Source of the DNA: an uncultured Candidatus Saccharibacteria bacterium
GTDB lineage: Bacteria; Patescibacteriota; Minisyncoccia; Phycocordibacterales; CAIZLB01
DNA: 64,000 bases
Assembly: GCA_964550955.1 (NCBI GenBank)
Contig: CAZKAF010000001.1
Location: 99,951-163,950 of the forward strand
Direction: 5' to 3'
Shown here: positions 1 through 64,000 of the stretch, piece by piece
How the letters are laid out: the number at the start of each line of letters is the position of its first letter
Position numbering within the stretch: position 1 is the first letter of the stretch
Notes under the pieces: generated by a model
Told to the model about the DNA's origin: nothing
The model's database searches: none
The model's input: only the letters and a program-made list of their open reading frames with translations
Position numbers and translations under genes: made by a program

Positions 1-1
1 C

Positions 2-946
2 ATCTTCATGGATTTCTCGGTTTCTTTCGAGCTTAAGAACAACGTCATAGATTCTGTCGGAAACGGCATCAAGGTGAATGAGCATGTCACGCTCATGGGC
101 GCGAAGAAAATCACCGGCAACGGCATTGAGTCTGACGATTGGGCGCTGTACCTGGATTCGGCCGGCGTCGAGGCGCTTGGCAACGCGTTCAAGTCCGACA
201 AGTGGGTTTACAATAACGCATCCGGCAACGCGTTCGATAACGGAACGTCCGGCAACAAGTATTATTTTGCAAACGGCAGCGGCGCATGGACGCAGTTCGA
301 TATCAAGGATTCAAATAATGATAACTGGGCCGATGAAGGGGATGATCTTCCGTTCAGCGAAGCGACGCTCGGCGAATTGCATTGGTTCGGCGCCGGTCAG
401 GATGCGCATCCGTGGACTGAAGTCGACGTTTCTGCTCCTGCCGGAAGCGGCCAGAATTCGGGCGTCGCTGCTTCAGGCGGCCCGGTGGCCGTATCCAGCA
501 CGGTCTATTGCACGAATGCGCTGACGACGTTCTGTTCACCGCAAGTGCCATCGCTTGCGGCGCCTGGGCAGGCCCTCTCCTCGCTGGTGCCCGCTGCCGC
601 TCCATTAGCCTGCGGTCCGGGCCATGTCTTTGATGTTCGAACCGGCCTGCGGTGCGGCGCAACTTCGTCTTTCGGACTTGCAACCGGTCAGGCGGCGTCA
701 TTTTCATTCGCGTTCACTCAGGACCTGTCTCTCGGAAAAGTGCATCCGGAAGTAAAGCTGCTTCAGCAGTACCTCAACGCGAATGGATTCGCAATAGCTC
801 GAAGCGGTCCGGGCTCCATCGGAAACGAAACGACGATGTTCGGGTCATTGACACGAAGCGCGCTCGCTCGATTTCAGCAGGCAAAAGGAATCGTTCCGGC
901 TGCAGGATACTTCGGGCCCGTGACAAGAACGTTTGTCTCAAGATAG
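2..946 (+). CDS. 5'-truncated secreted repeat protein; C-terminus has two peptidoglycan-binding (PG_binding_1-like) modules
   Basis: Frame is open from the window edge (track ORF 8..946). C-terminal ~60-aa modules of the form LQQYLNANGF...GPGS.GNET..FG..TR.AL..FQ.A.GIVPAAGYFG are repeated and shared with the next gene. Confidence 0.55.
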   Translation: MFMDFSVSFELKNNVIDSVGNGIKVNEHVTLMGAKKITGNGIESDDWALYLDSAGVEALGNAFKSDKWVYNNASGNAFDNGTSGNKYYFANGSGAWTQFDIKDSNNDNWADEGDDLPFSEATLGELHWFGAGQDAHPWTEVDVSAPAGSGQNSGVAASGGPVAVSSTVYCTNALTTFCSPQVPSLAAPGQALSSLVPAAAPLACGPGHVFDVRTGLRCGATSSFGLATGQAASFSFAFTQDLSLGKVHPEVKLLQQYLNANGFAIARSGPGSIGNETTMFGSLTRSALARFQQAKGIVPAAGYFGPVTRTFVSR

Positions 947-1158
947 ATTGCCAGTCAGTTGCAGGATGAAATGACTGCTGAATATAAGCGCGATAGTCGC
1001 GCCATGAATGTCATGCCGGCATGATAATGCCTGCTGAGTCTTCCACACATCTTCATGTTTTCTTCATTAGGGCATCTTTCGATGTCTGTTACAATGAAAA
1101 GCACGGTTATTCGCTTTGGCGTCGCTGATCTTATCATTTAGCTTTCTCATTCCAATTC

Positions 1159-3390
1159 ATGATTACAAAAACACTTTTCGGACAGACAAAAAGCATCCTT
1201 GGAAAAATTGCCCAGGTCACTCTCATTTTCTCATTCCTCTTCAGTCCATTCGCCGGCATTGTCCCGGCTCTTGCTCCTCAAACCGCACAGGCTGCTGTTG
1301 ATGAGTGGACTATTCTCCCGGCGGGAGCCGCAACGGGTATCAGGTTCGGCACGACTCAGACGAATGCTGCCGCCTACGGCAACGGAAGATTCATTGTAGG
1401 TGGTAATTTGGGCAAAGCCTCGTACTCCGACGACGGCATCAACTGGACTGTCATTCCGCCGGGGGATGCGACTGGCATTAAATTTGGTACATCGGCTGTC
1501 TATTCTGCCGCGTATGGCAACGACAAGTTTGTCGTAGTCGGCGCTTCGGGCAAAGCCGCGTACTCGGCCAATGGCATCGACTGGACCGCTCTCGCGCCCG
1601 GAGACGATACCGGCATCAAGTTCGGAGAGTCCAATGTACGCTCAATAGCCTACGGCAACGGCATGTTCGTGGCCGTAGGCGATAGCGGCAAAGCCGCGTA
1701 CTCGGCCAATGGCATCGACTGGACCGCTCTCGCGCCCGGAGACGATACCGGCATCAAGGTTGGTTCCTCGAACATGAACGCAATAGCCTACGGCAACGGA
1801 AAGTTCGTGGCGGCTGGTTCTTTGGGCAGATTTTCATACTCCGACGACGGCATCAATTGGACTGCGTCGTGGATGTCGTCCATAAACGCCAATTCAATAG
1901 CCTACGGCAACGACAAGTTTGTCGTGGTTGGCGGTTCCGGCCAAGCCTCATATTCAATTAACGGCATCAGTTGGACCGCTCTCGCGCCCGGCGTGGCTTC
2001 GGGTGTCAAGTTTGGTAGCTCGAATGTCAATTCAATAGCCTACGGCAACGACAAGTTTGTCGTAGTCGGCGCTTCGGGCAAAGCCTCGTACTCCGACGAC
2101 GGCATCAACTGGACTGTCATTCCGCCCGGAGACGATACCGGCATCAAGGTTGGTTCCTCGAACATGAACGCAATAGCCTACGGCAACGGAAAGTTCGTGG
2201 CCGTAGGCGATAGCGGCAAAGCCTCGTACTCGCTGGTCCCACCCACATACACCCTCTCATTCGACGCTCAGGGCGGCAGCAGCACGTCCGACATTTTAGA
2301 CCTTGAAGAAGACGAATCAGTCACGCTTCCTGCAAGTTCAACTCGAGCAGGTTTTGTCTTCAAAAATTGGAACACTCAGGATGACGGTGACGGCACCGCC
2401 TACGCCGCGGGCGCGTCATATGTAATGCCGGGCGCGAACACGACGCTCTATGCCATCTGGAACGCTGTGCATGTCATTACTGCTTCGGCAAATGCCGGAG
2501 GGTCCATCAGCCCTTCCGGAGCCGTTGAGGTCGAAGAGGGCGAGGATCAGACATTTACCATCACCCCCGACAGCGGCTACTCCATTTCCAATGTAAAGGT
2601 GGGCGATGACGATTTGGGAGCCATTTCAGCATATACGTTCGACGACGTGCAGGAAGACCATGCGATCACCGCGTCATTCGTTCAGGATTCTGTTCCGGTT
2701 CCCAGCGGCCCTGTGACTGGCGGGTTGCCAACATTCAGCTCCGCTCCGGTGTATTGCAGCGGCACCCAGACCTCGTTCTGCAATCCAGGAACGCCGTTCC
2801 AGCCAATCGGCCAGACTCAGCCCGCGCCTGCCAGCCCGTCCTTCGGCCGCGACCTTCAAGCGGGATCTGCTGGCGCCGACGTGCTTGATCTTCAGCGATT
2901 CTTGAATGCGCGCGGGTACATGGTTGCTCCAAGCGGTCCCGGCTCGCCTGGCAATGAGACAAGCACTTTCGGCCAGCTGACGCGACAGGCTCTTGCGAAG
3001 TTCCAAGCCGCGAACGGCATCGTGCCTGCAGCCGGATATCTCGGTTCGATAACGCGAGCGTTCATCGCATCCATGCAGTCAATGCCAGGCGCGGCCGTTC
3101 CTGCTCCTATCCCTGCGGCACCTGTTCCTGCCGAGCCGTCTTCGCCGGCTGCACATGCGCGCGACCTTGATATGGGCATGTCGGGAGACGATGTCCGCGC
3201 TCTTCAGAATCTGCTCATCTCGCAAGGTCAGGTCATTCCGTCCGGCGCGACGGGGCTCTTCGGCGCGCAGACCAAGGCTGCCCTCGCCGCATATCAGGCC
3301 GCGAACGGCATCGTTCCTGCTGCGGGATATTTTGGCGCGGTCACTCGCGCGCACATGAAAGCTGCGGGGCTGAGCGGGCTGTGGTGGTAA
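1159..3390 (+). CDS. large secreted surface protein: N-terminal signal/TM, ~46-aa beta-propeller-like tandem repeats, Listeria/Bacteroides-type repeat domains, three C-terminal peptidoglycan-binding modules
   Basis: 743-aa ORF with a hydrophobic N-terminus ending AQA. Repeats of the form AYGNGKFVAVGDSGKA.YS.DGI.WT...PGDDTGIK. C-terminal PG_binding_1-like modules paralogous to those of ORF 2..946. Confidence 0.7.
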   Translation: MITKTLFGQTKSILGKIAQVTLIFSFLFSPFAGIVPALAPQTAQAAVDEWTILPAGAATGIRFGTTQTNAAAYGNGRFIVGGNLGKASYSDDGINWTVIPPGDATGIKFGTSAVYSAAYGNDKFVVVGASGKAAYSANGIDWTALAPGDDTGIKFGESNVRSIAYGNGMFVAVGDSGKAAYSANGIDWTALAPGDDTGIKVGSSNMNAIAYGNGKFVAAGSLGRFSYSDDGINWTASWMSSINANSIAYGNDKFVVVGGSGQASYSINGISWTALAPGVASGVKFGSSNVNSIAYGNDKFVVVGASGKASYSDDGINWTVIPPGDDTGIKVGSSNMNAIAYGNGKFVAVGDSGKASYSLVPPTYTLSFDAQGGSSTSDILDLEEDESVTLPASSTRAGFVFKNWNTQDDGDGTAYAAGASYVMPGANTTLYAIWNAVHVITASANAGGSISPSGAVEVEEGEDQTFTITPDSGYSISNVKVGDDDLGAISAYTFDDVQEDHAITASFVQDSVPVPSGPVTGGLPTFSSAPVYCSGTQTSFCNPGTPFQPIGQTQPAPASPSFGRDLQAGSAGADVLDLQRFLNARGYMVAPSGPGSPGNETSTFGQLTRQALAKFQAANGIVPAAGYLGSITRAFIASMQSMPGAAVPAPIPAAPVPAEPSSPAAHARDLDMGMSGDDVRALQNLLISQGQVIPSGATGLFGAQTKAALAAYQAANGIVPAAGYFGAVTRAHMKAAGLSGLWW
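1395..2230 (+). repeat. intragenic tandem repeats (~138-bp unit) inside the surface-protein gene
   Basis: Two 70-nt stretches, 1551-1620 and 1689-1758, are identical at the nucleotide level; other units are diverged. Confidence 0.65.
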
Positions 3391-3424
3391 GGAAGGTTTT
3401 GAAAAAATATTGTATAATCAGCAT

Positions 3425-3751
3425 ATGAAAAAGAACATCATCATAACGACGACTGAAACGATTTCCGGCCGGGAAGTTTCCCAGGTCTTGGGACTCGTGA
3501 AGGGGAATACGGTTCAGACGCGGCATATCGGAAGCCATATACTTGCCGGACTGACTACGGTGGTCGGCGGAGAAGTGAAGGGCTACGTGAAAGCTATCAC
3601 CTCGGCTCGGGAAGAGGCTACAAGCCGCATGATAGAGGAAGCGGAAGCTCTCGGCGCCGACGGCATCATCTGCATGCGCTATTCGACGTCCCAGATCATG
3701 AACGGCGCAGCGGAGATACTGGCGTACGGCACGGCGGTTAAGTTCAGGTAG
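3425..3751 (+). CDS. ybjQ: YbjQ/UPF0145 (DUF74) family protein
   Basis: About 108 aa with the family-typical motif ...SGREV...VKGNTV..R.IG....AGL....GGEV..Y......AREEA...M...A..LGADGII..RY. An extended -10 element TGTATAAT at 3411-3418 favours the ATG at 3425 over the track TTG at 3410. Confidence 0.7.
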   Translation: MKKNIIITTTETISGREVSQVLGLVKGNTVQTRHIGSHILAGLTTVVGGEVKGYVKAITSAREEATSRMIEEAEALGADGIICMRYSTSQIMNGAAEILAYGTAVKFR

Positions 3752-3792
3752 AGTAAGCTGCTGCAGGAGCGATTTGATTAAAAATTAGCATT

Positions 3793-4008
3793 ATGAACAT
3801 TCCAAGAATATTTGGTTTTGATGGCCTGTCTGCGGGCCTTTCGCTGCTGCTGTCATGCATTATTTTCGCAGTCTTCTTTTTCGTGATTAGAGAATTAGTG
3901 GCCTGGTATTGGAAAATAAACAGGGCGATTGAGCTTTTGGAAAAGATAGAAATTAATACGAGAAAGTCCAGCGGCAAATATGAAAAAGGGGAAGGGGAAA
4001 AGGAGTGA
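3793..4008 (+). CDS. small hypothetical membrane protein
   Basis: 71-aa ORF with one clear hydrophobic helix; no recognisable family. Confidence 0.3.
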   Translation: MNIPRIFGFDGLSAGLSLLLSCIIFAVFFFVIRELVAWYWKINRAIELLEKIEINTRKSSGKYEKGEGEKE

Positions 4009-4075
4009 TGTCGTTTTTACGACTTTACACGTCCTGCCGCCATGCTAGTATACGAGCAAACATAGTTCCGCGGCT

Positions 4076-4417
4076 TTGCCGCATGTTGAAATCGGCAGCG
4101 AAACCAAGCTCGGGACATTCTCAATCAAACCTCAACAAGCATTTCTCATGGCTTACTTTACCAGGCAAGTGTTAGGAGTCGAAGAGGGAATCGACATACG
4201 CATTACCGACAAGGACGGCAATCTGCCCATCGACTGTCTGTTTTGCGGCGGAATCGCCAAATTTCAGGTCACTGACGCGAAGCATCGGAGTCCCATCATC
4301 CAGATACGGGTATGCGCTTCGCCGGCATGCTGCGCGCAGGCGTTTTCATACATTCTTCAGGCCGGGTACGGACTCTCGCCTGAAGGGTCGCAAGTTCCTG
4401 AATTTTCGCATGCATAA
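4076..4417 (+). CDS. hypothetical Cys-containing protein (TTG start)
   Basis: 113-aa ORF, followed by the intrinsic terminator at 4426-4455. Confidence 0.35.
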   Translation: MPHVEIGSETKLGTFSIKPQQAFLMAYFTRQVLGVEEGIDIRITDKDGNLPIDCLFCGGIAKFQVTDAKHRSPIIQIRVCASPACCAQAFSYILQAGYGLSPEGSQVPEFSHA

Positions 4418-4425
4418 GCTGTTAA

Positions 4426-4455
4426 GCCCCGGGTGAACCCCGGGGCTTCTCTTTT
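4426..4455 (+). terminator. rho-independent terminator
   Basis: Hairpin GCCCCGGG-tgaa-CCCGGGGC followed by TTCTCTTTT. Confidence 0.65.
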
Positions 4456-4479
4456 GAAGCGTTTTTCGCAAAGCATCCG

Positions 4480-4505
4480 CCCTGACAAATTTTAATTTGT
4501 CAGGG
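4480..4505. terminator. perfect 11-bp-stem inverted repeat between convergent genes (terminator-like hairpin or protein-binding palindrome)
   Basis: ccctgacaaat-ttta-atttgtcaggg; no obvious U-tract follows. Confidence 0.3.
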
Positions 4506-4532
4506 ACGTATTAAAATTAGAGGCTTAAATTT

Positions 4533-5210
4533 TTAATTTAAATCTGATATCAATTCCTTCTCTTCTGAACCGTCGGGCCTGAGCTCGAACGTGGCACGGT
4601 CTTGGAATCTGATAATTTCTCCAAGGTTTCTCCCGTTCACTTTCTTCTTCTGGACCTTGAATGTTTCCGGGGCTTCCAGTCCGATTACGACCATCGGCAC
4701 CGAAAGTATGTTGCTGAGAGGGGCGAGGTATCTGCAAATTTTTTCATATTCTCCAACCGCGCTATCGAAAGCGCCCGCTTTTTTCAGACTTGCTGTGGCG
4801 CAAATCACGATTCCGACTTTTGTTTCGATTGCTTTCTTCACGTGGTTCATCTCGCTGGCAAGCACGGGCTTTAAAAGATTCCATGCAATCGCTTCGCCAT
4901 GATTGAAGCCGACTTCGATCGAAATGCTATCCTTGGCAAAGTCGAGCCTCCACTTGTTTCCAGTATATCCTTCTTGTTGAAAAATAGGGGATTCTTTCTG
5001 CCATCCTTTCTCCTCGAGCCTTTCCCTGAGGAGGTCGTTTATTGCGTACGAAAGGCTCATTTTGTTCGAATACTTCTCAGTCTGCTTTCGAATCATGTCC
5101 ATGTCGGTAATGCTTGAAATCGCATCCAGGACCTCCTGATAAAGGGCTGAGTAGGTTTCTTCTTTGAGGATGATGTCGCCTTGCCTATGGGGCTTAATTA
5201 CGTATTTCAT
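4533..5210 (-). CDS. type II restriction endonuclease, BglII/BstYI-like fold
   Basis: 225 aa. The segments EVGFNHGEAIAWNLL...KVGIVICATASL...ILSVPMVVIGLEAP align with the BglII core EVQFSNYPF...KVAIIITKG...VFDVPIRLVGLIE. Divergently paired with a C5-methyltransferase. Confidence 0.5.
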   Translation of the reverse strand: MKYVIKPHRQGDIILKEETYSALYQEVLDAISSITDMDMIRKQTEKYSNKMSLSYAINDLLRERLEEKGWQKESPIFQQEGYTGNKWRLDFAKDSISIEVGFNHGEAIAWNLLKPVLASEMNHVKKAIETKVGIVICATASLKKAGAFDSAVGEYEKICRYLAPLSNILSVPMVVIGLEAPETFKVQKKKVNGRNLGEIIRFQDRATFELRPDGSEEKELISDLN

Positions 5211-5279
5211 GACTATATAACACCTCTAAGGATAGATCAAGATTGATCAATTGTCCATTAAATGATACTATTCTGGCAT

Positions 5280-6521
5280 ATGAAAAAGTCGGCCAAGAAG
5301 ACTATAAAGGTTGTTGAATTGTTCGCGGGAGTAGGAGGATTCAGGGTCGGCTTTGACCGAGCTTCTGGTGCCGATAAGGGCTACGACGTCGTCTGGAGCA
5401 ATCAGTGGGAGCCGGGCACAAAAACCCAGCATGCTTCGGATGTATACGTTGCTAGATTCGGAGAAGGCGGTCATTCGAATGAGGACATACAGGAAGTTTC
5501 TACGGATAAGATTCCGAATCACGACATGCTCGTCGGCGGATTCCCGTGCCAGGATTACTCAGTTGCCCGCACGTTGAGCCAGTCCGCTGGGCTAGGGGGC
5601 AAGAAGGGCGTTTTGTGGTGGTCCATTCATAGAATCTTAAAGGAGAAGGGAAAGAATTCGCCATCATTCTTGATGCTTGAAAATGTCGACCGGCTTTTAA
5701 AGTCTCCTGCGTCCCAGAGAGGGAGAGACTTTGCCGTGATGCTCGCCTCGTTGGCTGACTTGGGATATGCAGTTGAATGGAGGGTCATCAATGCGGCGGA
5801 TTATGGCATGCCTCAGCGAAGAAGAAGGGTGTACATACTCGGCTACAAGAAGGGAACTCCTCTGTATAAGGAATTGGCGAAGACTAATGTCGTCGAATGG
5901 CTCAATGCGAAAGGGGTGCACGCCGAAGCTTTTCCCGTGAGGAGCGAATCAAATTTAAAGACTTTCATTTTGGAAGGCGACCTTGCTGACATCACCAAGG
6001 ATTTTAATGCGAAAGATGCTTTTCAGACAGCCGGCGTGATGATTAATCGGATTGTTCATACGTTTAAGGCCGTTCCTGCGTACGAAGGAAAGCTGGCCAA
6101 GCTGAAAGATTTCCTTTTGCCTGATAAGCAGGTTCCAGAAGATTACTTTATAAACGACGAGGCGATGGCTGAATGGAAGAGGCAGAAAGGCGGAAAGAAA
6201 GAAAAACGAACAAGCAAAAGCGGATTCGAGTATCATTACAGCGAAGGCCCGATGGCGTTCCCGGATTCTCTCGATAAGCCGTCACGAACTATTGTCACGG
6301 GGGAAGGGGGCTCGACGCCTTCTCGATTCAAGCACGTTATACAAACAAAGTCTGGAAAATATCGAAGGCTTACTCCTGTGGAACTTGAACGCTTGAATAT
6401 GTTTCCAGACGGTCACACTGAAGGACCTTCCGCTGTCAGGCGCGCGTTCTTCATGGGAAATGCTTTGGTTGTCGGCATTGTTACGAAGCTGGGGCAGGAG
6501 ATTTTGAGGAGGGTTGGTTAA
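5280..6521 (+). CDS. DNA (cytosine-5)-methyltransferase
   Basis: Motif I FAGVGGF, motif IV PCQDYSVA and motif VI ENV are present, with a C-terminal target-recognition region. The track start at 5262 is also possible. Confidence 0.9.
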   Translation: MKKSAKKTIKVVELFAGVGGFRVGFDRASGADKGYDVVWSNQWEPGTKTQHASDVYVARFGEGGHSNEDIQEVSTDKIPNHDMLVGGFPCQDYSVARTLSQSAGLGGKKGVLWWSIHRILKEKGKNSPSFLMLENVDRLLKSPASQRGRDFAVMLASLADLGYAVEWRVINAADYGMPQRRRRVYILGYKKGTPLYKELAKTNVVEWLNAKGVHAEAFPVRSESNLKTFILEGDLADITKDFNAKDAFQTAGVMINRIVHTFKAVPAYEGKLAKLKDFLLPDKQVPEDYFINDEAMAEWKRQKGGKKEKRTSKSGFEYHYSEGPMAFPDSLDKPSRTIVTGEGGSTPSRFKHVIQTKSGKYRRLTPVELERLNMFPDGHTEGPSAVRRAFFMGNALVVGIVTKLGQEILRRVG

Positions 6522-6550
6522 ATCCCATGAGGCGGTGTCAATGAGATTTG

Positions 6551-7603
6551 TTAGTTTATATTGATGTTTTTACCACATACCTTGCATGTTTTGCCTAGAA
6601 AAGTGGTTCGAAAAACTGTAGTTGCGAGAGCGATGCCTTCCTCGGTCGGATTCTTGGTACCGCAATAAGGGCAGTACAAAATTTCCGGCGGCATAATCAT
6701 TGATTCTGATATTGTATATCCGGCATATGCATTTGCGGGAAGGACGATTTTTTCGCCGGTGAGTGTATAACCTACAATCGGTCGGTTTACAGTTGTTGTG
6801 ATGGGAACAGACATTAATGAGGACAGTGTATTTCCTCCTAAGGTGATTGGGCTTCGCCATGCAGCAGCCGAAACGCTATCTGCGTAGGTTTTTTCTCTAT
6901 CAACAACTTCTTTTTTTATAGTTTCCTTCTTATTGAATCGATTGATGAATTCCGCCAGCGAATCAAAAAGTGTAATTGGGTATGGGCTTGCTTTGGTCCA
7001 TTCTGATTTCAAAAAAGAATTTAAGGCTTTATTGCCCTTTTGTTTCTCTGCATAATCTGAATCATTCGATATGATAGTCAGCGCGTTCGAGGTTGAGTTT
7101 GCTAAGATTGTCTCCCATGCTATGGCATCTCCGTAAGAATGGTCATTCTTTCTTGGAGGATTGCCCCTGAGGTATCTCCTGTGGGCCTTTTCAAGCACTT
7201 CTGGATTATCTGGCAAGAGGAGAGCTTTCTTAAAAAGTTGCTTGATTATTTTATCGGCCTCAGTCCTCTCTCTTTCGATTTCATCGTCATGTTCCTTGAT
7301 TAAATTCTTGAAGGATTCCTTTGTTTTAGCAATATTCTTGCTGAGGGCCCTTACTTTGCGAGAAGACTTTCCAATAAGATGAACGTTCGGCGCAGAATTG
7401 ACTGATTGCATCAGGTACTCCCTTTTTTCTTCTGCAACCTTCCTTCTTCCTCTGCGGTATTCATTAATCGTTTGTTCAGGCAGCAAGAGTGTGACTTTAT
7501 TACCCTTCACTAGTTCGGCGAGTTTCCTCAGTGGCTCGAGACGGTCTGCAGTAGTTGCTCTGAAATAGTCCAGATATATGTTTGTGTCGAGAAATATGCG
7601 CAT
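6551..7603 (-). CDS. PIN-like domain protein (DUF4935-like) with C-terminal zinc ribbon
   Basis: The N-terminus MRIFLDTNIYLDYF is PIN-like and acidic. The C-terminus has CPYCG...CKVCGK. The gene is adjacent to the R-M pair. Confidence 0.5.
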   Translation of the reverse strand: MRIFLDTNIYLDYFRATTADRLEPLRKLAELVKGNKVTLLLPEQTINEYRRGRRKVAEEKREYLMQSVNSAPNVHLIGKSSRKVRALSKNIAKTKESFKNLIKEHDDEIERERTEADKIIKQLFKKALLLPDNPEVLEKAHRRYLRGNPPRKNDHSYGDAIAWETILANSTSNALTIISNDSDYAEKQKGNKALNSFLKSEWTKASPYPITLFDSLAEFINRFNKKETIKKEVVDREKTYADSVSAAAWRSPITLGGNTLSSLMSVPITTTVNRPIVGYTLTGEKIVLPANAYAGYTISESMIMPPEILYCPYCGTKNPTEEGIALATTVFRTTFLGKTCKVCGKNININ

Positions 7604-7769
7604 CTTAATTCTTTGCTCTTTCTTGGATTATACAACAAATAATCTATTTTGATAAGCATAGAATAGATTGGAACCTGTCCCTTGGCTCTCGGCTCATCCC
7701 GTTTTGGAATTCTCGGCCAGCTCCTTCTGCTCTAAATTTCCAAAAAAATGCTAAAATGAAACCGCACGC

Positions 7770-8099
7770 ATGCAACCTAAGAAACGCTACAAAATAGTCG
7801 TGTATGTTCCTGGACCGGACGCGGACAAGCTCCGTGAGGCTATGGGCAATGCGGGGGCCGGAATAATCGGCAACTATTCGCATTGCACGTTCACGGTAAA
7901 AGGCACGGGCAGGTTCAGGCCGCTTGAAGGGGCGAATCCGGCAATCGGCGAAGTGGGAAAATTGGAAGAGGTTGCCGAGGACAGGATTGAGACAGTGTGC
8001 GAGGCTGACAAGCTCGCCGCCGTGCTTAAGGCCATCAAGGACGCGCATCCGTATGAAGAACCCGCTACCGACGTGTACCCGATAGAAGTATTTGAATAA
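7770..8099 (+). CDS. small CutA/PII-like fold protein (Nif3 insert-domain-like, COG3323-type)
   Basis: 109 aa: YKIVVYVP...AGAGIIGNYSHCTF.VKGTGRFRP.EGANP.IGEV...HPYEEPA. Confidence 0.45.
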   Translation: MQPKKRYKIVVYVPGPDADKLREAMGNAGAGIIGNYSHCTFTVKGTGRFRPLEGANPAIGEVGKLEEVAEDRIETVCEADKLAAVLKAIKDAHPYEEPATDVYPIEVFE

Positions 8100-8116
8100 C
8101 TCTCCGCCAGCTCGCC

Positions 8117-8860
8117 ATGAATCCTACGCTAATCAAAAATTGCAAATCGCTGCTCGAAGCCTTCAAGTCAGGCGGGCTTGGGCAGACGGTGATGCCTGAA
8201 GATTCGAACCCGGGCTTTTCCGACAAGGACGCGGAAATGAGAATCGCGTACTTCACGCTGCCGATGGCTTTGAACTATCAGAGAGACAGCTATAAGCTGT
8301 GGGAGGCCGCGCTTAAGACATTCAACGATTCTGAGACAAGATTCGTGTTCGACGCCGTCAAGGTTTCCGAAGCCGCCGAAGATGATGTCAGGAGGGCCTT
8401 GATGAAATATAAAGTCGCGCTCCAGCCTAACAAGCATGTGAATACCTGGAGAACGATCGCGAAGACCGTGTCGGAGAATTGGGGGTCATTCGCCAGGTTT
8501 TTCGAAGCGGCGGAAAATGATTTCTCGAATCTCAAGCAGATGGTTAAGGTTGATCATAAGAAAGGGTTTCCGTATCTGTCCGGTCCGAAAATTTTCAATT
8601 ACTGGTCATTCATCATGAGCACGTACGGCGGCATCGAGCTGTCGAATCGCGACCAGATAGAAATTGCCCCGGATACGCATATCGCTCAGTGCTCGGTCAG
8701 GCTTGGCGTCGTAACTCAGGAGGAAGCGCTGGCTTTAACCAAGGACGCGGTGTCCGAACGCTGGAGGGAATTGCTCAAGGGGAGCGGAATAGACCCGATT
8801 GACATGCATCCGCCTCTGTGGTTTTGGAGCAGGAACGGCTTTTTGTTTAAATTGGATTAA
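8117..8860 (+). CDS. hypothetical protein (possible HhH/AGOG-like DNA glycosylase; weak)
   Basis: 247-aa ORF in good coding context; no firm motif. Confidence 0.45.
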   Translation: MNPTLIKNCKSLLEAFKSGGLGQTVMPEDSNPGFSDKDAEMRIAYFTLPMALNYQRDSYKLWEAALKTFNDSETRFVFDAVKVSEAAEDDVRRALMKYKVALQPNKHVNTWRTIAKTVSENWGSFARFFEAAENDFSNLKQMVKVDHKKGFPYLSGPKIFNYWSFIMSTYGGIELSNRDQIEIAPDTHIAQCSVRLGVVTQEEALALTKDAVSERWRELLKGSGIDPIDMHPPLWFWSRNGFLFKLD

Positions 8861-8960
8861 AAATGCTAAAATGAGCCTAATGGATAAGAAGCCCGAATTG
8901 AAAGATTGATTAGAGCTATTAACAAAAGGGTCGGCTATTGTTATTGGTATTACATACGCA

Positions 8961-9560
8961 TTGGGGTTTTTTGTATGGAATTTTTATGTGCAGTTACTCG
9001 GCTTTTACCCTGAGTTGTTCCAAGGTAGATTTGTCACTACGGGTGCTTTGTTGGTGTTCATGGGCATGACATTATTCGGCTTTGGAGTTATGGCAAAAGA
9101 ATCAATTGTGTGGTTGTTGGAAAAAATGGGAGGTCGAGACCTTTATATCTTCAATACTGGCGGTGAGTATTCTAAGTTCGCACGGTTTTATTTTGTGACA
9201 GTAACTGCGCTTGCATACTTGCTATCTTTCAGTCTTTTTGTGTTTCCTCATATAGATGGACACTTCGGCGGCAATAAACCACGATTGGTTTCAATAATCG
9301 GAAATTCTGAGGACATCTCCTATCTCAAGAATTTCGGGGTACCTTTGGCTTCAAGCATTCAGACAGGGCTTCTTTGCGTTGCCTACGAAGACAAGGAATA
9401 CATGATAGTCATCCTTATGGATAGAATAATTTCATTAAAGAAAGATTCTTATACTGGTTTTGTGAGTTTGCCAAATAAAGACGAAGGGAAATATAAAAAT
9501 GAATGTACCAGTATTATTGTTACGAATCTGGTAAAAGCTCGTGCTTTAAAGAATGAATAG
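8961..9560 (+). CDS. hypothetical membrane protein in an AT-rich segment
   Basis: Multiple hydrophobic helices; local GC is clearly lower than in the flanks. Confidence 0.45.
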   Translation: MGFFVWNFYVQLLGFYPELFQGRFVTTGALLVFMGMTLFGFGVMAKESIVWLLEKMGGRDLYIFNTGGEYSKFARFYFVTVTALAYLLSFSLFVFPHIDGHFGGNKPRLVSIIGNSEDISYLKNFGVPLASSIQTGLLCVAYEDKEYMIVILMDRIISLKKDSYTGFVSLPNKDEGKYKNECTSIIVTNLVKARALKNE

Positions 9561-10126
9561 TGTTACTAAATAATTCCATGAACGAAACCTCCGCAAAAAT
9601 AAATATGAAAACGGACATCGACCCTGAAATCCCGACATTCGGCATTCCGCGCGAGAATGAGGAGCGGCGGGACGGAGGCTGCGGAATCGTGTTTGACCCG
9701 AAGACCGGCCTGTATGCCGTCGGCAAGCAGCATGAGAACGGATCGTTCAGGCTCTTTTCCGGAGGAGTGAGCGAGGACGAGGACATTCGGGAAGGCATCC
9801 TGAGGGAGGTGGTCGAGGAGAGCGGGCTGCATGACTTCGAATACGTGGAGAGAATCGGGCAGGCGTTCACGCATTATTTCAACACCCTGCGGAAGGTAAA
9901 TCGCGTGGCGCTCGCCACATGCTTCCTGGTGATTCTCAAGAGCGCGAGTCTCAAGCCGGTCGAGCTCGAGGAGCATGAGAAATTCTCCCTGGTCTGGGCG
10001 ACCGAGGAAGAGATTCTGGCCGACTGGAATGCGAGGAATGAAGACAAGGATAACGACCATTGGATTCATTTCATGGAGAAATGCTCGAGGCGCATCAGGG
10101 AGCTGGGGTATTGCAAGCAAATTTGA
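9560..10126 (+). CDS. NUDIX hydrolase
   Basis: Nudix box GGVSEDEDIREGILREVVEESGL. Alternative starts at 9578 or 9605. Confidence 0.75.
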   Translation: MLLNNSMNETSAKINMKTDIDPEIPTFGIPRENEERRDGGCGIVFDPKTGLYAVGKQHENGSFRLFSGGVSEDEDIREGILREVVEESGLHDFEYVERIGQAFTHYFNTLRKVNRVALATCFLVILKSASLKPVELEEHEKFSLVWATEEEILADWNARNEDKDNDHWIHFMEKCSRRIRELGYCKQI

Positions 10127-10138
10127 TACAATTAATTC

Positions 10139-10342
10139 ATGAAAGAAATAAAATACATTCTTGGTATCGGAGTCGTCTTATCAATAGTCGATGTCGCCGC
10201 GCTCGGCGTGCTTAAAGTCGTAAACTCGACGACGGGAGAAGCGTTCTATCGCCAGGTTGCCGAGTCTTTGAGCGTCATCGGCATAATCGTATTGGCCGCG
10301 CTGATCATCGCCTTGATAGTAAGGGCCTTCGCGTCAAAATAG
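10139..10342 (+). CDS. small membrane protein
   Basis: 67 aa with two hydrophobic helices. Confidence 0.4.
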   Translation: MKEIKYILGIGVVLSIVDVAALGVLKVVNSTTGEAFYRQVAESLSVIGIIVLAALIIALIVRAFASK

Positions 10343-10586
10343 GATTCCATGGAGTGCCTGACTGGGAAATATGCCGAGCCTGGCCGCATGCATTAGGAGA
10401 GCCGATTTCCCCCAAGCCGATGACTCAAAATTTTTCTCCGATTCAAAATCACATACTTTCTAAGCTGAAGAACGCGAAAGCGATGCGGTATAGCGATAAC
10501 CCTGTCGCGCTTTTAATGTTGAAGCATATAAAAACCCCGTCCAGCCGAGCTGCTGGACGGGGAATCTTCTCGCTGCTTGCAACGCG

Positions 10587-11303
10587 CTATTTTGCGTCCT
10601 GCTTTGCCGCGCCTGCTTCGATCAGCTCTGCCAGGCGAACGTAGTCGATGGCAAAGTGACCGTGAATCATTGATGCTGCCAGCTGCCGGGCGATGCGCGT
10701 CTGCACGGTATCGAGAACCTGCGTCTGCTCGATGTCCGGATAGCCTTTCATGCACATCAGCAGCTCCCGAGCCGCATCTTGCGCGATCCTCTTGAACATT
10801 CCCTCGTCAATTGCCGTCTTGACGGCGGCGTCGAGATCGCTGGCAAGTTCCAGGAATTTCCACCAGTCCCTCTTCAGGTCTTCCGAGGGCCGACGATGGG
10901 AGGCGTGATATGCGACGTTGGTCATTATCCGGGCAAGCACCCAGTTTCGGTCGTTGCCGGCGCTTGCGGGGCCAGCCTTGGCAGCTTGAAGCAAGTCCAG
11001 GCACGTCTTCATCCTTGAGGCGCTATGGACGCTCGGGCTGTATGAAACGGCAGTTTCCCATGCATTGAGCAGGGTTGCCGCTGACTTTTTCATATGGATG
11101 TCGGTCCATGATCCCATTGCGGCGGCTTCAAGAATGGTCCTTTTCAGGATTTCTGCCGCCTCCGCGTCTCCGTTCGCGTCTTTGATAAGCGCGTAGATAA
11201 AGATGAGGGCCTTTTCGTGACACCATTTCGCGGCCTCGCTCCGGAAGATCGGTTCTTCTTGAGAAGCGCCGTCGTCTGCGGTTCCTGTCTTGTTCGTGTT
11301 CAT
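10587..11303 (-). CDS. hypothetical protein
   Basis: 238-aa ORF, alpha-helical composition; no family recognised. Confidence 0.45.
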   Translation of the reverse strand: MNTNKTGTADDGASQEEPIFRSEAAKWCHEKALIFIYALIKDANGDAEAAEILKRTILEAAAMGSWTDIHMKKSAATLLNAWETAVSYSPSVHSASRMKTCLDLLQAAKAGPASAGNDRNWVLARIMTNVAYHASHRRPSEDLKRDWWKFLELASDLDAAVKTAIDEGMFKRIAQDAARELLMCMKGYPDIEQTQVLDTVQTRIARQLAASMIHGHFAIDYVRLAELIEAGAAKQDAK

Positions 11304-11542
11304 GTCGTGTTAGGTACTGCTCATTCCCTTGGGAATGTCTCCGGCCGACAGCCCTTGGGCGTCCGCGAGAGAGGTTTCGGGGCAGGCAATGGCGCCTGCT
11401 TGTCCGGGTCATATGGTACTTTGGATATAAATTGAGTCAACTGTATAATTAGGGCACCGCGGCCCGGGCGCGGCTGACAGAATATGGTGCAAGCACGGGC
11501 GCAGGGCTGGCAGAGCGCGGGCGCATTTAATCAAATAATCTT

Positions 11543-12022
11543 TTGCTCAACATGAACAACATCATCGAAACGACAATTTCCTCGCGGACGTATATCGTCT
11601 GGAGAAAGGAAATCGCCATCAGCGAGGTTTCCAACAAGGAGATGTGGGCCACGGCATTCGGCAAGGTGAACGACTATATCCAAAAGAACGGCATCGAGTG
11701 CAACGGCCCGGGCGTCGGCCTGTATTTTTCCTGGGATCAGCCGAAAGGCTACGCGGACTTCGCGATCGGCATGGCGGTTGCCGGAGTGACTGAAGTTTCC
11801 GATCCCGAGCTGTCAGTGGTCGTAGTGGCCGAATCGAAAGCATCTCAGATGACGGTCAAGGGCGACTATCGGCAGCTCATGGACGCGCACATGAAGATGG
11901 TCGTGTACACCAACGAGAGAAACATCGATTCTCCTCTTACTATCGAAGAATACACCATAACCGGCATGCAGAAGCCGAATCCTGAAGAATGGGAGACCAA
12001 CCTGTATTATCTGCACGCGTAA
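11543..12022 (+). CDS. GyrI-like / AraC effector-binding-domain-like small protein
   Basis: About 155 aa; size and pattern are typical of GyrI-like small-molecule-binding proteins; weak. Confidence 0.4.
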   Translation: MLNMNNIIETTISSRTYIVWRKEIAISEVSNKEMWATAFGKVNDYIQKNGIECNGPGVGLYFSWDQPKGYADFAIGMAVAGVTEVSDPELSVVVVAESKASQMTVKGDYRQLMDAHMKMVVYTNERNIDSPLTIEEYTITGMQKPNPEEWETNLYYLHA

Positions 12023-12027
12023 CGAAC

Positions 12028-12702
12028 ATGACCAATTTTCATAAAGCCTTGATCGTCATCGCCATCCTGCTCATGACCGTCGGCGTTTCTGCATACATAA
12101 TGCGAAGCGGTCCTGGCGGCTCGTTTCCTATTTTGCCCGAATCCTCCTCCTCGTCGGAACCTGCTCTTTCGTGGGTCTCTGCCGAAGCCGGCGGGCGGAT
12201 TCCGGGCGAAGAGCCCGGCGTCGAATGCCGCGATTCTTCAAAATATTTTGTCGTGCAGAAAGATGTCGCGGATTCCGTCGGCTCGGATATTCTCGTGAAA
12301 TACAAATCAAATCCGAATGAAAATTTTTCGTGCATATATGCGGCAAGAGAAGATGATTTTGAAATAAAGAATGCTTCGGCCGAATATTTTTTAGCTTTGT
12401 CAGGCAATTTCCTGATGCTCGACAGCGGCACCGCGCCGGAACCGCGCGAGCTCATCGTCTATGATCTTGCGGCCAGGAAAATAGTTTTCTCGGACCTGTA
12501 TGCCGGGCCGGTTGAGGCGGAAGGCGGCAAAGTTACATATTTCTCAAAGACTGCCCAGAAACCGACCTTGCTCAACTGTCCGGACTTGGCCGCATACGAG
12601 GCGAACGGTCTCGGGGCGGTCATCATGTCCAGGGTCATGGTCGATTTGTCCCTGCTCAAGAAGGCCGATCTGGGCGCTTTCAAGTGCCTGGCTACGCAGT
12701 AA
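12028..12702 (+). CDS. hypothetical secreted/membrane-anchored protein
   Basis: The N-terminal hydrophobic helix starts at MTNFHKALIVIAILL. ATG 12028 is chosen to avoid overlap with the upstream gene. Confidence 0.45.
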   Translation: MTNFHKALIVIAILLMTVGVSAYIMRSGPGGSFPILPESSSSSEPALSWVSAEAGGRIPGEEPGVECRDSSKYFVVQKDVADSVGSDILVKYKSNPNENFSCIYAAREDDFEIKNASAEYFLALSGNFLMLDSGTAPEPRELIVYDLAARKIVFSDLYAGPVEAEGGKVTYFSKTAQKPTLLNCPDLAAYEANGLGAVIMSRVMVDLSLLKKADLGAFKCLATQ

Positions 12703-12814
12703 GCAAAGCATTTCCGAGAAAGTTGCGCATGCGTGTGCATAAGCGCGACACGAACGGCACCAACTTTAGTATAATGTCTAGCATTAGCACTAAGCATATC
12801 AACCACTCAAAATA

Positions 12815-13855
12815 ATGAACGATACTATTCCTGTCCCTGCAAGCGACATACCGTTGCCAAAAACCCCGGGCTTGACATTTATAAGAATAATCTCGTTCGT
12901 CGCGCTCTTTTTCGCGACGGTCTCGTTCGTCTCCTTCATTTCGGCGGTAGCCGACTCGGTACTTCCTTCTCTGGGCTTCGACGATCTGAATCCGTACGAA
13001 TCAATCAAGGAGAGCCTGCCTCTTTTCATCGCCTCGTTCATTACTCTCATCGCCTCGCTGGTCGTCTTGAGGCACAAGAGGGTCGCGGCGCACAATGTCC
13101 AGTATTCGATCGGCTGGAGAAGGTTTCTATATACGCTCTTCACGATTCTCGGCATATGGCTTCTCGGCGGCCTCATGTATGTCATAGCGGAATGGCTTGA
13201 TGGCGATCTCGCGCTTCGAGTCATATTGAAAGTTGCCGCGTCCTTGGTGCTCATCGCCGTCATTGCCGGATATTACGTCGGCGAGCTGACGGGCACGTGG
13301 GTTCAGAGCGGAAGAAAGCACCTCATGTTTATCGGCGGAGTCAGCCTCGCGGTCGCCGTCGTCATCGTGACCTCTTTCGCGATTATCGGGTCGCCGGCAT
13401 TTCACCGAAATTTGAAAATTGATAGCGACACCCGCTGGAACATCGAGATCCTCAAGAGGATGGTCGAATGCGAATGCATGGAAGGGGAACTGCCTTCCGC
13501 GGAAGAATTTGACGCCCTCGTGTACGACTACGGATATGAGGACTACGTGGCTGACTTGAACGGAAAGGCAATCTCGTACGAAAGGATTTCAAGCAAGGAA
13601 TATCAATTCTGCGCGGCGTTCGCGTTTGACAGCCAGCAGCTCGACGCGCATGCTGCCAAGTACAAGGGGCAGTACAAGTCCGCGGTCAAGTGGGCGTATG
13701 AAAAGAACGGCTGCCAAAAGTTCGAATTGCCCGCAAAGGTTCAGAAGCCGATTACCGTCCTCTTCGATTCGGAAGATGTCGCGGAAGACAGCCCGGTCAT
13801 CCGGACTGGCAGCACGCGGTCTGACGGCGGGACAGCTGAAAATGGCAACGATTAA
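12815..13855 (+). CDS. hypothetical polytopic membrane protein
   Basis: 346 aa, about 6 TM helices plus a soluble C-terminal domain. Confidence 0.5.
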   Translation: MNDTIPVPASDIPLPKTPGLTFIRIISFVALFFATVSFVSFISAVADSVLPSLGFDDLNPYESIKESLPLFIASFITLIASLVVLRHKRVAAHNVQYSIGWRRFLYTLFTILGIWLLGGLMYVIAEWLDGDLALRVILKVAASLVLIAVIAGYYVGELTGTWVQSGRKHLMFIGGVSLAVAVVIVTSFAIIGSPAFHRNLKIDSDTRWNIEILKRMVECECMEGELPSAEEFDALVYDYGYEDYVADLNGKAISYERISSKEYQFCAAFAFDSQQLDAHAAKYKGQYKSAVKWAYEKNGCQKFELPAKVQKPITVLFDSEDVAEDSPVIRTGSTRSDGGTAENGND

Positions 13856-13884
13856 TCCTTCGCAGTCTCTAACTTAAATGCACC

Positions 13885-14337
13885 ATGTCATATCGAGAAA
13901 TAGTCACATACATACAAAATAAAACTGGTCAGGGCATTTCGAAGGATCAGGTTGTCGCCAATCTTAAAAGCGTGGGCTGGGCCGACGCCGACATAGAAAA
14001 GGCATTTCGGCTATGTGCGAGCGCGGGTTCCGCCGAAACTGCCGATGCGGGCCTCGACATGCACCGTTCCCTCGGGACCGTTGCCATAGCTCTCGCCGTG
14101 GGCAGCTGGATGTTCTCGTTTTTCCTGCCGCTTCCCATTGCGGGCATCATCGTCAGCATTCTGGCTCTTAAAAATCCCAAGGATCATACCAAGGCAATCT
14201 GGGGACTGGTGCTCTCATCCGTCAGCCTTCTTATGGGAATCTTGCTGGTCACGGTATTCTTCTGGACGTTTGCGAACTCTTCGGATTTCAAGGATTATCC
14301 ACCTCAGATCAATTACTCGGAGTACGGCGACCATTAA
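13885..14337 (+). CDS. hypothetical membrane protein (DUF4190-like)
   Basis: Soluble N-terminus plus two or three TM helices. Confidence 0.5.
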   Translation: MSYREIVTYIQNKTGQGISKDQVVANLKSVGWADADIEKAFRLCASAGSAETADAGLDMHRSLGTVAIALAVGSWMFSFFLPLPIAGIIVSILALKNPKDHTKAIWGLVLSSVSLLMGILLVTVFFWTFANSSDFKDYPPQINYSEYGDH

Positions 14338-14399
14338 TCCTGATACAATATAAGAGGTTAATGGGAGGTTATCCTTTATAAAGCTAACAAATTTACATT

Positions 14400-14783
14400 A
14401 TGGATATTACACTTTTTATCGCGCAAATTTGGGGACCGATCCTTCTCGCTCTCGGCGTCGGATTCTTTACGAGCCGAAGCTATTACCTGAAGATGTATCA
14501 TAACCTCGAGCAGCATGCGTTCGCGGTGTTCATGTTCGCGATTCTCGCCATCGCCGTCGGCATCATCCAGGTGCAGGCGCACAACGTATGGGGCTCGTTC
14601 ACTCAGGTTGTCATCAGCGTCTTGGGCTGGGGAACTCTCGTGAAGGGAATCATCTTCGCCGTGGCGCCGCGCTTCGTCGATCAGACTGCCGCATGGGAAG
14701 CGGACAAGAAGCTGATTCCTTCCGTAGGCGTGCTCATGATTCTTCTCGGCGCGTTTCTGACATGGGCGGGATATCTGGCCTAG
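14400..14783 (+). CDS. hypothetical small membrane protein
   Basis: 127 aa, four hydrophobic helices. Confidence 0.5.
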   Translation: MDITLFIAQIWGPILLALGVGFFTSRSYYLKMYHNLEQHAFAVFMFAILAIAVGIIQVQAHNVWGSFTQVVISVLGWGTLVKGIIFAVAPRFVDQTAAWEADKKLIPSVGVLMILLGAFLTWAGYLA

Positions 14784-14824
14784 GGCGCCTAGCCTTGGCC
14801 TGAAGCTGAAGCTTTCCGGATAAA

Positions 14825-16069
14825 ATGAATACCAAGCGCAACATCTTTCTCTGGACATTGTACGATTTCGCGAATTCCCTCGTCCAGATAGTCTTCTTCC
14901 TGTATTTCGCGCAATGGATCGTCATCGACCGGGGCATGGAGGACATCTACTTCAACCTGACTTTCACTTTCTCGGCCGTCCTGCTGCTCCTGACCGCTCC
15001 GCTGGTCGGGATACTTCTGGATTCGCATATGCGTCGCATCACGGGGCTCAGGTATTCGACTTTGGCGGTCACCGTTCTGTATGGCCTTTGCGCTTTCTTC
15101 GCGGTCATGGAGCTCGAGATCCATGCCATCATCCTGTTCACGCTCGGCCTGTATGCGTACCTGCTGACTTTTACCTTTTATACTCCCTTGATAAATGACA
15201 TCGCCCGGCCGGAGAAGAGGGGCTTCGTGTCGGGTCTCGGCATCGCGGGCAATTACATAGGCCAATTCGTCGGATTGCTGATCGTCCTTCCGTTCTCGAC
15301 GGGGAAGCTGAGCCTGTTCGGCTCGAGCGCCCGCGCGGAAACGCTGTTGCCTGCGGTCATAATATTCACCGTATGCGCGTTGCCGATGCTTCTTTGGTTT
15401 TACGAGCCGAAGAGGGATGCCGTCAAGATGTCGCTCGGGCAGGGCCTGAAGGAGCTTTCAGCTCAGACCAAAAAGCTTTTCGCGGTGCCCGGGCTTGCCA
15501 TGTTCCTGCTCGCGTATTTCCTGTTCAATGACACGATCCTGACCGCTTCGAACAATTTTCCAATATTCCTTCAGCAAGTTTGGGGCGTGCCCGACACCAT
15601 AAAGACATACGTGCTCATGGGCATCATCGTCACCTCCGGCATAGGAGGCCTCGCGTCGGGCATCATTGCCGACCGGGTCGGTCACAAGAGGACGCTCATG
15701 TACATCGTCGGAGGCTGGATGGTCATACTTCCGCTTCTGGCATTTGTTCAGAATTTCATACTCTTCGTCGTCGTGGCCGTCATCATGGGCTTCTGGTTCG
15801 GATCTCATTGGAGCGTCTCCCGTTCGCTTATGGCGGATATCGCCCCGAGAAAGGGAGGGAATCTCGCCTTCACGTACTTCGGCCTGGTCGAGCGCACGTC
15901 TTCCTTCGTCGGTCCCGTATTTTGGGGCCTCAGCGTCAGGGCGCTGTCGGAAATGGGAAGCCATAAGTATCGCGTGACGGTGGCCTTGCTGACCTTGTTC
16001 ATGGTTGCCGGATTTTTGGCCCTGACGAAAGTGAGCAATCGCAAGACGGAGGAAGAGGCGCAATTGTGA
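14825..16069 (+). CDS. MFS transporter, UMF1/Atg22-like family
   Basis: The N-terminal LYDFANS motif is characteristic; about 12 TM helices. Confidence 0.75.
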   Translation: MNTKRNIFLWTLYDFANSLVQIVFFLYFAQWIVIDRGMEDIYFNLTFTFSAVLLLLTAPLVGILLDSHMRRITGLRYSTLAVTVLYGLCAFFAVMELEIHAIILFTLGLYAYLLTFTFYTPLINDIARPEKRGFVSGLGIAGNYIGQFVGLLIVLPFSTGKLSLFGSSARAETLLPAVIIFTVCALPMLLWFYEPKRDAVKMSLGQGLKELSAQTKKLFAVPGLAMFLLAYFLFNDTILTASNNFPIFLQQVWGVPDTIKTYVLMGIIVTSGIGGLASGIIADRVGHKRTLMYIVGGWMVILPLLAFVQNFILFVVVAVIMGFWFGSHWSVSRSLMADIAPRKGGNLAFTYFGLVERTSSFVGPVFWGLSVRALSEMGSHKYRVTVALLTLFMVAGFLALTKVSNRKTEEEAQL

Positions 16070-16149
16070 TCTGCTGAAGCAATGCCTGCGGACATGATTC
16101 GTCCGCGCAAGGTTGGTCGCGCCGGGGCTGTCCGAGAGCTAGGCGAGAA

Positions 16150-16830
16150 TCAGTCCAGGAGCTTTCGCAGCTTGCCGCAGTTCAGTATGGATATCTTCTT
16201 GCGGACAATCGCGATATGCTTTTCCTTGATCAGCCGTTGCAGGGTGGCGTTCACGCTTTCCCTTGTCGCGTGAAGGAAGTCCGCTATCGTGTCTTGGGTC
16301 AGCGGAACGGCAATCGTGCATCTTGACCCGTCCTCTTTTCCGTAATATTTTGCCATGAACAGGAGCCATCTCGCGCATTTGCCGTACAGGCCTTTCTCGC
16401 CCTGATAGACGATGCGGTCGATGAGCAGGATCTGATTTCGCAGAGTCATGCCGAGGTATTCGCTCATGAGACGGGAGTCGCTTTTCAGGCATGCCAGGAA
16501 TCTTTTTCGCTTCATCCTGAGGATTTTCGACGCCGTCTCGGACGTGTACGAGAGCATCCCATCATAATCTTCCATGAAAGATCCGCTTTGGGCGAATGCC
16601 GCGCCCGGCACGAAGTAGCCGATTATCCTGTCAGTCTTGTCGGGGAAGGAGAACGAGACGCGCACGAGCCCTTCGGCGAGAAAGAAAACCCAGTCGCTCT
16701 GCTCCTTTCTCCAGACCACGTGCTGTCCGCGGCCGTACTCGACGGGCTCTCCGTTCTCCATGAAGAACGATTCAAATTCCCTTGAATACGGAAAAAAGTT
16801 TGACATGCCTACAGTATACTCCGATGGCAT
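16150..16830 (-). CDS. Crp/Fnr-family transcriptional regulator
   Basis: A cNMP-binding beta-roll followed by a C-terminal HTH (TQDTIADFLHATRESVNATLQRL). The real start may be the ATG at 16806. Confidence 0.75.
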   Translation of the reverse strand: MPSEYTVGMSNFFPYSREFESFFMENGEPVEYGRGQHVVWRKEQSDWVFFLAEGLVRVSFSFPDKTDRIIGYFVPGAAFAQSGSFMEDYDGMLSYTSETASKILRMKRKRFLACLKSDSRLMSEYLGMTLRNQILLIDRIVYQGEKGLYGKCARWLLFMAKYYGKEDGSRCTIAVPLTQDTIADFLHATRESVNATLQRLIKEKHIAIVRKKISILNCGKLRKLLD

Positions 16831-16989
16831 ATTTTGTTAAATATTGCACATTTTGAGCAAGGCTGGGATTGTCGCGGCTTATCAGCCCGTCAGCGCCGTT
16901 CGGGGGTGCCGCTGAATTATCCCTGAATTCTTCATGAAATCTCGCCTCTAATTGCGTACAATGATTCAATATACATAAAATATAAAATC

Positions 16990-17424
16990 ATGAATGAAAA
17001 TAGGGCAATAATTGGAATGCTGGCAGTATTGATTCTCGGTCTTGCCGGCGGATATGCTTTGGGCGGCAACAGAGAGCCGGGCCAAGAATACGGGGGCATG
17101 ACGGGGCCGGGCCATGCAATGTCGGAAGGGCGCATGGCGTCCGGCGGCAAGGCGACGGGCAGCTCTCATGGCGAAGACATGGGCATGTCCGAGATGATGG
17201 CGTCGATGAGCGCGGGACTTGAAGGCAAATCGGGAGTCGAGTTTGACAGGGCTTTTTTGAGCGAAATGATCGTTCATCATCAGGGGGCGGTCAAGATGGC
17301 GGAACTCGCATTGAAAAATTCCGGCCGGTCGGAAATAAGGGATTTGGCCGAAGACATCGTGAGCGCCCAAAAGAGGGAAATAGCCGACATGGAGGCATGG
17401 CAAGCCGGCTGGTTTAACGAATAG
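16990..17424 (+). CDS. DUF305 domain protein
   Basis: FDRAFLSEMIVHHQGAVKMA...AQKREIADMEAW matches DUF305; N-terminal TM/signal. Confidence 0.7.
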   Translation: MNENRAIIGMLAVLILGLAGGYALGGNREPGQEYGGMTGPGHAMSEGRMASGGKATGSSHGEDMGMSEMMASMSAGLEGKSGVEFDRAFLSEMIVHHQGAVKMAELALKNSGRSEIRDLAEDIVSAQKREIADMEAWQAGWFNE

Positions 17425-17510
17425 GCGGCCAGGATGCCGTCGCGGCCCCTTACTGGGAGGGCTCGATTCTGCGGATTCTATATTTAACTTAAAATTGCTA
17501 TAATCAACCC

Positions 17511-18098
17511 ATGAAAAACTTAAAGAAAATTTGCTCCATTTTACTTGCATTATCAGTTATCATCGCTCCTGCAGTCGTTCCTTCAGCGGCGTCAGCATGC
17601 AGCTGCATGGCGCAGCCGGACATTAATGACGAGGCTTTGGAGGCGGCAGGCGCCGTGTTCGCGGGAACGTTCATTGGCGCGGATACGAGTCCTGAAAATT
17701 CAAACGTCCTGAGGTTTCAAGTTTCAGAAACATGGAAAGGTCCTAACGATCAGGCAATCGGGCTGAGCACGCCGAAAGACAGCGCCGCTTGCGGATGGAA
17801 TCCCGAAGTAGGCCAGGAATATCTTGTTTACGCATATGAGACGAACAGCGATTCTCGAATCAGCGGCGATGACGCGACGCAGTACGCCATAAACCTGTGC
17901 AGCCGAATGATTCCGATAGCTGACGCCGGAAGCGACCTTGAAAGCTTGGGCGAAGGCCGAATACCGGACGTTCCTTCCGAGTCGGGGGCATCAGCAAGTT
18001 CTGGCTCTGCAGCAAGCGCGCCTCTTGCATATAAGGTCGTCGGAGGAGTGATAGTGATAGCCTTGGCATACGGAATTCTCAGAAATTTCAGGAAATAG
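17511..18098 (+). CDS. secreted, C-terminally TM-anchored protein with TIMP/NTR-like N-terminus (mature N-terminus CSC)
   Basis: The signal peptide ends AASA, followed by CSCMAQPD...FAGTFIG. Compare the TIMP mature N-terminus CSCSPVHPQQAF...VIRAK. Confidence 0.5.
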   Translation: MKNLKKICSILLALSVIIAPAVVPSAASACSCMAQPDINDEALEAAGAVFAGTFIGADTSPENSNVLRFQVSETWKGPNDQAIGLSTPKDSAACGWNPEVGQEYLVYAYETNSDSRISGDDATQYAINLCSRMIPIADAGSDLESLGEGRIPDVPSESGASASSGSAASAPLAYKVVGGVIVIALAYGILRNFRK

Positions 18099-18122
18099 CA
18101 GCGTTTTGGGACATAACATAAC

Positions 18123-18446
18123 ATGAGGGCGCGCGCGACTGGGCGAATGCCGGGAATAATTAGAAAATTTATGGACAAAAATAAAAACAAAATCTGGTTC
18201 AGGAGGAAGCTGTACGGCTGGGGCTGGGTGCCCGTGACATGGCAGGGCTGGCTCGTGACCTTGCTATACGTCGCGCTGATCGTGCTTGCCGGGCTGACCA
18301 TCGACGGCAATTCGCCTCGGTCCGAACTCGCGTTCACGTTCATAATTCCGGTCGCCCTCATTACCGTCGCGCTCGTGCGCATTCTCTACAGGAAAGGCGA
18401 GCCGCCAAGATGGCAATGGGGCAAGGACATCGAGAGGGACAGATAG
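18123..18446 (+). CDS. small membrane protein (DUF5808-like)
   Basis: FRRKLYGWGWVPVTWQGW plus two TM helices. Confidence 0.4.
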   Translation: MRARATGRMPGIIRKFMDKNKNKIWFRRKLYGWGWVPVTWQGWLVTLLYVALIVLAGLTIDGNSPRSELAFTFIIPVALITVALVRILYRKGEPPRWQWGKDIERDR

Positions 18447-18519
18447 CATCGCCTTCCGGGCTTTCATCCGCCGCGCCGCATGGTCTCAAGCAAGGCTTAA
18501 GCGGCTTAAGCAAACATTC

Positions 18520-18771
18520 ATGTCCTTTTTCACTTACATTTTAAAATGCGCGGACGGGACGCTCTATGTCGGCTCGACCAATGACATTGAAAAGCGCCTG
18601 CATCAGCACAATAACCTGAAAGGCGGCGCCCATTACACCAAGATTCGAAGGCCGGTCGAGCTGGTTTATTCGGAAGCGCTCGGCACATTCAGGGAGGCCC
18701 GGCAAAGGGAAGCTGAAATCAAGAAGTGGGGCAGGGAAAGGAAGCTGGCGTTATTCAGCGGTCTTCAATAG
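18520..18771 (+). CDS. GIY-YIG nuclease family protein (YhbQ/UPF0213-like)
   Basis: YILKCADGTLYVGSTNDIEKRLHQHN. Confidence 0.8.
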   Translation: MSFFTYILKCADGTLYVGSTNDIEKRLHQHNNLKGGAHYTKIRRPVELVYSEALGTFREARQREAEIKKWGRERKLALFSGLQ

Positions 18772-18869
18772 CGGGACATGCCGGATATCGCGAGGCTGGG
18801 CGCATGCGGCGGCCGGCAATGGACTTTTTTCCCGCACGGTGTATCATCGAGGCAGAAAGGAGTTTTTTG

Positions 18870-19295
18870 ATGAATATTTTGTGCATATACAACGACGAAG
18901 AAGAAAGTTTTTTGGCCACGCATCCGGAAGATGAGCTTGATGATCACGCGATTTACGTCGCTGCGAATTTCAAGGAGGCTGAGCGCCTGATTCAGAATGC
19001 CGGTTCGTTTCCTCCATTCGGCGCGGTGCTCGCGGACGCTTGGATCCCTTCCGGCCTGAACAATGGAAAGAACCGGTGGGCAAGGGACCTTGAGCCGCTT
19101 GCTTTCAGGAGCCTGATTCAGGGCTTCGGAGTATTTCTGCCCGACCATTACGAGGGGGAATACGAATGCCGCCGCACCGTCGATGACTATCATGCCGTGG
19201 TGGTTGACGCTTCTTGCATGACCGTGACGGGCAAGAGGGACTGGCAGGCATTGCTGGGGAAAGTGCTCGACACCATCGACACGATTCCCGGCTGA
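18870..19295 (+). CDS. hypothetical protein
   Basis: ATG at 18870 is preceded by GAAAGGAG at the expected distance. The track ORF starts earlier (18726) and would overlap the GIY-YIG gene. Confidence 0.4.
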   Translation: MNILCIYNDEEESFLATHPEDELDDHAIYVAANFKEAERLIQNAGSFPPFGAVLADAWIPSGLNNGKNRWARDLEPLAFRSLIQGFGVFLPDHYEGEYECRRTVDDYHAVVVDASCMTVTGKRDWQALLGKVLDTIDTIPG

Positions 19296-19397
19296 ACCTC
19301 CTGCCGGATGATGCTGCGGCAAATTAAGCCTCAAGCCCGAAGCTCTTCCGCTGCGCTTCTGCTCGTGCCTGTGCCAAGTTCTCGCCTCGCGAGAAAA

Positions 19398-19434
19398 TTA
19401 AAACCGTCCCCAGAATTGGGCGACGGTTTTTTTT
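19398..19434. terminator. bidirectional rho-independent terminator between convergent genes
   Basis: A-run, then CCGTCCCC...GGGCGACGG hairpin, then T8. Confidence 0.6.
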
Positions 19435-19500
19435 AATTATTGCGCCGCTGCGCGAAACGGCGCTCATTTTCCAGTTCCAAAATTTCTGACACCCCGTTTC

Positions 19501-21198
19501 TTATTCTGCCGTTTCGGCATCCTTGCGTTCCTGGTCAAGATTTATCAGCCTGGATCCGTTCAGGAGCCTCTCTTCGAGAATCGTCGCGCCGCCTCGGTGC
19601 TCGATCCTGCTCGCATTCTCCGCTGAGACGATCAGGTTTCCCGTGACCCATATTTCCGCTCGGGAAGCGTTTGACGCGCTGACGGTCATGTTTTCCGTCT
19701 TAAGGGATGATGCCTGATAATTCGAAGCGTTCTTCAGGGTCGTGGTGGCAGACCCGGCCGTCCCCGTGAGGGATATTCGAGAGCTGTTTTCCAGTCGCGT
19801 CGCAAGAGTCCTCGTCGTCACTTCCATGTCGGCGCGGCTTGAGTTCCGAAGCTCGATTGTCAGCGAGTCGGTCGTCAGCTTTCCGGTCAGGCTCGCCGCG
19901 TTTTCAAGGAGTATTCCGGAGAGGTCGGGGACCGTGATCGTCATGTCGACCGTTCCGATATCGCAAAACAAGCATTCCTTGTTGGCCATGTTCCTGCTTA
20001 TTTTCAAGACGCCTTCTTCTGCAACGAGGCTTACCCGGTCTATGGCGCCCTTCCTGCCTTCCGCGATTATGCTCGTCTCGCTTCCTTGGACGATTTTCAC
20101 CCGAACGCTTTTTGCCTCGATCCTTGAGAATTCTCCCGGCGCTTGCATGATTCTGGTTTCGGCTGCGGATCCGGGATCATTGGCCACGGCCTCCATTGAC
20201 TTGAAGACGGTGCTGGTGACCAGCAGGCCGCTTGCCGTCAGCGCGACGAACCAGATGCTCAGAAGAAGCAGGGTATTCGCCTTGTTGACCTTGCTTGTCC
20301 TGAAGAGAAGATCGGCAGAGCAGAAGCCTATGAAAATAAGCGGCGCGGCGGCGGCAAGGTAGACTGCCGCAACTGCTCCGTAGAAGAGGGGTCCTGTCAG
20401 GACGCCGGCCACTGTCGGATCGAAGAGGGATACGGGATATCCCGAAAGGGCCATGCCTGCCGCTATGGTCAGGGCGACGATGCCTCCGAATGAGATGGCG
20501 CCCATCATGATTCCCGTCGCGATTCTGAGAAAGCCCAGCGCGTGCCGCTCGAGGAACTTGACCGTCTTTCGTATCGGATTGCGCGCCTTGCTCACTCCGT
20601 CCTTGATGGTATTGCTCGCCATGCTTCTCATGGTCTTGAGATTTACCGGATTGCCCCGCATGGCCAATTTCTGCGAAGCGGTCTTCGCTTCCGGCATGGT
20701 AATCCAGAGGATGACGTAGAGAAGTATGCCGATGCCGCTCGTGAATGTCAGCACTATGAAAAGCACCCTGAAGAGCACGGGGTCGATATTGAAATAAAAT
20801 CCGAGGCCTGACGAAACTCCGGCGATGATCGCGTTATCAGGATCCCGGTACAGCGTCTTGCCGGACCGGACGTATTCATCCGAACCCTGCGCGCCTTCCC
20901 GGGCATCGGAAGATCCTGACTTGTCGGAATCCGCTTCCTTGAGCTGTTCCACGGTACCGATATCCTTTATGACTTCTTCGACCTTGCTCAGGGCGATGGT
21001 CTTCGGGCTGGTCTTGGAGTCAGATTCCTCGAACTTCTCGGCGATGCGCGCCTCGATGTCCTTCAGTATTTCGTCAGTATCGTCGCTTGCGGAGAAGAAC
21101 TCCCTCACGGAAGCGAGATAGCCTTCAAGCGCCGCATACGCATCGTCCTCAAGATAGAAGAGGGTATTGTTTATCGTGATGCTCGTAGTTTTTTTCAT
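19501..21198 (-). CDS. PspC-domain membrane protein with C-terminal DUF4097-like (toast-rack) region
   Basis: PspC motif LYRDPDNAIIAGVSSGLGFYFNIDPVLFRVLFIVLT. Multiple TM helices. The C-terminus is beta-rich. Confidence 0.75.
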   Translation of the reverse strand: MKKTTSITINNTLFYLEDDAYAALEGYLASVREFFSASDDTDEILKDIEARIAEKFEESDSKTSPKTIALSKVEEVIKDIGTVEQLKEADSDKSGSSDAREGAQGSDEYVRSGKTLYRDPDNAIIAGVSSGLGFYFNIDPVLFRVLFIVLTFTSGIGILLYVILWITMPEAKTASQKLAMRGNPVNLKTMRSMASNTIKDGVSKARNPIRKTVKFLERHALGFLRIATGIMMGAISFGGIVALTIAAGMALSGYPVSLFDPTVAGVLTGPLFYGAVAAVYLAAAAPLIFIGFCSADLLFRTSKVNKANTLLLLSIWFVALTASGLLVTSTVFKSMEAVANDPGSAAETRIMQAPGEFSRIEAKSVRVKIVQGSETSIIAEGRKGAIDRVSLVAEEGVLKISRNMANKECLFCDIGTVDMTITVPDLSGILLENAASLTGKLTTDSLTIELRNSSRADMEVTTRTLATRLENSSRISLTGTAGSATTTLKNASNYQASSLKTENMTVSASNASRAEIWVTGNLIVSAENASRIEHRGGATILEERLLNGSRLINLDQERKDAETAE

Positions 21199-21202
21199 GA
21201 TG

Positions 21203-21535
21203 TTATTTTAGTAGGCTGTTAATTGACTGCGCAAGCTCTTCCCAGATTCCTTTCATATCCTTCAGTTCCTTCTTTCCGTCCGATGTCAGCGAGTAGTATT
21301 TTCTCGGCGGTCCCGACTTTGATTCTTCCCATGAATAATCCAGCAATTCCTGCGCGCGCAGGCGGCTGAGGAGAGGGTAGAGGGTGCCTTCGACCACGAT
21401 AAGGTTCGCGGTCTTCAGCTTCTTGAGAATGTCCGATGCATATGCCTCGCCTTTTTCGATGATAAGCATCGTGCAGAATTCCAGCATTCCTTTCCTCATT
21501 TGCGCATGCGCTGATGAACTTGTATTTTCCTTCAT
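21203..21535 (-). CDS. PadR-family transcriptional regulator
   Basis: The wHTH segment ...ASDILKKL....VVEGTLYPLLSRL...L.. is PadR-like. A start at 21535 or 21499 is more plausible than the track start at 21709. Confidence 0.75.
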   Translation of the reverse strand: MKENTSSSAHAQMRKGMLEFCTMLIIEKGEAYASDILKKLKTANLIVVEGTLYPLLSRLRAQELLDYSWEESKSGPPRKYYSLTSDGKKELKDMKGIWEELAQSINSLLK

Positions 21536-21750
21536 GTAAGACAGTATCGCATATAGTACTATGTTACGCAAGGTACTATACTGACAATTATACACAGGGC
21601 TGATGTTCGGAATCGGCGGCAGGGAAATGCCATCCGGATTCAGGCGACGGAAGGGCTTAAGTAAACATTCACGCTGGTCTTCTTTCTGCGCCTCGGCGCG
21701 CATGTTCATAAGCCATATGAATTTCTTGAAGAATGGTTTATACTTCCTTC

Positions 21751-21894
21751 ATGGCAAAACGACAAGCGACAAATACAAAAAACAAGACATCACGATCAAA
21801 GAAGACGAAGAAGAGGCTTGCGGTCAAGTCAGAAATGCTCGCGAAGAAGGCGGCAAAGAAGGCAAAAACCAAAGGCAGGGCCAAGAACCAATAA
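21751..21894 (+). CDS. 47-aa highly basic protein (below the ORF-track size cutoff)
   Basis: MAKRQATNTKNKTSRSKKTKKRLAVKSEMLAKKAAKKAKTKGRAKNQ. The stop lies 30 nt before a strong terminator. TATACT at 21739-44 sits 7 nt before the ATG, suggesting a leaderless mRNA. Confidence 0.3.
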   Translation: MAKRQATNTKNKTSRSKKTKKRLAVKSEMLAKKAAKKAKTKGRAKNQ

Positions 21895-21923
21895 ATCCAG
21901 ATTGCTCACTTAATTACCAGCAA

Positions 21924-21961
21924 AGCAAAAAAATACCGCGCGAGATGCGCGGTATTTTTTT
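21924..21961. terminator. bidirectional rho-independent terminator
   Basis: A7, then ATACCGCGC-gagat-GCGCGGTAT, then T8. Confidence 0.75.
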
Positions 21962-22275
21962 ATCTGCGAGTTCCGAAAGAACTGAGATGCTTACGCCTGA
22001 GGCGCACCTTCAGCTGCAGGAGCAGCTTCACCTTCAACCGGAGCTCCCGCTGGAGCGACAACTACTTCTTCTTCAGTAGTAGTCGGGATATCTTGTTCTG
22101 TCATGTTGAATATAGGTTAAAATATGAGTAATTGGGTCGACTTGTCCATAGTACCAGCTCGGGCCGCGTTTGTCACTTTTCAAATCGTGAAAATGTAGCA
22201 TTGTGTTTTTGAAGCGCGCGCGGACAATGCGGGCAAAATATGCGAAGCGCTCCGTTCCAAGTATAATTAGCAGAA

Positions 22276-23763
22276 ATGCTTTTTAACTCGTTCGCATTTC
22301 TCATCTTCTTTCCGACGGTCGTATCCGCCTATTTTTTGATTCCGCACAAATTCAGAACCCCGTTTCTGCTTCTTGCGAGCTCGATTTTTTACATGTGGCT
22401 TGTGCCGTGGTACATGCTCGTGCTTCTGTTCCTGATCGTCGTCGATTACGGCTTGGCCTTGCGCATCGGGCGTTCCGAAGGAAAAAAGCGCCTGTATCTG
22501 CTATATGCCAGCATTCTCGCCACCTGCTCCGTCCTGTTCGTCTTCAAATATTATGCGTTCTTCAACGAAGTGACGGCCGTCGTCTTCTCTTGGGCGGGCC
22601 TGCTATATCAGGCGCCCAGCTTCTCTCTCATATTGCCGATAGGCCTCTCTTTCCACACGTTTCAAAGCCTGAGCTACGTCATAGAAGTCTACAGGGGGCG
22701 GCAAGCCGCAGAGCGGAGCTTCATGACATATGCGCTGTACGTCATGTTCTTTCCGCAGCTTGTCGCGGGGCCCATCGAGCGTCCCCAGCACCTGCTTCAT
22801 CAGTTCAAGGAAGTTCATGCCTTCGATGCCGAGCGGCTGTATGGCGGATTGCGCCTCATCCTTTGGGGCCTGTTCAAGAAAGTGGTGGTTGCCGACAGGC
22901 TCGCGCCCATTGTCGATACCGTCTTTGACGACCCGTCTCGATTCGGGGGCTTGGCGCTGATGACGGCAAGCGCATTGTTCACCCTTCAGATTTATCTGGA
23001 CTTTTCCGGATATTCGGATATCGCGCGCGGGTCGGCCAGGGCCATGGGATTCGAGCTGATGATAAATTTCCGGCGACCCTTCTTCGCGCATTCAGTTGCC
23101 GATTTCTGGAAGCGATGGCACATTTCGCTCACTGCGTGGTTCAGGGATTATGTATATATCCCTCTTGGCGGGAACAGGGTCTCGAGAGCCAGGTCTTATT
23201 TTAATCTCATCCTCACGTTCTTTTTAAGCGGATTATGGCACGGCGCGCACATTCATTTTGCCGTCTGGGGCCTGATAAACGGCGCGTATCTTTTTGTCCA
23301 GAAGGCCGCGAAAGATTTCGCCGGGAGGTTTCCTGCCTTTTCCGCGATCTATAAAGTCCCTCGGGGCGTGCATGGAATTTTCACGTTCATGCTGATTGCC
23401 GTATCATTCATATTCTTCAGGGCGAATTCCGTCGCGGAAGCCGCATACATAGTGAGCCGGCTTCCCGACAACGTGCTTGTCGATATCAGGAACCTGTACG
23501 GCTTGCTGCTGGAGGGAGGCGGCGTGACATCGTATCTTTTCAAGACGGCGGAATATTCAATCGAGCCCGTGCCTTTCCTTATCCTTTCGGTGTTCGCGGT
23601 CGAGTTCGTGTTCGAGTATCCCGAATCCCGGCTTTCGAGGAAGATTCGGTTCCTGCTCGGCAGATTCAGGGCCGTGCGGTGGGCGGTGTATTATGCGCTC
23701 ATCTTGGCGATCGTGATAATCGGAGTGCATGCTGACGTGCCGTTCATTTATTTCCAATTTTAA
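22276..23763 (+). CDS. MBOAT-family membrane O-acyltransferase (AlgI/DltB-like)
   Basis: 495 aa, polytopic; conserved His region WHISLTAWFRDYVYIPLGGNR. Confidence 0.85.
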   Translation: MLFNSFAFLIFFPTVVSAYFLIPHKFRTPFLLLASSIFYMWLVPWYMLVLLFLIVVDYGLALRIGRSEGKKRLYLLYASILATCSVLFVFKYYAFFNEVTAVVFSWAGLLYQAPSFSLILPIGLSFHTFQSLSYVIEVYRGRQAAERSFMTYALYVMFFPQLVAGPIERPQHLLHQFKEVHAFDAERLYGGLRLILWGLFKKVVVADRLAPIVDTVFDDPSRFGGLALMTASALFTLQIYLDFSGYSDIARGSARAMGFELMINFRRPFFAHSVADFWKRWHISLTAWFRDYVYIPLGGNRVSRARSYFNLILTFFLSGLWHGAHIHFAVWGLINGAYLFVQKAAKDFAGRFPAFSAIYKVPRGVHGIFTFMLIAVSFIFFRANSVAEAAYIVSRLPDNVLVDIRNLYGLLLEGGGVTSYLFKTAEYSIEPVPFLILSVFAVEFVFEYPESRLSRKIRFLLGRFRAVRWAVYYALILAIVIIGVHADVPFIYFQF

Positions 23764-23768
23764 GATTC

Positions 23769-24797
23769 ATGAAAACCTTCCAACAAATCCTGGCATTTAC
23801 CCTGATCGGCATCCTCGCGTATCTTCTTGCCGTAACTTTTCTTCCCAAATATCTTGTCAGCGGCATGAATTCGCACGGATGGTCGTTCGACGAGACTGCG
23901 GAGGACCTCAAGCGATTGGAACGCGCGGACATCCTCATTCTCGGATCGTCGCACGCATACCGGACTTTTGATCCGGATGTCGCCGAACGGGAAGGGGCTG
24001 ACATTTTCAACCTTGCAACGCCCGCGCAGACTCCCATGAACTCATATTTCATGTTCAAGGATTTTCTCGAGGGGAATCTTACGGGCGGCAGGAAAATTCG
24101 TCCCCAAGTCGTCGCGATCGAGCTGTACTGGAGAACGCTGAAGTCCAACGAAGGCCTGGAGTCCTATGTCAAAAGCATAAGCCATTATCCTCCCACCATG
24201 AATGCGCTGCGCTTGGCATTGGAACAGGAAAGCGTGACGGCATTCAACCTGTTCGCGTCGCGGCTCGCGAGGAGCGCCTTCGGCCTGAAAAGCAGGCCTG
24301 AAAATTTGTCGGACGGAAAGCCCTATCTTAGGAACGGATTTTTTGACTCGACCAAGGACAGGACCTCTGTCAAGCGCAGGCCCTCGCGGGGCATTGCCGG
24401 CTCGAAAGAGAATCAGGATGCTCAAATTCAGGGAATGTGCGGGGACAACAAGGATTCCTGCATGCCCCGAAAGAAGCAGGTTCAATATATAAGAGATATC
24501 GTGGCATTGGCCAGATCGGAAAAGATGCCGGTCGTGTTCGTCGTCGCTCCCATGCCGGATGATGATTTGGCGAATAACGTGTCGGAACGGGATGCGAACG
24601 CGGTCTTGAGCGTGCTGGCAAAGGAGCTGGAAGTGCCATTCATCGTCGATTTTTCAGATGCTGGCCTGGACGATTACGAAGACTACGAGGATGGAAGCCA
24701 TCTGAACAAGCTCGGCGCCGAGAAGGTGACGCGCGAATTCTTGAGGCAAATCAGGAAAATACCAGGGTACAGCTCTCATTCCAAGTCTAGTTTTTAG
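23769..24797 (+). CDS. DltD/AlgJ-like SGNH-fold partner of the MBOAT acyltransferase
   Basis: N-terminal TM anchor; ILILGSSHA block; position immediately downstream of the MBOAT gene. Confidence 0.55.
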   Translation: MKTFQQILAFTLIGILAYLLAVTFLPKYLVSGMNSHGWSFDETAEDLKRLERADILILGSSHAYRTFDPDVAEREGADIFNLATPAQTPMNSYFMFKDFLEGNLTGGRKIRPQVVAIELYWRTLKSNEGLESYVKSISHYPPTMNALRLALEQESVTAFNLFASRLARSAFGLKSRPENLSDGKPYLRNGFFDSTKDRTSVKRRPSRGIAGSKENQDAQIQGMCGDNKDSCMPRKKQVQYIRDIVALARSEKMPVVFVVAPMPDDDLANNVSERDANAVLSVLAKELEVPFIVDFSDAGLDDYEDYEDGSHLNKLGAEKVTREFLRQIRKIPGYSSHSKSSF

Positions 24798-24827
24798 GGC
24801 TTTTTTATGAGGGTATAATGTGCCTGC

Positions 24828-26030
24828 ATGACGCAAAATCCCTCAAAAGCCCCGGGCTCGGCCGCCGGGCATCCTCAATTTCCCAAAGTCTGCGTGGTAA
24901 AAGATACCGTTCTGACGTATTCGGAGACGTTCATCGGACATCATGTGCGCTGCCTCTCGGCCGAGCTTTGCATACTTTCGGATTTCATGTACAGGAGCGA
25001 GCTCAAGTCCCGAACGATGCGGTTCGTCAATCGCGTCTCTCTCTTCCTGACAAACAAGTCGTTCCTGACCAAGGTGAAAAAAAAGCGATTCAAGGAATTT
25101 CTGTTAAAAAATAATATCGATGTAGTCCTGGCCGAGTTCGGGCCTACCGGAGTCATCGTCAGGGGAGTCTGCGAGGAATTGGGCATTCCTCTCGTCGTTC
25201 ATTTTCACGGGTATGACGCCTCGCGCTTCGACGTGCTGCGAAAGAACAGGAAGGAGTACGAGCACCTGTTCCAGGCCGCGCGGAAGGTTATCGCCGTCTC
25301 GAAGGAAATGGAAGGCGACCTGATAGCTCTCGGCGCTGACAAGAGAAAAATCGCTTTCAACTCATGCGGGGTGGATACGGACTTGTTCGCGCCTCCGGCA
25401 GACGCCCGCCGTTCTGAAACGTTTCTCGCGGTCGGCCGGCTGGTAGAAAAAAAATCTCCGGATTCCACGATTCTCGCATTCTCGCGCATCGCCGAAGAAT
25501 TTCCGTCCGCCCGGCTTGTGGTCGTCGGTTCGGGTCCCTCGCTGTCCACGTGCAGGAGAATCGTATCGGATTTCAAGCTCGAATCGAAAGTCGAGCTGAG
25601 GCAGAATTGCCCGCATGACGAGGTGGTCCGGCTGATGTCGGAAGCGGGATGCTTCGTGCAGCATTCCAAGACGGCATCGAACGGGGACAAGGAAGGCACG
25701 CCCGTGGCGATCCTCGAAGCGAGCTCGGCCGGATTGCCGGTCATTTCAACCCTGCATGCCGGCATCAAGGATGCGGTCATTGACGGCGTTACGGGATTGC
25801 TGGGTCCGGAAGACGACATCGAGCGCATGGCGGAATCGATGAGAAAGATCCTGAGAAGCCCTCGTCTCGGAAGCGTGATGGGAAAGGCGGGCCGTCAGCA
25901 CGTCCTCAAGAATTATTCGCACGAGGTGGTCGATGCCCGGCTGAAAGAAATAGTGGTTTCCGCTTGGCATGAAAGCCTCGCGCATGAGGCCGGATCAGTT
26001 ACTAAGGAAATTATCACAGCAAGCGCATGA
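24828..26030 (+). CDS. GT4-family glycosyltransferase
   Basis: EGTPVAILEASSAGLPVISTLHAGIKDAV..G.TGLL, a GT-B C-terminal motif. Confidence 0.8.
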   Translation: MTQNPSKAPGSAAGHPQFPKVCVVKDTVLTYSETFIGHHVRCLSAELCILSDFMYRSELKSRTMRFVNRVSLFLTNKSFLTKVKKKRFKEFLLKNNIDVVLAEFGPTGVIVRGVCEELGIPLVVHFHGYDASRFDVLRKNRKEYEHLFQAARKVIAVSKEMEGDLIALGADKRKIAFNSCGVDTDLFAPPADARRSETFLAVGRLVEKKSPDSTILAFSRIAEEFPSARLVVVGSGPSLSTCRRIVSDFKLESKVELRQNCPHDEVVRLMSEAGCFVQHSKTASNGDKEGTPVAILEASSAGLPVISTLHAGIKDAVIDGVTGLLGPEDDIERMAESMRKILRSPRLGSVMGKAGRQHVLKNYSHEVVDARLKEIVVSAWHESLAHEAGSVTKEIITASA

Positions 26031-27103
26031 CCTCGACTAATCGACCGGATAAAACTTTCGTATTTTCAGTTTGCGGAGACATGGGGGTTGTCGACGTGAA
26101 CATGGCTCTCAAGTTCGTTCAGCAGGCCGTCAGGGATTCGGCTCATCCTGATCAGTACGACGTGCTCGTGCTTGCCGGGCGGGTGACTGAAAAAATATCT
26201 CATACCAGGGTTATCGAGGTGGATATCCCCGAAGACCTGAGCGACGCTCAGGGCAGCCGATATCTGAAGACGGCTCCGCATAAATTCATTCCGGACATGC
26301 GCGGCACGTACTGTTACCTGGACAATGACGCCTTCGTGCTTTCGGCATCCGCGCTCAAAATATTCGATCTGAAGAAAGGCATCGTCCAGTTCGCCTCCGA
26401 TCAGTTTGTCACGGTCAGGAAGTTCACTCATCCGAGCCTTCATTATGGAAATTTGCCCGACGCGCTCAATCACTATTTCAAGGTGCGCGTCGATGCCGAC
26501 TGGAGAATATGGAACAGCGGGGTGTATCTGTTCGATTCGGATTCAAGGGATTTTCTCGACGCGTGGCACGCGTTCATGCTTCAGACGTTCGATATCCCGC
26601 AATGGAAAGTGAAGGATCAGGCGCCGCTCATCGCCGCCGTTTGGAAATTCGGCCTTGAGAATGCGGACAGGATTCCGTCCGTTTACAACTGGCTGTATGG
26701 CATGAGCGAGAGAGGGAAGCATAAGACCGTTTTCGCGAAAGACGGGCCGCGAAGCGCCGGCCTTTATTACAAGAAGAACAAAATCCGGATAGTTCACTTT
26801 ATCGGCGGCGACAGGAACAAGGGCGCGAAGGAATGGCTGAGCTGCTTCGAGCTTGTCCTGAATCCGTCATCAGCCGAATTTAAAAAAATAAAGAAATACC
26901 AGAACGCCTTGAAGCGGTCGGGAAGGCGGATTTTCAATTCTCTCAAAAGCAGGTCGGAGATGCTCGTTCTGAGGCCCTTGTGGCATGTCTCCGCGATATT
27001 TCGCGAATTCGTGCCGGGATATGCCGCCCGCCTGGACAGCCTCAAGCAAAGGCATGCCGAGAAAAGGCTGGAAAAGCTGAAGGCCGAAACATGGTACACT
27101 TGA
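26027..27103 (+). CDS. hypothetical protein in glycan locus (possible GT-A-like transferase)
   Basis: 358 aa; YLDNDAFVL could be a DxD motif; 4-nt overlap with the upstream gene. Confidence 0.45.
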   Translation: MTSTNRPDKTFVFSVCGDMGVVDVNMALKFVQQAVRDSAHPDQYDVLVLAGRVTEKISHTRVIEVDIPEDLSDAQGSRYLKTAPHKFIPDMRGTYCYLDNDAFVLSASALKIFDLKKGIVQFASDQFVTVRKFTHPSLHYGNLPDALNHYFKVRVDADWRIWNSGVYLFDSDSRDFLDAWHAFMLQTFDIPQWKVKDQAPLIAAVWKFGLENADRIPSVYNWLYGMSERGKHKTVFAKDGPRSAGLYYKKNKIRIVHFIGGDRNKGAKEWLSCFELVLNPSSAEFKKIKKYQNALKRSGRRIFNSLKSRSEMLVLRPLWHVSAIFREFVPGYAARLDSLKQRHAEKRLEKLKAETWYT

Positions 27104-27125
27104 TGCATAATCATAATGCGCGCGC

Positions 27126-27905
27126 ATGAATTCATACAGCCTAAAATTTAAAAAAGTAATGAATTTGAGCCTCTCACTGGCCGGCGCGCATTTCAAGCTG
27201 CGCAATGAGGGAAGCTACCTGGGCATCCTCTGGTATCTGCTGAACCCCCTGGCGCTCTTCGCGGTCCTGCTGTTCGTGAAGCATGCGGCGTTCAGCGCCA
27301 GCGTGCCGATTCAGCATTATCCTCTGTATCTCTTCGTCGGCCTGGTCATGCAGAATTACCTGAACCGCGCCGTCGCGGGCTCCGTGGACATTATCCGCAA
27401 GAATGCCGGGTTCATAAAGTCCATACAGATACCTCTCGAGGCGCTGGTCATCTCAAGCGTCATGCACATGCTGTACGCGCATGCGTTCGAAATGATTCTC
27501 GTCGCGGGCCTCGTCCTGTATTTCGGCGTCTCGCTTTCCATGCTTCTCTTTTACGCCGTCTCGGTGATCCTGTTCACGCTTTTCATTCTCGGCCTCTCGT
27601 TCGTCTTCGCCACGATCGGCGCTTATGCCAATGACGTGCAGAATGTCTGGAACGTGGTTTCCCAGATACTCTTCTTCATCACTCCCATATTTTACTCGGT
27701 GCATCCCGGCACGTTCCTGCATGCGATCAACCAATTCAATCCTCTCTACTATTTCATCACGTTCGCCCGCTGGCCCGCCATCGCCCAGTCCGGCATGACC
27801 GCCGGATCGCTCTTCGCCGCCCTGGCCGGCTTTTCCTTCCTGAGCCTGGGCATCGGACTTTTTGTATTCGAGAAAAGCAAGCGAAAGTTCGCCGAATTAG
27901 TGTAG
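27126..27905 (+). CDS. ABC-2 type polysaccharide export permease (Wzm/TagG/KpsM-like)
   Basis: Six TM helices; position upstream of a Wzt-like ATPase. Confidence 0.75.
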   Translation: MNSYSLKFKKVMNLSLSLAGAHFKLRNEGSYLGILWYLLNPLALFAVLLFVKHAAFSASVPIQHYPLYLFVGLVMQNYLNRAVAGSVDIIRKNAGFIKSIQIPLEALVISSVMHMLYAHAFEMILVAGLVLYFGVSLSMLLFYAVSVILFTLFILGLSFVFATIGAYANDVQNVWNVVSQILFFITPIFYSVHPGTFLHAINQFNPLYYFITFARWPAIAQSGMTAGSLFAALAGFSFLSLGIGLFVFEKSKRKFAELV

Positions 27906-27922
27906 GCGCATAAAAAAATCAG

Positions 27923-28714
27923 ATGAATCATCCGCCCAATAATTACCAAGATCGGAAAGTCAGGATCGACGTCAGGAAGGTTTCGAAGACGTTCGACATA
28001 AGCACTAAAAAGAATGAGACCACCCTCTTCAAGCTCGTCAGCGCCTTTTCGGGCAAGAATCTTCACAGGAAAATAAAAGTGCTCGATTCCGTTTCCTTCT
28101 CGGTAAGAAGCGGGGAAGTGCTGGGCGTCGTCGGAAGGAACGGATCGGGCAAGAGCACCCTGCTTCGCCTGATCGCGGGCGTGTATGAAAAAGACGAGGG
28201 CGAGATCGCGGCGGAAGGCAACCTCGTCTACATAGCGAGCTTTTCGCAGGGGCTCAAGGACAAGCTGACCATGAGGGAGAACATCTTCCTCGTGGGGGCC
28301 ATCTTCGGCCTGCAATACGAGGACGTCAGGAAAATATTTGACGATATCGTGAATTTTTCAGATCTCCGGGATTTCGTGGACGCGAAGGTGTATCAGTTTT
28401 CTACCGGCATGGTCACCCGGCTTACGTTCTCCATCGCCGTTCACTGCCTTGAATTCAGGAAGCCCGACATCCTGCTTCTGGACGAGGTCCTGAGCGCCGG
28501 AGGCGACCTGCAGTTCAAGGCCAAGGCTCATGAAAGGATACAGAAGCTCGTCCGAAGCGGCGCTTCGGTGGTGATTGTCAGCCACAATATGGCCGATATA
28601 CAAAAGCACGCGCATGCGGTACTGTGGCTCGACAAGGGGGCGGTCAAGATGGTCGGCTCGCCGGAAGAAATCCTGCCCTTATATGGCTCGCATGACTCCG
28701 CGCGTCCCGCATAA
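27923..28714 (+). CDS. ABC transporter ATP-binding protein (Wzt/TagH-like)
   Basis: Walker A GRNGSGKST, signature region, Walker B ILLLDE. Confidence 0.85.
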   Translation: MNHPPNNYQDRKVRIDVRKVSKTFDISTKKNETTLFKLVSAFSGKNLHRKIKVLDSVSFSVRSGEVLGVVGRNGSGKSTLLRLIAGVYEKDEGEIAAEGNLVYIASFSQGLKDKLTMRENIFLVGAIFGLQYEDVRKIFDDIVNFSDLRDFVDAKVYQFSTGMVTRLTFSIAVHCLEFRKPDILLLDEVLSAGGDLQFKAKAHERIQKLVRSGASVVIVSHNMADIQKHAHAVLWLDKGAVKMVGSPEEILPLYGSHDSARPA

Positions 28715-28740
28715 ATCTGCGTGGCTCGCATAAACAGAAC

Positions 28741-30966
28741 ATGAAAATAGCAATTTTCTACAATTTTTTGGACAGCATCGGCGGGGCGGAAGAGCTGACG
28801 CTCATGTTCGCCCGGAGCTTGGATGCGGACATTTATACTACGAACGTCGATCCGGACAAGATAGCGAAGATGGGCTTCGCGGACCTGCTTCCTCGCATTC
28901 ACAGCATCGGCTCCGTTTCCGCGCATGCGCCGTTCAGGCAGCAGATGACGCTCTTTCATTTCTCGAAAGTCGACGTGTCCGACAAGCATGAGCATTTTCT
29001 GATAACGGGCGATTGGGCCATATCCGCGGCAAAGCATCATCCTTCGGCCGTCTGGTATACCCACAGTCCCCTGAACGAGCTTTGGCAGTTTCGCGGGCTG
29101 ATCATGAGCGAGATGCTCAGCTTCTGGCAGCGTCCGCTGTTTTTCGCCTGGTCCGGCTTCAACAGGATCCTTACCGGCCGGTATCAGAAGAAAATCAGGA
29201 GAATCGTCTCGAACTGCCGGGGCACCCAGGTGCGATTGAAAGCCGCGTACGGCCGCGAGTCGTCCCTCATATTTCCGCCGGTCGACACCGGACTGTACGA
29301 GTACGGTCATCCCCAAGGCTATTGGCTCTCGGTCAACAGGCTGGTACGGCACAAGAGAGTCGAAGCCCAGATGCTGGCTTTCGCCAAGATGCCGGACAGG
29401 AAGCTGATAATCGTCGGAAGCTACGAGAAGGGCGCGTCGCAGTACGAAGAATATCGCGAATATCTGGAGTCGATCAGGCCGCCGAACGTCGAGATGCGAA
29501 GCTGGGTCGATTCGAGCGAGCTCGTTCGGCTGTACTCCAATTGCACGGGCGCGCTCGCGACCTCCCCTCATGAGGATTTCGGCATGTCGGCAATCGAGGC
29601 CATGGCATCGGGCAAGCCGTTCGTCGCCCCGAACAGCGGAGGGTATGCCGAATCGGTCATTCATAAGAAAACCGGATACCTGTACCGGCACGTCGACGAT
29701 TCAAGAAATGCGGACGGCCTGATCGAGGGCGTGTCCTGGGTTGAGCACGCCTTGCGCGACAATCCGGGCTTTTTTGCCGACAAGTCTTTTGACCGGGCAA
29801 GGGACTTCGATATCGGCCATGCATGCGCCGAGCTCGTGAAGGTTCTTGCCGAAGAATCCGCGCCGGCGAACGATTCGGTCGCGGACATCGGCATGTTTTA
29901 TCCGTACTCGAAGCCGCTCGTGAGCGTGGTCGTTCCGATCAGAAACGGGGCGGGATATCTCAGGGATTTCCTCTTAAGCATGCAGGGCCAGACATACAAG
30001 AATTACGAGCTCATTCTTGTCGACAATACGAGAAGGGGCATGGCGCTCTGCCCGGAAGACAAGGCCGTCCTGAGGTCGCTGCCGAAGTACAAGGTCGCAA
30101 GGGAGCTTAGGAAAGGGCGCGGCAGGGCGCGGCAGGCGGGGGAATTGGCATCGTCCGGAGACATCGTCCTGATGACGGACATCGACTGCACGGTTTCCCC
30201 TGATTGGATCGAGGAAATGACGAATCCTATCGTCAACAACATCGCGCTCTCCGTCCAGGGGTCGGATTTGCCGGAAGACAGAAATTCGTTCTGGTCCGCC
30301 CAGCAGGCGCTCCGTTCCGAAGACAAGTGGGAAGCCATTCATGAATTGTCCAAAAAAAGCATTCAAGGGCTCATCGATACGAAGAATTTCGCGATACGGA
30401 AAGACGTTCTCGCGAAAATAGGATTTTCAGATTGCCGATACGTGAGCGGAAACGACACGGCGCTGTCCATACGGCTTTCTTCTTTCTGCGAGCGCATCAG
30501 GGACGACGCCATGCGCGGGAAGGATGCTCGCGTCGAGGGACTGCACGGGTTCGAAGGCGTGGCATTTCTTGACGAGGTCAAGGTCAGGCATCGTCATCCG
30601 GATTCGTTCTTCAAGCTTCTTTATAAGCAATTGTATCGAGGATATTGGACCGCAGTCATAACGAAAGATTATCGGGAAATGGTGGATGCTGCATTCAAAA
30701 GCAGGACTGCCCAGACGGTCGAATCGTTCTTCAGGATGCCCGATGAGGGTAAGCGGGAAGACGTGCGTGAGGAAGAGCAACGCGATGCGCCGCGCTCGCT
30801 GGGCGGGAAGCAGAAAAGCCCGGCAATCAGGGACTTTGACGAGAGAGTGCTGAATCGGCTCAAGGCCATGATGTCCGAAAGCAATCAGCAGTATCTGTTC
30901 GATTTCGTATCGGGTTTCGCATGGAGAATCGGAATCCTGTTCGGCCGGCTCTGGAATGCGTACTAG
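28741..30966 (+). CDS. bifunctional glycosyltransferase (N-terminal GT4-like GT-B + central GT2 GT-A domain)
   Basis: EDFGMSAIEAMASGKPFVAPNSGGYAES (GT4); VSVVVPIRNGAGYLRDFLLSMQGQTYKNYELILVDN (GT2). Confidence 0.8.
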   Translation: MKIAIFYNFLDSIGGAEELTLMFARSLDADIYTTNVDPDKIAKMGFADLLPRIHSIGSVSAHAPFRQQMTLFHFSKVDVSDKHEHFLITGDWAISAAKHHPSAVWYTHSPLNELWQFRGLIMSEMLSFWQRPLFFAWSGFNRILTGRYQKKIRRIVSNCRGTQVRLKAAYGRESSLIFPPVDTGLYEYGHPQGYWLSVNRLVRHKRVEAQMLAFAKMPDRKLIIVGSYEKGASQYEEYREYLESIRPPNVEMRSWVDSSELVRLYSNCTGALATSPHEDFGMSAIEAMASGKPFVAPNSGGYAESVIHKKTGYLYRHVDDSRNADGLIEGVSWVEHALRDNPGFFADKSFDRARDFDIGHACAELVKVLAEESAPANDSVADIGMFYPYSKPLVSVVVPIRNGAGYLRDFLLSMQGQTYKNYELILVDNTRRGMALCPEDKAVLRSLPKYKVARELRKGRGRARQAGELASSGDIVLMTDIDCTVSPDWIEEMTNPIVNNIALSVQGSDLPEDRNSFWSAQQALRSEDKWEAIHELSKKSIQGLIDTKNFAIRKDVLAKIGFSDCRYVSGNDTALSIRLSSFCERIRDDAMRGKDARVEGLHGFEGVAFLDEVKVRHRHPDSFFKLLYKQLYRGYWTAVITKDYREMVDAAFKSRTAQTVESFFRMPDEGKREDVREEEQRDAPRSLGGKQKSPAIRDFDERVLNRLKAMMSESNQQYLFDFVSGFAWRIGILFGRLWNAY

Positions 30967-31206
30967 CTGTGTTTTTGGCCGGATGGGTATCGGGAGATAC
31001 GCCTGTAGAATGTGTTCTTCTTTTGGGTATGTATAGGATAGGCAATGACGCAGCTGCATGCGGTGTGGACGGTTGGGCTGCCATGGCGTCTCAAGCAGGC
31101 GCTCAAGCAATATCGCAAAAGTGCGATGTTGCTCTCGAGGAAACAAAGCAAAAACCCGGCATGCAAACGCTCGGATATTTTTCTATTCTCCTGACCTCCT
31201 CGATAC

Positions 31207-31914
31207 TTATTTCATGTTCCTGATTATGCAGATGACGTGCCGCATGCCGTCCCTGAGCGACCTGAGCTTGGAGTCTCCGATTCGCTTCTTATAGCCTGTC
31301 GGGAGCTCGGTTATCCGGAGGCCCTGCTTCGAGGCTTTTATGATCATTTCCGATGCCAGCTCCATTCCGTCTGAAATGAGATTCAGGTTCTGAACCGCGC
31401 CGTTCTTGAAAGCCCGTGCCCCGCAATGAATGTCCTTGATTTGTATGCTGAATATTTTCTGAACTAAAAATGAGAGGAACGGATTGCCGATGTATTTTCT
31501 GTGAAGGGGCATGACGCCCAGCTCCATCTTCCGGGCGAAGCGGTTGCCTATGACAAGGTCGAAGCCTTCATCGAGCTTTCTCATGAACTTGGGTATGTCT
31601 CCGAAATCATACGTGCCGTCGGAATCGGCCATGAACACGTAGTCATGCGACGCGTCGGCAAAGCCTGACCGGTAAGCGGAGCCGTATCCTTTTTTCAGTT
31701 CCTGAAACATGCGTATTTGCACGGGGCTGGCTGGCCGGTTGTCCGCGATTCTCCGGCGAATGATCGGCGCGCTTTGGTCCGTCGATCCGTTGTCGACGAC
31801 CAGGATTTCTCCCGCCAAGGCGTTCTCGCTCATTGCCTGGAGAACCTGATCGATGCAGATATCGATGGATTGCTCCTCGTTCAGGCAGGGAAGCACGACG
31901 CTGATTTTTTGCAT
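31207..31914 (-). CDS. GT2 polyprenol-phosphate sugar transferase (Dpm1/ArnC-like)
   Basis: ISVVLPCLNEE...VVDNGSTD...MADSDGTYD. Confidence 0.8.
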   Translation of the reverse strand: MQKISVVLPCLNEEQSIDICIDQVLQAMSENALAGEILVVDNGSTDQSAPIIRRRIADNRPASPVQIRMFQELKKGYGSAYRSGFADASHDYVFMADSDGTYDFGDIPKFMRKLDEGFDLVIGNRFARKMELGVMPLHRKYIGNPFLSFLVQKIFSIQIKDIHCGARAFKNGAVQNLNLISDGMELASEMIIKASKQGLRITELPTGYKKRIGDSKLRSLRDGMRHVICIIRNMK

Positions 31915-31950
31915 GTATGATATTATATCAAGTAATCAGATCTTACGCTT

Positions 31951-33840
31951 ATGGAACTTTTACTCGCAATATTGCTTTCAGTCGGATACTTCGCGCCGTT
32001 CATCTTTTACCGAAACCTCAAGTCGTTCGTCGGCTCCCTGACGATATTCCTGTCCGCGCACCTGCTTGTGGGCCTGGCCACGCAGTTTGCGGGAATATTC
32101 ACGTACCTGACGGTGACCCTGATTCACCTGGCATTGAACGTGACCGCGCTGGCGATGCTTCATGTCGCGCTGAAGCGCAAGGAAGCCCCTCCGGTGGCGC
32201 ATGTCGAGGATTTGAAAAAGAAAAACAATATTTTTTGGGCGAAGGTCGTCATCGGAGCGATAGCCTCGGTCACGTTGCTGTATCAGGCCTATTCCGTCCA
32301 CTACAGCTTTACCGGACTGGCCAGCACTATCGTAGGCACGCAGGCCTTGCAGGGCAGCGCGTATCCGTACCCGTATTATTCCGACGAATGGGTGGCAGTA
32401 TCCATGATCAACTATTCGATCAGCACGAAATCCCTGCCTCTCGTCAATCCTCTGAATGCGAACGAGCCGTTCATGCATTTCCTGACGCCTTTCTACAGCC
32501 TCGTTTCCGAGCTTAGCCTGTCTTTCGGGCTGAATCCTCTGACGGACTATTCAAAGCTGACCATATTCTTCGGGGCAATCCTGTTCATTTCCCTGTATGC
32601 ATTGCTGCGCTCGTACGGAATCGGCTTCTTCGCGGCCGTGCTGGCCGTGCTTTCGGCCGGCCAGATCACGAACGGGGCCAATCTTGCCGTTTTCTGGTAC
32701 CTCATACCGTATCTGGTCGGATTCATATTCTTCATACACTTTTTAATGTATCTTCAGCTCAAGAAATGGCCGCTGGCGACGGCATCCGGGCTCATGGCCT
32801 GCCTCCTGTATCCGCCCATGGCCGTATTCATGTTCGCGGCCCTGATTCCCATCCTGTATGCGGTCAAGAAGGAGCTCCGAGTAAAGGTTCTCGTCTCTGT
32901 CTTGGCAGTCACCCTGGCTTTGGTCTTCTCGACTTCCATCATATCGATAGAGACATTTTCATTCGCCGAAACGCTCAAGACGTTCTTCGACCTGATATTC
33001 CGGGACTCTCTTCTCCGGGGTTCGGTGGCGGACTACAAGCTTTGGTATGTCATGCCGCTGTTCTTCGTTCCTTTCGCATTTCACGGCCTGTATTTGGCGT
33101 TCAGGCAGAAAAGGCACAGCCTCGTTTCCGCGACGGCGTTCGGCCTTGCCCTTTGGCTCATATATCCTCATATTCCGTTCGTGGTGTTCCTCGAGCATTC
33201 GAGAGTCGTGGCAGTTACGGGCCTCCTGCTTTTTGTGGCCATCGGTTTCAGCTATGAGTTCATCCTGAGATACATCGAGCTCGGCCAGAAGGAGAATATC
33301 ATCGACCCTTTGGTCGATCCTTCCTTGCCCAAGCGGATTTCCAGAATGTTCGTGAAATACATGATACCGATAGTGACGGGCGCATGCGTGCTCATCTTCG
33401 CGTTCTTCGCCGGAGGGTATACCGAGCGCCTGCTCTGGGTAAATTTGAAATTGAAGACGCCTAATCAGAACGGAACAGCTCAGCTGGTGTCGCCGGCCAC
33501 TCCCGCCAACAGGTACCTGCATCAGGATGACCTCAGGCTTTTCTCCGACCTGGAGAAAGTCCGCTTCTTGGCGCCGCCGTGGAAAGGGCTCGTAATCGGG
33601 GTGGCGACAAACAATTATCCGCTTGAATCAAAATCCTCCACGGTTACGAATCTTCAGCTCAAGTATTCCGATTTTATGAGATCTTCATGCGTTCAGAAAG
33701 CTTTGTACATACGGGATAGGAAAGTCGAGTACATATACAGCGAACAGCAGACCTGCAAGGATCTGCTTAAGACGCTGACTCTTATCGGTACCAGCACCGA
33801 AGGCCTCCATCTCTACAAGACTTCATACAAGGCCATTTAA
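31951..33840 (+). CDS. large polytopic membrane protein, candidate GT-C glycosyltransferase/polymerase
   Basis: 629 aa, more than 12 TM helices; adjacent to a Dpm1/ArnC-like GT2. The functional assignment is by context only. Confidence 0.5.
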   Translation: MELLLAILLSVGYFAPFIFYRNLKSFVGSLTIFLSAHLLVGLATQFAGIFTYLTVTLIHLALNVTALAMLHVALKRKEAPPVAHVEDLKKKNNIFWAKVVIGAIASVTLLYQAYSVHYSFTGLASTIVGTQALQGSAYPYPYYSDEWVAVSMINYSISTKSLPLVNPLNANEPFMHFLTPFYSLVSELSLSFGLNPLTDYSKLTIFFGAILFISLYALLRSYGIGFFAAVLAVLSAGQITNGANLAVFWYLIPYLVGFIFFIHFLMYLQLKKWPLATASGLMACLLYPPMAVFMFAALIPILYAVKKELRVKVLVSVLAVTLALVFSTSIISIETFSFAETLKTFFDLIFRDSLLRGSVADYKLWYVMPLFFVPFAFHGLYLAFRQKRHSLVSATAFGLALWLIYPHIPFVVFLEHSRVVAVTGLLLFVAIGFSYEFILRYIELGQKENIIDPLVDPSLPKRISRMFVKYMIPIVTGACVLIFAFFAGGYTERLLWVNLKLKTPNQNGTAQLVSPATPANRYLHQDDLRLFSDLEKVRFLAPPWKGLVIGVATNNYPLESKSSTVTNLQLKYSDFMRSSCVQKALYIRDRKVEYIYSEQQTCKDLLKTLTLIGTSTEGLHLYKTSYKAI

Positions 33841-33894
33841 TAAAAAACTATCTAACTTCTTTGTTCAGCTGCCCGCATCGCTAAGCGAGCGCGA

Positions 33895-35154
33895 TCATTC
33901 CGCCGCTTCTCCCGTCTCTGCTCCGCTTGGCGGAGCGGACTGCATGTTCTTGATGATGATGTCTATGCTCTCGGGCTCTATCTCTGACACGGTTATGTAA
34001 GACGGAACGTTGAGCATTTCCTTCTTGATCTCGATGGCCTTGGTTCCGGATGCGAAGTCCTTGGCATCGACTCGAATCTCGAGCTTCGTGGCGTCGATGA
34101 GGCTGATGTCCCTGCTTTTTCCTTGCAGCACGACATTGACTTGCCTGGTGCTGGTCTTGCTCTCGATTTCGAGTCCCGAAGGAAGAAGCTGGAACGACAG
34201 CGGAACCGTATATTCCTTCTTGATGACTCCGGTCTGGACGAATAGGAAAATCCACAGGATGGAGGCGACGGAAAGCGCCAAGGCTTTCGTGCCCAGATTG
34301 CTCAGGAAGAAATAATGCCAGAAGCTCGTATGCGCCTTTTCTTCCTCGCCCGTAAGCTTCTTGAGCAATTCCCGGAGCGCGTCTTCCTTCATGACCGTGC
34401 CCTTTCCTTGTTCATATGCGGTTATGGTTCCTCGCTCTTCCGAAACGGCGATGGCAATGGCGTCAGTATCTTCCGTGACGCCGGCTGATGCCCGGTGCCT
34501 CGTGCCCGCCTTTCTGTATCCGGTATATTCTCGGGCGAGCGGCAGATGAACTCCGAAAAGCTTGATCGCGTCGTGCTCGATGACGATGGCGCCGTCATGC
34601 CCGGACGAATTCGTGTCGAAGATGCTGAGAATGATTTCTTTCGTCACTTCGCCGCCGAGCCGCTGTCCGCCCTCGATGAGGTCGTCAAGCTCCTGCTTGC
34701 CGGGAAACACGATTATCCCGCCGATTCTTTTCTCCGCCATGTATAAGAGCGCGTCGGCAATCTCGCCGGACGTGCCCTTGCTGATCTGCTTGGCCGAACT
34801 GAACAGGTCGCGCTGGCCAGTGACGATCCACTTGAAGAATTTGCGGATTTCCCGCTGAAAGACGATGGCGATGATGATGAACGTCAGCGTCGAGAGAGGC
34901 TGCAGGATGGAGCGGGTGAGCGAGAGGTTGAGGTTCTGCGACAGGAAGCTGACCGCCATGAGAACGAGCGACACTCCGGCAACGAAATACGAGCGCGTCT
35001 GCTTGACGAACAGCAGGACGATGTAGATGGCGAGAGCCACGAGGGCGATATCTATCACTTCTCGAAACGTTATGTTTTGGAAGGCGATTCCTATGTTCGA
35101 GAAAGAGCTCGCGACGGATGCGAGCTGGAATGATGAGATAAGGTCCTGATACAT
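33895..35154 (-). CDS. cdaA: diadenylate cyclase CdaA fused to a YbbR/CdaR-like domain region
   Basis: Three N-terminal TM helices. DAC motifs SSGHDGAIVI...GTRHRASAGVTEDTDAIAIAVSEERG. A further TM helix and YbbR-like repeats make up residues 280-419. Confidence 0.75.
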   Translation of the reverse strand: MYQDLISSFQLASVASSFSNIGIAFQNITFREVIDIALVALAIYIVLLFVKQTRSYFVAGVSLVLMAVSFLSQNLNLSLTRSILQPLSTLTFIIIAIVFQREIRKFFKWIVTGQRDLFSSAKQISKGTSGEIADALLYMAEKRIGGIIVFPGKQELDDLIEGGQRLGGEVTKEIILSIFDTNSSGHDGAIVIEHDAIKLFGVHLPLAREYTGYRKAGTRHRASAGVTEDTDAIAIAVSEERGTITAYEQGKGTVMKEDALRELLKKLTGEEEKAHTSFWHYFFLSNLGTKALALSVASILWIFLFVQTGVIKKEYTVPLSFQLLPSGLEIESKTSTRQVNVVLQGKSRDISLIDATKLEIRVDAKDFASGTKAIEIKKEMLNVPSYITVSEIEPESIDIIIKNMQSAPPSGAETGEAAE

Positions 35155-35450
35155 GTTGTAATTTGCTTTAGCTTATAAAAGGTATTAACCCCAGAGCAGG
35201 CTCTGGACATTGCAAGCAAAGCTCGCATGTTCCGCAGCAAGCTGCGGGTTAAACATTGTGTTACCGTCGCTCGTTCGGAAATGAAAATGTATTTTCATTT
35301 CTCTCACTTTGCTAGGTAATAAAAATGCTTGATACGTATACATAATATAGATACGGGCACGATGTAACAACCCCGATAATCGCAGTTCCGGAGGATTCTT
35401 TCAGCCATGCGCGACAGAATGGGGCATGATGCCCGGTTCAATGCTGAATA

Positions 35451-35480
35451 TTGACAGTATATGCATATCTATAGTATAAT
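35451..35480 (+). promoter_or_regulatory. near-consensus sigma70-type promoter for the DGR target gene
   Basis: TTGACA (35451-56), 18-nt spacer, TATAAT (35475-80). Confidence 0.6.
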
Positions 35481-35512
35481 AACAAAGATACAGCTCCTTT
35501 AAAACCATGGTT

Positions 35513-35563
35513 CTTCGCCACAGCACAAAGCTCTTTATCTGAGGGCTCCGTGCTGTGGCGAAG
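35513..35563 (+). promoter_or_regulatory. strong hairpin in the putative 5' leader of the DGR target gene
   Basis: CTTCGCCACAGCAC ... GTGCTGTGGCGAAG: 14-bp perfect stem with a 23-nt loop. Confidence 0.5.
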
Positions 35564-35623
35564 AGTCCAGCGAACCAAACCGCATCCTTATGGGTGCACA
35601 TCAAATAGAACATCGATAACGGT

Positions 35624-36319
35624 ATGAAACCGATTACGACAGGACAGAGAGAGCAATTCGGAACCGTCGTCAAAGACGCGGCCCGCAAAGCGGCTGAAGA
35701 AGGGGTCACCGAACTTGAACAGGGTGGTGCTCTCGACGGCGACAGCATCCAGCGCGTCCTCGAAAAAGGAGGTGATCTGGCTGCCAAGCTGAAAGCGTTC
35801 GTGAAAACGACGCTTGCCGAAATGGCGGAAAGCATCCGCGGATGCCTCAAGTTAATCTCGGGAGCGGAAACGCTTACCCTTGATCCGACTGACGGCAAGA
35901 AGACCATCGCAAGGGCCGGCGACCTGTTCTTTTATCTCGACGGTGACTTCAAGGCCTATGGCTGCGACGTCCCCGGAAAACCGAGCCAGGGCGGTCCCGT
36001 CCAGGTTCACGAGATGGTCAAGGACGGTACCTTCGCCCAGATTTTTGGCGGATTGAGTGACAATCTCGATTCGTTGTGTCTGGAGCAGGACCAGATCATT
36101 CAGTTTGTCGAGAAGCACCGCAAGTGGCTTCGCACGGATGGGTACGGCACCTTCTTCCTGTTCAAGGTGAACGGAGAAGGCTTCGTTGCGAGCGTGCCCG
36201 TGCCCTCCGGTGGCGGCCTCTGCGCCGACGTCTCTCGCTTCTCGCGCGGCCTTGTCTGGTCTGCCCGGGATCGTCCTCGCGTGGTGGTTCCGCAACCCCT
36301 TGTGCCTCAGGTTCCCTGA
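35624..36319 (+). CDS. DGR target (variable) protein; C-terminal ~40 aa encoded by the VR
   Basis: 231 aa. The last 120 nt form the VR. The TR counterpart encodes Asn (AAC) where the VR encodes varied residues. Confidence 0.75.
   Translation: MKPITTGQREQFGTVVKDAARKAAEEGVTELEQGGALDGDSIQRVLEKGGDLAAKLKAFVKTTLAEMAESIRGCLKLISGAETLTLDPTDGKKTIARAGDLFFYLDGDFKAYGCDVPGKPSQGGPVQVHEMVKDGTFAQIFGGLSDNLDSLCLEQDQIIQFVEKHRKWLRTDGYGTFFLFKVNGEGFVASVPVPSGGGLCADVSRFSRGLVWSARDRPRVVVPQPLVPQVP
36181..36300 (+). repeat. DGR variable repeat (VR)
   Basis: About 120 bp aligned to the TR at 36668-36787; about 25 mismatches, every one at a TR adenine. Conserved 3' end GTGGTGGTTCCG. Confidence 0.85.
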
Positions 36320-36667
36320 ACCTTTGGCTCTTAGTCCCTTTGACCCTTTGTCCGCGTATGAAAATGCGTTGGCAGAGGTCAGGGGGATTTTTTTTATGCA
36401 GCGATGTCCGCGTTTACTAAAATCGCCGGCCGAGTGTATACTGAACATGCAATGCATAGACGCGTCTCGGCCACGGCTTGGATGCCATACTTGCGTCAAT
36501 GCAGGCTCGAGAATTTTGCCGGACACGTCCTGCAAAAGAGCGGGTCTGTCTTTTCAAATAAAAAATAATTAGTTGGTGCGACAAGCTGAAGGACTTCTAG
36601 GTCCTGCATAAGATTCAGCCCGTCCTGATTGGGCGGGCAGTGTACCAGATGGCTTGCCGCACGAATT

Positions 36668-36787
36668 CTTCGTTGCGAACGTGAACGTGAACTCCGATGG
36701 CAACCTCAACGCCAACGTCAATCGCTTCTCGAACGACAATGTCTGGAATGCCAAGAATCGTCATCGCGTGGTGGTTCCGAAACTCAT
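36668..36787 (+). repeat. DGR template repeat (TR), non-coding
   Basis: Adenine-rich copy of the VR with 13 AAC/AAT codons in the VR frame; not part of a credible ORF. Confidence 0.85.
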
Positions 36788-36798
36788 GATTTCTCTCA

Positions 36799-37161
36799 TC
36801 AAGACATGGTGAGAGTTTTGTTTTGGCGGGATTGCGCCAGAGGGCTTTGCAGTCCTTTTCGCCATCCTCCGAGCATCTTGCCTATTTCCTCAAGCTTCCC
36901 CGAAAGCTCTATGTATTTAGGAGTCGGCATCAGCTTGCTTTCCCATGCCAGCTGCATGAAGAACTTAAGGGCATCCAGCTTCGATATCGTGGTTCCGAGA
37001 ACATGGACTTTTTCTGCCGGCGCCATGTATATGCATGCGAAGCTCAATTCCAGCACTTCGAGAAAGATGCCTTCGATCTTCTGGCCCATGCCGAACCTTT
37101 CGGTTCTCGGGAAATTCCTATGAAGCAATAGCCAGGCTTGGTAGGCTTCCTTTTCTTTCAA
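36799..37161 (-). CDS. avd: Avd (accessory variability determinant), four-helix-bundle protein
   Basis: 120 aa. FPRTERFGMGQKIEG and KLEEIGKMLGGW match the Avd / 23S-rRNA-IVS four-helix-bundle family. TTG start. Lies on the strand opposite to TR and RT. Confidence 0.75.
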   Translation of the reverse strand: MKEKEAYQAWLLLHRNFPRTERFGMGQKIEGIFLEVLELSFACIYMAPAEKVHVLGTTISKLDALKFFMQLAWESKLMPTPKYIELSGKLEEIGKMLGGWRKGLQSPLAQSRQNKTLTMS

Positions 37162-37185
37162 GATTACGCCAGGGGTCGTTTTTGC

Positions 37186-37198
37186 GGGGGGGGGGGGG
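37186..37198. repeat. G13 homopolymer tract in the avd/RT divergent intergenic region
   Basis: gcgggggggggggggggca, seen directly. Confidence 0.8.
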
Positions 37199-37224
37199 CA
37201 GATTCATGGTTTGTATTGTGTAAT

Positions 37225-38223
37225 ATGAAAAAAATGAATATTTCCTACAACGATATCATATCTTTGGAAAATCTCTACGAAGCGTGGGCGGAGTTCGTCA
37301 ACGGCAAGAGACATAAAAGGGACGTGGCCTTGTTTGCATTAAATCTCTCGCACAATATTTTCGCGCTGCATGAGGAGCTGAAGAACAGGACGTATCGGCA
37401 TGGCGGATATAAGGCATTTGCCATCAATGATCCGAAGCCTCGAAGTATCCATAAGGCTCATGTTCGGGACAGGCTTCTGCATCATGCGGTCTATCGAACC
37501 CTGTACAGGTACTTTGACAAGAAGTTCATATTTGATTCGTACTCGTGCAGATACGCCAAAGGGACGCATAGGGCGCTCGGCCGCTTCCGTCATTTTTTCA
37601 ACAAGGTCTCTCACGGCAATCGCCGGACGTGCTGGGTGCTGAAGTGCGACGTTCGAAAATTCTTTGCGTCCATAGATCAGGGAATATTGCTGGACATATG
37701 CAAAAGGCACCTGCCGGACCAGGACATACTCTGGCTCATGCAGGATATCGTCGGCAGCTTTTATAGCACGGAAGCGGGGAAGGGCCTGCCTCTTGGAAAT
37801 CTCACGTCTCAATTGCTCGTAAACGTATACATGAATGAATTTGACCAGCATGCGAAGCATGTCCTCAAGCACCAGCATTACATTCGCTATGCCGATGATT
37901 TTGTCATCATGCATCACGATAAAAGCGAGCTGCAGAAGGCGCTTCCGAAAATAGGGGAATTCCTGCTCGATAATCTGAAATTATCGCTGCATCCCGACAA
38001 GGTGTTCATCAAGACGTTCGCGTCGGGCGTTGATTTTCTTGGCTGGGTCCATTTTCAAGATCATAGGGTTTTGCGAAATGCCACGAAGAAGAGGATGCTT
38101 AGAAATTTGAACGGAGGGGCCGCGAAAGAGGTCGTCCAGTCCTATCTCGGCCTCCTTTCTCACGGGAACGCGTTTGGGCTGAAAAGGAGGATCAAGGCCT
38201 TGATGCGCAAAACCATTGATTAG
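37225..38223 (+). CDS. DGR reverse transcriptase
   Basis: RT domains with the IRYADDFVIM (YADD) box. The N-terminus LENLYEAWAEFVNGKRHK is typical of DGR/retron RTs. ATG 37225 is preferred over the track start 37138, which would run through the G-tract. Confidence 0.9.
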   Translation: MKKMNISYNDIISLENLYEAWAEFVNGKRHKRDVALFALNLSHNIFALHEELKNRTYRHGGYKAFAINDPKPRSIHKAHVRDRLLHHAVYRTLYRYFDKKFIFDSYSCRYAKGTHRALGRFRHFFNKVSHGNRRTCWVLKCDVRKFFASIDQGILLDICKRHLPDQDILWLMQDIVGSFYSTEAGKGLPLGNLTSQLLVNVYMNEFDQHAKHVLKHQHYIRYADDFVIMHHDKSELQKALPKIGEFLLDNLKLSLHPDKVFIKTFASGVDFLGWVHFQDHRVLRNATKKRMLRNLNGGAAKEVVQSYLGLLSHGNAFGLKRRIKALMRKTID

Positions 38224-38267
38224 AGCCGTTAAATTCTGGTTCCTAGATTAGTTTAGCGTCATAATGC

Positions 38268-38296
38268 TTGACAAACACATACAAATATAGTACTAT
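38268..38296 (+). promoter_or_regulatory. sigma70-type promoter
   Basis: TTGACA, 17-nt spacer, TACTAT; ends about 15 nt upstream of ATG 38312. Confidence 0.5.
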
Positions 38297-38311
38297 ATAC
38301 CTATACAAATT

Positions 38312-39055
38312 ATGACCAATTTAACTATCTCAACAGAAATGATCAAATCAACATTCATCTACGCAGGAGCGGTTCTTATTGTATTTGGTGCATATTTTTC
38401 AACTCCAATTACGGCAAGCGCTGCTACGTACCTAATCGACCTTTCAGGCAATGGCTGCGGCTCGCAATGCGCCGAACTTCAGGAATATTTGAATTCGCTT
38501 AACAGCAATAGCAATTCGAATTCGTCATCTACAAGCTCGACTGATGCGAATGGTTCTGGCGATCAGGCCACAGTTCCGACGTATCCGAACCTTCAGTACC
38601 AGTATTCGTCATCTACGCTGGCGTATTATCAGAGAAACCAGCAGCCGACGACTTCCAACTTGTATGCATATCCGACGTATTCGTACTTTGCGAATCCGGC
38701 AGGCGCGTATCCAAGTTCATACCCAGGCACTGCGTATCCGAGTGGTGCTGCATATCCGGCTCAGAACCAATATAACCCATACGGCCAGTACAATCAGTAC
38801 GGCTCGACAGGCTATGTGCCGTACCCTTCGCTTCAGTACGTGTATAACAATGGCAAGGTGGCTGGTCCTTCGACCTCCACATACGCTGCTCCCAACTATG
38901 CAGCGGAGCTGTACATGCTAGGCCGGTACCCGTCCTATGGCGCGCCGACATACGGCACTCAGTCCCAGCAGCCTTACCCTTATTACGGAACGCAGGCTTA
39001 CAATGCTCCGTTCTCGATGCAGCCTTCAGGCTTCGTCATGACTTCTGGAAAGTAA
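38312..39055 (+). CDS. secreted low-complexity Tyr/Pro/Gln/Ser-rich protein
   Basis: N-terminal TM/signal; CGSQC pair; motif YPSLQYVYNNGK; C-terminus GFVMTSGK. Paralog of the next gene. Confidence 0.55.
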   Translation: MTNLTISTEMIKSTFIYAGAVLIVFGAYFSTPITASAATYLIDLSGNGCGSQCAELQEYLNSLNSNSNSNSSSTSSTDANGSGDQATVPTYPNLQYQYSSSTLAYYQRNQQPTTSNLYAYPTYSYFANPAGAYPSSYPGTAYPSGAAYPAQNQYNPYGQYNQYGSTGYVPYPSLQYVYNNGKVAGPSTSTYAAPNYAAELYMLGRYPSYGAPTYGTQSQQPYPYYGTQAYNAPFSMQPSGFVMTSGK

Positions 39056-39145
39056 GATCGAGCTGCGATAAAATCTCTTTAAAATGCTTGCGCGCGATTG
39101 AACTGTCGTTGCAAAAGCAGGGGAAGAGTGATATAAAGTGAGCAC

Positions 39146-39724
39146 ATGAAGAAATTAACTTTCATTTCAGTGCTCGCTTTTGTCGTTTTCGGGTTCGCCT
39201 TCGCGGCGCGGCTGGAAGCTTGTTCAGTGTCGTACGGGTATGACTACGGCTGCGGAACGGGATATTACGGCGGCTCCTACGACGGTTACTATGGCGGAAA
39301 TGGCTACGGATACGGAACCGGATATGGAGACCAGTACAATTATGTGCAGTATCCAAGCCTGACATACGTCTACTATCAGGATCCCGGACCAAGGAACACC
39401 ATGAGCGACTACAGCTACAACTATGTGCAGTATCCGAATCTGACATACGTGTACCATGACGGCAGGACCTCTCGTCCGGCAGGCAACACGGGATATTCTT
39501 CATATCCTTCGCAGTATCCGCAGACAGGCGGCGGGAACAACAACCCGTATTATTCGCAGCAGCCTGCATATCAGCAGCAGCCGGCGTACCAGTATCAGCA
39601 GCCTGCATATCAGGCATATCAGAATCCGTATCAGTACGGGTACGGATATGCCGGCAATTCTTACGGTCAATACAGCCAATACTCCGCATACGGTGCCGGT
39701 TTCATCATGACGTCGGGGTACTAG
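39146..39724 (+). CDS. secreted low-complexity Gly/Tyr/Gln-rich protein (paralog)
   Basis: Signal peptide; Cys pair; YVQYPSLTYVYYQD and YVQYPNLTYVYHDG motifs; C-terminus GFIMTSGY. Confidence 0.55.
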   Translation: MKKLTFISVLAFVVFGFAFAARLEACSVSYGYDYGCGTGYYGGSYDGYYGGNGYGYGTGYGDQYNYVQYPSLTYVYYQDPGPRNTMSDYSYNYVQYPNLTYVYHDGRTSRPAGNTGYSSYPSQYPQTGGGNNNPYYSQQPAYQQQPAYQYQQPAYQAYQNPYQYGYGYAGNSYGQYSQYSAYGAGFIMTSGY

Positions 39725-39863
39725 AAGTTTTTGGACAGAAGCCCTGTCGCTTCGGCGGGCGGAACTCTTCATGAATTCATAAAAAACTTTTTAGTTTTTG
39801 AAAAATGTCCTCTAATGGGCATTTTATTTTTTGTAGAAATGGCCGCGTGCTATAATCGATGGA

Positions 39864-41255
39864 ATGCAGAACAATAATTCACCCTGGTTGCAGCAATTGA
39901 AAAGAACGCGAGCCGTCGACACGCTGCTCGGGGACATGAGAACGGACATTGCCATCATCGGCGCCGGCATCGCGGGCGTTTCAACCGCATACTTCACCCT
40001 GAAGAATACTGACAAGCAGGTCTTGCTCATCGAGGCGAGCAAGGTCGCGCATGGCGCGACGGGCCACAATGCCGGGCAGATCGTCTTCGAATTCGAAAAA
40101 GAGCTTCACGCGCTTACCGAGACATACGGCCTGCAGCTTGCCGCCGATGCGGAACGGTCAGTCCGAAGCGCCTGGATGCTCATCGAGGAAATGTATCAGG
40201 ATGCCAATCTTCAAACCCCCATGTCTTCGTTTTTGGGATACAACGGGTACGCGACTGTCCCTCGAGTCATCGAAGAATTGAAAAATAACGCCCTCCGGGT
40301 CGAAGCGGGCATTCCTGTTGCCCCTGTTTACATAGCCGAGCACGCTGAAGGGCTCGACCAGATACCGCGGGCATACAAGGATTTGTACAACATTGTCCCT
40401 CATGAAGACGTCCTGTCCCTGCTTGAGACCAAGGACAAGCAGTATATCGCCGTGATGTCCGAAAGGAAGGGCTGCGTGAACAGCGCCCTGCTCGTCGAGG
40501 AAATCGTCGGCTATCTTCTTTCAAAATATGCGGGCAGGTTCGTCTTGGCCGAAGAGAGCCCTGTCAGGGAAATAGTTCTCGATCATGACTCCGGAATGCT
40601 CAAGGTGTTCAGCCATTCCGTATACGCAAAGAAAGTGGTCCTGTGCACGAACGGCTTCGAAAGATTCAAGATCACGAACCTGGTCGGAGGAAATATCGAC
40701 ACGAAGTTCCATCATATGGTCATCGGCAATGTCGGGTACATGGCAGGCTATCTTGAAAAGCTGGATCATCCTCCGATTGCCTTGCAGTACCATGACAAGG
40801 AACAGATAGATGCCGGTCGCGCGGAAGTCTCATATATGGAAAAGCCGTACATGTACCTGACAAGGAGGCCGTATGAGGTCGAGAAAAATGAAAGCCATAA
40901 CCTGGTTTGCGTGGGCGGCCCGGAACAGAACATCGAGGACACGACCTCGTATCGCAAGGAAAGCGAGATGATGGCGGAATCAATCGACCAGATCGAGCAT
41001 TTCATCCATAAGACATACGCGCATGCTCCGAAAGACAAGATCGATTTCAAGTTCAAATGGCACGGCCTGATGGGCTACACGCCGACGAACATGCGAGTCA
41101 TCGGAGAGGAACCCAAGAACGGGGTATTGATGTATAATCTGGGGTGCAACGGCATCGGCATTCTTACCTCGATTTACGGCGGCAAGAAGATATCGGAAAT
41201 ACTTCGAGGCGATGCGCTGCCGCCGTCGCTTTTTGATCCGAGGATCTCCTACTAA
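39864..41255 (+). CDS. FAD-dependent oxidoreductase (DAO/glycine-oxidase-like)
   Basis: N-terminal Rossmann DIAIIGAGIAGVSTAY; 463 aa. Confidence 0.75.
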   Translation: MQNNNSPWLQQLKRTRAVDTLLGDMRTDIAIIGAGIAGVSTAYFTLKNTDKQVLLIEASKVAHGATGHNAGQIVFEFEKELHALTETYGLQLAADAERSVRSAWMLIEEMYQDANLQTPMSSFLGYNGYATVPRVIEELKNNALRVEAGIPVAPVYIAEHAEGLDQIPRAYKDLYNIVPHEDVLSLLETKDKQYIAVMSERKGCVNSALLVEEIVGYLLSKYAGRFVLAEESPVREIVLDHDSGMLKVFSHSVYAKKVVLCTNGFERFKITNLVGGNIDTKFHHMVIGNVGYMAGYLEKLDHPPIALQYHDKEQIDAGRAEVSYMEKPYMYLTRRPYEVEKNESHNLVCVGGPEQNIEDTTSYRKESEMMAESIDQIEHFIHKTYAHAPKDKIDFKFKWHGLMGYTPTNMRVIGEEPKNGVLMYNLGCNGIGILTSIYGGKKISEILRGDALPPSLFDPRISY

Positions 41256-41258
41256 ACC

Positions 41259-41885
41259 ATGCTTGAATTATTCGTTGGAAAAATTGACGTGCTCGCTCCG
41301 CTCTTGCTCAGCTTGGGCCTTTGGGTCTATGCGTTCGTATTTTTGCTTGCCATCCTGGAATCGGCTCCCGTGCTCGGGACATTCACTCCGGGCACGCTGA
41401 TGCTCCTGTTCATAGGGTTGCTCTGCTCGCAGGGGCACATACTGGTACTGCCTGCCATCCTTTTCGCCACGCTCGGCGGCATTGCCGGAGACAGCGCGGG
41501 GTACTACCTTGGCAGATACGGCAGGAATTTCATAAAGGAAAATAAGGGCTTGCTTCGCACGGGGCATTTGGATATTGGAAAGACGTATTTTTACAAGCAT
41601 GGCGGAAAGAGCGTCTTCCTGGGCAGGTTCATCGGGCCGATTCGGCCGATTATTCCTCTGATTGCCGGCATGGTCCACATGTCATTTAGGAGATTCTTCG
41701 TCTTGAACGTCGCGAGCGCGCTGCTTTGGGCTTCGCTCTATATCGCGTGCGGCTTCCTGTTCGGCAATCATATCGAATTCATCGACTCGCTGATCTCAAA
41801 GATCGGCCTCGTCACCACTCTCATCATCGGCTGCGCCGCCATCTATTTTTTCAATAAATACAGAAAGGAGAAGGTCTTGGGATAA
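41259..41885 (+). CDS. DedA/TVP38-family membrane protein
   Basis: 208 aa, TM helices, and a GRFIGPIRPIIPLIAGM-type motif. Confidence 0.75.
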   Translation: MLELFVGKIDVLAPLLLSLGLWVYAFVFLLAILESAPVLGTFTPGTLMLLFIGLLCSQGHILVLPAILFATLGGIAGDSAGYYLGRYGRNFIKENKGLLRTGHLDIGKTYFYKHGGKSVFLGRFIGPIRPIIPLIAGMVHMSFRRFFVLNVASALLWASLYIACGFLFGNHIEFIDSLISKIGLVTTLIIGCAAIYFFNKYRKEKVLG

Positions 41886-41988
41886 GGTCCGGCCATTTCA
41901 TTCGCATGGTCATGCGGTTCACTGAGCGCTGGGTATTGGGCAAAATTCATATGCAGTTTATGCCCGCTTCATCCGCGTCAGGTAGGAT

Positions 41989-42519
41989 TTGTTCGTGCAT
42001 ATGCATGGGCGTACTCGAAACAGTCAATTTAAAATCCGTCAGTCGGGCATCGTCTCGCTGACTTTGGTCTTGTTGCTCACCGGAATCATCTCATCGGCTG
42101 TTTTTGGCCTGATTGAATCCAATACCCCGTATCTCCTTTTGAAGAGAGATATCGACATGCATCGAACTCGTTTAAGGGCGAGCGTTTCCTGTCGTGACAT
42201 GGCAATATCGCATATACATGAGAATGCGGATTTTGACGCGGTATTTTCTTTGGAAAACGTGAGGCGCGTGTTTGCTGACATTGCGCTGGCGGAAGGCAAA
42301 TCCGCCTGTTCAGTGCTCGGCATCGAAAGGATTCAGCCTGTCGACGCGTCATTGCTCGGCGACTCGGCAGTCGACCTCTCGTCCGCATACAGGTTGTTCA
42401 TTATTCGGACTTCCGGCGAAACGGCAGGGGATAGCGCAAGGCTTCATCTGGAAACTGGCGTGGCTTTCGACGAGCGGATGATGATCGTCTGGAAGCGGTC
42501 ATTGGAACTTCAGATTTAG
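41989..42519 (+). CDS. hypothetical protein with N-terminal TM helix (possible pilus-associated)
   Basis: GIVSLTLVLLLTGIISSAVF near the N-terminus; located upstream of a pilin gene. Confidence 0.4.
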   Translation: MFVHMHGRTRNSQFKIRQSGIVSLTLVLLLTGIISSAVFGLIESNTPYLLLKRDIDMHRTRLRASVSCRDMAISHIHENADFDAVFSLENVRRVFADIALAEGKSACSVLGIERIQPVDASLLGDSAVDLSSAYRLFIIRTSGETAGDSARLHLETGVAFDERMMIVWKRSLELQI

Positions 42520-42580
42520 TTTATTCCCGCATCATCCCGGTCGCGTATCATCAGCGCATTAACCAGTTAACATTTTAATT

Positions 42581-43042
42581 ATGCAAAAAAGATACATAAC
42601 AAGCGGAGGCTTCACGTTGCTTGAGGTCCTCATGGTTATCGGCATTTTGGCGATACTCGCGGGCGTCGTGCTGACCGCGGTTAATCCCGCCCGGCAGTTC
42701 AAGGTAGCGCGCGATTCGCAGAGAAATGCGAACATCGTCACCGTGCTGAACGCGATTGGCCAAAACATGACGGACCATGCCGGCAATTTCATATGCGAGG
42801 GGGTCTTGGCCGAATTGCCTGCCGCGAAGGAGGGGATGGGAAGCGATGCCGGATTTGACATCGCGCCCTGCCTGGTGCCTGACTACATATCCGCATTGCC
42901 ATATGACCCGGGCAAGGAATCCGCATACTATGTCGATGAGACTGACTATGAGACCGGATATTACATAAGCCGGGATGTCGAGGGGAGGGTGACCGTATAT
43001 GCGGACGGCGAGATTCAGCCGGATTTGAAAACCGTGCGATAG
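42581..43042 (+). CDS. type IV pilin/pseudopilin (prepilin, class III signal)
   Basis: MQKRYITSGGFTLLEVLMVIGILAILAGVVL: G/F cleavage site with Glu at +5. Confidence 0.8.
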   Translation: MQKRYITSGGFTLLEVLMVIGILAILAGVVLTAVNPARQFKVARDSQRNANIVTVLNAIGQNMTDHAGNFICEGVLAELPAAKEGMGSDAGFDIAPCLVPDYISALPYDPGKESAYYVDETDYETGYYISRDVEGRVTVYADGEIQPDLKTVR

Positions 43043-43114
43043 TCAGGGCATCGGGCTATCGCTTTCGGGGTCGCGGAATGGACAGGTGCATGGCAGTCTG
43101 AGTATACTTCTGAC

Positions 43115-43885
43115 ATGAACATTTCATCGGGTTCCGTCAAGAAAGATTTGCTCGGGATTGCCTCGAAAGAAAAAGCCTCGGTTTACGCCTGGTTTTTCAA
43201 GACTGGAAAGGGCGGGTATGGCGAAGGCGATGCATTCATCGGCGTCACCGTTCCGCAGCAGAGAGTCATCGCTAAAAAATACTCCGCCCAGTTCATGGAC
43301 CGGCATGCCGGCGAGAAGCCCGAGAAGCTGAACTCGGGCTCTTTCGCCTGGATTCAGGAGTTGCTGAACGACAAAATTCACGAATGCAGGCTGTCCGCGC
43401 TGATGATTCTCGCATACCTGTACAAGCATAAGAAAGCTGATAGGCGCCTCAAGGAATCGGCGTACAAGCTCTATCTTAAAAACTTCAAGAACATAAACAA
43501 CTGGGACTTGGTCGACTGCAGCGCGAGGGACATCGTCGGCGGCTATTTGCATGAGTTCGGGCATGGCGATGTCTTGGCAACGCTCTCTGTCTGGGCGGAT
43601 TCAAGCCACCTTTGGACTCGGCGAATCTCCGTCATCGCGACGCATTATTTCATCGGCAGGGGAGAGTTAGGGCCGACGCTTTTCATTTCGAAAAAGCTTC
43701 TCGGCGACAGGCATGATCTGATTCATAAGGCGAGCGGCTGGATGCTGAGGGAAGCGGGAAAGAAGAGCGAAAAAGCCCTTACGCGTTTCCTTGACGAGCA
43801 TCATAAGCGAATGCCTCGAACGATGCTCAGATATGCCATTGAACGGCTGTCACCCGAGCAGAAAGCGCGTTATATGAAGAGATAG
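43115..43885 (+). CDS. DNA alkylation repair enzyme (AlkD-like HEAT-repeat, PF08713-like)
   Basis: 256-aa alpha-helical repeat protein, WDLVDCSARDIVGGYL region. Confidence 0.5.
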   Translation: MNISSGSVKKDLLGIASKEKASVYAWFFKTGKGGYGEGDAFIGVTVPQQRVIAKKYSAQFMDRHAGEKPEKLNSGSFAWIQELLNDKIHECRLSALMILAYLYKHKKADRRLKESAYKLYLKNFKNINNWDLVDCSARDIVGGYLHEFGHGDVLATLSVWADSSHLWTRRISVIATHYFIGRGELGPTLFISKKLLGDRHDLIHKASGWMLREAGKKSEKALTRFLDEHHKRMPRTMLRYAIERLSPEQKARYMKR

Positions 43886-43948
43886 AGATGGGCCGTATTT
43901 TGCCGTTTCAAAGCCGCGCCTTCCGGTTTTCAAGCGATTTGCCCGCCT

Positions 43949-43978
43949 TTGACTTTTCAGCGCTTTTTTTGCTATGAT
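43949..43978 (+). promoter_or_regulatory. candidate promoter for the tRNA gene
   Basis: TTGACT, 18-nt spacer, TATGAT, about 70 nt upstream of tRNA position 1. Confidence 0.4.
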
Positions 43979-44050
43979 GGGCAAGTTCGCTGAAGTTCGA
44001 GGCCTGGTTTGGCCGTCGAATGGGCGGACACTGAAAGCAGAATAAAACAT

Positions 44051-44559
44051 TCCCCTGTAGCTCAGCGGTAGAGCAATCGACTGTGAACGTGTCCTGCCTT
44101 TGATATACTCCAAAGTATGTTGAAAAAGAGGACATATGCTGATCGTGCGCCATATATGATTGAAGCTGTCAGAAAGCGGAGAATAAAGCTTCGCAAGATG
44201 GCCAGAGAGTATAAAGGCGGCAAATGTGAGATTTGCTAAATTCGCGAAGGCATAACGCAGCTTCCGGTACGAAAGTCCGGTCGCAAATAAGGTGAATTGC
44301 TGGAAGTCCTGATTCTCATGTCAGGATAATCAGCAGCCAAGCTCGGCAAGAAATTGCCTTGAAGGTTCAGAGACTATCCCTTCGGGGAGTAGTCGGATGC
44401 AGGTAGCAATGCAAAGCGTTCGACGAAGCGCCTTACGTCTAAACATGTATAAGTGCAGCAATGCAAAATTCATGCATGACGATGATATAGTCCACACCGT
44501 CAGTAATGATGGATAAACGTGTAATCGATTGGTCGTAGGTTCGATCCCTACCGGGGGAG
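44051..44559 (+). tRNA. tRNA gene split by a group I intron in the anticodon loop (anticodon UGU/Thr or GUU/Asn depending on exact junction)
   Basis: 5' exon: TCCCCTG-TA-GCTC-AGCGGTA-GAGC-A-ATCGA-CT... 3' exon: ...TGTAA-TCGAT-TGGTC-GTAGG-TTCGATC-CCTAC-CGGGGGA-G. The acceptor stem pairs across 435 nt. Confidence 0.7.
44083..44519 (+). ncRNA. group I self-splicing intron (no ORF)
   Basis: R element TTCAGAGACTAT (44366-77) and S element GATGATATAGTCC (44481-93) supply the P7 pairing GACTA/TAGTC. A G precedes the candidate 3' splice sites, a U precedes the 5' splice sites. Confidence 0.65.
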
Positions 44560-44561
44560 CA
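44542..44561 (+). repeat. attL: 20-bp core (tRNA 3' end)
   Basis: cgatccctaccgggggagca, identical to 52691-52710. Confidence 0.7.
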
Positions 44562-46137
44562 TTGAAGGATGAGAAGGCACGAAAGTGCCTTTTTGTCTTT
44601 GTGGCATAAGGGTATTATCTGGTTCGTAGCACTCTGAAAGCCTCGGCATCCATTCCACGAAATACTTAGCCAATAAAGTTAAATCCGACTTTATTTCTAG
44701 GCTGTTTTGCCAGAAGTTCGTAAACAATTGGTTGAACAAAACTCGCTTGTCGTCATTCTCTGCCATCTCATAGATTGCATCCGCGTTAAACGCCAATTCA
44801 TGGACAATGAGAGCTAGATTCTGGTACTCATCAGACTGATTATTAATACGAACCAGGGCGCTTTGGAAATTCTCTTCCTCAGCTGAAATATGGGCTATTT
44901 GGCGCTCACAGAATTCAAGCGGAACTGTACCTTCGAGCTTAGCCATATAAATTTTATCCTTCTTGGTTCGTATCATACCTAAGTGAGTGTTTAGACGATG
45001 AATTTCATTCTCGCGTTCTCCAATTTTCTCTTTGAACTCGCAACAAATAACATCCTCAATCCATTTGAGTAGGTCTTTGTTCTTGGGTGCAATTTTCTTG
45101 AATATGGGTCTAAGTTGCTCCTCAACCTTTTCTTCGCGGATATAGGTCTTTTTAGGGCATTTACGAGAGGTCAGGTGGTTATTGCAATGTCCGTACCAAT
45201 GACTCTTTTGCTTCTCCCAAGTCAAAGATTTGCCGCAGCCTTCACAGACAATCATTGTCTTGAATAGCGGGTTGTGAATATTGAATCGCGGCTGATTTAT
45301 CTTTCGCTTTAATATCTTCTGCACTTTATCAAATAGGTCTCTTCCAATTATTGGCTCATGCTTACCGCTGTATTTCTGGCTTTTCCATAAGAAAGAACCG
45401 TAATAGAAAGGGTCTTGAATTAAGACATGCAATCTCTTATGAAGAACTCTTTTTCCGCTTCTGGCGCGCAGACCACGACTGTAAAGCTCCTCTTCTAATT
45501 TTGTTAAAGAGTAGTTTCCAGTGGCGTATAAATCAAACATGTCGCGCATAAGCGGGGCAACACCCTTATCAATAACATGTATCTTCTTTCCCTTGTCTCC
45601 TATGGTCATATAGCCCAAAGGTGGTTTTGTTGGCAGCCAACCTTCAGCTATCTTTTCAACTTGCCCTTTCTTAACTTCTTCAGAAAGGTTAGCGATATAT
45701 TTCTTAGCTAATACGATTTCAATATCCCATCTGAACTTTTCATCAGACTTGGCATTTTTATGAATTACTAAGTTCTGTTTTACAAAGTGGATATATCTGT
45801 TTTCGTCTTGCTCAAGCCAATCATTAATAACAACAGCTTCCTTAAGATTTCTTGTAAGCCTGTCCACTTTCTCACAGAGTAAGTGAGATATATTATTCTT
45901 TACAAGAAATTCCATCATTTCCCCAAAGACCTTTCTTTGTTTCGAGCCGCTGGCGCTTTCAGCAATACAGAATTCTTTAATAAGGTTGAATCCCTTTTGG
46001 TCAGAACGTTCCTTTAGTAATTTACTTTGAGCGGGAAGGGAATAACCTGTTTCCTCCTGTTCTCTGGTAGAGACACGGCAGTACATGGCTGCGCGATTAT
46101 TCGCCCCAAGTGATGGGGCTTGTTTCTGGGTCTTCAT
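44548..46137 (-). CDS. large serine recombinase (integrase)
   Basis: N-terminal resolvase catalytic domain (AAMYCRVSTREQ). Recombinase domain. Zinc ribbon CEGCGK...CPKK. Coiled-coil. The last 4 codons overlap the tRNA 3' end. Confidence 0.85.
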   Translation of the reverse strand: MKTQKQAPSLGANNRAAMYCRVSTREQEETGYSLPAQSKLLKERSDQKGFNLIKEFCIAESASGSKQRKVFGEMMEFLVKNNISHLLCEKVDRLTRNLKEAVVINDWLEQDENRYIHFVKQNLVIHKNAKSDEKFRWDIEIVLAKKYIANLSEEVKKGQVEKIAEGWLPTKPPLGYMTIGDKGKKIHVIDKGVAPLMRDMFDLYATGNYSLTKLEEELYSRGLRARSGKRVLHKRLHVLIQDPFYYGSFLWKSQKYSGKHEPIIGRDLFDKVQKILKRKINQPRFNIHNPLFKTMIVCEGCGKSLTWEKQKSHWYGHCNNHLTSRKCPKKTYIREEKVEEQLRPIFKKIAPKNKDLLKWIEDVICCEFKEKIGERENEIHRLNTHLGMIRTKKDKIYMAKLEGTVPLEFCERQIAHISAEEENFQSALVRINNQSDEYQNLALIVHELAFNADAIYEMAENDDKRVLFNQLFTNFWQNSLEIKSDLTLLAKYFVEWMPRLSECYEPDNTLMPQRQKGTFVPSHPSMLPR

Positions 46138-46254
46138 GGTTGTGTTTGCAACCTTGGTTTGTCAGTGATATTCTTCGGGTATCACTTAACAACGAAAGTT
46201 GCTTTTGTGTGTTATCTAAAAGACCTCTTGCTTAGCCGCGGGGGTCTTTTAGTT

Positions 46255-46476
46255 TTAATTAAATAGCGTTAGTACAAGAATCAATACAGTAAAAGTGAGA
46301 ATCCATCCAAGTTTTCCGTATTTCTTTTCCCATTGGATATTTTCTTTGACAGCGTGCAACATTATTTCTTGTTCTGACATTTTGTAAACTTCCTTATAGT
46401 TTTCTACTTTGAACTTGGCTGAAATGGTAGCTTCCAAATCTTCGCGACTAGTTTTTTCTTCTTTTGTGATTGCCAT
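46255..46476 (-). CDS. small protein with C-terminal TM helix
   Basis: 73-aa ORF on the island. Confidence 0.35.
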   Translation of the reverse strand: MAITKEEKTSREDLEATISAKFKVENYKEVYKMSEQEIMLHAVKENIQWEKKYGKLGWILTFTVLILVLTLFN

Positions 46477-46701
46477 TGCTTTTCAATTAGGTTGATAACA
46501 AGGCAAACGAAAAAGCGACAGCCGTTGCCTTGCAACCCATACTGAAAGCACAAAGGCTCGCAATCTGGAAGGTCAGCTGCCGCTTTCTAGTCCAGATTGG
46601 TTGGACCACAGAAAAACAGCGCTGCCTTTGCGCGTAAATATTCAATATGGGTTGCTCTTACATTCTACCATACTGAATGAGGGTGGCAACTTGTGGCAAG
46701 G

Positions 46702-46875
46702 TCAGCCATCGTCTGATTTCTCCACTTCAGCATTAAAATAAGCCTCAAGTATCGTGGTCAATAGCTTAATCATGGAGGTCTCCTCAATAGCAGCAATCAT
46801 CTTAAGATTTTGGTGCAGCTTCTTGGGTATCCTCACAAGCACAGTCTTTTTGTTTTGATGTAAATTTGTATACAT
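46702..46875 (-). CDS. 57-aa ribbon-helix-helix (CopG/Arc-like) DNA-binding protein (not in ORF track)
   Basis: MYTNLHQNKKTVLVRIPKKLHQNLKMIAAIEETSMIKLLTTILEAYFNAEVEKSDDG. A beta-strand plus two helices, with the KxxLxRIPxxLHxxLK pattern. Confidence 0.4.
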   Translation of the reverse strand: MYTNLHQNKKTVLVRIPKKLHQNLKMIAAIEETSMIKLLTTILEAYFNAEVEKSDDG

Positions 46876-47555
46876 TTTGTTTTAGTCGCCCGACTTTTAC
46901 CTTCTAACCCCCTCCTGCGGGATGCAGTTGCTGGGTTTCTTTCTGTATCAGACGGATGCCTTTAGTGCAGCAGCTACCCTTAAGTATTGCTCATTTGTGC
47001 AATCACTTTTTCGAACTCTGCCTAAAGATGAAATGCTGCGGCGCTCTTCATTGAACTGGGCGAGAAGTCGTACACTCGTTTTCCCAGTTTTTCGCAAGAA
47101 CGTCTCAACACTCCTTGTTGTTTTTAACGCGCTCCCTCCTCAGTCGCGCCATTGTGTAAGTGATGAGTTTTACTTCTGCCCACACTTAATAGAAGGTTTC
47201 GTCTGAATTGTTCAAGGCTAAATTAATAGCCCTAAAGCCCCTTGGTGGTAAAGTCCCAAACACTAAGAGGCTTTAGGAGTATCAATCTTCTTGTTCTTTT
47301 GAAGTATCACAAATAAACCCAGATAAAACTGAGCCACTGATTGGGCTATTGTATTAAGTTCATCATCAGCAATGAATACACCTGCCTTTGCATTGATTTC
47401 TTTGAACTTCTGTATTTGTTCGGGTGTTAGCTTCACTCATTGAGAATATCAGTAACTCTTATACACTCTACATACACCCTCCCAAGTCTATATTCAGAAA
47501 ATAACCCTTATTTCAGGCTGTCATCAATTACTTATTAACATGTACAAGGAAAAAT

Positions 47556-48191
47556 CTAGATTAAAGTTATGTCTAAATCAATCGTGTAGCCTTCGCCTCG
47601 AATACCTCTTATTGGCTTTGCTCCAGTATTAAGGAGTTTTATTTTTTCCATTACTTTATTTGTCTTTGTGATTAGCTCGCCGACTCGAATTCCATGATTG
47701 CCGAATGCAGACTGAATATCCTTTGTTTTAAGTGGTCCGTCAGTGTTGGCGAATAAAGTAAGTAATCTATAACGTTGAGATTCTTTGCTTACAGTACCTA
47801 TCTTCGTATCATCCATATAAATAGCCCCCTCAGAGTCTATTTTTATCTTAGTCTTTTTTGTACCAGTATATTGAGCGGGGTCAAAAGTCTTTGTATTAAC
47901 ATCGACAGCGTAACTTTCTGCCAAACCAACTTCATCAATTAAAGAAATGTCATCTGTCTTGATTACAAAGCATCTCTTCTGAGTGCTGCCTTTTTCTTTT
48001 TCATAACAGCCATAACCATGCTTAAAATCCTCAACAATTCCTAGCTGTTTGAAATGAAGTAGAATTTCGTACACATCTTGTCTTGTAAGGTCTTTTTGCA
48101 GCTCAGATATGGAAATACCCAGAGTCTTGCCACCAAACTGCTGGTTCTGCTGTTGAAGATAACTGAGGATTGTTCGCTCGTCTGATTTCAT
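47556..48191 (-). CDS. hypothetical protein with N-terminal winged-helix-like region
   Basis: 211 aa. Start codon overlaps the track start of the divergent Xis-like gene. Confidence 0.45.
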   Translation of the reverse strand: MKSDERTILSYLQQQNQQFGGKTLGISISELQKDLTRQDVYEILLHFKQLGIVEDFKHGYGCYEKEKGSTQKRCFVIKTDDISLIDEVGLAESYAVDVNTKTFDPAQYTGTKKTKIKIDSEGAIYMDDTKIGTVSKESQRYRLLTLFANTDGPLKTKDIQSAFGNHGIRVGELITKTNKVMEKIKLLNTGAKPIRGIRGEGYTIDLDITLI

Positions 48192-48231
48192 GTATATTTA
48201 CAGTATAACTTGCCACAAGTTGCCAAACAAC

Positions 48232-48414
48232 ATGCCTTCAAAAACACCCCAATTTTATACCCTGAAAGAGGCTTCTGAATTACTCAAAGTAAGTGTAAGG
48301 AGTCTATACCGTTATATTCAGACCAAAAAGTTGGTGGCAACAAAGGTTGGCTATTGGCGAATAAGCAAAAATGACTTAGACAGTTTTATTAAGGATGGCT
48401 CAAACATTAAATAA
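48232..48414 (+). CDS. excisionase-family HTH DNA-binding protein (MerR-superfamily Xis-like)
   Basis: YTLKEASELLKVSVRSLYRYIQTKKLVATKVGYWRISKNDLDSFI. The ATG at 48232 is preferred over the track start 48190. Confidence 0.55.
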   Translation: MPSKTPQFYTLKEASELLKVSVRSLYRYIQTKKLVATKVGYWRISKNDLDSFIKDGSNIK

Positions 48415-50266
48415 AATGAAACTGTATCTTAAATCATTGGAGCTAACAAATTACCGTACTTTCGGTAGTGAAACCCTAGATATAGATAAAGAGATAACTC
48501 TTCTTGTCGGGGCTAATGAATCAGGCAAGACTAATCTTCTGGATGCACTAGAGCTGCTTGATGTTGAGAAGACATTTAATGATTCGGATACAAAAATTAA
48601 CTCTGAATACTCCGCAAAGAATTACGAGCCATATCTAAGTTATAGAATGGAGCTGACTGAAGAAATGCAAACTAAGCTTAAAAGGTATGCAAGATACTTT
48701 GAAAAGAATAACGAGGTTTTTATAAATCGTAATGGGAGCGATATTGACGATATAACAGTAGATACGGTAAATGACGTAAGCTATGATTTCCCAATTGCAT
48801 ATAGGAACGTATCAGATGTAGAACAGAAACTCATTAGCAAGAACGGCATTGTGGCTCTTTCCCCGCAGAGTTACACACTTACTTCCATTAATTATTTCAA
48901 GAACTCAAAACTTTTCAAAGACGGAAAGGTTATAAAGATTGAAGATAAAGAAAGAAACAGGCTCCTAACTGCAAAAATAAAAGAAATTGTCTTGGAAAAT
49001 ATGCCATCTGTGTTTCTCTGGAAGTATTCAGATGCCTACTATATTCCCAAAGATGTACCGATTGATTTTTATAATCAGAAGGACAAATTTCAGTCTGTAA
49101 TAAATCTCTTTAAGTTGGGGGACATAGATGAAGATAAGATTGTTACACACCTAACGAATAGAGACAGTGTATACATAATCAATTTTTTGAATACTTTGTC
49201 TAAGAAAGTATCACTTGTGCTGAATAACACTTGGAAACAGAGGAAAAATATAAAGCTCAATCTTCATTTTAAAGAAACTTGGATAGAGATTCTGGTAGAG
49301 GAGAAGGACTATCAAATTGACCCAAATAAAAGAAGTGAAGGGCTACAGTGGTATCTTTCGTTCCTTATCAATTTTCGTTCAAAACTACAGACTCTCAAAA
49401 ATAATATAATCTTGTTTGACCAGCCTGGAGACAAGCTTCATCCTGGCGGACAAAGAGACCTTATGGAAAGATTTGAAGAGATGGCTGAATTTAATCAGAT
49501 TGTTTATTCAACTCATACGCCGTTTACAATAAATAAGGATTATCCAGAAAGAGTTAGGCTTATAACTAGACCCGAGGATGACAGTAAGATTATCAACAGG
49601 CTAAGTAACAGAGAGATTTTTAAGGATGAGTTATTGAGAAGCTCACTTGGTTTAAGTTTGTCTGATGTATCTCCTGTGGCTGAGAAAAATATTCTTGTTG
49701 AAGGTTTGTTGGATAAGCTCATATTAACGGATTTTATAGAGAAATTGAAAAAGTTTAAGTTCAGTATCAAGCTGAACCAGTCTGTTATCATTCCAGCGCA
49801 CAGCGCTTCGAAGATTCTTTATTATGCTAATTTTATTAAATCAAACGGATTAGACGTTTTAGCGATATTTGATGGAGACGCAGCAGGGAAGGAGGCAATT
49901 GTAGAAAATAAAAAGAAGAAGGTTTTGGAAAGTAGGGAAATCTTACTAGTGTCTTTAGGCAAAGGGACTGCACAAACTATAGAAGACATTATCCCGATAA
50001 AAATTATTACTGATTCTATTAATGAAATAGGAGTGCTTATTGATAAAAATAAATTTACTCCAATTGCATTAACGACAACACCAGTAATGCCACTTATAAA
50101 GGGTCATTTCGCAAAACTTGGAATGGATTTTTCAGAATCAGATAAACATCTGTTTTCAATTAAGGTATTGGAAAAGTTTAAGAAGATGCCCGTTAAGGAA
50201 ACGGATTTAAAGGGTAGTCTGTCAGGACTCTATGAATTAGTTAAAGAAATAAAAAAGAAGTTATAG
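48395..50266 (+). CDS. OLD-family nuclease: N-terminal ABC-type ATPase + C-terminal TOPRIM domain
   Basis: P-loop LLVGANESGKTNLL. Walker B/D-loop ILFDQPGDKLHP. H-loop YSTHTP. TOPRIM ILVEGLLDK...IFDGDAAGKEA. Confidence 0.7.
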   Translation: MAQTLNKMKLYLKSLELTNYRTFGSETLDIDKEITLLVGANESGKTNLLDALELLDVEKTFNDSDTKINSEYSAKNYEPYLSYRMELTEEMQTKLKRYARYFEKNNEVFINRNGSDIDDITVDTVNDVSYDFPIAYRNVSDVEQKLISKNGIVALSPQSYTLTSINYFKNSKLFKDGKVIKIEDKERNRLLTAKIKEIVLENMPSVFLWKYSDAYYIPKDVPIDFYNQKDKFQSVINLFKLGDIDEDKIVTHLTNRDSVYIINFLNTLSKKVSLVLNNTWKQRKNIKLNLHFKETWIEILVEEKDYQIDPNKRSEGLQWYLSFLINFRSKLQTLKNNIILFDQPGDKLHPGGQRDLMERFEEMAEFNQIVYSTHTPFTINKDYPERVRLITRPEDDSKIINRLSNREIFKDELLRSSLGLSLSDVSPVAEKNILVEGLLDKLILTDFIEKLKKFKFSIKLNQSVIIPAHSASKILYYANFIKSNGLDVLAIFDGDAAGKEAIVENKKKKVLESREILLVSLGKGTAQTIEDIIPIKIITDSINEIGVLIDKNKFTPIALTTTPVMPLIKGHFAKLGMDFSESDKHLFSIKVLEKFKKMPVKETDLKGSLSGLYELVKEIKKKL

Positions 50267-50566
50267 ATTTAACTTATGTTTTAGAGAGGAAAATATCGCA
50301 CCTACCAAAAAGCCAGCCAGGACACCAATCATGAAAAGTACCACTCCTGCGGCGTATGGATTATTCACTAATTCATTGAATTTTTCAGGATTACTTTTGT
50401 TCATTTCTTGGTAAGCGGCAACAACGATGACACCCCAAAAAGCACTGAAGCCTAAATATTCAAAATCGCTTATTGTCTTTCTGGAACCGTTGCCTTTTCT
50501 GTAACCCCACACCAAGCCAAAGCCAGCCAGTATGATTAGAAAGTAAGTATATGTATCTATGTCCAT
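50261..50566 (-). CDS. small membrane protein (coordinates approximate)
   Basis: Three TM helices beginning MDIDTYTYFLIILAGFGL. The track ORF extends to 50695, but the upstream part looks non-coding. Confidence 0.3.
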   Translation of the reverse strand: MDIDTYTYFLIILAGFGLVWGYRKGNGSRKTISDFEYLGFSAFWGVIVVAAYQEMNKSNPEKFNELVNNPYAAGVVLFMIGVLAGFLVGAIFSSLKHKLNL

Positions 50567-50747
50567 AGTGGCACAAATACTACATTTCTTGCGGCGAAAA
50601 GCAACCTCACGGTGCATATTAAAGTTGAGTCTTGAAAGGGTGTAAAGAGTGCTTTGTGGTACAATTATGCTAACATCAGTACACCCTATGACCATCTCAA
50701 ATAATCAATGTTTGCTCACAAATTTTGTCCTTGTTCCAGTCAATTCC

Positions 50748-51350
50748 ATGGAGCCTGCAACTTTCTTTACTGATAAAATAAAGGCAAAGTTTGTGGAGAT
50801 TTATGGAGATTCCAGCAAGCCGACAATAACTCAATTTCCAGAGCTGTTGGTAATTTTTGATGCTGTAAATCAAATTAATGTTTCTATAGAAAGAGGAAAG
50901 GCTGTGATTACTGACAGTAAGGTAACCAATTTCAATCAACGAGACCTAAATAAGTTATCTCAGTTTGCACACTCTATATTTAATGTTTTAGAGTTAGGGA
51001 AGTTAAAAGCTTATGGCTTTAATACAATTTGCTTAATGGATTTAGAAGCGGGAACTAATTCTTCGAAGTTGTTAAGCGATAGCTTTTTAAAGCTTGATAA
51101 ATTTACTTCAAGTGAAGGGGAAATAATTGGCGGAGGTGTAAGATTAATTTATAAAAATGCCTCGTCTGTGAGGAATGACCTAAGAATTGACCCATTCTTT
51201 GCTGAAGGTTCCCTTGATGAGACAGAGACGATAAGAGTGAATCAGAATTCAAATTTTGATAAGCAGGTCTTGCCAGATTTATCAGAGTTACAAGGTTGTA
51301 TTTCAGATATTTACAATGCATTGCCAGTTTTAATTGGAAAGCTTATATGA
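50748..51350 (+). CDS. hypothetical protein (island cargo, gene 1 of 3)
   Basis: The ATG at 50748 is in frame with the track GTG start 50649. The stop overlaps the next start (ATGA). Confidence 0.45.
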   Translation: MEPATFFTDKIKAKFVEIYGDSSKPTITQFPELLVIFDAVNQINVSIERGKAVITDSKVTNFNQRDLNKLSQFAHSIFNVLELGKLKAYGFNTICLMDLEAGTNSSKLLSDSFLKLDKFTSSEGEIIGGGVRLIYKNASSVRNDLRIDPFFAEGSLDETETIRVNQNSNFDKQVLPDLSELQGCISDIYNALPVLIGKLI

Positions 51351-51775
51351 TTGAACATAATTTAATTAAAATCGTGACAAGCGATAATATTTCTGTGACT
51401 ACTCAGCCTATGGGTTTGGGGGTTGCCTTGTCAGACACATACATTATCGATACCTCAAAGTGTATTGATAATGTAACCCAATTTCAATATGTAGGCTCTG
51501 TTTCTGCCCTTACGACTAGTTTTACAATCACGCATAGAAACGACTCTGGTTTCAGTAATTCTGATTTAAAGAGATTAAACAAGATTGTATACAACTTTCA
51601 GGATACATTGCCTCATACAGTTATATTTGAAAAAGTTAAGAAATATGAACATCGTTTTAACTTAAAGTCTGAGGATTTTCACACAAAGTGGGAATTAGGA
51701 GAATTACCTGCGACCCCTGAATTTTATGACTGGAATAACTCCTACAAGACTTTAAATTTAAATGTCAGTAAGTAA
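51347..51775 (+). CDS. hypothetical protein (island cargo, gene 2 of 3)
   Basis: Translationally coupled; overlaps the next gene by 14 nt. Confidence 0.45.
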   Translation: MIEHNLIKIVTSDNISVTTQPMGLGVALSDTYIIDTSKCIDNVTQFQYVGSVSALTTSFTITHRNDSGFSNSDLKRLNKIVYNFQDTLPHTVIFEKVKKYEHRFNLKSEDFHTKWELGELPATPEFYDWNNSYKTLNLNVSK

Positions 51776-52244
51776 ACGTGTACAGTATATAAAAGATACT
51801 ATTAAAAGTTATAAAGATATTTTTGAATATCCAGAGGTGTCTTTAAATTCAGTAAAGACTAGCAATAATAGTATCTACTTTCCTCGGGAAGTTGATTTTG
51901 ATAAGGCTGAGGGTGCCGAATTGAAAGGGGGAGTCGGTTTCCTCTCTGTTTTTGAGGATTATGATGAAACCAATAAAAAAGTCAAAGGATATATTTATCG
52001 ATTTTCATCTGACGAATATACGTACCTAGTAGAACATAAAAAATCAAAAGAATGTGTAGATACATATTTTAATTTTCATTACCAGGATGACGATAAGCAT
52101 GAACCTCACGTTTCATTTCTCCACAATTCAATTCGATACAATTCTGCAAATATTCAACTGGATGAATTTCTTGATTTCGTTAAGAGAACCTTTATGGGTC
52201 CACGAAAAGGAATGAATTATAGAGTTTGGCATTCGAGGAATTAA
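51762..52244 (+). CDS. hypothetical protein (island cargo, gene 3 of 3)
   Basis: 160 aa; no family recognised. Confidence 0.45.
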   Translation: MSVSKRVQYIKDTIKSYKDIFEYPEVSLNSVKTSNNSIYFPREVDFDKAEGAELKGGVGFLSVFEDYDETNKKVKGYIYRFSSDEYTYLVEHKKSKECVDTYFNFHYQDDDKHEPHVSFLHNSIRYNSANIQLDEFLDFVKRTFMGPRKGMNYRVWHSRN

Positions 52245-52690
52245 TTCTGGGCTTTTTCCTCCTCTAAGAGCGGGTATCCTACCGTCTATCTAAAATAACG
52301 TTTAGGAAACTGCCAGTACCTAAATTTGAAAACCCTGAAATCCGCCATGCGTTGCTCGAAGGGTATGTACTTTTCTATCATATTTAATGATACGGTCTAT
52401 ACCCATGCTAATACTTTTGACACGCTCGCTCCATAATACTTACCAATCCCCAGGATTGCATGCGTATGTATCAGTATGACTATGTATATGTAAGGTTACT
52501 TAGCTGACTATCGCCAATAAAGTCCTTATTTGCTGTATCGAAACAGAAGGATGGGGGAAAACCTCATCCCATTTCATGGTTCGTATAACATCCCTCCATG
52601 CGAGCAGAAAAAGAAAGGGCGCCAGCAAAGCTGGTGCTTTTTCTTTTTCCTGTGACCTGGGTCAGCGATCGAATTTCGACGAAGGAGGGG

Positions 52691-52710
52691 CGATCCCTAC
52701 CGGGGGAGCA
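52691..52710 (+). repeat. attR: 20-bp direct repeat of the tRNA 3' end
   Basis: cgatccctaccgggggagca. Confidence 0.7.
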
Positions 52711-52791
52711 AAATAATACAATGCCAGACTGACCCGGATTTTGAGCTAAGACGAAAGTTTACTTAAGCCCGGGTCAGAGTATACTGACTAG

Positions 52792-53325
52792 ATGAATAAA
52801 TTACGTATAGCAGCGTTGCTCACGGGTGTTATCCTGGCGGGAGGTTTCTTTGCATTGAACTCGCATGTCTATGACGAAAAGCAGGCGGACACTACAGACA
52901 ATTACCAAGATGCCGAATACCTGATCGAAGGCGAGCACATGAAAATTGGAAGCAATGTCCATTATTTCGGCAATGAGCTCAAGGCCGACCTTGATGGTGA
53001 TGGTCGGGATGATGTCGTCTTTCTCATTACTCAAGAGGGCGGCGGTTCGGGCACCTTTTTCTATGCGGTAGCTGCGCTTAATACTGATCGTGGCTACATC
53101 GGCTCGGCCGGGTTTTTTTTGGGTGATCGGATAGCGCCGCAGAGCACGAATATAAGCCAAAATCCACGGCACAAGCATGTCATTGTGGTGAACTATGCCG
53201 ATCGCGCGGCAGGTGAGCCGATGACCGCGCAACCCTCGGTGGGCAAGAGCGTTTATTTGAAACTTGATCCTATGAGTATGCAATGGGGCATTGTCGAGCC
53301 AGATTTTGAAGGCGAATCTCGCTAG
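52792..53325 (+). CDS. secreted hypothetical protein (DLDGDGRDD Ca-binding/FG-GAP-like segment)
   Basis: N-terminal signal/TM, 177 aa. Confidence 0.5.
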   Translation: MNKLRIAALLTGVILAGGFFALNSHVYDEKQADTTDNYQDAEYLIEGEHMKIGSNVHYFGNELKADLDGDGRDDVVFLITQEGGGSGTFFYAVAALNTDRGYIGSAGFFLGDRIAPQSTNISQNPRHKHVIVVNYADRAAGEPMTAQPSVGKSVYLKLDPMSMQWGIVEPDFEGESR

Positions 53326-53422
53326 AACTTTAACTAGGCAAGGCCTAGACGGATAGATTAAGCATATATATTTCCAAGGTTCCGATATCCCGTACCATGT
53401 CGAGTGGGTATTGACTAAAATA

Positions 53423-53508
53423 AAGAAACATGGTATTAATATGCCAGGTTCTTCATGTTATATGGGTAGCGGCTTTGAAAGGAAGCCCTGGTGTCCCAAA
53501 CCTTACAC
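53423..53508 (+). promoter_or_regulatory. conserved intergenic element, copy 1 (degenerate palindrome + 35-nt motif ending 18 nt before ATG)
   Basis: aagaaacatggtattaatatgccaggttctt ... gcggctttgaaaggaagccctggtgtcccaaaccttacac. Confidence 0.5.
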
Positions 53509-53526
53509 CTAAAGGATAGTTATTAT

Positions 53527-54051
53527 ATGCACATTGTTATGTTGGTCATGTTTGCCGTTGTGTCGCTCACGTTGCTGGGCGTGGTGGTTCTGATTGCAAA
53601 GGAAAGGCTTCGGGATCTCGGACATTTCATAAACGTCTGCGTCTTGGCCACGTTCGTCTGTGGAAACCTGATTTCCAATGCGGTCTTCTGGACTCTTCAC
53701 GTGGATTCGCTCTTGGTGCCGCTCAAAGAGCAGTTTCGAATGGCATCTGCGACGGAACCGAGGCATCGGTACGCTGCAAGTGACAGGGGATCAACTCTTG
53801 ATTACGGCGGCAGATTGGACCGCATCGTCCAAGAGAGGGACGCTCTTACCAAAGAGATGGGCCTGATCGGGATTGGGGTAAGCTGGCACACCGACGGGGA
53901 CTCAGTCAGTTCCGTTGGAATTTACCTCCATGCCGGATTCCTTGCTATCTTTTCAGTGCCAGTCATCCTTCTCGCGTTGCTGGTCTGGCTCACCAAGGGG
54001 TCGCGCCAAGCGTATTGGCGCAGAAAAGATGCGCGCCGCCCGCTGGCCTGA
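53527..54051 (+). CDS. hypothetical membrane protein
   Basis: The ATG at 53527 is chosen because the track GTG start 53491 lies inside the conserved upstream element. Confidence 0.5.
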   Translation: MHIVMLVMFAVVSLTLLGVVVLIAKERLRDLGHFINVCVLATFVCGNLISNAVFWTLHVDSLLVPLKEQFRMASATEPRHRYAASDRGSTLDYGGRLDRIVQERDALTKEMGLIGIGVSWHTDGDSVSSVGIYLHAGFLAIFSVPVILLALLVWLTKGSRQAYWRRKDARRPLA

Positions 54052-54059
54052 CAATACCG

Positions 54060-54112
54060 CCTCCTGGCGACAAGAAAAACCTCTTGTCGTGACAGGGCAG
54101 GCGGTTTTTTTT
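54060..54112 (+). terminator. rho-independent terminator
   Basis: CCGCCTCC..CGACAAGA-aaaacc-TCTTGTCG..GGCAGGCGG followed by T8. Confidence 0.6.
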
Positions 54113-54285
54113 ATTTATATTCATCAAGGCTCTGACATCTCTCAGCCCTCTGAGCAAAGCGGGCAAGATGTAATATCCCTCCGGCGTTACCGTCAGCATA
54201 GAATCTCGTTTTACATCCCTGAGTGGATAGTATTATAATATAGCCGAGAACCAATATAAGTATAATAATAAGTATAATAAAAAAT

Positions 54286-54588
54286 ATGGAATCAGGACCA
54301 AAACAACCGATAGAGTCAAATGAAGGAGTTTCTCAAAAGGAACAAATTCAAACAGTGCTGTCAGCGCTGAATGGGGCAAAATCCATGCCCGCGGGGAGCG
54401 AGCGCGACGCGTTCGTCCAAGAACAGTTTGATGCATTGGCTGGAGTCATTCCGCCTTCGATAAATAGGGCAATGGATGTGGGCGGCAGGAAAATCTGGCA
54501 ATTTATTGCACAAGGCGAAGGCTTCGATCTTTCAGTAAACGTGGTGGCCACGCAAGAATCAATAGTGGTTAATTGCGTGATGGATTAA
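54286..54588 (+). CDS. hypothetical protein
   Basis: 100-aa ORF. Confidence 0.4.
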   Translation: MESGPKQPIESNEGVSQKEQIQTVLSALNGAKSMPAGSERDAFVQEQFDALAGVIPPSINRAMDVGGRKIWQFIAQGEGFDLSVNVVATQESIVVNCVMD

Positions 54589-54657
54589 TTTGTTTAATCT
54601 TGTTCATTGCGTGCCGATGACGCGTCGGCGGGCCATTATCACATAATTCACAAATAT

Positions 54658-55080
54658 ATGTCTGAAACACAAATGTTTCCAGCGATACGATTCAATGACC
54701 AGAAATGCCGGGAGGCCATGGAGTTTTATAAAGATTGTTTTGGCGGGGAGCTTCAATTCATGACCGTCAAGGATAGTCCGATGGCGGCTGACATGCCGGA
54801 AGATGCGCATGGCCTTGTCATGCACTCGACTCTTAGGAACAATGGCTGGACGCTCGTCGGTTCCGACATGATGAGGGATCGCGCCGTAAGCGGCGACCAA
54901 GTCGGCGTCATGGTTGATTTTAAAAATGAATCTGAATTGCGAGCGGCCTTCGACAAGCTTGCGGTTGGCGGTGAAGTATTCATGCCGGTCGAGGACGCGT
55001 TCTGGGGAGCATTTTTCGGCGTACTGACCGACAAGTACGGAGTAGAATGGTCGCTTAACTGCACGAAGGTCCAGGGCTAG
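54658..55080 (+). CDS. VOC-family (glyoxalase/PhnB-like) protein
   Basis: FYKDCFGGEL...VMHSTLRNNGWTLVGSD...FWGAFFGVLTDKYGVEWSLNC. Confidence 0.65.
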   Translation: MSETQMFPAIRFNDQKCREAMEFYKDCFGGELQFMTVKDSPMAADMPEDAHGLVMHSTLRNNGWTLVGSDMMRDRAVSGDQVGVMVDFKNESELRAAFDKLAVGGEVFMPVEDAFWGAFFGVLTDKYGVEWSLNCTKVQG

Positions 55081-55108
55081 GGAGGGTTGATTGCATGGAC
55101 AAAACTAA

Positions 55109-55190
55109 AAGAACGTGGTATTAATACCACGTTCTTTTGCATAAAGGGTAACGGTCTTGAAAGGAGGCCTCGGTGTCCCGAACAATACAC
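55109..55190 (+). promoter_or_regulatory. conserved intergenic element, copy 2 (28-bp perfect palindrome + 35-nt motif)
   Basis: AAGAACGTGGTATTAATACCACGTTCTT (55109-36), 19-nt gap, then CTTGAAAGGAGGCCTCGGTGTCCCGAACAATACAC (55156-90), then 18 nt, then ATG. Confidence 0.55.
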
Positions 55191-55208
55191 TAAAACGGGT
55201 AAAATAAA

Positions 55209-55670
55209 ATGAAGGACGTTCGTTTTGAACAGCAGGGCAGTGTCGCCGTCTTGGTGCAAATCCAATGCGAATGCGGCAACAATGTCATGGAAAATGCCGA
55301 GAACGACGGAATGGCGTTCAAGCATGAGGTGTTCATGGGCAGCGGGAGGGAAGTTGAGTTGCACTGCGAGTGCGGCCGGGCGTACAAGCTGCGTCCGCAG
55401 AACGGGCATGTGCATGTCGCCGAGGCTCATCCTCCTATCCGTCCCGGCACGACGATCGTGACGACTGCTGAAAATGCTGATTTGTCAGGAGAATGGACCG
55501 GCGAGGCCAAGGCCGCCCGGAAGTGGGGAGTGAACGGTACGATTATCGGCCACCACGACTCCCATGGCTTGTGCTACGTTGTTCTTCACGAAGATGGATC
55601 CGAAGGGGTCTATAATCCCAGCGAGATTCGCATCGCAAAGAGGAAGAAACAAGGTCGCGACTCTGCTTAA
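55209..55670 (+). CDS. hypothetical Cys-rich (zinc-ribbon-like) protein
   Basis: CECG...HCECG pairs; 153 aa. Confidence 0.5.
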   Translation: MKDVRFEQQGSVAVLVQIQCECGNNVMENAENDGMAFKHEVFMGSGREVELHCECGRAYKLRPQNGHVHVAEAHPPIRPGTTIVTTAENADLSGEWTGEAKAARKWGVNGTIIGHHDSHGLCYVVLHEDGSEGVYNPSEIRIAKRKKQGRDSA

Positions 55671-55796
55671 GCTCTTAAGCTGCCAGCAGGCTGCGCCTCA
55701 AATGAAATTAATGTGCCATCCGAGATATTCTCGGATGGCATTTTCTATGCATGCGGGATGTTGCCCTGAACCGCCTTCGGGATTACCATTAGGGCC

Positions 55797-57080
55797 ATGG
55801 TTAGGAAAGCTTCAAAAAATAATGAAAATGCGGATGCGGATGAGGGCATGGATTTCGACAGCGAAACCCGGGCAATCGAGCCATTGGCATCGCGCATTCG
55901 GCCTTTGTCGCTCGACAGCTATGTCGGCCAAAGCCATTTGATAGGCGAAGGGAAGCCGCTTCGAATCGCCATCGAAAAAGGGCATATTTTTTCTTTCCTG
56001 CTCTGGGGTCCGCCCGGCGTCGGAAAAACTACGCTTGCGCGCATCTACGCGAATGCTGTCGACGCGGACATGCATGAACTTTCTGCGGTTTCGGCTGGCA
56101 AGGACGAGATGAGGGCGATAATAGAAGGAGACAAGGGTGTCAGGAAGAAATCGCTGTTTGAACTCGATGCGTCACGGCAAGCGTCCGGCAAGCGTCCTAA
56201 GATTTTATTTATCGATGAGATCCATCGTTTCAATAAGAGTCAGCAGGATTTTCTTTTGCCGTATGTCGAATCAGGCGCGATAACCTTGATTGGAGCGACG
56301 ACGGAGAATCCGAGCTTCGAAGTCATTTCAGCCTTGCTGTCGCGGTGCCGGGTATTCACTCTCACCGAATTGAACGAAGCCGAGATGTTGCAGATCATTG
56401 ACCGTGCTCTCAAGGATAAGAAGGGAAGGAGAGCGGCACTCAAGATGGATAAGAAGGCGAAGGAATGGCTTGTTGCCATGGCGAACGGAGATGCGAGGCA
56501 AGCCTTGGCCATGATCGAGTCTACCGAGCGGCTCTACGGAACCGTCACGGTCGAGACGCTCAAGGAAACGCTTCAGTCGAAGTTCCTGCGCTACGACAAG
56601 AAGGGCGAGGAGCATTACAATGCTATCTCCGCTTTTATAAAAAGCATGCGGGCCAGCCAGCCTGACGCTGCGCTCTATTATCTGGCCCGCATGCTCGACG
56701 CGGGCGAAGATCCTAAATTCATCGCAAGGCGCATGGTGATCTTCGCCAGCGAGGACATCGGCTTGGCCGTTCCAACTGCGCTGGTTGTCGCAAACGAAGT
56801 CTTCCGCGCGGTCGAGGTCATCGGTCTTCCGGAATGCCGGCTTAACCTGGCGCATGGCGTGGCGTACCTTGCGACCTGCAAGAAGAGCAGGGCCGTCTAC
56901 GACGGAATAGGAGCAGCCATGGAGGACGTGAAGGTTCATGGCAATCTGCCCATTCCGCTCAAGATTCGCAATGCGCCGACCAAGCTCATGAAGGAACTCG
57001 ACTACGGCAAGGGCTATGAAAAGTACACCAAGGAAGACCTGATGCCGGAAAAGCTCAAGGGCAGGAAGTATCTGCATTAG
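55797..57080 (+). CDS. rarA: replication-associated recombination protein A (RarA/MgsA), AAA+ ATPase
   Basis: VGQSHLIGEGKPLRIAIE...LWGPPGVGKTTLARI...ILFIDEIHRFNK. Confidence 0.9.
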   Translation: MVRKASKNNENADADEGMDFDSETRAIEPLASRIRPLSLDSYVGQSHLIGEGKPLRIAIEKGHIFSFLLWGPPGVGKTTLARIYANAVDADMHELSAVSAGKDEMRAIIEGDKGVRKKSLFELDASRQASGKRPKILFIDEIHRFNKSQQDFLLPYVESGAITLIGATTENPSFEVISALLSRCRVFTLTELNEAEMLQIIDRALKDKKGRRAALKMDKKAKEWLVAMANGDARQALAMIESTERLYGTVTVETLKETLQSKFLRYDKKGEEHYNAISAFIKSMRASQPDAALYYLARMLDAGEDPKFIARRMVIFASEDIGLAVPTALVVANEVFRAVEVIGLPECRLNLAHGVAYLATCKKSRAVYDGIGAAMEDVKVHGNLPIPLKIRNAPTKLMKELDYGKGYEKYTKEDLMPEKLKGRKYLH

Positions 57081-57151
57081 GGCTTGATATCAACACGCTG
57101 ATTCGGCTCTGGTTTCGTTTTTTTATTTTATATCAATAAGAAGAGGTATTC

Positions 57152-57748
57152 TTATAATCCTCGAGCTTTCCATGCCTCTTTCATCCTTTCCATCTTTTCA
57201 AGCGCCGGACCTGTCCGCGAAGGGTCGACGTTCCGCTTCATGGCATCAATGAATCCTTGCGCGCCGATCAGGTCGGTACCTGCTTTGATTTTCTGCTCAT
57301 TGCCCTTAAGAACGATCGTGCTTGTCCATGTGCCGAAGCTGACGCTGGTCACGTCTTTCCAGTGCAGGGCCGAATATGCGCCATACATGTCCCAGCCTTC
57401 GATCTTGTCGTCATCGTATCGAATCATCATGTTGCGTCCGGAGAGAACCATCCACATGCCGAGCAGGATAAACAACATGAAAAAAGCCGAGAGGAAGATA
57501 AAGAATATGACAAAAGGCGGCTGGTCTGAGACGTTTTTTAAACGAAGAAAAATCCCTATCTCGACGGCCAGGCAAAAGACAATCAGTGCCCAGCCGATCG
57601 CTCCGTAGATTTTGCCGTGCTTCAAGACCTTTAGCCCGTCTACATTCGGGGCAACCTCAAGCTTTGATTTTTCATCCATGTTTTTTGACAGGGCGCCAAG
57701 AAGCGACATGGTAAGATTCGTGGCAACTGATCCATTTTTTGGTTTCAT
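57152..57748 (-). CDS. hypothetical membrane protein
   Basis: Two TM helices in the central region; 198 aa. Confidence 0.45.
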   Translation of the reverse strand: MKPKNGSVATNLTMSLLGALSKNMDEKSKLEVAPNVDGLKVLKHGKIYGAIGWALIVFCLAVEIGIFLRLKNVSDQPPFVIFFIFLSAFFMLFILLGMWMVLSGRNMMIRYDDDKIEGWDMYGAYSALHWKDVTSVSFGTWTSTIVLKGNEQKIKAGTDLIGAQGFIDAMKRNVDPSRTGPALEKMERMKEAWKARGL

Positions 57749-57776
57749 GAATGAATTATACGCAACTTGCGAAGAT

Positions 57777-58148
57777 TTACGACTTTCTTAAAATTTTCTC
57801 CATCGCTTTTCCTTTTGCCAGCTCATCTATCAGCTTGTCCAGATATCGAATTTCCCGCATGAGGGAATCGTTGATTTCCTCTATCCGAACGCCGCAGATC
57901 ACGCCGGTAATAAGGCTTCTTGAAGAATTCAGTTGAGGGGCTTCGGCGAAGAACGTCTCAAAGTCAGTTTCTTCTTTCAGGCGCGACTCAAGCTGTTTTT
58001 GGCTGTATCCGGTCAGCCATCGGATGACCTCGTCGACTTCTTTCTTCGTCCGTCCTTTTTTCTCCGCTTTGGCAATATAAAAAGGATAAATGCGTGCGAA
58101 GCTTGTTGCATAGATGCGATGTTTTGTTGCGGCGGATGATTGCTTCAT
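57777..58148 (-). CDS. DUF2200-family protein
   Basis: [39 protein letters not shown]. Confidence 0.5.
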
Positions 58149-58459
58149 GATTTCTTTTTAGATTTTTTGCCGAGCATGTACTTCTGCGACGGACTGACCG
58201 GCTTGTCCGATCGGTGAACGCAGCCCATCCAGCAGCACGGACGGCGTTTTCCGTCCATGAGTTCCGTGACCGCTCTCTCAACATGCTGGTCCCTGGTCTC
58301 TTGCTGCTTGACTGACACGACCCAGCAAATCCATTCATTGCGGGCGAGCGGCGTGATGCTTTCCCACATCTTGAGAGCGCCCGATTCAGCGGCAAGGGCT
58401 TTGCGCAAATCTGCAGGCAGCTTGTGCGCGGTGCCGCCTGAAATTTCTTTTTTTGACAT
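58145..58459 (-). CDS. YdeI/OmpD-associated family protein
   Basis: [13 protein letters not shown] motif; 4-nt overlap with the downstream gene. Confidence 0.5.
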
Positions 58460-58628
58460 GCAGTCATTTTAGCAAAATACGCTTCATTTTGAAACGCTCG
58501 CGCGGAGAGGAGATATGGCTGACGGGAGAGACGGTTGGCGCCGGAACGGGAATGCCTTGATGATATTGACTAAGGAAAATGACGTGATATAAATACGTCA
58601 CGTTCTTTCACGTTTCAATTCAACCAAC

Positions 58629-58916
58629 TTGGAAAAAGATATTATGGACAAAAATTCAAAATGGATGGCGATTTCGGGGTTTGCCGGGCTGTCTCTCTTC
58701 TTGATTGCGAATTTCACCAATCTGTTTGCGGGATCAAGCGTCTTGGCCGGATGTCTTCAGCTGGCCGTCAATGCTTTCGTGTTTTTTGTCTGGACGAAGG
58801 CGTTCATGCAAAGCTCCGGTTTCAAAAAGTTCGTGGCCTTCTTCGGAGTAATTGTGCCTGTCATGATGGCGGGCATAACGATCTTTCGGGTACTCATTCC
58901 TGCAATTATTCGCTAG
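58629..58916 (+). CDS. small membrane protein
   Basis: 95 aa, three hydrophobic helices. Confidence 0.4.
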   Translation: MEKDIMDKNSKWMAISGFAGLSLFLIANFTNLFAGSSVLAGCLQLAVNAFVFFVWTKAFMQSSGFKKFVAFFGVIVPVMMAGITIFRVLIPAIIR

Positions 58917-58994
58917 GCTTAGTTTTTCGGCATAAGCTTTCTGCGCATCCCATGAGACCCTCCACAGCTCCCGGGCTTAATTAGACAGATTACT

Positions 58995-59075
58995 AAGAAC
59001 GTGGTATTAATACCACGTTCTTTAATTAGCGGGCAGAGGCCTTGAAAGGAGGCCTCGGTGTCCCGAACAATACAC
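58995..59075 (+). promoter_or_regulatory. conserved intergenic element, copy 3 (28-bp perfect palindrome + 35-nt motif)
   Basis: Identical palindrome (58995-59022), 18-nt gap, identical 35-nt motif (59041-75), then 18 nt, then ATG 59094. Confidence 0.55.
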
Positions 59076-59093
59076 CGAAAAGGATAAGGTAAC

Positions 59094-59357
59094 ATGAAAG
59101 TGCTGATATCAGATCATCAATGGTGCGAGGGTCATGCCCGGTTTGGGGATGACGGATGGAAGTGCAAGACTACCGGTGCCGAAATTGTCGCGACGACAGT
59201 GGGGCGCTCTCTGCATGACGGGCCGTTCCCGCTTTCCGGCAGCGGGCGAGTCGTTGATGTCCTGCATCTGCATTGCCCCGCATGCCAGCCTGACTGGAAA
59301 AAGCCGAACCATGGTACCCCGGTCAAGCCTGAGCAGATTGCCAACGTGTCGGGCTAG
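59094..59357 (+). CDS. small Cys/His-rich hypothetical protein
   Basis: CEGH...C.C...HLHCPAC; 87 aa. Confidence 0.45.
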   Translation: MKVLISDHQWCEGHARFGDDGWKCKTTGAEIVATTVGRSLHDGPFPLSGSGRVVDVLHLHCPACQPDWKKPNHGTPVKPEQIANVSG

Positions 59358-59536
59358 CATCCAGCCCATTGCCGTCTCCGGTCGCGAAAGAGGAAAACCT
59401 CTGTCGCGATGCGGCGGCGGTTTTCTTTTTTTTTCATTCCAGCTTTCGAGTCCGTGCCGCCTTTGCGGCAGCTTTCCGCTCGACTGGACATTTGGTTTCG
59501 GTATAGTACTCTTTTTTCAGGCAAGGCACATTAACA

Positions 59537-60646
59537 GTGTCAGAACAAACAGCTCAAGAAAGGAACACGAAACACATGAATACAGCGCTTTCAACTCCGT
59601 CCGACAAGGTACGGGCTTTGTGGCAAAAGGCCAATTCGCTTTGCGGATGCATGGCTCATATCAGGACCGTCAGCGGACGCCGCCGGTTTCCGGAAGGATT
59701 CGAAGAGGAGGAGCCCTTTCGGGTAAGGGATGATTTCGCCGCCGACGAGGCGAAGCTGCTTTCCAGCAAGACCCTTCGTCTCGCCGAACGCAAGACGCAG
59801 GTCTTCACTCTTCCGCACAACAAGCTGGTGCGCACGCGGCGCACCCATACGGACGAGGTGATAGCCATCTCGGTCATAGCGGCGGAAATGCTCGGGCTCA
59901 ACACGGGCCTGGTGCGAGCGGCTGCCATCGGTCACGACATCGGCCATGTGCCGTTCGGTCATCAGGGGGAGGAATGGATGGCCAGCCGCATGGGAAGGCC
60001 TGAATTCTGCCATGAAGTCATGGGCGTAATCGTCGCTCAGAAAATCGAGCGGGCGGGCGCGGGACTGAATCTCACGTTTCAGACTCTGGATGCCATGCAT
60101 CGCCATAGCGGAAACAGGGTTTCGTCCGGAATGACCCCCGAGGCGTGGGTGTTGCGGTATTGCGACAAGGTCGCGTATCTTTTCGCGGATTACAACGACA
60201 TCTTCGTCCGGGCAAAGTTCGCCCGCATCAAGGAATTGGACGATCTCGTCAATGAGTTCGGCGAGAATCAGCGGCAGCGCTCAAGCACTGCCATCGCGGC
60301 TCTCATTGTCGAATCGAGCGAGCTGAAAAAAGTCTCGTTCGAGCAATCCGAATGGGGAAGGAAGTTTCAGCGAATCAGGACGCTGATGTACGGGGTTTAT
60401 CCTCGCGTCACGCAGCAGGATGTCGGATCCGTCCTCGGGCCGGTGCTTGATTTTCTTCAGAACTTGGGGCACGGCGATCCGTTTCTTCTGCTCGCGCTCA
60501 TGACTGACGAGGACGTGATGTCCATCGCGTCATGCCAGGTGAAGGATTTCGGATGCCTCACGCGTACTTCGGCGGGCGAAATCATTCCTCATCTGGAACA
60601 GATCGGCCGCGTTGACCTGTGCGACCTTGATCTTTCCTGGCGATGA
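59537..60646 (+). CDS. HD-domain phosphohydrolase, dGTP triphosphohydrolase-like
   Basis: RTHTDEV...HDIGHVPFGHQGE. An alternative start at 59576 is possible. Confidence 0.7.
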   Translation: MSEQTAQERNTKHMNTALSTPSDKVRALWQKANSLCGCMAHIRTVSGRRRFPEGFEEEEPFRVRDDFAADEAKLLSSKTLRLAERKTQVFTLPHNKLVRTRRTHTDEVIAISVIAAEMLGLNTGLVRAAAIGHDIGHVPFGHQGEEWMASRMGRPEFCHEVMGVIVAQKIERAGAGLNLTFQTLDAMHRHSGNRVSSGMTPEAWVLRYCDKVAYLFADYNDIFVRAKFARIKELDDLVNEFGENQRQRSSTAIAALIVESSELKKVSFEQSEWGRKFQRIRTLMYGVYPRVTQQDVGSVLGPVLDFLQNLGHGDPFLLLALMTDEDVMSIASCQVKDFGCLTRTSAGEIIPHLEQIGRVDLCDLDLSWR

Positions 60647-60765
60647 GGCCGGGTCAGGGAGCTCTGATGCGAACACCCCCGCAGACGCAATGTCTGCGGG
60701 GGATTCTTAATTGCCGTGGCGGGGCATTTGCGACCTCGCGCATGCAAGCGGAAATATGATATTGT

Positions 60766-61437
60766 TTGAATATGAAAAGAATATATTTTGTCCGCCACGG
60801 CGAAAGCACCGGAAATGTCGGCGATTTCAGGCAGGGACCGGACACGCCCTTGTCGGAAGAAGGGGAACGCCAGGCGAAAATCGTCGCTCAAAGATTCAAG
60901 GATATCGAAATAGACAAGATACTGGTCAGCACGTATCTTCGGGCCAAGCAGACGGCCGGGCACATCAACGCCGTTCTTGGCAAGGAGATAGAATATTCGG
61001 ATCTGCTCGTCGAAAGGATCAAGCCCACGAAAGTGGTCGGCACGCATAGGGACGACCCCGAGGCATTGCTGATTGACAAGATGAACAGGGAAAACTTTCA
61101 CGATCCGGATTTCAAGTTCGAAGACGGGGAGACTTTCGCGGAAATGAAGAAAAGGGCTTCGGACCTGATTGCTCGTCTCAAGGAGATGCCCGAGGAAAAC
61201 ATATTGTGCGTGTCTCACGGAATTTTCCTCAGAATGGTCCTGGCATGCGTCATCCTCGGAGAATCGCTCACGTCCCATGAATATTGGAATTTTTATACGA
61301 ACGTGTCCCTTGCCAATACGGGAATCACCCTGTTTGAAGAATCCGCGAAAAATGGCGAATCAAGGCTGAAATTGAAAATCTGGGGAGACGTGGCGCATCT
61401 TGGCATCGTCGGCATCCGGAGCGGGGATTCCTGGTAA
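60766..61437 (+). CDS. histidine phosphatase family protein (phosphoglycerate-mutase-like)
   Basis: RHGESTGN catalytic motif; C-terminal SHG. Confidence 0.8.
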   Translation: MNMKRIYFVRHGESTGNVGDFRQGPDTPLSEEGERQAKIVAQRFKDIEIDKILVSTYLRAKQTAGHINAVLGKEIEYSDLLVERIKPTKVVGTHRDDPEALLIDKMNRENFHDPDFKFEDGETFAEMKKRASDLIARLKEMPEENILCVSHGIFLRMVLACVILGESLTSHEYWNFYTNVSLANTGITLFEESAKNGESRLKLKIWGDVAHLGIVGIRSGDSW

Positions 61438-61547
61438 GCGGCAAGCTGCGGCTTGCGCCCGTTGACATCGCGCTTTTAAGGCATATACTCTTTCCAGCAA
61501 ATTCTTTCAACGCGAACAGAACAAACACAACAGGAGGAAAACCACGC

Positions 61548-62072
61548 ATGAATATTGAGACATCGGTGCCGGAGGCCCCGGCTAAGGCAATCGTGATACC
61601 GCAGGAGGATCAAGGCAGGCTGGACGAATGGATTCGATTCTTCAGGAATCTTTCTCCCCGAATCAGGGTCGTTCAGCCGAAAGACGGCGACTTCGGCCAA
61701 TTCTACGAGGCTTCGTTCGGCAAGCTGCGAAAGCTTCTCGGCGGTCTTGGGCGCGAGGAAGGCGGGCTCATTCGCGGCTGGCCCGAAAAGGAGCGCATCG
61801 CCTTCGGGGTCGCCTGCGATTCCGCTTTGCCCGGTTCCTCGCCAGCCGCCTACGGAACTGGCGATATCTGGATGTTCTGCTTCGGCAATCGGGCATTCAG
61901 CCTCAATCATTTTGAGGGCGATGCAGATCCTGAGAACAATCACTTTCCCGGCACGTACTCGCTTGGCGGGTACGCGGGCGAGCTGCTGGAATGGGCATTC
62001 ATTGCCGATCTTGTCATCGACAAGGTCAGGGGCTTGGAAGATCAGGTTCCGCAGCTTGCCGGAGCGGCATGA
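61548..62072 (+). CDS. hypothetical protein
   Basis: 174-aa ORF preceded by AGGAGG. Confidence 0.45.
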   Translation: MNIETSVPEAPAKAIVIPQEDQGRLDEWIRFFRNLSPRIRVVQPKDGDFGQFYEASFGKLRKLLGGLGREEGGLIRGWPEKERIAFGVACDSALPGSSPAAYGTGDIWMFCFGNRAFSLNHFEGDADPENNHFPGTYSLGGYAGELLEWAFIADLVIDKVRGLEDQVPQLAGAA

Positions 62073-62136
62073 GCGGAACGGGCGCCATCGAAAGATGGCG
62101 CTTTTCTTTTTGGCACATTCCCGAATTTTATATACA

Positions 62137-62787
62137 ATGCCTGTGATGAATATTTCAAAAAAGCTCTTGTTCTGGTCAGGCGTCGTCCTGTTCGCCGCGG
62201 CGTGCGCATATTTCTATTCCGCGAGGGAAAGAGGAAACGTGACTGACTTGGCGAACTATCCGCCTCAAAGCCCGACGGTGGTCGCGTTCGGAGACAGCCT
62301 CACGTTCGGCTTCGGCTCGACGAAAGGCAATGACTTCGTGACGCTGCTGTCGAGCAGGATGGGAATTCCCATAGCGAACAGGGGCGTGCCTGGCGACACG
62401 ACGGTGGCGGCGCTTGGCCGCATAGACAGCATTCTCGCGCTGAACCCCGGCGTGACGATAGTTTACCTGGGCGGAAATGATTTCCTGCGAAGAGTTCCCA
62501 TAGATGAGACGTTCGGCGCGCTGGAAACTATCGTCATGAAGCTTCAGGAGCAAGGCTCCGTTGTCGTTCTGGTCGGCATCCGGGGAGGATTGATCAATGA
62601 TCAGTATGCCCGAAGGTTCGAGGACTTGTCGAAGAAATACAAGGCGCTGTACGTTCCGGACCTGATGTTCAGCATCATCGGCCAAAAAGACCAGATGCAC
62701 GACTCCATACACCCGAACGATGCAGGGTACGCAAGGATTGCCGAGAGCATTTATGAAAGGATGAAATTCCTTTTTCCGAAAGATTGA
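62137..62787 (+). CDS. SGNH/GDSL hydrolase (arylesterase/TesA-like), secreted
   Basis: VVAFGDSLTFGFGS block I; N-terminal signal. ATG 62137 is in frame with the longer track ORF 61747. Confidence 0.75.
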   Translation: MPVMNISKKLLFWSGVVLFAAACAYFYSARERGNVTDLANYPPQSPTVVAFGDSLTFGFGSTKGNDFVTLLSSRMGIPIANRGVPGDTTVAALGRIDSILALNPGVTIVYLGGNDFLRRVPIDETFGALETIVMKLQEQGSVVVLVGIRGGLINDQYARRFEDLSKKYKALYVPDLMFSIIGQKDQMHDSIHPNDAGYARIAESIYERMKFLFPKD

Positions 62788-62793
62788 TATACT

Positions 62794-63270
62794 GTGAGCA
62801 TGCTAAATAAAAAAGTATATATTCCGGTCCTGATCGCGCTCGCCGCGACGGCAGGATTCCTGGCATTCAGGTCATTGAGAGGCGAAGGGAAGGCGCGAAT
62901 CGCCCCGGAGGAAGTCGTTCGGACGTTCTATTCGGCTTACGTTGCCTCCATCGATGCGTCTCCTCTTGATCCAAGATACGATCAGCCGGGCCTGGTCACC
63001 GAGCATTTCATTGAAAGCCAGAGAGCGCTGAGGCACAACCCAGATCCTGATGAAATCGGTTTGGGGTATGATCCCGTGTCATGCGCGCAGGATGCTCCGC
63101 ATGCCGACTTGAAAGGCGTGCGAATCTCGACGACGCGTCAAGATGCGACGTCGGCTCGAGTTGCGGCCGCGATGAATGGCTATTCGTATTATCCTCAGTT
63201 CGGCTTGATAAAAAACGGCAGCTCTTGGACGATCGATTCCATTGAATGCGTCCTTTCGGAAGATTTTTAA
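62794..63270 (+). CDS. hypothetical secreted protein
   Basis: N-terminal signal/TM, 158 aa. Confidence 0.45.
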   Translation: MSMLNKKVYIPVLIALAATAGFLAFRSLRGEGKARIAPEEVVRTFYSAYVASIDASPLDPRYDQPGLVTEHFIESQRALRHNPDPDEIGLGYDPVSCAQDAPHADLKGVRISTTRQDATSARVAAAMNGYSYYPQFGLIKNGSSWTIDSIECVLSEDF

Positions 63271-63370
63271 ATGACTCTTGCCATTGCAATTTTATCGGCG
63301 TATAGTATTTATTGGCATCCAACAACGGGTGCCATTGAACATCAACAAGCGTACATTGGAGGATAATTGT

Positions 63371-63586
63371 ATGGCTCGTAAAAGAAGCAAGAACAAAAAC
63401 AAGAGGAAGAAAGTGTTAAACGACCAGGATATCTGGAGGCTCTGCCTGCCCGATCCGTGGAAGGGCAGCAAGCTGCTCAAGCCTGCAGGCGCCTGCGCCA
63501 GCATGAGAGGCCTTGGCGATAACCCCCGCGCAGTTGACGGGCTTCCGCGACAAAATTGCCGCGCCGTGCGCGTTTTCTCCCGATAA
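63371..63586 (+). CDS. small basic hypothetical protein
   Basis: MARKRSKNKNKRKK... AGGA lies upstream; a terminator follows. Confidence 0.35.
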   Translation: MARKRSKNKNKRKKVLNDQDIWRLCLPDPWKGSKLLKPAGACASMRGLGDNPRAVDGLPRQNCRAVRVFSR

Positions 63587-63619
63587 CGGGGAATGCTCGC
63601 CGGATTTAAATAACGACCC

Positions 63620-63652
63620 ACCCACGGAAAATCCGCGCAGGTGGGTTTTCTT
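63620..63652 (+). terminator. rho-independent terminator
   Basis: CCCACC...GGTGGG hairpin followed by TTTTCTTTTTT. Confidence 0.5.
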
Positions 63653-63758
63653 TTTTCATTCACGGATATATGAAAAGCCTATGAACTCGGTAAGATAGCC
63701 AGGCCGCGAGCGTCTTATATAGCGTGTAAGGAATTATTAATAGCGTAACGAATATATC

Positions 63759-64000
63759 ATGAAAACGACAACAACATTTCTCTTGGCCGGTCTCGCGCTC
63801 GTTCTCCCCGCGATAACGTCTGCCGCAGTTTATCAATACGTTGACACGTCGGGCTTCGTTCGATCGCTTGAAGCCGTAAATGCGGAAGACGCGCTTCGAA
63901 GAGTTCCAGCCCTAGGCGGCGATCCAAGAACTGGCGTAATGCTTTATTCCGGAACGGTCCAGAATGGCGGCCCGACTTCGGCTACCGGATTGTACGGCTA
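63759..64000 (+). CDS. 3'-truncated secreted protein (runs off window)
   Basis: Signal peptide MKTTTTFLLAGLALVLPAITSA. Confidence 0.4.
   Translation, partial: MKTTTTFLLAGLALVLPAITSAAVYQYVDTSGFVRSLEAVNAEDALRRVPALGGDPRTGVMLYSGTVQNGGPTSATGLYG

Follow-up and report, generated by a model that had tools for sequence, protein, structure and literature searches.

tRNA genes are known from textbooks as the insertion sites of tyrosine integrases. Typical large serine recombinases (LSRs) require only a 2-bp crossover identity, and the Ccr/SCC elements have repeats comparable to 16-20 bp. Serine integrases have been described as inserting within genes with overlaps of about 2 bp (PMC5704250), and in 2020 their use of tRNA genes was described as not reported before and still to be proved; for t(m)RNA genes, the basis was a set of 14 computational calls "requiring experimental proof" (PMC7192596). 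In the literature on serine recombinases and tRNA in Patescibacteria, we found no published account of the LSR family described here. The locus shares with the tRNA islands of tyrosine integrases (P4-like, Islander-type, and tRNA-inserted IMEs) integration into the 3' part of a tRNA gene, with a T-loop sublocation, a 16-20-bp direct repeat that restores the tRNA, an integrase gene adjoining attL, foreign composition, defence cargo, and tandem accretion at one site. However, its recombinase belongs to the unrelated serine family, and the recombinase ORF ends, on the opposite strand, across the att core and the terminator of the tRNA.

With SCC, whose CcrAB or CcrC LSRs act at the 3' end of rlmH/orfX, the locus has in common insertion by an LSR into the 3' end of a housekeeping gene that is conserved and stays active, direct repeats (about 15-20 bp) of a length uncommon among LSRs, the formation of composite and tandem islands, and an absence of self-transfer genes. 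The best NCBIfam equivalog matches of its LSR include CcrB and CcrA; however, the CcrB score is 82 bits against a cut-off of 900, which places the protein outside that family. Moreover, the target is tRNA-Asn, neither a protein gene nor rlmH, a single recombinase sits at the very end of the element, and the host is a member of the Patescibacteria. The phage serine integrases (A118, TP901-1, Bxb1, phiC31) share the catalytic N-terminal domain, recombinase domain, and zinc ribbon and, presumably, the unidirectional attP x attB reaction, but they insert into protein genes or intergenic DNA with about 2 bp of identity and very short repeats.

In the window, i.e., the whole 64,000-nt stretch of DNA analysed, positions 44562-52710 very probably form a mobile island that was integrated site-specifically by the LSR at its tRNA-proximal end. 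The first-pass annotation had read this segment as a tRNA-targeting integrative island, and that reading is supported by the repeats, the intact LSR at the tRNA-proximal junction, the foreign GC content, an island-free relative (L005), and related islands elsewhere. It did not flag the unusual feature of the locus, which is a serine instead of a tyrosine integrase at a tRNA 3' end. The features are as follows.

44051-44084, + strand: 5' exon of tRNA-Asn(GUU), tRNA positions 1-35; canonical cloverleaf when joined to the 3' exon
44085-44521, + strand: group I intron (Rfam RF00028), 437 nt, with a degenerate HNH homing-endonuclease remnant
44522-44559, + strand: 3' exon of tRNA-Asn, U36 to discriminator G73, CCA unencoded
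44542-44561, + strand: attL core, the tRNA-proximal repeat copy (exact 20-mer; T-loop C56 to G73 plus CA)
44548-46137, - strand: LSR (serine integrase) of 529 aa; Pfam domains Resolvase, Recombinase, and Zn_ribbon_recom
44565-44600, + strand: hairpin with a T-run immediately after the tRNA, apparently an intrinsic terminator; it lies in antisense within the final ~17 codons of the LSR
46255-46476, - strand: hypothetical protein of 73 aa, C-terminal TM segment; the gene precedes the LSR on the same strand and is also annotated in assembly L001
46702-46875, - strand: 57-aa Arc/RHH-like putative repressor
47556-48191, - strand: 211-aa protein, divergent from the HTH-OLD operon
48190-48414, + strand: HTH_17 DNA-binding protein of the excisionase family, 74 aa; the gene runs at its 3' end into the OLD gene start
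48395-50266, + strand: OLD-family ATPase and TOPRIM nuclease, 623 aa, candidate anti-phage cargo (Pfam, PADLOC, PDB)
50261-50695, - strand: small membrane protein, 101-144 aa, no family match
50649-51350, + strand: 233-aa protein, no match in Pfam, NCBIfam, PHROGs, or PADLOC
51296-51775, + strand: 142-159-aa protein with a TumA-antitoxin-like / PDC-M44A-like C-terminus
51762-52244, + strand: 160-aa protein overlapping the preceding gene, possible toxin partner; no match in Pfam, NCBIfam, PHROGs, or PADLOC
52691-52710, + strand: attR core, the displaced copy of the tRNA 3' end (exact 20-mer)

The tRNA-Asn gene, the repeats, and the flanks

ARAGORN detected no tRNA anywhere in the window. An Rfam match to the group I intron (RF00028, covering 44195-44513 at 67.6 bits) resolved this miss, since the repeat is a tRNA 3' end only after the intron is removed. 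Joined, exons 44051-44084 and 44522-44559 fold into the cloverleaf of tRNA-Asn(GUU), and the spliced product shares 57-62 of 72 nt with intron-less tRNA-Asn genes at related loci. A group I intron at position 35/36 of Patescibacteria tRNA-Asn was published by Nakagawa et al. 2026 (PMC13011429), and the window's gene is of this type: it has the same intron position and the same Asn/Thr splice ambiguity, its RF00028-type intron follows U35 and ends in G, its spliced product is tRNA-Asn(GUU), and ARAGORN misses it. The HNH ORF is intact in the orthologous intron of L005, and the HNH core is deleted in the window intron. The tRNA named by the first-pass annotation is therefore real and the repeat is its 3' end, with the amendment that the gene is an intron-split tRNA-Asn(GUU) missed by standard tools. 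Island finders anchored on tRNA genes miss islands of this sort where the tRNA is intron-split. Directly downstream, the region of the apparent terminator hairpin (44560-44605) folds at -22 kcal/mol in RNAfold; a consensus terminator scan did not list the hairpin at 44574-44600, which was found by folding. Equivalent hairpins lie inside the LSR 3' coding end at two related loci (L100 and L102) and in the spacer at a third (L085).

As originally claimed, the 64-kb window contains two exact copies of the 20-bp repeat, CGATCCCTACCGGGGGAGCA, one at 44542-44561 and the other at 52691-52710. Both are on the + strand, and no third copy was present in the window with up to 5 mismatches allowed. It was matched in 0 of 100 shuffles, and a chance origin of the 20-mer is excluded. 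The repeat runs from T-loop C56 through discriminator G73, plus 2 nt, such that the left copy completes the 3' end of tRNA-Asn; the right copy is preceded by the purine-rich GAAGGAGGGG, and the T-stem is not there. The copies bracket a distance of 8,149 bp, within which GC content is 0.375, compared to 0.521 in the remaining window, bearing out the lower GC noted earlier (37.5% against 52%). This foreign composition is accompanied by cargo that includes OLD and toxin-antitoxin-like genes.

Comparison with an empty site, proposed as a check on the island reading, reached the level of synteny only. L005 is syntenic with the window on both sides (31249-43879 and 54636-54944) and has the same tRNA and intron followed by a terminator, with no island; it differs from window positions 52711-54635 in the first ~1-2 kb after the tRNA. 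The exact empty-site allele, with the tRNA joined to 52711 onward, was not found among relatives or same-species contigs. The island is present in all three contigs carrying the right-flank protein, searching with the exact protein of either flanking gene retrieved no contigs other than truncated ones or ones with the island, and an independent assembly (L001) matches window positions 43587-55136 with 0 mismatches. Homologs of the 177-aa right-flank protein (P0122, P0123) were rejected as empty-site markers, as they form a large, paralogous, non-syntenic family.

The recombinase and its relatives

The LSR matches Pfam Resolvase (1.3e-19), Recombinase (4e-14), and Zn_ribbon_recom (1e-7), PHROG 95 integrase (7e-70) and, in the PDB, the C-terminal domain of A118 integrase (4KIS, 4e-9, residues 184-467) as well as the TP901-1 catalytic domain. 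The protein thus has both the N-terminal resolvase catalytic domain, with its catalytic-serine motif (YCRVSTREQ, fitting Y-x-R-V-S-x-x-x-Q), and the C-terminal recombinase and zinc-ribbon domains of a large serine recombinase. R21, S23, and Q27 are invariant across 20 LSR homologs; R21, S23, D92, R93, and R96, together with the zinc-ribbon cysteines C298, C301, C318, and C327, are invariant in the LSR alignment. Its last codons, ATG CTC CCC CGG TAG (MLPR-stop), fall inside the left repeat, so the earlier description of a 529-aa LSR at attL ending over the tRNA acceptor end was correct.

Five loci from other Patescibacteria (L085, L089, L090, L100, and L102) encode LSRs 45-57% identical to that of the window, each abutting an intact tRNA-Asn(GTT) on the opposite strand, and at four of the five the LSR ORF runs ~12 nt into the tRNA 3' end before its stop. 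L089 has a 16-bp repeat bounding 10.9 kb, and L102 a 19-bp repeat bounding 7.4 kb of ~0.40 GC DNA in a host of ~0.60 GC; both repeat blocks extend to the tRNA 3' end, and that of L102 starts at the same T-loop position as in the window. Relatives carrying the same segment without repeats had been named as evidence against an integrative origin. We saw the opposite, with the two independent islands at L089 and L102 following the same repeat logic at the same tRNA. No far repeat of at least 10 bp was present within 10 kb in L090 or L100, nor was a far repeat found in L086. At L088, two LSR islands lie in tandem. Among the 120 closest LSR homologs, 88 have C-terminal peptides resembling reverse-translated tRNA 3' ends. 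Cargo elsewhere in the family includes R-M, Mrr, and GmrSD systems. The island probably belongs to a family of LSR elements, spread across the Patescibacteria, that specialise in tRNA-Asn and shuttle defence cargo.

A query with the single LSR recovered only 2 loci from metagenome contigs, the peptides picked for it being poorly conserved, and none from viral contigs, where a query built from the LSR alignment recovered 2 distant relatives. Degenerate att-core matches in viral contigs were rejected as attP sites; most were phage-encoded tRNA-Asn genes.

Integration model and competing explanations

In the model we propose, the circular element would have its attP where the LSR gene ends, and this attP would contain the final 18 nt of tRNA-Asn (T-loop C56 to G73), copied exactly, with 2 nt more. 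The LSR would recombine attP with the identical sequence in the chromosomal tRNA-Asn gene, probably crossing over close to the T-loop side of the identity block; of this reaction, the window shows the attL and attR products. The element would then supply the tRNA 3' end and its own hairpin terminator, both antisense to the last LSR codons, and the original tRNA 3' end would come to lie 8.1 kb off, as attR. The tRNA, whose gene is also interrupted ahead of the att site by a self-splicing group I intron, would remain functional. Catalysis by the LSR, a present competence for excision, and the route of transfer are likewise inferences, as is an anti-phage role of the OLD protein. Since typical LSRs need only 2 bp of identity, a block of 16-20 bp is atypical for the class and counts against this model.

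We lean, with some reserve, toward a broader interpretation, in which a large clade of Patescibacteria serine integrases converged on the tyrosine-integrase strategy, using the T-loop-to-acceptor end of tRNA-Asn and a 16-20-bp block that restores the gene, the last integrase codons doubling in antisense as the tRNA 3' end and often the terminator. This would be the first well-supported, family-wide use of tRNA genes by serine integrases, and such elements may be a main vehicle of defence-gene exchange among these ultra-small bacteria. If confirmed, tRNA targeting, including gene restoration, evolved independently in the serine family. The mobilome of Patescibacteria is poorly known, and the family would provide a mobile vehicle for their defence systems (OLD, R-M, Mrr, GmrSD). 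It would also provide integrases that are compact, need no cofactor, and could serve as tools, their natural attB being highly conserved and tRNA-Asn occurring in nearly every bacterium.

The repeat might instead stem from a tyrosine-integrase event or a chance duplication of a tRNA fragment, with the LSR as mere cargo. tRNA sites account for 44.5% of tyrosine-integrase islands and 4.9% of those of serine integrases (PMC7192596), and long gene-restoring repeats are a hallmark of the former (PMC5704250). However, neither the ORF list nor Pfam revealed a tyrosine integrase or recombinase in the island, the stop codon of the LSR falls within the core here and within the tRNA-Asn 3' end at four more independent loci, tRNA-derived LSR C-termini are family-wide, and the shuffles place the 20-mer beyond chance; we regard this origin as highly improbable. 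A decayed prophage is also unlikely. A temperate, e.g., inovirus-like, phage at tRNA-Asn would have lost its structural and replication genes and left an integrase and accessory genes, consistent with the Arc-like repressor and excisionase-family HTH in the island and with an IMG/VR provirus (L097), which has a distant relative of the LSR (38% identity) at its edge and encodes Zot and a G2P-type Rep, and whose LSR reads into a tRNA-like T-arm. Yet Pfam and PHROGs found no capsid, terminase, tail, Zot, Rep, or lysis gene among the island ORFs, in agreement with the earlier remark that capsid and terminase genes are lacking, and the closest relatives (L089, L102, and L088) are similarly small, with R-M or restriction cargo and no phage genes. 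Long decay is also hard to reconcile with two perfect repeats and an intact LSR.

The island may, with appreciable but lesser probability, have been acquired site-specifically and since become fixed, its LSR inactive or kept for another role. All contigs recovered for the species carry it, none shows an empty site, and a recombination directionality factor was not recognised in it; with only 3-4 contigs, the absence of empty sites is weak evidence. Conversely, the 20/20 identical repeats, full-length LSR with conserved catalytic residues, and strong GC contrast point to recent acquisition. Searches of the island with Pfam, NCBIfam, and PHROGs found no relaxase, T4SS, or conjugation family and no other transfer function, which speaks against an ICE or IME.

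Cargo and small genes of the island

Several island genes resemble no known family: the 73-aa protein had no match in Pfam, NCBIfam, or PHROGs, and the 211-aa protein none in these, PADLOC, or the PDB. Inside the island, neither LOOT RNA nor any other Rfam family was detected, even at E<=1. The RHH protein reported earlier corresponds to the 57-aa ORF, for which a PHROG match to Arc-like repressor (1e-5) and weak Pfam matches to HicB and RHH_10 give weak backing. The gene described as Xis-like does encode an HTH_17 excisionase-family domain (Pfam, 4e-14; TIGR01764, 36.8 bits, above cut-off; PADLOC mad1); the resemblance to Xis is at the domain level only. Since the same small HTH opens the cargo/defence operon in L089 and L102, the two related islands that could be checked, the protein may be a regulator rather than a directionality factor.

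The earlier leaning toward a defence island gains support from the OLD protein, which combines an N-terminal ABC-type ATPase (Pfam AAA_15, 6.5e-20) with a C-terminal TOPRIM domain (OLD-like_TOPRIM, 2.9e-7) and matches PADLOC Old (1.7e-24) and an OLD-family endonuclease in the PDB (6P74). This domain order is that of P2 Old and the Class 1 OLD nucleases, and P2 old is likewise a single gene carried on an integrated mobile element; however, sequence similarity is low and an overlapping HTH_17 gene lies in front. Judging from these matches, the protein is a candidate anti-phage nuclease. Toward attR, the 142-159-aa protein matches NCBIfam TumA (2.7e-6, below cut-off) and PADLOC PDC-M44A (1.2e-6), and together with the 160-aa protein it forms a possible toxin-antitoxin pair.

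Island and split tRNA-Asn

The 20-mer CGATCCCTACCGGGGGAGCA was found to be exact at 44542-44561 (attL) and 52691-52710 (attR), as two same-strand copies in the window; no third copy occurred there with ≤5 mismatches permitted, and 0/100 shuffles gave a match. GC content fell from ~0.52 outside to 0.32-0.45 between the copies (0.375 inside the island vs. 0.521 in the remainder of the window). The repeat extends from T-loop C56 to discriminator G73 of tRNA-Asn, plus 2 nt, and its left copy holds the last codons of a 529-aa ORF (ATG CTC CCC CGG TAG, MLPR-stop), which lie over the tRNA acceptor end. Since the repeat, GC drop, ORF and MLPR-stop were all verified, the factual parts of the first-pass annotation are correct. 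An independent Logan contig (SRR16797977) showed 0 mismatches in 11,550 bases against window 43587-55136.

The tRNA that had been placed at the left repeat forms a cloverleaf once its exons are joined, but it is not contiguous, being split by a group I intron (44195-44513; Rfam, 67.6 bits; gathering score, 50). ARAGORN reported no tRNA in the whole window, and joining exons 44051-44084 and 44522-44559 yields a 72-nt canonical cloverleaf. Two splice registers fit the group I rule (5' exon ends in U, intron ends in G), giving Asn(GUU) or Thr(UGU). Since the tRNA body has 57-62 of its 72 nt in common with intron-less tRNA-Asn(GUU) genes adjoining related recombinases, and has the U1-A72/G73 features of tRNA-Asn, the Asn register is the correct one and Thr(UGU) was rejected. 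Nakagawa et al. (2026; PMC13011429) described group I introns at position 35/36 of Patescibacteria tRNA-Asn, some of them with HNH homing endonucleases, and met the same choice between Asn and Thr; the window intron matches that description and is therefore of a known kind; recombinases or islands are not mentioned in that paper.

The HNH homing-endonuclease ORF in the window intron (44085-44521) is a remnant (...GGKCEIC-stop, then ...EGITQLPVRKSG). The orthologous intron in L005 (9942-10510), a syntenic relative without the island, exceeds it in length by ~170 nt, and the HNH ORF there is intact. It looks as if the endonuclease was lost after intron fixation. An independent Logan contig carrying the left-flank gene (L003, SRR16797981) ends at window 44084, the last 5'-exon base (...GACTGT); an assembly-graph branch at the 35/36 junction, e.g., intron-less and intron-bearing alleles together in the sample, would produce such an end.

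Genes of the island (window coordinates, strand, product)
44548-46137, -, large serine recombinase (LSR), 529 aa; Resolvase, Recombinase and Zn_ribbon_recom; PHROG 95 integrase (7e-70)
46255-46476, -, small ORF 5' of the LSR gene, 73 aa, without family match
46487-46645, -, small ORF 5' of the LSR gene, 52 aa
46702-46875, -, Arc/RHH-like protein, 57 aa, weak matches
47556-48191, -, 211-aa protein without detectable relatives in family libraries or PDB
48190-48414, +, HTH_17 excisionase-family protein, 74 aa; 3' end overlaps OLD gene start
48395-50266, +, OLD-family ATPase-TOPRIM nuclease, 623 aa
50261-50695, -, small membrane protein
50649-52244, +, three unknown proteins; C-terminus of the middle one TumA-antitoxin-like and PDC-M44A-like

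The recombinase was rightly named, all LSR domains, PHROG 95 and PDB integrases (the A118 integrase C-terminal domain and TP901-1 catalytic domain) being matched, and R21, S23, D92, R93, R96 and four Cys are invariant in the LSR alignment. The reported RHH protein corresponds to the 57-aa ORF, although its matches are weak. The Xis-like HTH gene does match the excisionase family, but it may encode a regulator, since in two other islands, too, the cargo operon begins with an HTH_17 gene. As had been stated, no capsid or terminase was detected among the island genes, nor was a tyrosine integrase, Zot, Rep, relaxase or T4SS. The island is a candidate mobile element with a putative defence role for OLD. 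At its right end (51296-52244), a small gene for 142-159 aa overlaps one for 160 aa, and the C-terminus of the first product resembles TumA, an antitoxin, as well as PDC-M44A, a PADLOC candidate (E ~1e-6, below cut-off); the two may form a toxin-antitoxin or defence pair.

Related recombinases and their tRNA-Asn sites

Homologs of the LSR numbered ~1,500 at E≤1e-20 and carry the NCBI names Nomurabacteria, Yanofskybacteria, Wildermuthbacteria and Minisyncoccia. A 696-kb NCBI contig encodes an identical LSR, and the closest similarity of the window's left-flank protein (64%) is to a protein in a Candidatus Paceibacterota MAG. The homolog names and the left-flank match place the window in a Patescibacteria (CPR) genome. 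DNA context was covered for nine homologs, eight from the E≤1e-20 search and one more distant (IMG/VR).

DNA at the LSR 3' end in nine loci carrying LSR homologs
L085: intact tRNA-Asn(GTT), opposite strand; LSR stop ~54 nt short of tRNA; no repeat found
L087: 27-nt tRNA 3' fragment only
L088: ~12-nt tRNA 3' fragment; two tandem LSR genes
L089: intact tRNA-Asn(GTT); LSR stop overlaps tRNA 3' end by ~12 nt; 16-bp repeat TGCTCGGGAGGTAGGG, 10.9 kb
L090: intact tRNA-Asn(GTT), ~12-nt overlap with LSR; no far repeat ≥10 bp within 10 kb
L097 (IMGVR_UViG_2711768769_000001): LSR 38% identical; tail runs into tRNA-like T-arm at contig end
L100: intact tRNA-Asn(GTT), ~12-nt overlap with LSR; no far repeat ≥10 bp within 10 kb
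L102: intact tRNA-Asn(GTT), ~12-nt overlap with LSR; 19-bp repeat GCTCCGCGGGTAGGACTCG, 7.4 kb
L103: LSR with extended C-terminal tail; no tRNA

The identity block starts at the same T-loop nucleotide, C56, in the window and L102, and ends 1-2 nt beyond the discriminator in all three islands with repeats; the element-side arm beside it is purine-rich (GGAGGGG in the window, GCGAGGG in L102). Cargo lies behind an HTH_17 gene both in L089 (an HpaII R-M system) and in L102 (Mrr and DpnI-like genes). The L102 island has ~0.40 GC, its host ~0.60.

The C-terminal tails were surveyed in the protein sequences of the closest 120 of the ~1,500 homologs, independently of DNA context, and agree with what the loci show. 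The tail x-L-[R/P/G]-[G/R...]-stop occurred in 69/120 and, at loci with DNA, is the reverse translation of ...GGAG(C)CA, the tRNA-Asn acceptor end. In a further 19/120, reading continues into DSNP, DSNL, GSNL or GIEP, as would fit a T-arm in reverse translation. Approximately 17/120 bear a conserved 30-aa C-terminal extension.

A hairpin (44565-44600, +; -22 kcal/mol by folding), followed by TTTTTGTCTTT, starts 5 nt past the tRNA end, within LSR codons ~513-525 and antisense to the conserved tail QKGTFVPSHP. Hairpins with a T-run occur 5-15 nt past the tRNA end in the window, L100 and L102 (-21 to -22 kcal/mol), antisense within the conserved integrase tail ...TFV.SHP..L(R/P)(G/R). This region appears to be dual-coding, for integrase tail and tRNA terminator; since the hairpin lies within the tail, the last ~20 codons appear to combine three roles, those of the protein's C-terminus, the new tRNA 3' end and its terminator.

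The extension (LLAWKDTLRT..W...FPFPSVSL.QI..LL) replaces the tRNA-derived tail in P0021, P0074, P0080, P0088 and similar proteins and in L103, the sole extension-bearing locus examined, where no tRNA lies beside the LSR gene and a TrwB-like coupling-protein gene and IS66 are present; such LSRs may form a sub-clade that uses another target. The two L088 LSR genes (5924-7549 and 15193-16452) share one orientation, and the 7.6 kb that separates them holds GmrSD, an EcoRI-type methylase and HTH genes; the first LSR gene adjoins no more than the short tRNA-end fragment. A single tRNA site seems to have gained islands in tandem here, an outcome that repeated integration at a regenerated site would be expected to give. 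The IMG/VR provirus L097 has genes for Zot and a G2P-type rolling-circle Rep and is therefore inovirus-like; beyond defence islands, filamentous prophages also seem to make use of the wider LSR clade. LOOT RNA, an orphan Rfam motif (RF03000, 73-83 bits), lies just 5' of the cargo operon in five related LSR/tRNA-Asn islands (L087, 6890-7007; L088, 4359-4484; L089, 3242-3366; L090, 7462-7584; L100, 8644-8761) and is absent from the window island and L102; it may belong to these mobile elements as a component or act as their regulator.

Relation to known integrative elements

The island follows the same logic as tyrosine-integrase tRNA islands, although the enzyme is unrelated. Its nearest analogue among serine-recombinase elements is SCC, in which Ccr LSRs insert at the rlmH 3' end with 15-20-bp repeats and form tandem composites. 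Ccr models were among the best NCBIfam matches of the LSR, with scores so far below cut-offs that Ccr membership was ruled out. Use of t(m)RNA was reported for 14/297 serine-integrase islands vs. 44.5% for tyrosine integrases (Mageeney et al., 2020; PMC7192596), whose authors called such use by serine integrases unreported until then and in need of experimental proof. No description of a Patescibacteria tRNA-Asn LSR family was found in the literature searched. Taken by itself, the island is of an ordinary type, and the intron of its target tRNA has been published before; what is unusual, and apparently undescribed, is a large serine-integrase clade dedicated to the tRNA-Asn 3' end. Its gene-restoring repeats are long, and its integrase ORF overlaps both the att core and the tRNA terminator.

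Proposed integration and an island-free relative

The window holds the attL and attR products, with an intact integrase at the junction, and the arrangement is family-wide. The attP of the circular element would overlap the LSR 3' end and hold tRNA positions 56-73 plus 2 nt. Recombination with chromosomal tRNA-Asn would complete the tRNA with element DNA and displace its original 3' end to attR, and the element would also bring the hairpin and T-run terminator (window, L100 and L102). The predicted junction sequences are ...GGTCGTAGGTTCGATCCCTACCGGGGGAGCAAAATAATACAATGCC... (attB) and ...CGACGAAGGAGGGGCGATCCCTACCGGGGGAGCATTGAAGGATGAG... (attP). The perfect repeat hides the position of the crossover dinucleotide; since the 5' edge is shared at C56 and the tRNA-restoring requirement lies 3' of it, the most economical guess is the T-loop edge of the identity block, near its C56-A58 end.

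Collinearity of L005, from a Ca. Paceibacterota MAG, with the window covers 31249-43879 and resumes at 54636-54944 (87% amino-acid identity). Its tRNA-Asn has the same 5' exon, intron and 3' exon as the window, directly followed by a hairpin terminator; the next 1.08 kb is unrelated and encodes no recombinase. L005 thus has the same tRNA lacking the island, but it is not a nucleotide-exact empty site, because window 52711-54635 is also missing there. No same-species empty allele was found via contigs carrying flanking-gene proteins. The L005 comparison supports insertion of the 8.1-kb segment. The original observation is real, and its reading as a tRNA-targeting integrative island is supported.

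To the right of attR, 52711-54635 encodes 177-aa and 186-aa proteins at host-like GC and has no counterpart in L005, which carries a different 1.08-kb segment there (10554-11638); evidently the DNA downstream of tRNA-Asn varies even when the LSR island is set aside.

Follow-up and report, generated by a model that had tools for sequence, protein, structure and literature searches.

A candidate toxin-antitoxin-like three-gene operon with a TumA-type domain and a separate OLD-family nuclease on one integrase-bearing island

A gene for an OLD-family ATPase/TOPRIM nuclease is followed by three tightly overlapping genes in the window, the whole 64,000-nt stretch of DNA that was analysed, in which all positions given here are counted. 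The locus raises the question whether these three genes (the trio) work with the nuclease or apart from it, both of which were offered as options in the first-pass annotation, and what kind of system they form.

All four genes lie on a low-GC island of 8.15 kb, which carries a serine recombinase and has integrated into the tRNA gene at its left boundary, at the 3' end of this gene. The GC content of the island is 34-42% compared to ~52% outside. An intron-split tRNA gene is the integration target. Its group I intron was recognised by Rfam RF00028 (67.6 bits, E 9e-16, positions 44195-44513). ARAGORN missed the intron-containing tRNA and returned a 73-nt tRNA from the version spliced in silico, with the anticodon Asn-GTT or Thr-TGT set by the splice point chosen. 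Two 25-nt direct repeats with 92% identity between copies and a spacing of 8149 bp were found at the tRNA 3' end and at the far boundary. The recombinase matched Resolvase (1.3e-19), Recombinase (4.3e-14) and Zn_ribbon_recom (1.2e-7) in Pfam and an integrase in PHROG (6.7e-70). Low GC, large serine recombinase and direct repeats all support the integrase-bearing island that had been proposed. The features are as follows.

44051..44561, + strand: split tRNA gene, group I intron at ~44085-44521 in the anticodon loop
44537..44561, + strand: direct repeat, left copy, 25 nt, tRNA 3' end
44548..46137, - strand: large serine recombinase, 529 aa, the island integrase by Pfam and PHROG
48190..48414, + strand: HTH_17/excisionase-type DNA-binding protein, 74 aa, 20-nt overlap with the OLD start
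48395..50266, + strand: Class-1-type OLD family nuclease, 623 aa, N-terminal ABC ATPase and C-terminal TOPRIM
50261..50563, - strand: small membrane protein, ~100 aa, with three segments that look hydrophobic on inspection
50688..51350, + strand: trio gene A (ORF2), predicted TBP-like pseudo-dimeric saddle protein of an uncatalogued family, 220 aa with corrected start
51347..51775, + strand: trio gene B (ORF3), 142 aa, variable N-terminal half and C-terminal TumA-type antitoxin domain
51762..52244, + strand: trio gene C (ORF4), 160 aa, α+β protein, candidate toxin/effector
52686..52710, + strand: direct repeat, right copy, far island boundary, GC back to ~50% past the repeat

The OLD-family assignment made at first reading was confirmed by Pfam (AAA_15, 6.5e-20; OLD-like_TOPRIM, 2.9e-7) and by PADLOC, the check suggested at the time, in which 'Old' was the top model (1.7e-24). 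The GajA, AriA and PtuA models of PADLOC also matched the protein, the GajA HMMs more weakly than 'Old'. The nearest solved structure was 6p74, the Class 1 OLD of Thermus scotoductus (Ts OLD; E 1.6e-6). The motifs quoted earlier were located at residues 39-46 (GANESGKT), 341-350 (FDQPGDKLHP), 372-374 (STH), 435-437 (VEG) and 493-495 (DGD). In the ATPase head, K45 of Walker A, D342 of Walker B, H349 of the D-loop and H374 of the H-loop are conserved among 79 homologs; the equivalents in Ts OLD are K34, E276, H283 and H310 according to the alignment and the Ts OLD paper. The TOPRIM ligands are likewise all conserved, E436, D493 and D495 for metal A (E377, D431 and D433 in Ts OLD) and D440, T528 and E530 for metal B (D381, S478 and E480). 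Inspection of the catalytic residues thus found the nuclease intact, with one substitution in the ATPase head. The canonical catalytic glutamate after the Walker B aspartate (E277 in Ts OLD) is absent, and Q343 stands in its place. Glutamine occupies this position in the window protein, 19/19 close homologs and 5 further distant ones, while 53 of 60 remoter relatives have glutamate there. Since glutamine is conserved throughout the clade, Q343 is not a sign of decay. A conserved Asp/Glu is also present in the clade three residues past this position. From these residues, the nuclease, whose clade is centred on Patescibacteria, probably binds ATP but has slow hydrolysis or none. Such a Gln-fixed clade would be a natural hydrolysis-impaired variant, and could separate the roles of ATP binding and hydrolysis in Class 1 OLD nucleases.

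Analysis of the immediate neighbours showed an HTH_17 protein (Pfam HTH_17, 3.9e-14; excisionase model TIGR01764, 3.6e-9) encoded directly before the nuclease, and in L003/L004 the OLD homolog is likewise preceded immediately by a 40%-identical homolog of this protein. No UvrD-like or helicase gene was detected by ORF and domain search on the island or adjacent to OLD, in agreement with the earlier remark that GajB is missing. Gabija was rejected on this ground, as the GajB helicase is absent from both the island and the OLD-homolog loci. PARIS was rejected as well, because ATPase and TOPRIM are fused in the 623-aa protein while AriA and AriB of PARIS are two proteins; the AriA model covers OLD residues 11-378 only. 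From family membership an anti-phage role of OLD is a reasonable inference; it may nick or degrade DNA upon phage infection, like P2 Old and the Vibrio Class 1 OLD. The small oppositely oriented protein with three hydrophobic segments, noted at first reading, is encoded at 50261-50563. It gave only sub-threshold Pfam matches, no homolog of it was found in the OLD-homolog loci, and it is tied to neither module.

The trio ORFs end at 51350, 51775 and 52244 with overlaps of 4 nt (ATGA) and 14 nt, exactly as reported from the first reading. Exhaustive HMMER searches at E<1e-3 gave 48, 20 and 42 matches for ORF2, ORF3 and ORF4 with best non-self E-values of 8e-39, 9e-19 and 6e-36, and because of these homologs they are taken as real genes and not chance ORFs. 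Only the ORF2 start at 50748 had to be revised. Its homologs begin at the position of ATG 50688 and keep the first strand, so by this alignment the true start is probably 50688. The block is conserved elsewhere, as the proposed co-occurrence check revealed: it is complete in 11/11 independent loci (eight fetched via ORF4 relatives and three via ORF2 relatives, the window counted among these eleven), in the same order and strand, with genes adjacent or overlapping, and ORF3 and ORF4 overlap by 4-14 nt in most of them. The trio is so far found only in metagenomes and MAGs.

Family alignment distinguished a hypervariable, S/T/N-rich N-terminal half of ORF3 from a conserved TumA-type domain at about residues 70-137. 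The C-terminal 45 residues match the TumA models NF045776 (2.3e-6) and PDC-M44A of PADLOC (9.6e-7). The TumA-like segment spans 46 columns and scores 27.7 bits against the 100-bit equivalog cut-off of NF045776, so ORF3 is a domain homolog of TumA and not an equivalog. NCBIfam and PADLOC TumA matches were also obtained for 3/3 ORF3 relatives tested, and the middle genes of newly fetched trio loci match an independent TumA HMM. In HHalign, the ORF3 family was aligned to eight genuine TumA sequences of cyanobacterial origin with a probability of 97.1% and E 6.8e-11. The family consensus gave six weak tblastn matches in plasmids. One of them lies in a gene annotated as tumA, and three lie in genes whose immediate downstream neighbour is annotated as TumE/DUF6516. 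On this sequence evidence, ORF3 carries a true TumA antitoxin domain. The statement that the three ORFs have no recognisable domains therefore needs correcting for ORF3. The families of the other two are missing from Pfam, NCBIfam, PADLOC and PHROGs.

TumE-TumA, recognised only in 2023, is a two-gene system with the toxin 3' of the antitoxin (PMC10584680); RNase activity has been proposed for the system, not proven. The position of TumE corresponds to that of ORF4. The AF2 model of ORF4 (pLDDT 93, pTM 0.87) is composed of an N-terminal helix, a 7-stranded antiparallel sheet and a C-terminal helix. In the description of TumE by Durairaj et al. 2023 (PMC10584680), a 7-stranded antiparallel sheet has two helices packed against it; set beside this description, the elements of the ORF4 model agree in number and order. 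The model had no PDB or viral structural match. ORF4, its 38 relatives and their consensus gave no match to PF20126, NF045777 or PDC-M44B except one relative at E 0.07, while genuine TumE, as positive control, scored 9.4e-18 and 4.3e-19. HHalign of the ORF4 family to TumE was weak (probability 1-2.5%). The global alignment placed the motifs E, YxY, [RH]YD and PH collinearly, and as a group the family out-scored decoys against the TumE HMM, with p-values that are inflated because the sequences in the test are related. Family alignment showed a His-rich motif and invariant or near-invariant E65, Y79, H106, H116 and R125.

ORF2 is predicted to consist of tandem S1-H1-S2-S3-S4-S5-H2 repeats, which form a saddle as in the TBP-domain superfamily. 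Matches of guanidino-kinase type span the shared sheet only, and no nucleotide-binding motif is present.

Most likely, the trio is a three-part toxin-antitoxin or abortive-infection module. We put at roughly 0.55 the probability that it is an autonomous, three-part, TumA-linked toxin-antitoxin-like module separate from a stand-alone OLD. For the individual parts, we infer that C is toxic, that B neutralises it and that A has a further role. Gene C would be an effector that arrests growth, probably as a hydrolase directed at RNA which blocks translation as TumE does, and gene B would keep C inactive via its TumA domain, the two genes being translationally coupled. Gene A may be the third component which senses a trigger, a nucleic acid or a phage product, on its saddle surface; alternatively, it may control the stability of B through the variable tail. 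More tentatively, the trio could be an undescribed three-component system of uncultured bacteria, in which a TumA-type domain was recruited to control effectors of a new family, be they a very remote branch of TumE or a fold of their own. With a TBP-like sensor, this would form a trigger-responsive abortive-infection or defence module and not just an addiction pair. The TumA domain is seen here in a fixed three-gene setting with two uncatalogued families, and the trio offers testable hypotheses on the binding target of this domain, on ORF4 as a remote TumE and on the job of a TBP-like saddle in toxin-antitoxin or defence systems. It is also an addition to the conflict systems catalogued in uncultured bacteria with small genomes, of which there are few.

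Other explanations were weighed against this toxin-antitoxin-like reading. In one, ORF2, whether TBP-like or guanidino-kinase-like, would be the effector or toxin, ORF3 the antitoxin or adaptor and ORF4 the regulator or sensor. This division of roles is unlikely, as the toxin of TumE-TumA sits downstream of its antitoxin, the invariant His, Glu and Arg set of ORF4 is more enzyme-like, and the kinase resemblance of ORF2 is confined to the sheet. Still less likely is that the trio forms a housekeeping or regulatory complex restricted to a lineage of uncultured bacteria with small genomes and is present on the island by chance. Several loci do lie among core genes, with gyrA, L31 and chorismate synthase in L012 and PheRS, gyrB and SecE-NusG in L014, and the trio is absent from the sequenced phages and plasmids searched. 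But the loci bear signs of horizontal mobility: the neighbourhood is different at each one, with type I R-M, transposases, HicAB, an SLFN-like helicase with MazG and terminase among the neighbours; the trio is AT-richer than its own flanks in 10/10 loci measured; and the same trio variant occurs with differing flanks beside transposases in L030-L032. The rare and patchy distribution, with about 40-50 representatives in 1.8 billion clusters, and the TumA antitoxin domain also speak against housekeeping. Lower again in probability is that the genes belong to a prophage or satellite, serving for instance superinfection exclusion or anti-defence, and not to a host-owned toxin-antitoxin. The window trio rides an integrative element, the trio of L033 is immediately preceded by an HTH gene and the gene of a terminase small subunit, and Bro-N, MazG-like and SLFN-helicase genes are close by in L012; against this, searches of 50,697 phage records, 2.9 million viral contigs and BFVD gave no relative, and phage structural genes are absent at most trio loci. 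The idea that the trio is an accessory of OLD within one four-gene defence system, prompted by its place on the same strand and island 420 bp downstream of OLD and by the frequent partnering of OLD proteins, as in Gabija, PARIS and retrons (compare the PADLOC matches to GajA, AriA and PtuA), is close to refuted, since the six loci fetched for OLD homologs of ~60% identity, three of them independent, have other downstream genes and no ORF2, ORF3 or ORF4 relative, OLD is absent from the 10 other independent trio loci, and an oppositely oriented gene lies between the two.

Because the OLD-homolog loci lack the trio and the other trio loci lack OLD, the trio is independent of OLD. Of the two options first offered, partner module and independent system, the second is the one upheld. 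The island carries two independent cargo modules, HTH_17 with OLD and the three-gene operon, and for annotation it teaches that adjacency on an island is not to be taken for functional partnership.

Compared with known systems, the nuclease resembles the Class 1 OLDs (P2 Old, Ts OLD 6p74, Vibrio cholerae Class 1 OLD, E. coli YbjD) in its single-chain ABC ATPase and TOPRIM, the ATPase residues of Walker A (Lys), Walker B (acidic), D-loop (His) and H-loop (His), the complete ligand sets for metal A (E, DxD) and metal B (D, S/T-x-E), the absence of a downstream UvrD-like helicase and its carriage on a mobile element. It differs in the clade-wide Q343 and the overlapping HTH_17 gene, and its sequence similarity to Ts OLD is low. 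ORF2 shares 11-13% identity with the TBP-domain superfamily (TATA-binding protein, RNase HIII N-domain, RnlA NTD/NRD, DUF4468); it matches no family model, and a gene for a TumA-domain protein accompanies it in every case.

Tripartite toxin-antitoxin systems, TAC (toxin-antitoxin-chaperone) and ParE/PaaA/PaaR, also have a third always-linked gene beside an antitoxin-toxin pair, and the extra segment of the antitoxin, probably disordered, could bind the third component. Unlike in TAC and Paa, gene A is neither SecB-like nor an HTH regulator and comes first in the operon, and the extra segment of gene B is at the N-terminal end instead of the C-terminal one. Homology between the trio and any TAC or Paa component was not found, and TAC membership was rejected as the third gene does not encode a SecB-like chaperone.

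The trio also resembles TumE-TumA (DUF6516/PF20126; PADLOC candidate PDC-M44). The middle trio gene encodes a homolog of the TumA domain (HHalign 97%), its partner lies immediately downstream and overlapping and encodes a small α+β protein with His-rich strands and a predicted helix/7-strand/helix order, and the cassette acts as mobile DNA. In contrast to TumE-TumA, ORF4 is 30-60 residues longer than TumE and escapes every TumE model, ORF3 has a long tail of variable sequence ahead of its TumA domain, and the operon has three genes, with the extra TBP-like protein always first and present in 11/11 loci.

The OLD gene (ATPase/TOPRIM nuclease) and the three ORFs behind it lie on a clear island, across which GC content falls from ~52% to 34-42% (roughly 44.5-52.5 kb of the GC profile). 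This drop, a 529-aa serine recombinase and a 25-nt direct repeat uphold the integrase-bearing island proposed in the first-pass annotation. ORF listing and translation also confirmed its 623-aa ORF and the three tightly linked ORFs, which overlap by ATGA (4 nt) and then by 14 nt.

Features of the island and its target site
44051-44561, tRNA gene whose anticodon loop is interrupted by a ~437-nt group I intron (Rfam RF00028, 67.6 bits)
44537-44561 and 52686-52710, 25-nt direct repeat AGG[TT/GG]CGATCCCTACCGGGGGAGCA, enclosing 8149 bp
Island left end, large serine recombinase, 529 aa (domains Resolvase, Recombinase, Zn_ribbon_recom; PHROG integrase 6.7e-70)
46255-48191, minus strand, four ORFs without assignable function (73, 57, 57 and 211 aa)
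48190-48414, HTH_17/excisionase-type gene, overlapping the OLD start by 20 nt
48395-50266, plus strand, OLD, 623 aa
Ends at 51350, 51775 and 52244, the trio: ORF2 (gene A), ORF3 (gene B) and ORF4 (gene C)

The left repeat copy is the 3' end of the tRNA gene, which is uncommon as a serine recombinase target. The intron-bearing tRNA was not recognised by ARAGORN as it stands, and a 73-nt tRNA was called once it was spliced in silico. The group I U/G splice rule permits Asn-GTT (junction between 44084 and 44522) or Thr-TGT (between 44082 and 44520); Asn is favoured by U1-A72, the G discriminator and the CUGUUAA loop, judged against E. coli tRNA-Asn. One 57-aa ORF of the minus-strand group gave a weak RHH/HicB-like match (E 0.003), and none of the four is common to other OLD-bearing islands. 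The ~440 bp between ORF4 and the right repeat (52245-52685) are apparently non-coding, with GC climbing from 34% to ~50% and no ORF, Rfam match or repeat found, and may include the site of island-end recombination.

The trio is a strikingly conserved block. When 1.84 billion representatives were scanned exhaustively by HMMER with the three concatenated proteins (E<1e-3), 110 matches were returned, 48 to ORF2 (proteins of ~215-230 aa), 20 to ORF3 (108-156 aa, limited to the C-terminal half) and 42 to ORF4 (160-190 aa). Contexts were fetched through ORF4 relatives (L009, L010, L011, L012/13, L014/15, L016, L017-19) and separately through ORF2 relatives (L029, L030-32, L033), making 11 independent loci with the window. 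HMMs confirmed ORF2-like, ORF3-like and ORF4-like genes in identical order, on a single strand and adjacent or overlapping in 11/11, the B/C overlap usually being 4-14 nt; of the two readings offered in the first-pass annotation, that of an independent system is supported. The flanking genes are different in every locus.

Genes flanking the trio in other loci
L012, gyrA, L31 and chorismate synthase
L014, PheRS and gyrB
L016, NUDIX/HD genes and HicAB
L029 and L030, type I R-M
L031 and L032, transposases
L033, terminase small subunit, NUDIX and 2',5'-ligase genes

In all ten loci measured the cassette has a higher AT content than the DNA on either side (GC 0.30 against 0.49 in L012, for example). 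One variant (L030, L031, L032; ~1180-2860), found in dozens of samples with an upstream 285-aa gene of no known function, has three downstream contexts, with FtsK and type I R-M or with rve and DDE transposases, which suggests four genes moving together. The differing flanks, the AT-richness and the single variant in three contexts together point to a horizontally moving module. The trio is a fixed, mobile, translationally coupled operon, and its middle protein carries an antitoxin domain.

This domain is the conserved C-terminal ~70 residues of ORF3, which follow a hypervariable, S/T/N-rich N-terminal half in the family alignment. It matches NCBIfam TumA, the antitoxin of the two-gene TumE-TumA system (PMC10584680), and PADLOC PDC-M44A. 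Searched by tblastn against annotated plasmids, the family consensus gave six weak matches, three in genes directly upstream of an annotated TumE/DUF6516 (toxin) gene and one in an annotated tumA. Against a comparison set from nine cyanobacterial plasmid loci (8 TumA and 7 TumE sequences), HHalign paired the ORF3 family with TumA at a probability of 97.1% (E 6.8e-11, 46 columns), and homology of the two is solid. The model PDC-M44A matches the same residues as NF045776 (TumA) and has equal profile length (76), and genuine TumE scores 4e-19 on PDC-M44B and 9e-18 on NF045777; the PADLOC candidate PDC-M44 thus appears to be TumA plus TumE.

Any relation of ORF4 to TumE would be remote. A word-indexed homolog search with ORF4 retrieved only itself, and one with its family profile five proteins, none an annotated TumE. 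Scans of Pfam, PADLOC and NCBIfam with the consensus did not reach TumE. AlphaFold2 with 38 sequences gave a confident model (pLDDT 93, pTM 0.87) in which an N-terminal helix, an antiparallel seven-stranded sheet and a C-terminal helix follow each other. This layout, compared by description, agrees with that published for TumE/DUF6516 (PMC10584680), and as reported there for TumE, a PDB search with the model gave no convincing neighbour. The ORF4 family conserves E65, Y79 (YxYRF), H106 (FHY[D/Q]), H116 (HxPH) and R125. The corresponding series in genuine TumE is E, YRY, FRYD and PHHxH, with no change of order, and the two series line up in a global HHalign alignment. The HHalign probability was 1-2.5% (P 0.006-0.056; controls 0.26-0.7). 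TumE and PDC-M44B models detected no ORF4 member or consensus, at 9e-18 and 4e-19 for the genuine TumE control. As a group the family ranked above decoys on the TumE HMM, its members not being mutually independent. On this weak alignment, lack of model detection and non-independent decoy test, ORF4 as a remote TumE is plausible and unproven, with a probability we put at about 0.55.

For ORF2, public records give different starts (NCBI 200 aa from 50748 against Logan 233 aa from GTG 50649); on the evidence of the homolog alignment, ATG 50688, giving 220 aa, is most likely the true one. AlphaFold2 with 46 sequences (pLDDT 95.7, pTM 0.89) predicted a TBP-like pseudo-dimer with the element order S1-H1-S2-S5-H2 occurring twice, and no curated family matched. 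The earlier statement that the trio has no recognisable domains needs correcting for ORF3 with its TumA domain. Gene C would be the effector arresting growth, probably as an RNA-directed hydrolase as proposed for TumE, the TumA domain of gene B would neutralise it, and gene A may be an obligatory third component, either a saddle-surface sensor or a controller of B through the variable tail. ORF2 as the effector itself is unlikely. Somewhat less likely still is a complex with no role in conflict, set beside the antitoxin domain of gene B. That the three are phage or satellite genes is the more improbable again; a terminase small subunit gene flanks one locus, and searches of 50,697 phage records, of 72,556 plasmids and of IMG/VR found no trio relative. 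When loci were sought with an alignment restricted to very close ORF4 relatives, one turned up in a genome, one in a metagenome and none in viral sequences.

The further proposal, that the trio is a new partner module of OLD, fails and can hardly be maintained. The close homologs of OLD, at 58-62% identity, belong to Patescibacteria MAGs (source names Paceibacterota, Magasanikbacteria), and serine recombinases recur in three independent contexts with different downstream genes.

Genes downstream of OLD homologs
L003/4, 422-aa protein without known function
L005/6, 84-aa ORF, then MazG-like and HNH_2
L007/8, 170-aa and 107-aa proteins without known function

HMMs of the ORF2, ORF3 and ORF4 families found nothing significant in these loci, and among the 11 trio loci OLD stands beside the trio in the window only, so that co-occurrence of all four genes was not seen elsewhere among the loci fetched. 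In L005/L006 (3758-13377) the OLD homolog set lies between two serine recombinases that differ from each other, and may represent tandem islands or another set of OLD-associated cargo. The HTH_17 gene has a 40% identical counterpart just ahead of the OLD homolog in L003/L004 (L003 7787-7969), and its protein, which also weakly matches MADS1 (mad1), could be a directionality factor of the island or an OLD regulator.

OLD itself is a known kind of protein. Its family assignment is secure from profile matches (Pfam AAA_15 6.5e-20, OLD-like_TOPRIM 2.9e-7; top PADLOC model 'Old', 1.7e-24, while AriA, PtuA and GajA models match mainly the ATPase head), and its best solved relative is 6p74, the Thermus scotoductus (Ts) Class 1 OLD; the first-pass call was correct. 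For 79 aligned homologs, positions were matched to the residues that PMC7049728 identifies in Ts OLD. In this alignment the nuclease site has all its ligands (metal A, E436, D493, D495; metal B, D440, T528, E530), and K45, D342 (Walker B), H349 (D-loop) and H374 (H-loop) are kept in the ATPase. The catalytic residues of the nuclease are intact; the ATPase departs from the canonical set at one position. In canonical ABC ATPases the Glu after the Walker B acidic residue is the general base (E277 in Ts OLD). Q343 takes this position, as Gln does in 19/19 close homologs and five relatives ~30% identical, whereas in 53 of the 60 remoter relatives this residue is Glu; the clade motif is D-Q-P-G-[D/E] against D-E-P, with an Asp/Glu conserved three residues after Q343. 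Such constancy marks a fixed clade trait and not decay, and suggests a natural E-to-Q variant which would bind ATP and hydrolyse it slowly, poorly or not at all. This change is the interesting part of the gene.

No helicase, AriB or PtuB-like gene adjoins OLD, in line with the earlier remark that UvrD-like GajB is missing; OLD is therefore Class-1-like. Gabija, Septu/retron and PARIS, whose ATPase and TOPRIM are separate proteins, were rejected. A TAC assignment for the trio was also rejected, since gene A, the component added to the antitoxin-effector pair, is not a SecB-like chaperone. PADLOC returned 'Old' for OLD and PDC-M44A for ORF3 but missed ORF4, and tools of this type would miss the trio because their B-component model (PDC-M44B) has no match in it. 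The trio varies the recently described TumE-TumA theme in a new way, with three genes and two uncatalogued families.

Follow-up and report, generated by a model that had tools for sequence, protein, structure and literature searches.

Why is each of three small accessory genes of a small-genome, CPR-type bacterium preceded by the same composite intergenic element? A preliminary description of the 64-kb stretch of DNA analysed here (the window) reported a palindrome followed by a conserved 35-nt motif upstream of each gene, and both blocks and their spacing were found as described, with none expected by chance. The 28-bp palindrome AAGAACGTGGTATTAATACCACGTTCTT has exact matches at 55109–55136 and 58995–59022 and no further copies in the window at up to three mismatches (0 expected from 100 shuffles), and the 35-nt motif CTTGAAAGGAGGCCTCGGTGTCCCGAACAATACAC matches exactly at 55156–55190 and 59041–59075 (0 expected by chance). 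The core GGTGTCCCRAAC occurs three times (53490, 55172 and 59057) against 0.3 expected, and the third, diverged copy, with a degenerate palindrome at 53423–53453 and a motif variant at 53472–53508, was borne out. An unfiltered search of the 64-kb window with a covariance model of all known copies returned exactly three matches, at 65–68 bits, and no fourth, the next-best score lying below 9 bits. The second and third copies (B and C; the diverged copy is A) are identical in the palindrome (28/28) and the motif (35/35) and differ in the spacers between and after them, which argues against a single recent duplication and for separate constraint on two blocks. The element had been treated as one composite repeat, but the palindrome and the motif differ in their distribution across genomes; the full palindrome was seen only in this genome, and a short related form occurs in one Andersenbacteria MAG.

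The centre of the palindrome coincides with an extended -10 element (TGnTATTAA), which together with the -35-like hexamer (xxGACa) 17 bp upstream makes up a predicted sigma70-type promoter. Reading of the sequence places the predicted promoter of copy A at 53411–53439 on the plus strand (-35 TTGACT at 53411–53416, a 17-bp spacer, then TGG and -10 TATTAA at 53434–53439), where the degenerate palindrome, a putative operator over the -10, has half-sites AAGAAaCaTGGTAT and, as reverse complement, AAGAACcTGGcaTAT. The predicted plus-strand promoters of copies B (55096–55124) and C (58982–59010) have the same spacer, TGG and TATTAA, with the -35 TGGACA at 55096–55101 and the -10 at 55119–55124 in B, and TAGACA at 58982–58987 and the -10 at 59005–59010 in C. 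A further predicted promoter/operator-like site, D (58566–58607, plus strand), shares the palindrome half-sites and lacks the 35-nt motif. It reads TTGACT-16-TGaTATAAA, with an imperfect palindrome TGACGT..ACGTCA and a right arm CACGTTCTT at 58599–58607, and is predicted to drive a membrane ORF (58644–58916) while facing a divergent OmdA/DUF2200 operon. All four window sites have a -35-like hexamer, a 16–17-bp spacer and TGnTAT(T/A)AA, and at all four ACGTG..CACGTTCTT arms flank the -10. TATTAA departs from the usual -10 in not ending with T, and a consensus scanner called none of these promoters.

The palindrome had been proposed to be either an operator or the terminator of the upstream gene, and the operator fits better, since the related site D falls between divergent genes, where there is no upstream gene to terminate. 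We think it improbable that the palindrome serves solely as an intrinsic, bidirectional terminator and that its promoter geometry is coincidental. Copy B does form a 14-bp hairpin with flanking A and U runs, 27 nt past the stop codon of a glyoxalase-like gene, a terminator scan flags this hairpin (on the minus strand), and a co-directional gene precedes all three copies. However, the stem is AT-rich (5/14 pairs GC), the U-tract is weak in copy C and absent in copy A, site D has the same arms without a co-directional upstream gene, and neither the 28/28 identity nor a -35-like hexamer at exactly 17 bp is needed for termination, which would moreover leave the downstream genes promoterless. In copy B the palindrome may have a second role, its hairpin terminating the glyoxalase-like gene, which ends at 55080. 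Most likely, then, judging from sequence, the palindrome is an operator, with the -10 of a sigma70-type promoter at its dyad, and would be the site for a putative dimeric repressor co-regulating at least four promoters within the 6-kb stretch. Repressor operators that cover the -10, such as LexA boxes and phage/XRE-type sites, likewise present a perfect palindrome on the -10, repeated at neighbouring promoters; the window palindrome (GAAC-N16-GTTC) differs from the Gram-positive-type LexA box (GAAC-N4-GTTC). No cognate regulator gene was identified near the sites.

The 35-nt motif proved to be the core of a leader of ~46 nt comprising GGG, a hairpin (P1) with UUGAAAGGA, GGUGU-CCC, an A-rich stretch and ACACC. 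Its limits were accordingly corrected: the 5' end lies ~10 nt earlier, at the GGG at 53464, 55146 and 59031, and the 3' end one base later (ACACC/ACACU). The leader of copy A (53464–53509, plus strand; 65 bits under the covariance model, and by alignment) is laid out as GGG-UAGC-[GGCUUU GAAAG GAAGCC]-CU-GGUGU-CCC-AAACCUU-ACACC. It precedes gene A (53527–54051, plus strand), a 174-aa membrane ORFan followed by a terminator-like hairpin at 54083–54110. The copy B leader (55146–55191, plus strand; 66 bits) ends in ACACU, which keeps a G-U pair in the second hairpin (P3), and precedes gene B (55209–55670, plus strand; terminator at 55713–55741), a 153-aa Cys-rich ORFan (CxC...CxC) that has no Pfam or NCBIfam match. 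In the copy C leader (59031–59076, plus strand; 68 bits; fold z = -2.6 for the leader alone) P1 is lengthened to 8 bp, GAGGCCUU/GGAGGCCUC. Gene C (59094–59357, plus strand; terminator at 59401–59420) is an 87-aa ORFan of a small conserved family (HDGPFPLSGSG...CPxC). Each of the three ATGs (53527, 55209 and 59094) lies 18 nt past the motif end originally given; this spacing is exact within this genome and becomes 12–15 nt after ACACC in other genomes.

The leader recurs, near-identical, in 14 further contigs, among them MAGs of Saccharibacteria, Staskawicz-, Taylor- and Andersenbacteria. Its 17 distinct copies come from 6 CPR MAGs (four candidate phyla), 11 metagenome contigs and the three window copies; all score 60–78 bits under one covariance model, and nothing scores between 10 and 60 bits. 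A genome scan found one copy each in 6 genomes among 185,579 species. Every copy is in the sense orientation, with an ATG 12–17 nt after ACACC opening a 53–251-aa ORF, and no copy lies away from a gene start. The downstream proteins are unrelated small ORFans with no common family. The motif is absent before homologues elsewhere of gene C (41–65% identity) and of gene B's C-terminal half, which instead have promoters and SD sequences of the ordinary kind. Two contigs are 97.7% identical up to a breakpoint, past which the leader and an ORFan are found in one contig only. The earlier view of a functional element rather than a selfish repeat is upheld, and these patterns of sequence support the leader being a portable functional unit spanning several CPR phyla.

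Does the motif act as DNA or as RNA? An alternative-sigma -35/-10 embedded in it had been suggested, and this is unsupported: strict TTGAC[ATG]-16..18-TAnnnT promoters, ending 10–38 nt before the motif, occur in 9/14 non-window copies (background 0.7% per 85-nt window). With a canonical promoter upstream, the motif would be transcribed and not itself be the promoter. The broader idea that the motif works as DNA, whether as an alternative-sigma promoter or second operator or as a recombination or mobile site (attC-like, MITE-like) marking cassettes, strikes us as highly improbable. In its favour, TTGAAA-18-AACAAT within the motif is a weak 9/12 sigma70-like match, and the leader-plus-ORFan units resemble strain-variable accessory cassettes and adjoin a low-GC island with a serine recombinase. 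Several observations oppose it: (i) the -10-like part is unconserved in copy A and in class-2 copies; (ii) most copies have canonical promoters upstream; (iii) G-U is tolerated where the stem varies, which is a signature of RNA, and the sense orientation is strict; (iv) there are no terminal inverted repeats, target duplications or integron integrase, and no copies away from gene starts; and (v) the element is absent from IMG/VR viral contigs. Putative mobile promoters similarly place highly similar 5' regulatory sequence before non-homologous genes, within and between genomes and even across phyla (PMC3488235, PMC3575422); here, in contrast, the transcribed leader is shared rather than the promoter, and the upstream promoters vary by copy.

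The second possibility raised initially, a structured 5' leader with a GGCC-UUGAAAGG-AGGCC hairpin, is favoured by the evidence. Transcription from the palindrome promoter would yield a 5' UTR of ~80 nt with the ~46-nt leader as its core, in which P1 would display the invariant UUGAAAGGA, GGUGU and ACACC would form P3, GGG and CCC would pair as a pseudoknot, and the A-rich stretch would be the third loop. In this P1/P3/pseudoknot model 99.2% of cells pair, and minimum-free-energy folds in native context contain P1 and P3 in most copies. One P1 pair switches between U-A (10), C-G (3) and U-G (3), and three further modelled pairs tolerate G-U. These features support constraint at the RNA rather than the DNA level. 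Covariation is minimal overall: 9/14 modelled pairs never vary, partly because the collection scans demanded most of those bases. The modelling is compatible with either a two-hairpin or an H-type pseudoknot fold, the latter closed by GGG/CCC. The leader matches no catalogued RNA family, with no Rfam match even at E<=10.

Such a compact predicted architecture is that of preQ1-I or SAM-II-type translational switches. The leader shares with them a length of 35–50 nt, a modelled crossing of stems 1 and 2, an A-rich third loop and its placement directly upstream of a start codon; unlike them, it has no covariance-model match, has a hairpin inserted in loop 1, leaves the SD of the main gene outside the pseudoknot and lacks a coherent regulated gene set suggesting a ligand. 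The leader might be an aptamer-type riboregulator that opens or closes access to the start codon when its pseudoknot is occupied, either by a small molecule or by a global RNA-binding protein, for example a CsrA-like protein on A(N)GGA in the hairpin loop; the SD-like sequence would then serve for recognition and not for contact with the ribosome. We consider this rather unlikely. Its ~46 nt, a modelled H-type topology with an A-rich third loop, and unvarying bases in loop and junction beside the start codon would suit such a role, as would near-identity across phyla if the partner is conserved, and AAGGA in the P1 loop is joined in copies A and C by a second AAGGA at the SD position, ~40 nt apart. 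Yet the second GGA is absent from the non-window copies, the downstream ORFans are unrelated, unlike those of metabolite riboswitches, Rfam offers no family even at E<=10, and an element present once in each of 6 genomes among 185,579 species is rare.

The invariant loop may point toward the ribosome. GAAAGGA is invariant across leader copies and largely unpaired (mean 0.61). The 9-mer GAAAGGAGG, present in 6/17 copies, is complementary at every position to the anti-SD CCUCCUUUC (PMC10783764, Table 1), a canonical tail that may not be the host's; some CPR lineages are reported to be without the CCUCC anti-SD entirely (PMC10783764, section iv). The G/A position of GGAGG tracks its P1 partner, not the anti-SD. 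SD-like tetramers precede only 3/30 window genes, where -10 hexamers cluster 6–8 nt before start codons, indicating leaderless mRNAs, and 5/53 genes in other motif-bearing loci. As the hosts are generally SD-poor, it is unremarkable that copies in other genomes have no SD between the motif and the ATG.

A block of GAAAGGAGG, 5 nt and an invariant GUG, close to a perfect ribosome-binding site, could also be the initiation cassette of a short uORF. Translation of the uORF would end near the main ATG and be coupled to re-initiation there or, where the GUG is in frame, GUG would be the true start codon. The SD-like sequence, 5-nt spacer and GUG are indeed invariant in 17/17 copies, and the GUG frame continues into the main ORF in four of them; gene A has such an in-frame GTG at 53491, within the motif, giving a 186-aa form that is among the Logan-derived entries of the protein collection (P0006). 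In the remaining 13 the uORF stop falls between -18 and +92 of the ATG, with five ATGA overlaps, which are trivial given that ATG-A is common (12/17 copies). Against this, the copies divide 8/3/6 among the three frames with respect to the main ORF, an indel within the motif shifts the peptide and none is conserved, synonymous positions are equally invariant, and the GUG is mostly paired in P3 (mean unpaired probability 0.18). We judge the uORF very improbable.

Parallels also come from other unusual SD-like sequences. In STAB-SD of Gram-positive bacteria, 30S is bound by an SD-like 5' UTR sequence at which it does not initiate, and RNase J1 is thereby blocked (PMC4113751), as in B. thuringiensis cry3A (Agaisse and Lereclus 1996, as summarised in PMC4113751), and SP82, ermC and hbs of B. 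subtilis are polypurine 5' stabiliser cases (PMC3997798). The leader likewise carries a polypurine complementary to the 16S tail in the 5' UTR, near the predicted mRNA 5' end, too far from the start to be its SD and portable to unrelated genes. It differs in that the SD-like sequence forms part of a conserved 46-nt element, predicted to be a two-hairpin or pseudoknot fold, and is followed by an invariant GUG, in the fixed 12–17 nt from element end to ATG and in its SD-poor CPR hosts. The STAB-SD sequence itself reportedly reads GAAAGGAGG. In Flavobacteriia, rpsU has an extended SD in a lineage with 'SD-blind' ribosomes (PMC7797042, PMC9976891), again a rare, very strong SD-like sequence in an otherwise SD-lacking lineage, and regulatory there; the SD of rpsU stands at the normal distance and serves a single gene family, in bS21 autoregulation, whereas the leader precedes unrelated ORFans and has its sequence 40 nt upstream, inside a structure.

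The best reading of the leader is thus a portable cis-acting RNA that would act post-transcriptionally, at ribosome binding or mRNA stability. At the ribosome-binding step, the loop would offer, close to the 5' end of the mRNA, 7–9 nt (GAAAGGA[GG]) perfectly complementary to the canonical 16S 3' tail and could capture 30S, as a standby site or a STAB-SD-like 5' stabiliser; the captured 30S would then feed the start codon ~40 nt downstream or shield the mRNA. Ribosome capture accounts for GAAAGGA, but not for the equally invariant GGUGUCCC, ACACC and GGG. The full explanation, which combines an operator-promoter module with a leader RNA module that captures 30S post-transcriptionally, is one we hold tentatively, at slightly less than even confidence. 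Two independent modules would then make up each copy and together supply all the signals for expressing one monocistronic accessory gene.

Sequence searches agree with the preliminary description on the positions of the palindrome and of the 35-nt motif, and on the distance of 18 nt from motif to start codon. Exact copies of the 28-bp perfect palindrome AAGAACGTGGTATTAATACCACGTTCTT lie at 55109–55136 (copy B) and 58995–59022 (copy C), and a degenerate version at 53423–53453 (copy A); the window holds no further site with three or fewer mismatches, and neither do shuffled sequences. The 35-nt motif is exact at 55156–55190 and 59041–59075, with a third instance of its core, GGTGTCCCRAAC, at 53490, inside the diverged copy A. 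The ATGs at 53527, 55209 and 59094, which open genes A, B and C, each lie 18 nt beyond the end of the motif. Both palindrome and motif are identical between copies B and C, whereas the 18–19 nt between the two blocks and the 17 nt after them differ, which argues for two separately constrained blocks rather than one recent duplication.

In each of the three copies, a −35-like hexamer (TTGACT, TGGACA and TAGACA in copies A, B and C, respectively) is located exactly 17 bp 5′ of TATTAA. This hexamer forms the centre of the palindrome and follows a TGn, as in an extended −10. A related site (site D, 58566–58607), which lacks the 35-nt motif, has the arrangement TTGACT-16-TGaTATAAA and an imperfect palindrome whose right arm, CACGTTCTT, is that of the copies. 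On one side it has a divergent OmdA/DUF2200 operon, on the other a small membrane ORF. By σ70 criteria, the −35 elements agree with consensus at 4–5 of 6 positions, the spacers measure 16–17 bp, and each of the four sites has TGn and A2; the sixth base of the −10 is A, not T, in the four putative promoters (TATTAA/TATAAA), none of which was called by a consensus promoter scan. We read the palindrome as the putative operator of a dimeric repressor, overlying the −10. This reading follows from the setting of site D, which has no co-directional gene upstream and in which a terminator role makes no sense. For copy B a secondary role as terminator is possible: its hairpin, with a 14-bp stem (5 GC pairs) followed by UUUU, lies 27 nt past the preceding stop codon. 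The U-tract after the palindrome is weak in copy C and missing in copy A. A Gram-positive-type LexA/SOS box was rejected, as it needs GAAC-N4-GTTC and the palindrome has the spacing GAAC-N16-GTTC. No regulator gene was recognised near the copies. A short relative of the palindrome, ACGTGTTTAATCACGTTCC, is found at ~4590–4625 of an Andersenbacteria MAG locus (L005), directly 5′ of a leader copy. So far, the promoter/operator has been seen in full only in this genome, and as a short relative in that one MAG.

The motif appears to be part of an RNA element of ~46 nt, here called the leader. A covariance model of the leader, run over the 64-kb window with filters off, returned exactly three copies, at 65–68 bits, with the next best match below 9 bits. 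A scan of 185,579 species-representative genomes with TTGAAAGGARGCCYYGGTGTCCC gave six matches, one per genome, all in CPR MAGs (Staskawiczbacteria, Taylorbacteria, Andersenbacteria and three Saccharibacteria), and a looser gapped pattern applied to metagenomes found 11 contigs. Once duplicates are removed, 17 distinct leader copies are available, 14 of them outside the window, and the model found nothing beyond these 17 in the window (also with filters off) or in ~300 kb of fetched loci. Their common core consists of GGG, a linker of 2–4 nt, a hairpin termed P1 (GGCY-UU-GAAAG-GA-R-GCC), 2–3 nt, GGUGU, CCC, 7–10 A-rich nt and ACACC; its 5′ end, GGG, lies ~10 nt upstream of the 35-nt motif, and ACACC is its 3′ end. 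One motif-bearing metagenome contig carries a 23S rRNA gene containing a group I intron.

All 17 copies are sense-oriented and are followed, 12–15 nt past ACACC (17 nt for the window copies), by the ATG of an ORF of 53–251 codons. The argument, made at the outset, that the element is not a selfish repeat is borne out by this uniform orientation, by the constant proximity of a start codon 12–17 nt downstream, and by the lack of scattered copies. A REP/MITE-type repeat or an integron attC site was likewise rejected, given that no copies occur elsewhere in the 64 kb and the ~300 kb of loci; IntI was not found, the only recombinase being a serine recombinase 8 kb away. A phage origin was also discarded: three scans of the IMG/VR viral collection (motif, relaxed motif and palindrome) gave two chance matches only, and both failed the covariance model.

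The preliminary description proposed a promoter within the 35-nt motif. Instead, a strict promoter pattern (TTGAC[ATG]-16..18-TAnnnT), found in 0.7% of random 85-nt windows, ends 10–38 nt 5′ of GGG in nine of the 14 copies from outside the window. The motif would thus be transcribed as 5′ UTR and not itself be the promoter. Putative terminators (a hairpin and a T-run) follow the ORFs in the window and in two other loci (L017 and L018), and from their sequence the units appear to be monocistronic, each consisting of promoter, leader, ORFan and terminator. Another upstream context, lacking a TTGACA promoter, is common to three further loci (L008, L014 and L016). In ~10 of the 17 copies a semi-conserved, pyrimidine-rich GYUCUUUG lies 5–12 nt ahead of GGG; duplex energies for pairing of this 5′ segment, GUUCUUUG, with the P1 loop or the SD region are no better than those of shuffled sequences. 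In metagenome contig L015, a LOOT RNA (Rfam RF03000, 75 bits) at 2330–2448 lies on the opposite strand, ~130 nt from the leader motif, and spans its promoter region.

The leader copies were aligned with the register set by hand, and the fold was modelled as P1, a second hairpin P3 (GGUGU/ACACC) and a crossing GGG/CCC helix. In this model 99.2% of cells are paired, against ~60% with partners slid by one to three columns. A single pair truly covaries (U-A 10, C-G 3, U-G 3), three other pairs show single G-U substitutions, and in one locus (L011) a broken C-G pair is offset by a longer stem (UUGG/CCAA). Most pairs are invariant, partly because the search patterns demanded those bases, so the fold is only weakly tested, though compatible. 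Minimum free energy predictions in native context place P1 and P3 in most copies, with predicted mean unpaired values of 0.61 for GAAAGGA, 0.18 for the conserved GUG and 0.57 for the main start region. The tolerance of G-U pairs and the strict strand orientation favour a constraint acting on RNA over one acting on DNA, and a DNA-level role, whether as a promoter inside the motif or as a recombination or mobile site, is unlikely.

At the gathering threshold of Rfam 15, the sole match in the window is a group I intron at 44195–44513, with none at the motif; a permissive search (E ≤ 10) of 58960–59110 gave sub-threshold hairpin noise on the palindrome only, and 16 related loci gave no match at the motif. 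Riboswitches of the preQ1-I or SAM-II type were rejected, since no model matches and the downstream genes are unrelated ORFans without Pfam domains, where such a switch would be expected beside queuosine or SAM genes. Published descriptions of the motif were looked for by topic and by sequence string, and none turned up. The leader is apparently a cis-acting RNA motif of CPR bacteria that has so far gone undescribed. It is of a known class, the structured 5′-UTR regulatory motif, and is unusual in being portable and nearly invariant, with unrelated ORFans behind it, across candidate phyla in SD-poor hosts.

The downstream proteins share neither a common family nor mutual similarity in Pfam, NCBIfam and all-against-all BLAST searches, and the sole domain match among them is one weak Gcw_chp. 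This match (PF09694) is to a 249-aa signal-peptide protein encoded behind a leader copy at 73–822 of L008/L013. Gcw_chp is a mostly proteobacterial family. Together with the different upstream context of L008, L014 and L016, it suggests that the leader may extend beyond CPR lineages. An apparent shared RarA-like neighbour in another locus (L006) turned out to be a DNA polymerase III delta′-type clamp-loader ATPase. Gene C (59094–59357) belongs, with its relatives P0007–P0013 in the protein collection, to a small family of 85–95 aa with an invariant HDGxFPLSGSG...CPxC; its AlphaFold model (8 homologues, pLDDT 84.7) has no fold match in the PDB. The four homologues of gene C that were inspected in other genomes (41–65% identity) are each preceded by an ordinary promoter and a canonical SD, and none by the leader motif; the same is true of a homologue of gene B's C-terminal half. 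In a pair of metagenome contigs, 97.7% identity holds over 3 kb and breaks off precisely at the leader plus ORFan present in one of the two. The leader thus behaves like a portable module carried by accessory genes. Gene A (53491–54051) has a 186-aa form with a GTG start, inside the leader motif, in Logan-derived assemblies and a 174-aa form with an ATG start in the NCBI record, a discrepancy attributable to the SD-like sequence and GUG within the motif.

The three leader-bearing genes of the window begin just past the right edge of a low-GC island (44548–52300; 35–42% vs ~52%), which looks like an integrated mobile or defence island. It encodes a large serine recombinase (44548–46137, minus strand), an OLD-family ATPase/TOPRIM nuclease (48395–50266; best PADLOC matches Old, AriA and GajA) and several ORFans. 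Directly adjoining it is a tRNA gene (44051–44560) split by a group I intron in the anticodon loop. The 5′ half, with acceptor, D-arm and anticodon stem, starts at 44051; the 3′ half, with anticodon stem, T-arm GGTTCGATCC and acceptor, ends near 44560; the Rfam match at 44195–44513 is the core of the intron between them. ARAGORN misses this gene unless the intron is removed by hand, and the anticodon is Thr-UGU, Asn-GUU or His-GUG, hinging on the exact splice sites. Directly 3′ of copy C, at 59537–60646, is an HD-domain protein matched by dGTP triphosphohydrolase models and by the PADLOC anti-phage dGTPase model (E = 4.7e-29), with all matches below NCBIfam cut-offs. The window also encodes a type II m5C methyltransferase, at 5262–6521.

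An SD-like tetramer precedes only three of 30 confident window genes and five of 53 genes in the other motif-bearing loci. In contrast, −10-like hexamers (TAnnWT) are concentrated 6–8 nt before start codons, where 56 genes give 11 hits (at most 3 at any other distance), with examples of leaderless-type starts at 22276, 24828, 39864, 54286 and 57748. The organism therefore appears to be SD-scarce and rich in leaderless mRNAs, and some CPR lineages have been reported as SD-scarce (PMC10783764, section iv). In such a host the ~80-nt structured leaders of the three window genes would be unusual. The notion that the motif replaces a missing SD was dropped, as most genes of these hosts have none. 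The 100-aa ORFan at 54286 is preceded by an AT-rich segment (54210–54285) with reiterated TATAAT-like units (agtattataatata...aatataagtataataataagtataataaaaaatATG). The last TATAAT stops 7 nt short of the ATG, which makes a leaderless mRNA probable for this ORFan.

We consider it likely that the units combine a promoter/operator with a transcribed, conserved leader RNA. The full statement, which adds a role after transcription, in ribosome binding or in mRNA stability, we hold with a little less than even confidence, and we are far less sure of any specific mechanism. The P1 loop sequence GAAAGGA is invariant in the 17 copies, six of which have GAAAGGAGG, ~40 nt before the ATG. The loop is an exact complement of the canonical 16S 3′ tail, CCUCCUUUC (PMC10783764, Table 1), which may not be the host's own. 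In the mechanism that we tentatively prefer, although it is less likely than not, the SD complement displayed in the loop would capture a 30S subunit near the mRNA 5′ end, and the captured subunit would act as a standby site or a 5′ stabiliser, setting translation or stability of the downstream ORF. The STAB-SD of cry3A offers a precedent for 30S capture as a 5′ stabiliser (PMC4113751), and related cases have been described (PMC3997798). As with STAB-SD, a complement of the (canonical) 16S 3′ tail lies in the 5′ UTR of unrelated genes, at a non-initiating distance from the main start. In Flavobacteriia, an SD-blind lineage, a rare strong SD is used for regulation at rpsU (PMC7797042, PMC9976891). 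The rpsU case and the leader both feature an SD-like sequence in an SD-poor host; the leader differs in preceding unrelated genes in several candidate phyla. Putative mobile promoters (PMC3488235, PMC3575422) are similar in the reuse of 5′ regions, but here it is the transcribed leader, not the promoter, that is common. Ribosome capture leaves the equally invariant GGUGUCCC, ACACC and GGG unexplained, and the G/A position of GGAGG varies with the base opposite it in P1, not with the anti-SD.

There are two other readings. In the main rival, which we regard as somewhat less likely than 30S capture, the leader would be an aptamer-like riboregulator bound by a small molecule or by a protein, e.g., of the CsrA type with GGA in a loop. 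The CsrA/Rsm site is A(N)GGA in a hairpin loop, and every copy has AAGGA at the P1 loop-stem junction; such sites usually come with another GGA at the SD, which only window copies A and C have. Alternatively, the invariant GUG located 5 nt 3′ of the SD-like loop sequence could start an upstream ORF coupled to the main one. This GUG is predicted to be mostly paired in P3. It is not in a constant frame with the main ORF, its own frame is moved by an indel, and the peptides differ after residue 3. Coupling is therefore the weaker reading, and a leader peptide or uORF attenuator was rejected for the same want of a conserved frame and peptide. A further extension of 30S capture, which we consider quite improbable, is that CPR bacteria with few SD sequences and many leaderless mRNAs exchange the 46-nt leader horizontally as a module for ribosome recruitment, with an extended SD on show in its structured loop. 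If so, the accessory ORFans would be translatable only by ribosomes with a free 16S 3′ tail or in a particular state, and the regulon would be defined at the ribosome, as an analogue of rpsU control in Flavobacteriia that takes in unrelated genes of several candidate phyla.

CPR bacteria (Patescibacteria) make up a large share of bacterial diversity. To our knowledge, very little is known of their gene regulation, with few recognisable regulators and few catalogued RNA motifs. A near-invariant 46-nt leader, present in several candidate phyla and without an Rfam entry, would offer a handle on post-transcriptional control in these organisms, and the ORFans that it precedes are probably co-regulated. 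The palindromic promoter would define a small local regulon and hence provide DNA bait for its regulator. If the SD complement in the loop is functional in hosts that otherwise avoid SD sequences and lean towards leaderless mRNAs, it would bear on how translation initiation has diversified in reduced genomes, and the leader might serve as a compact, portable expression part.
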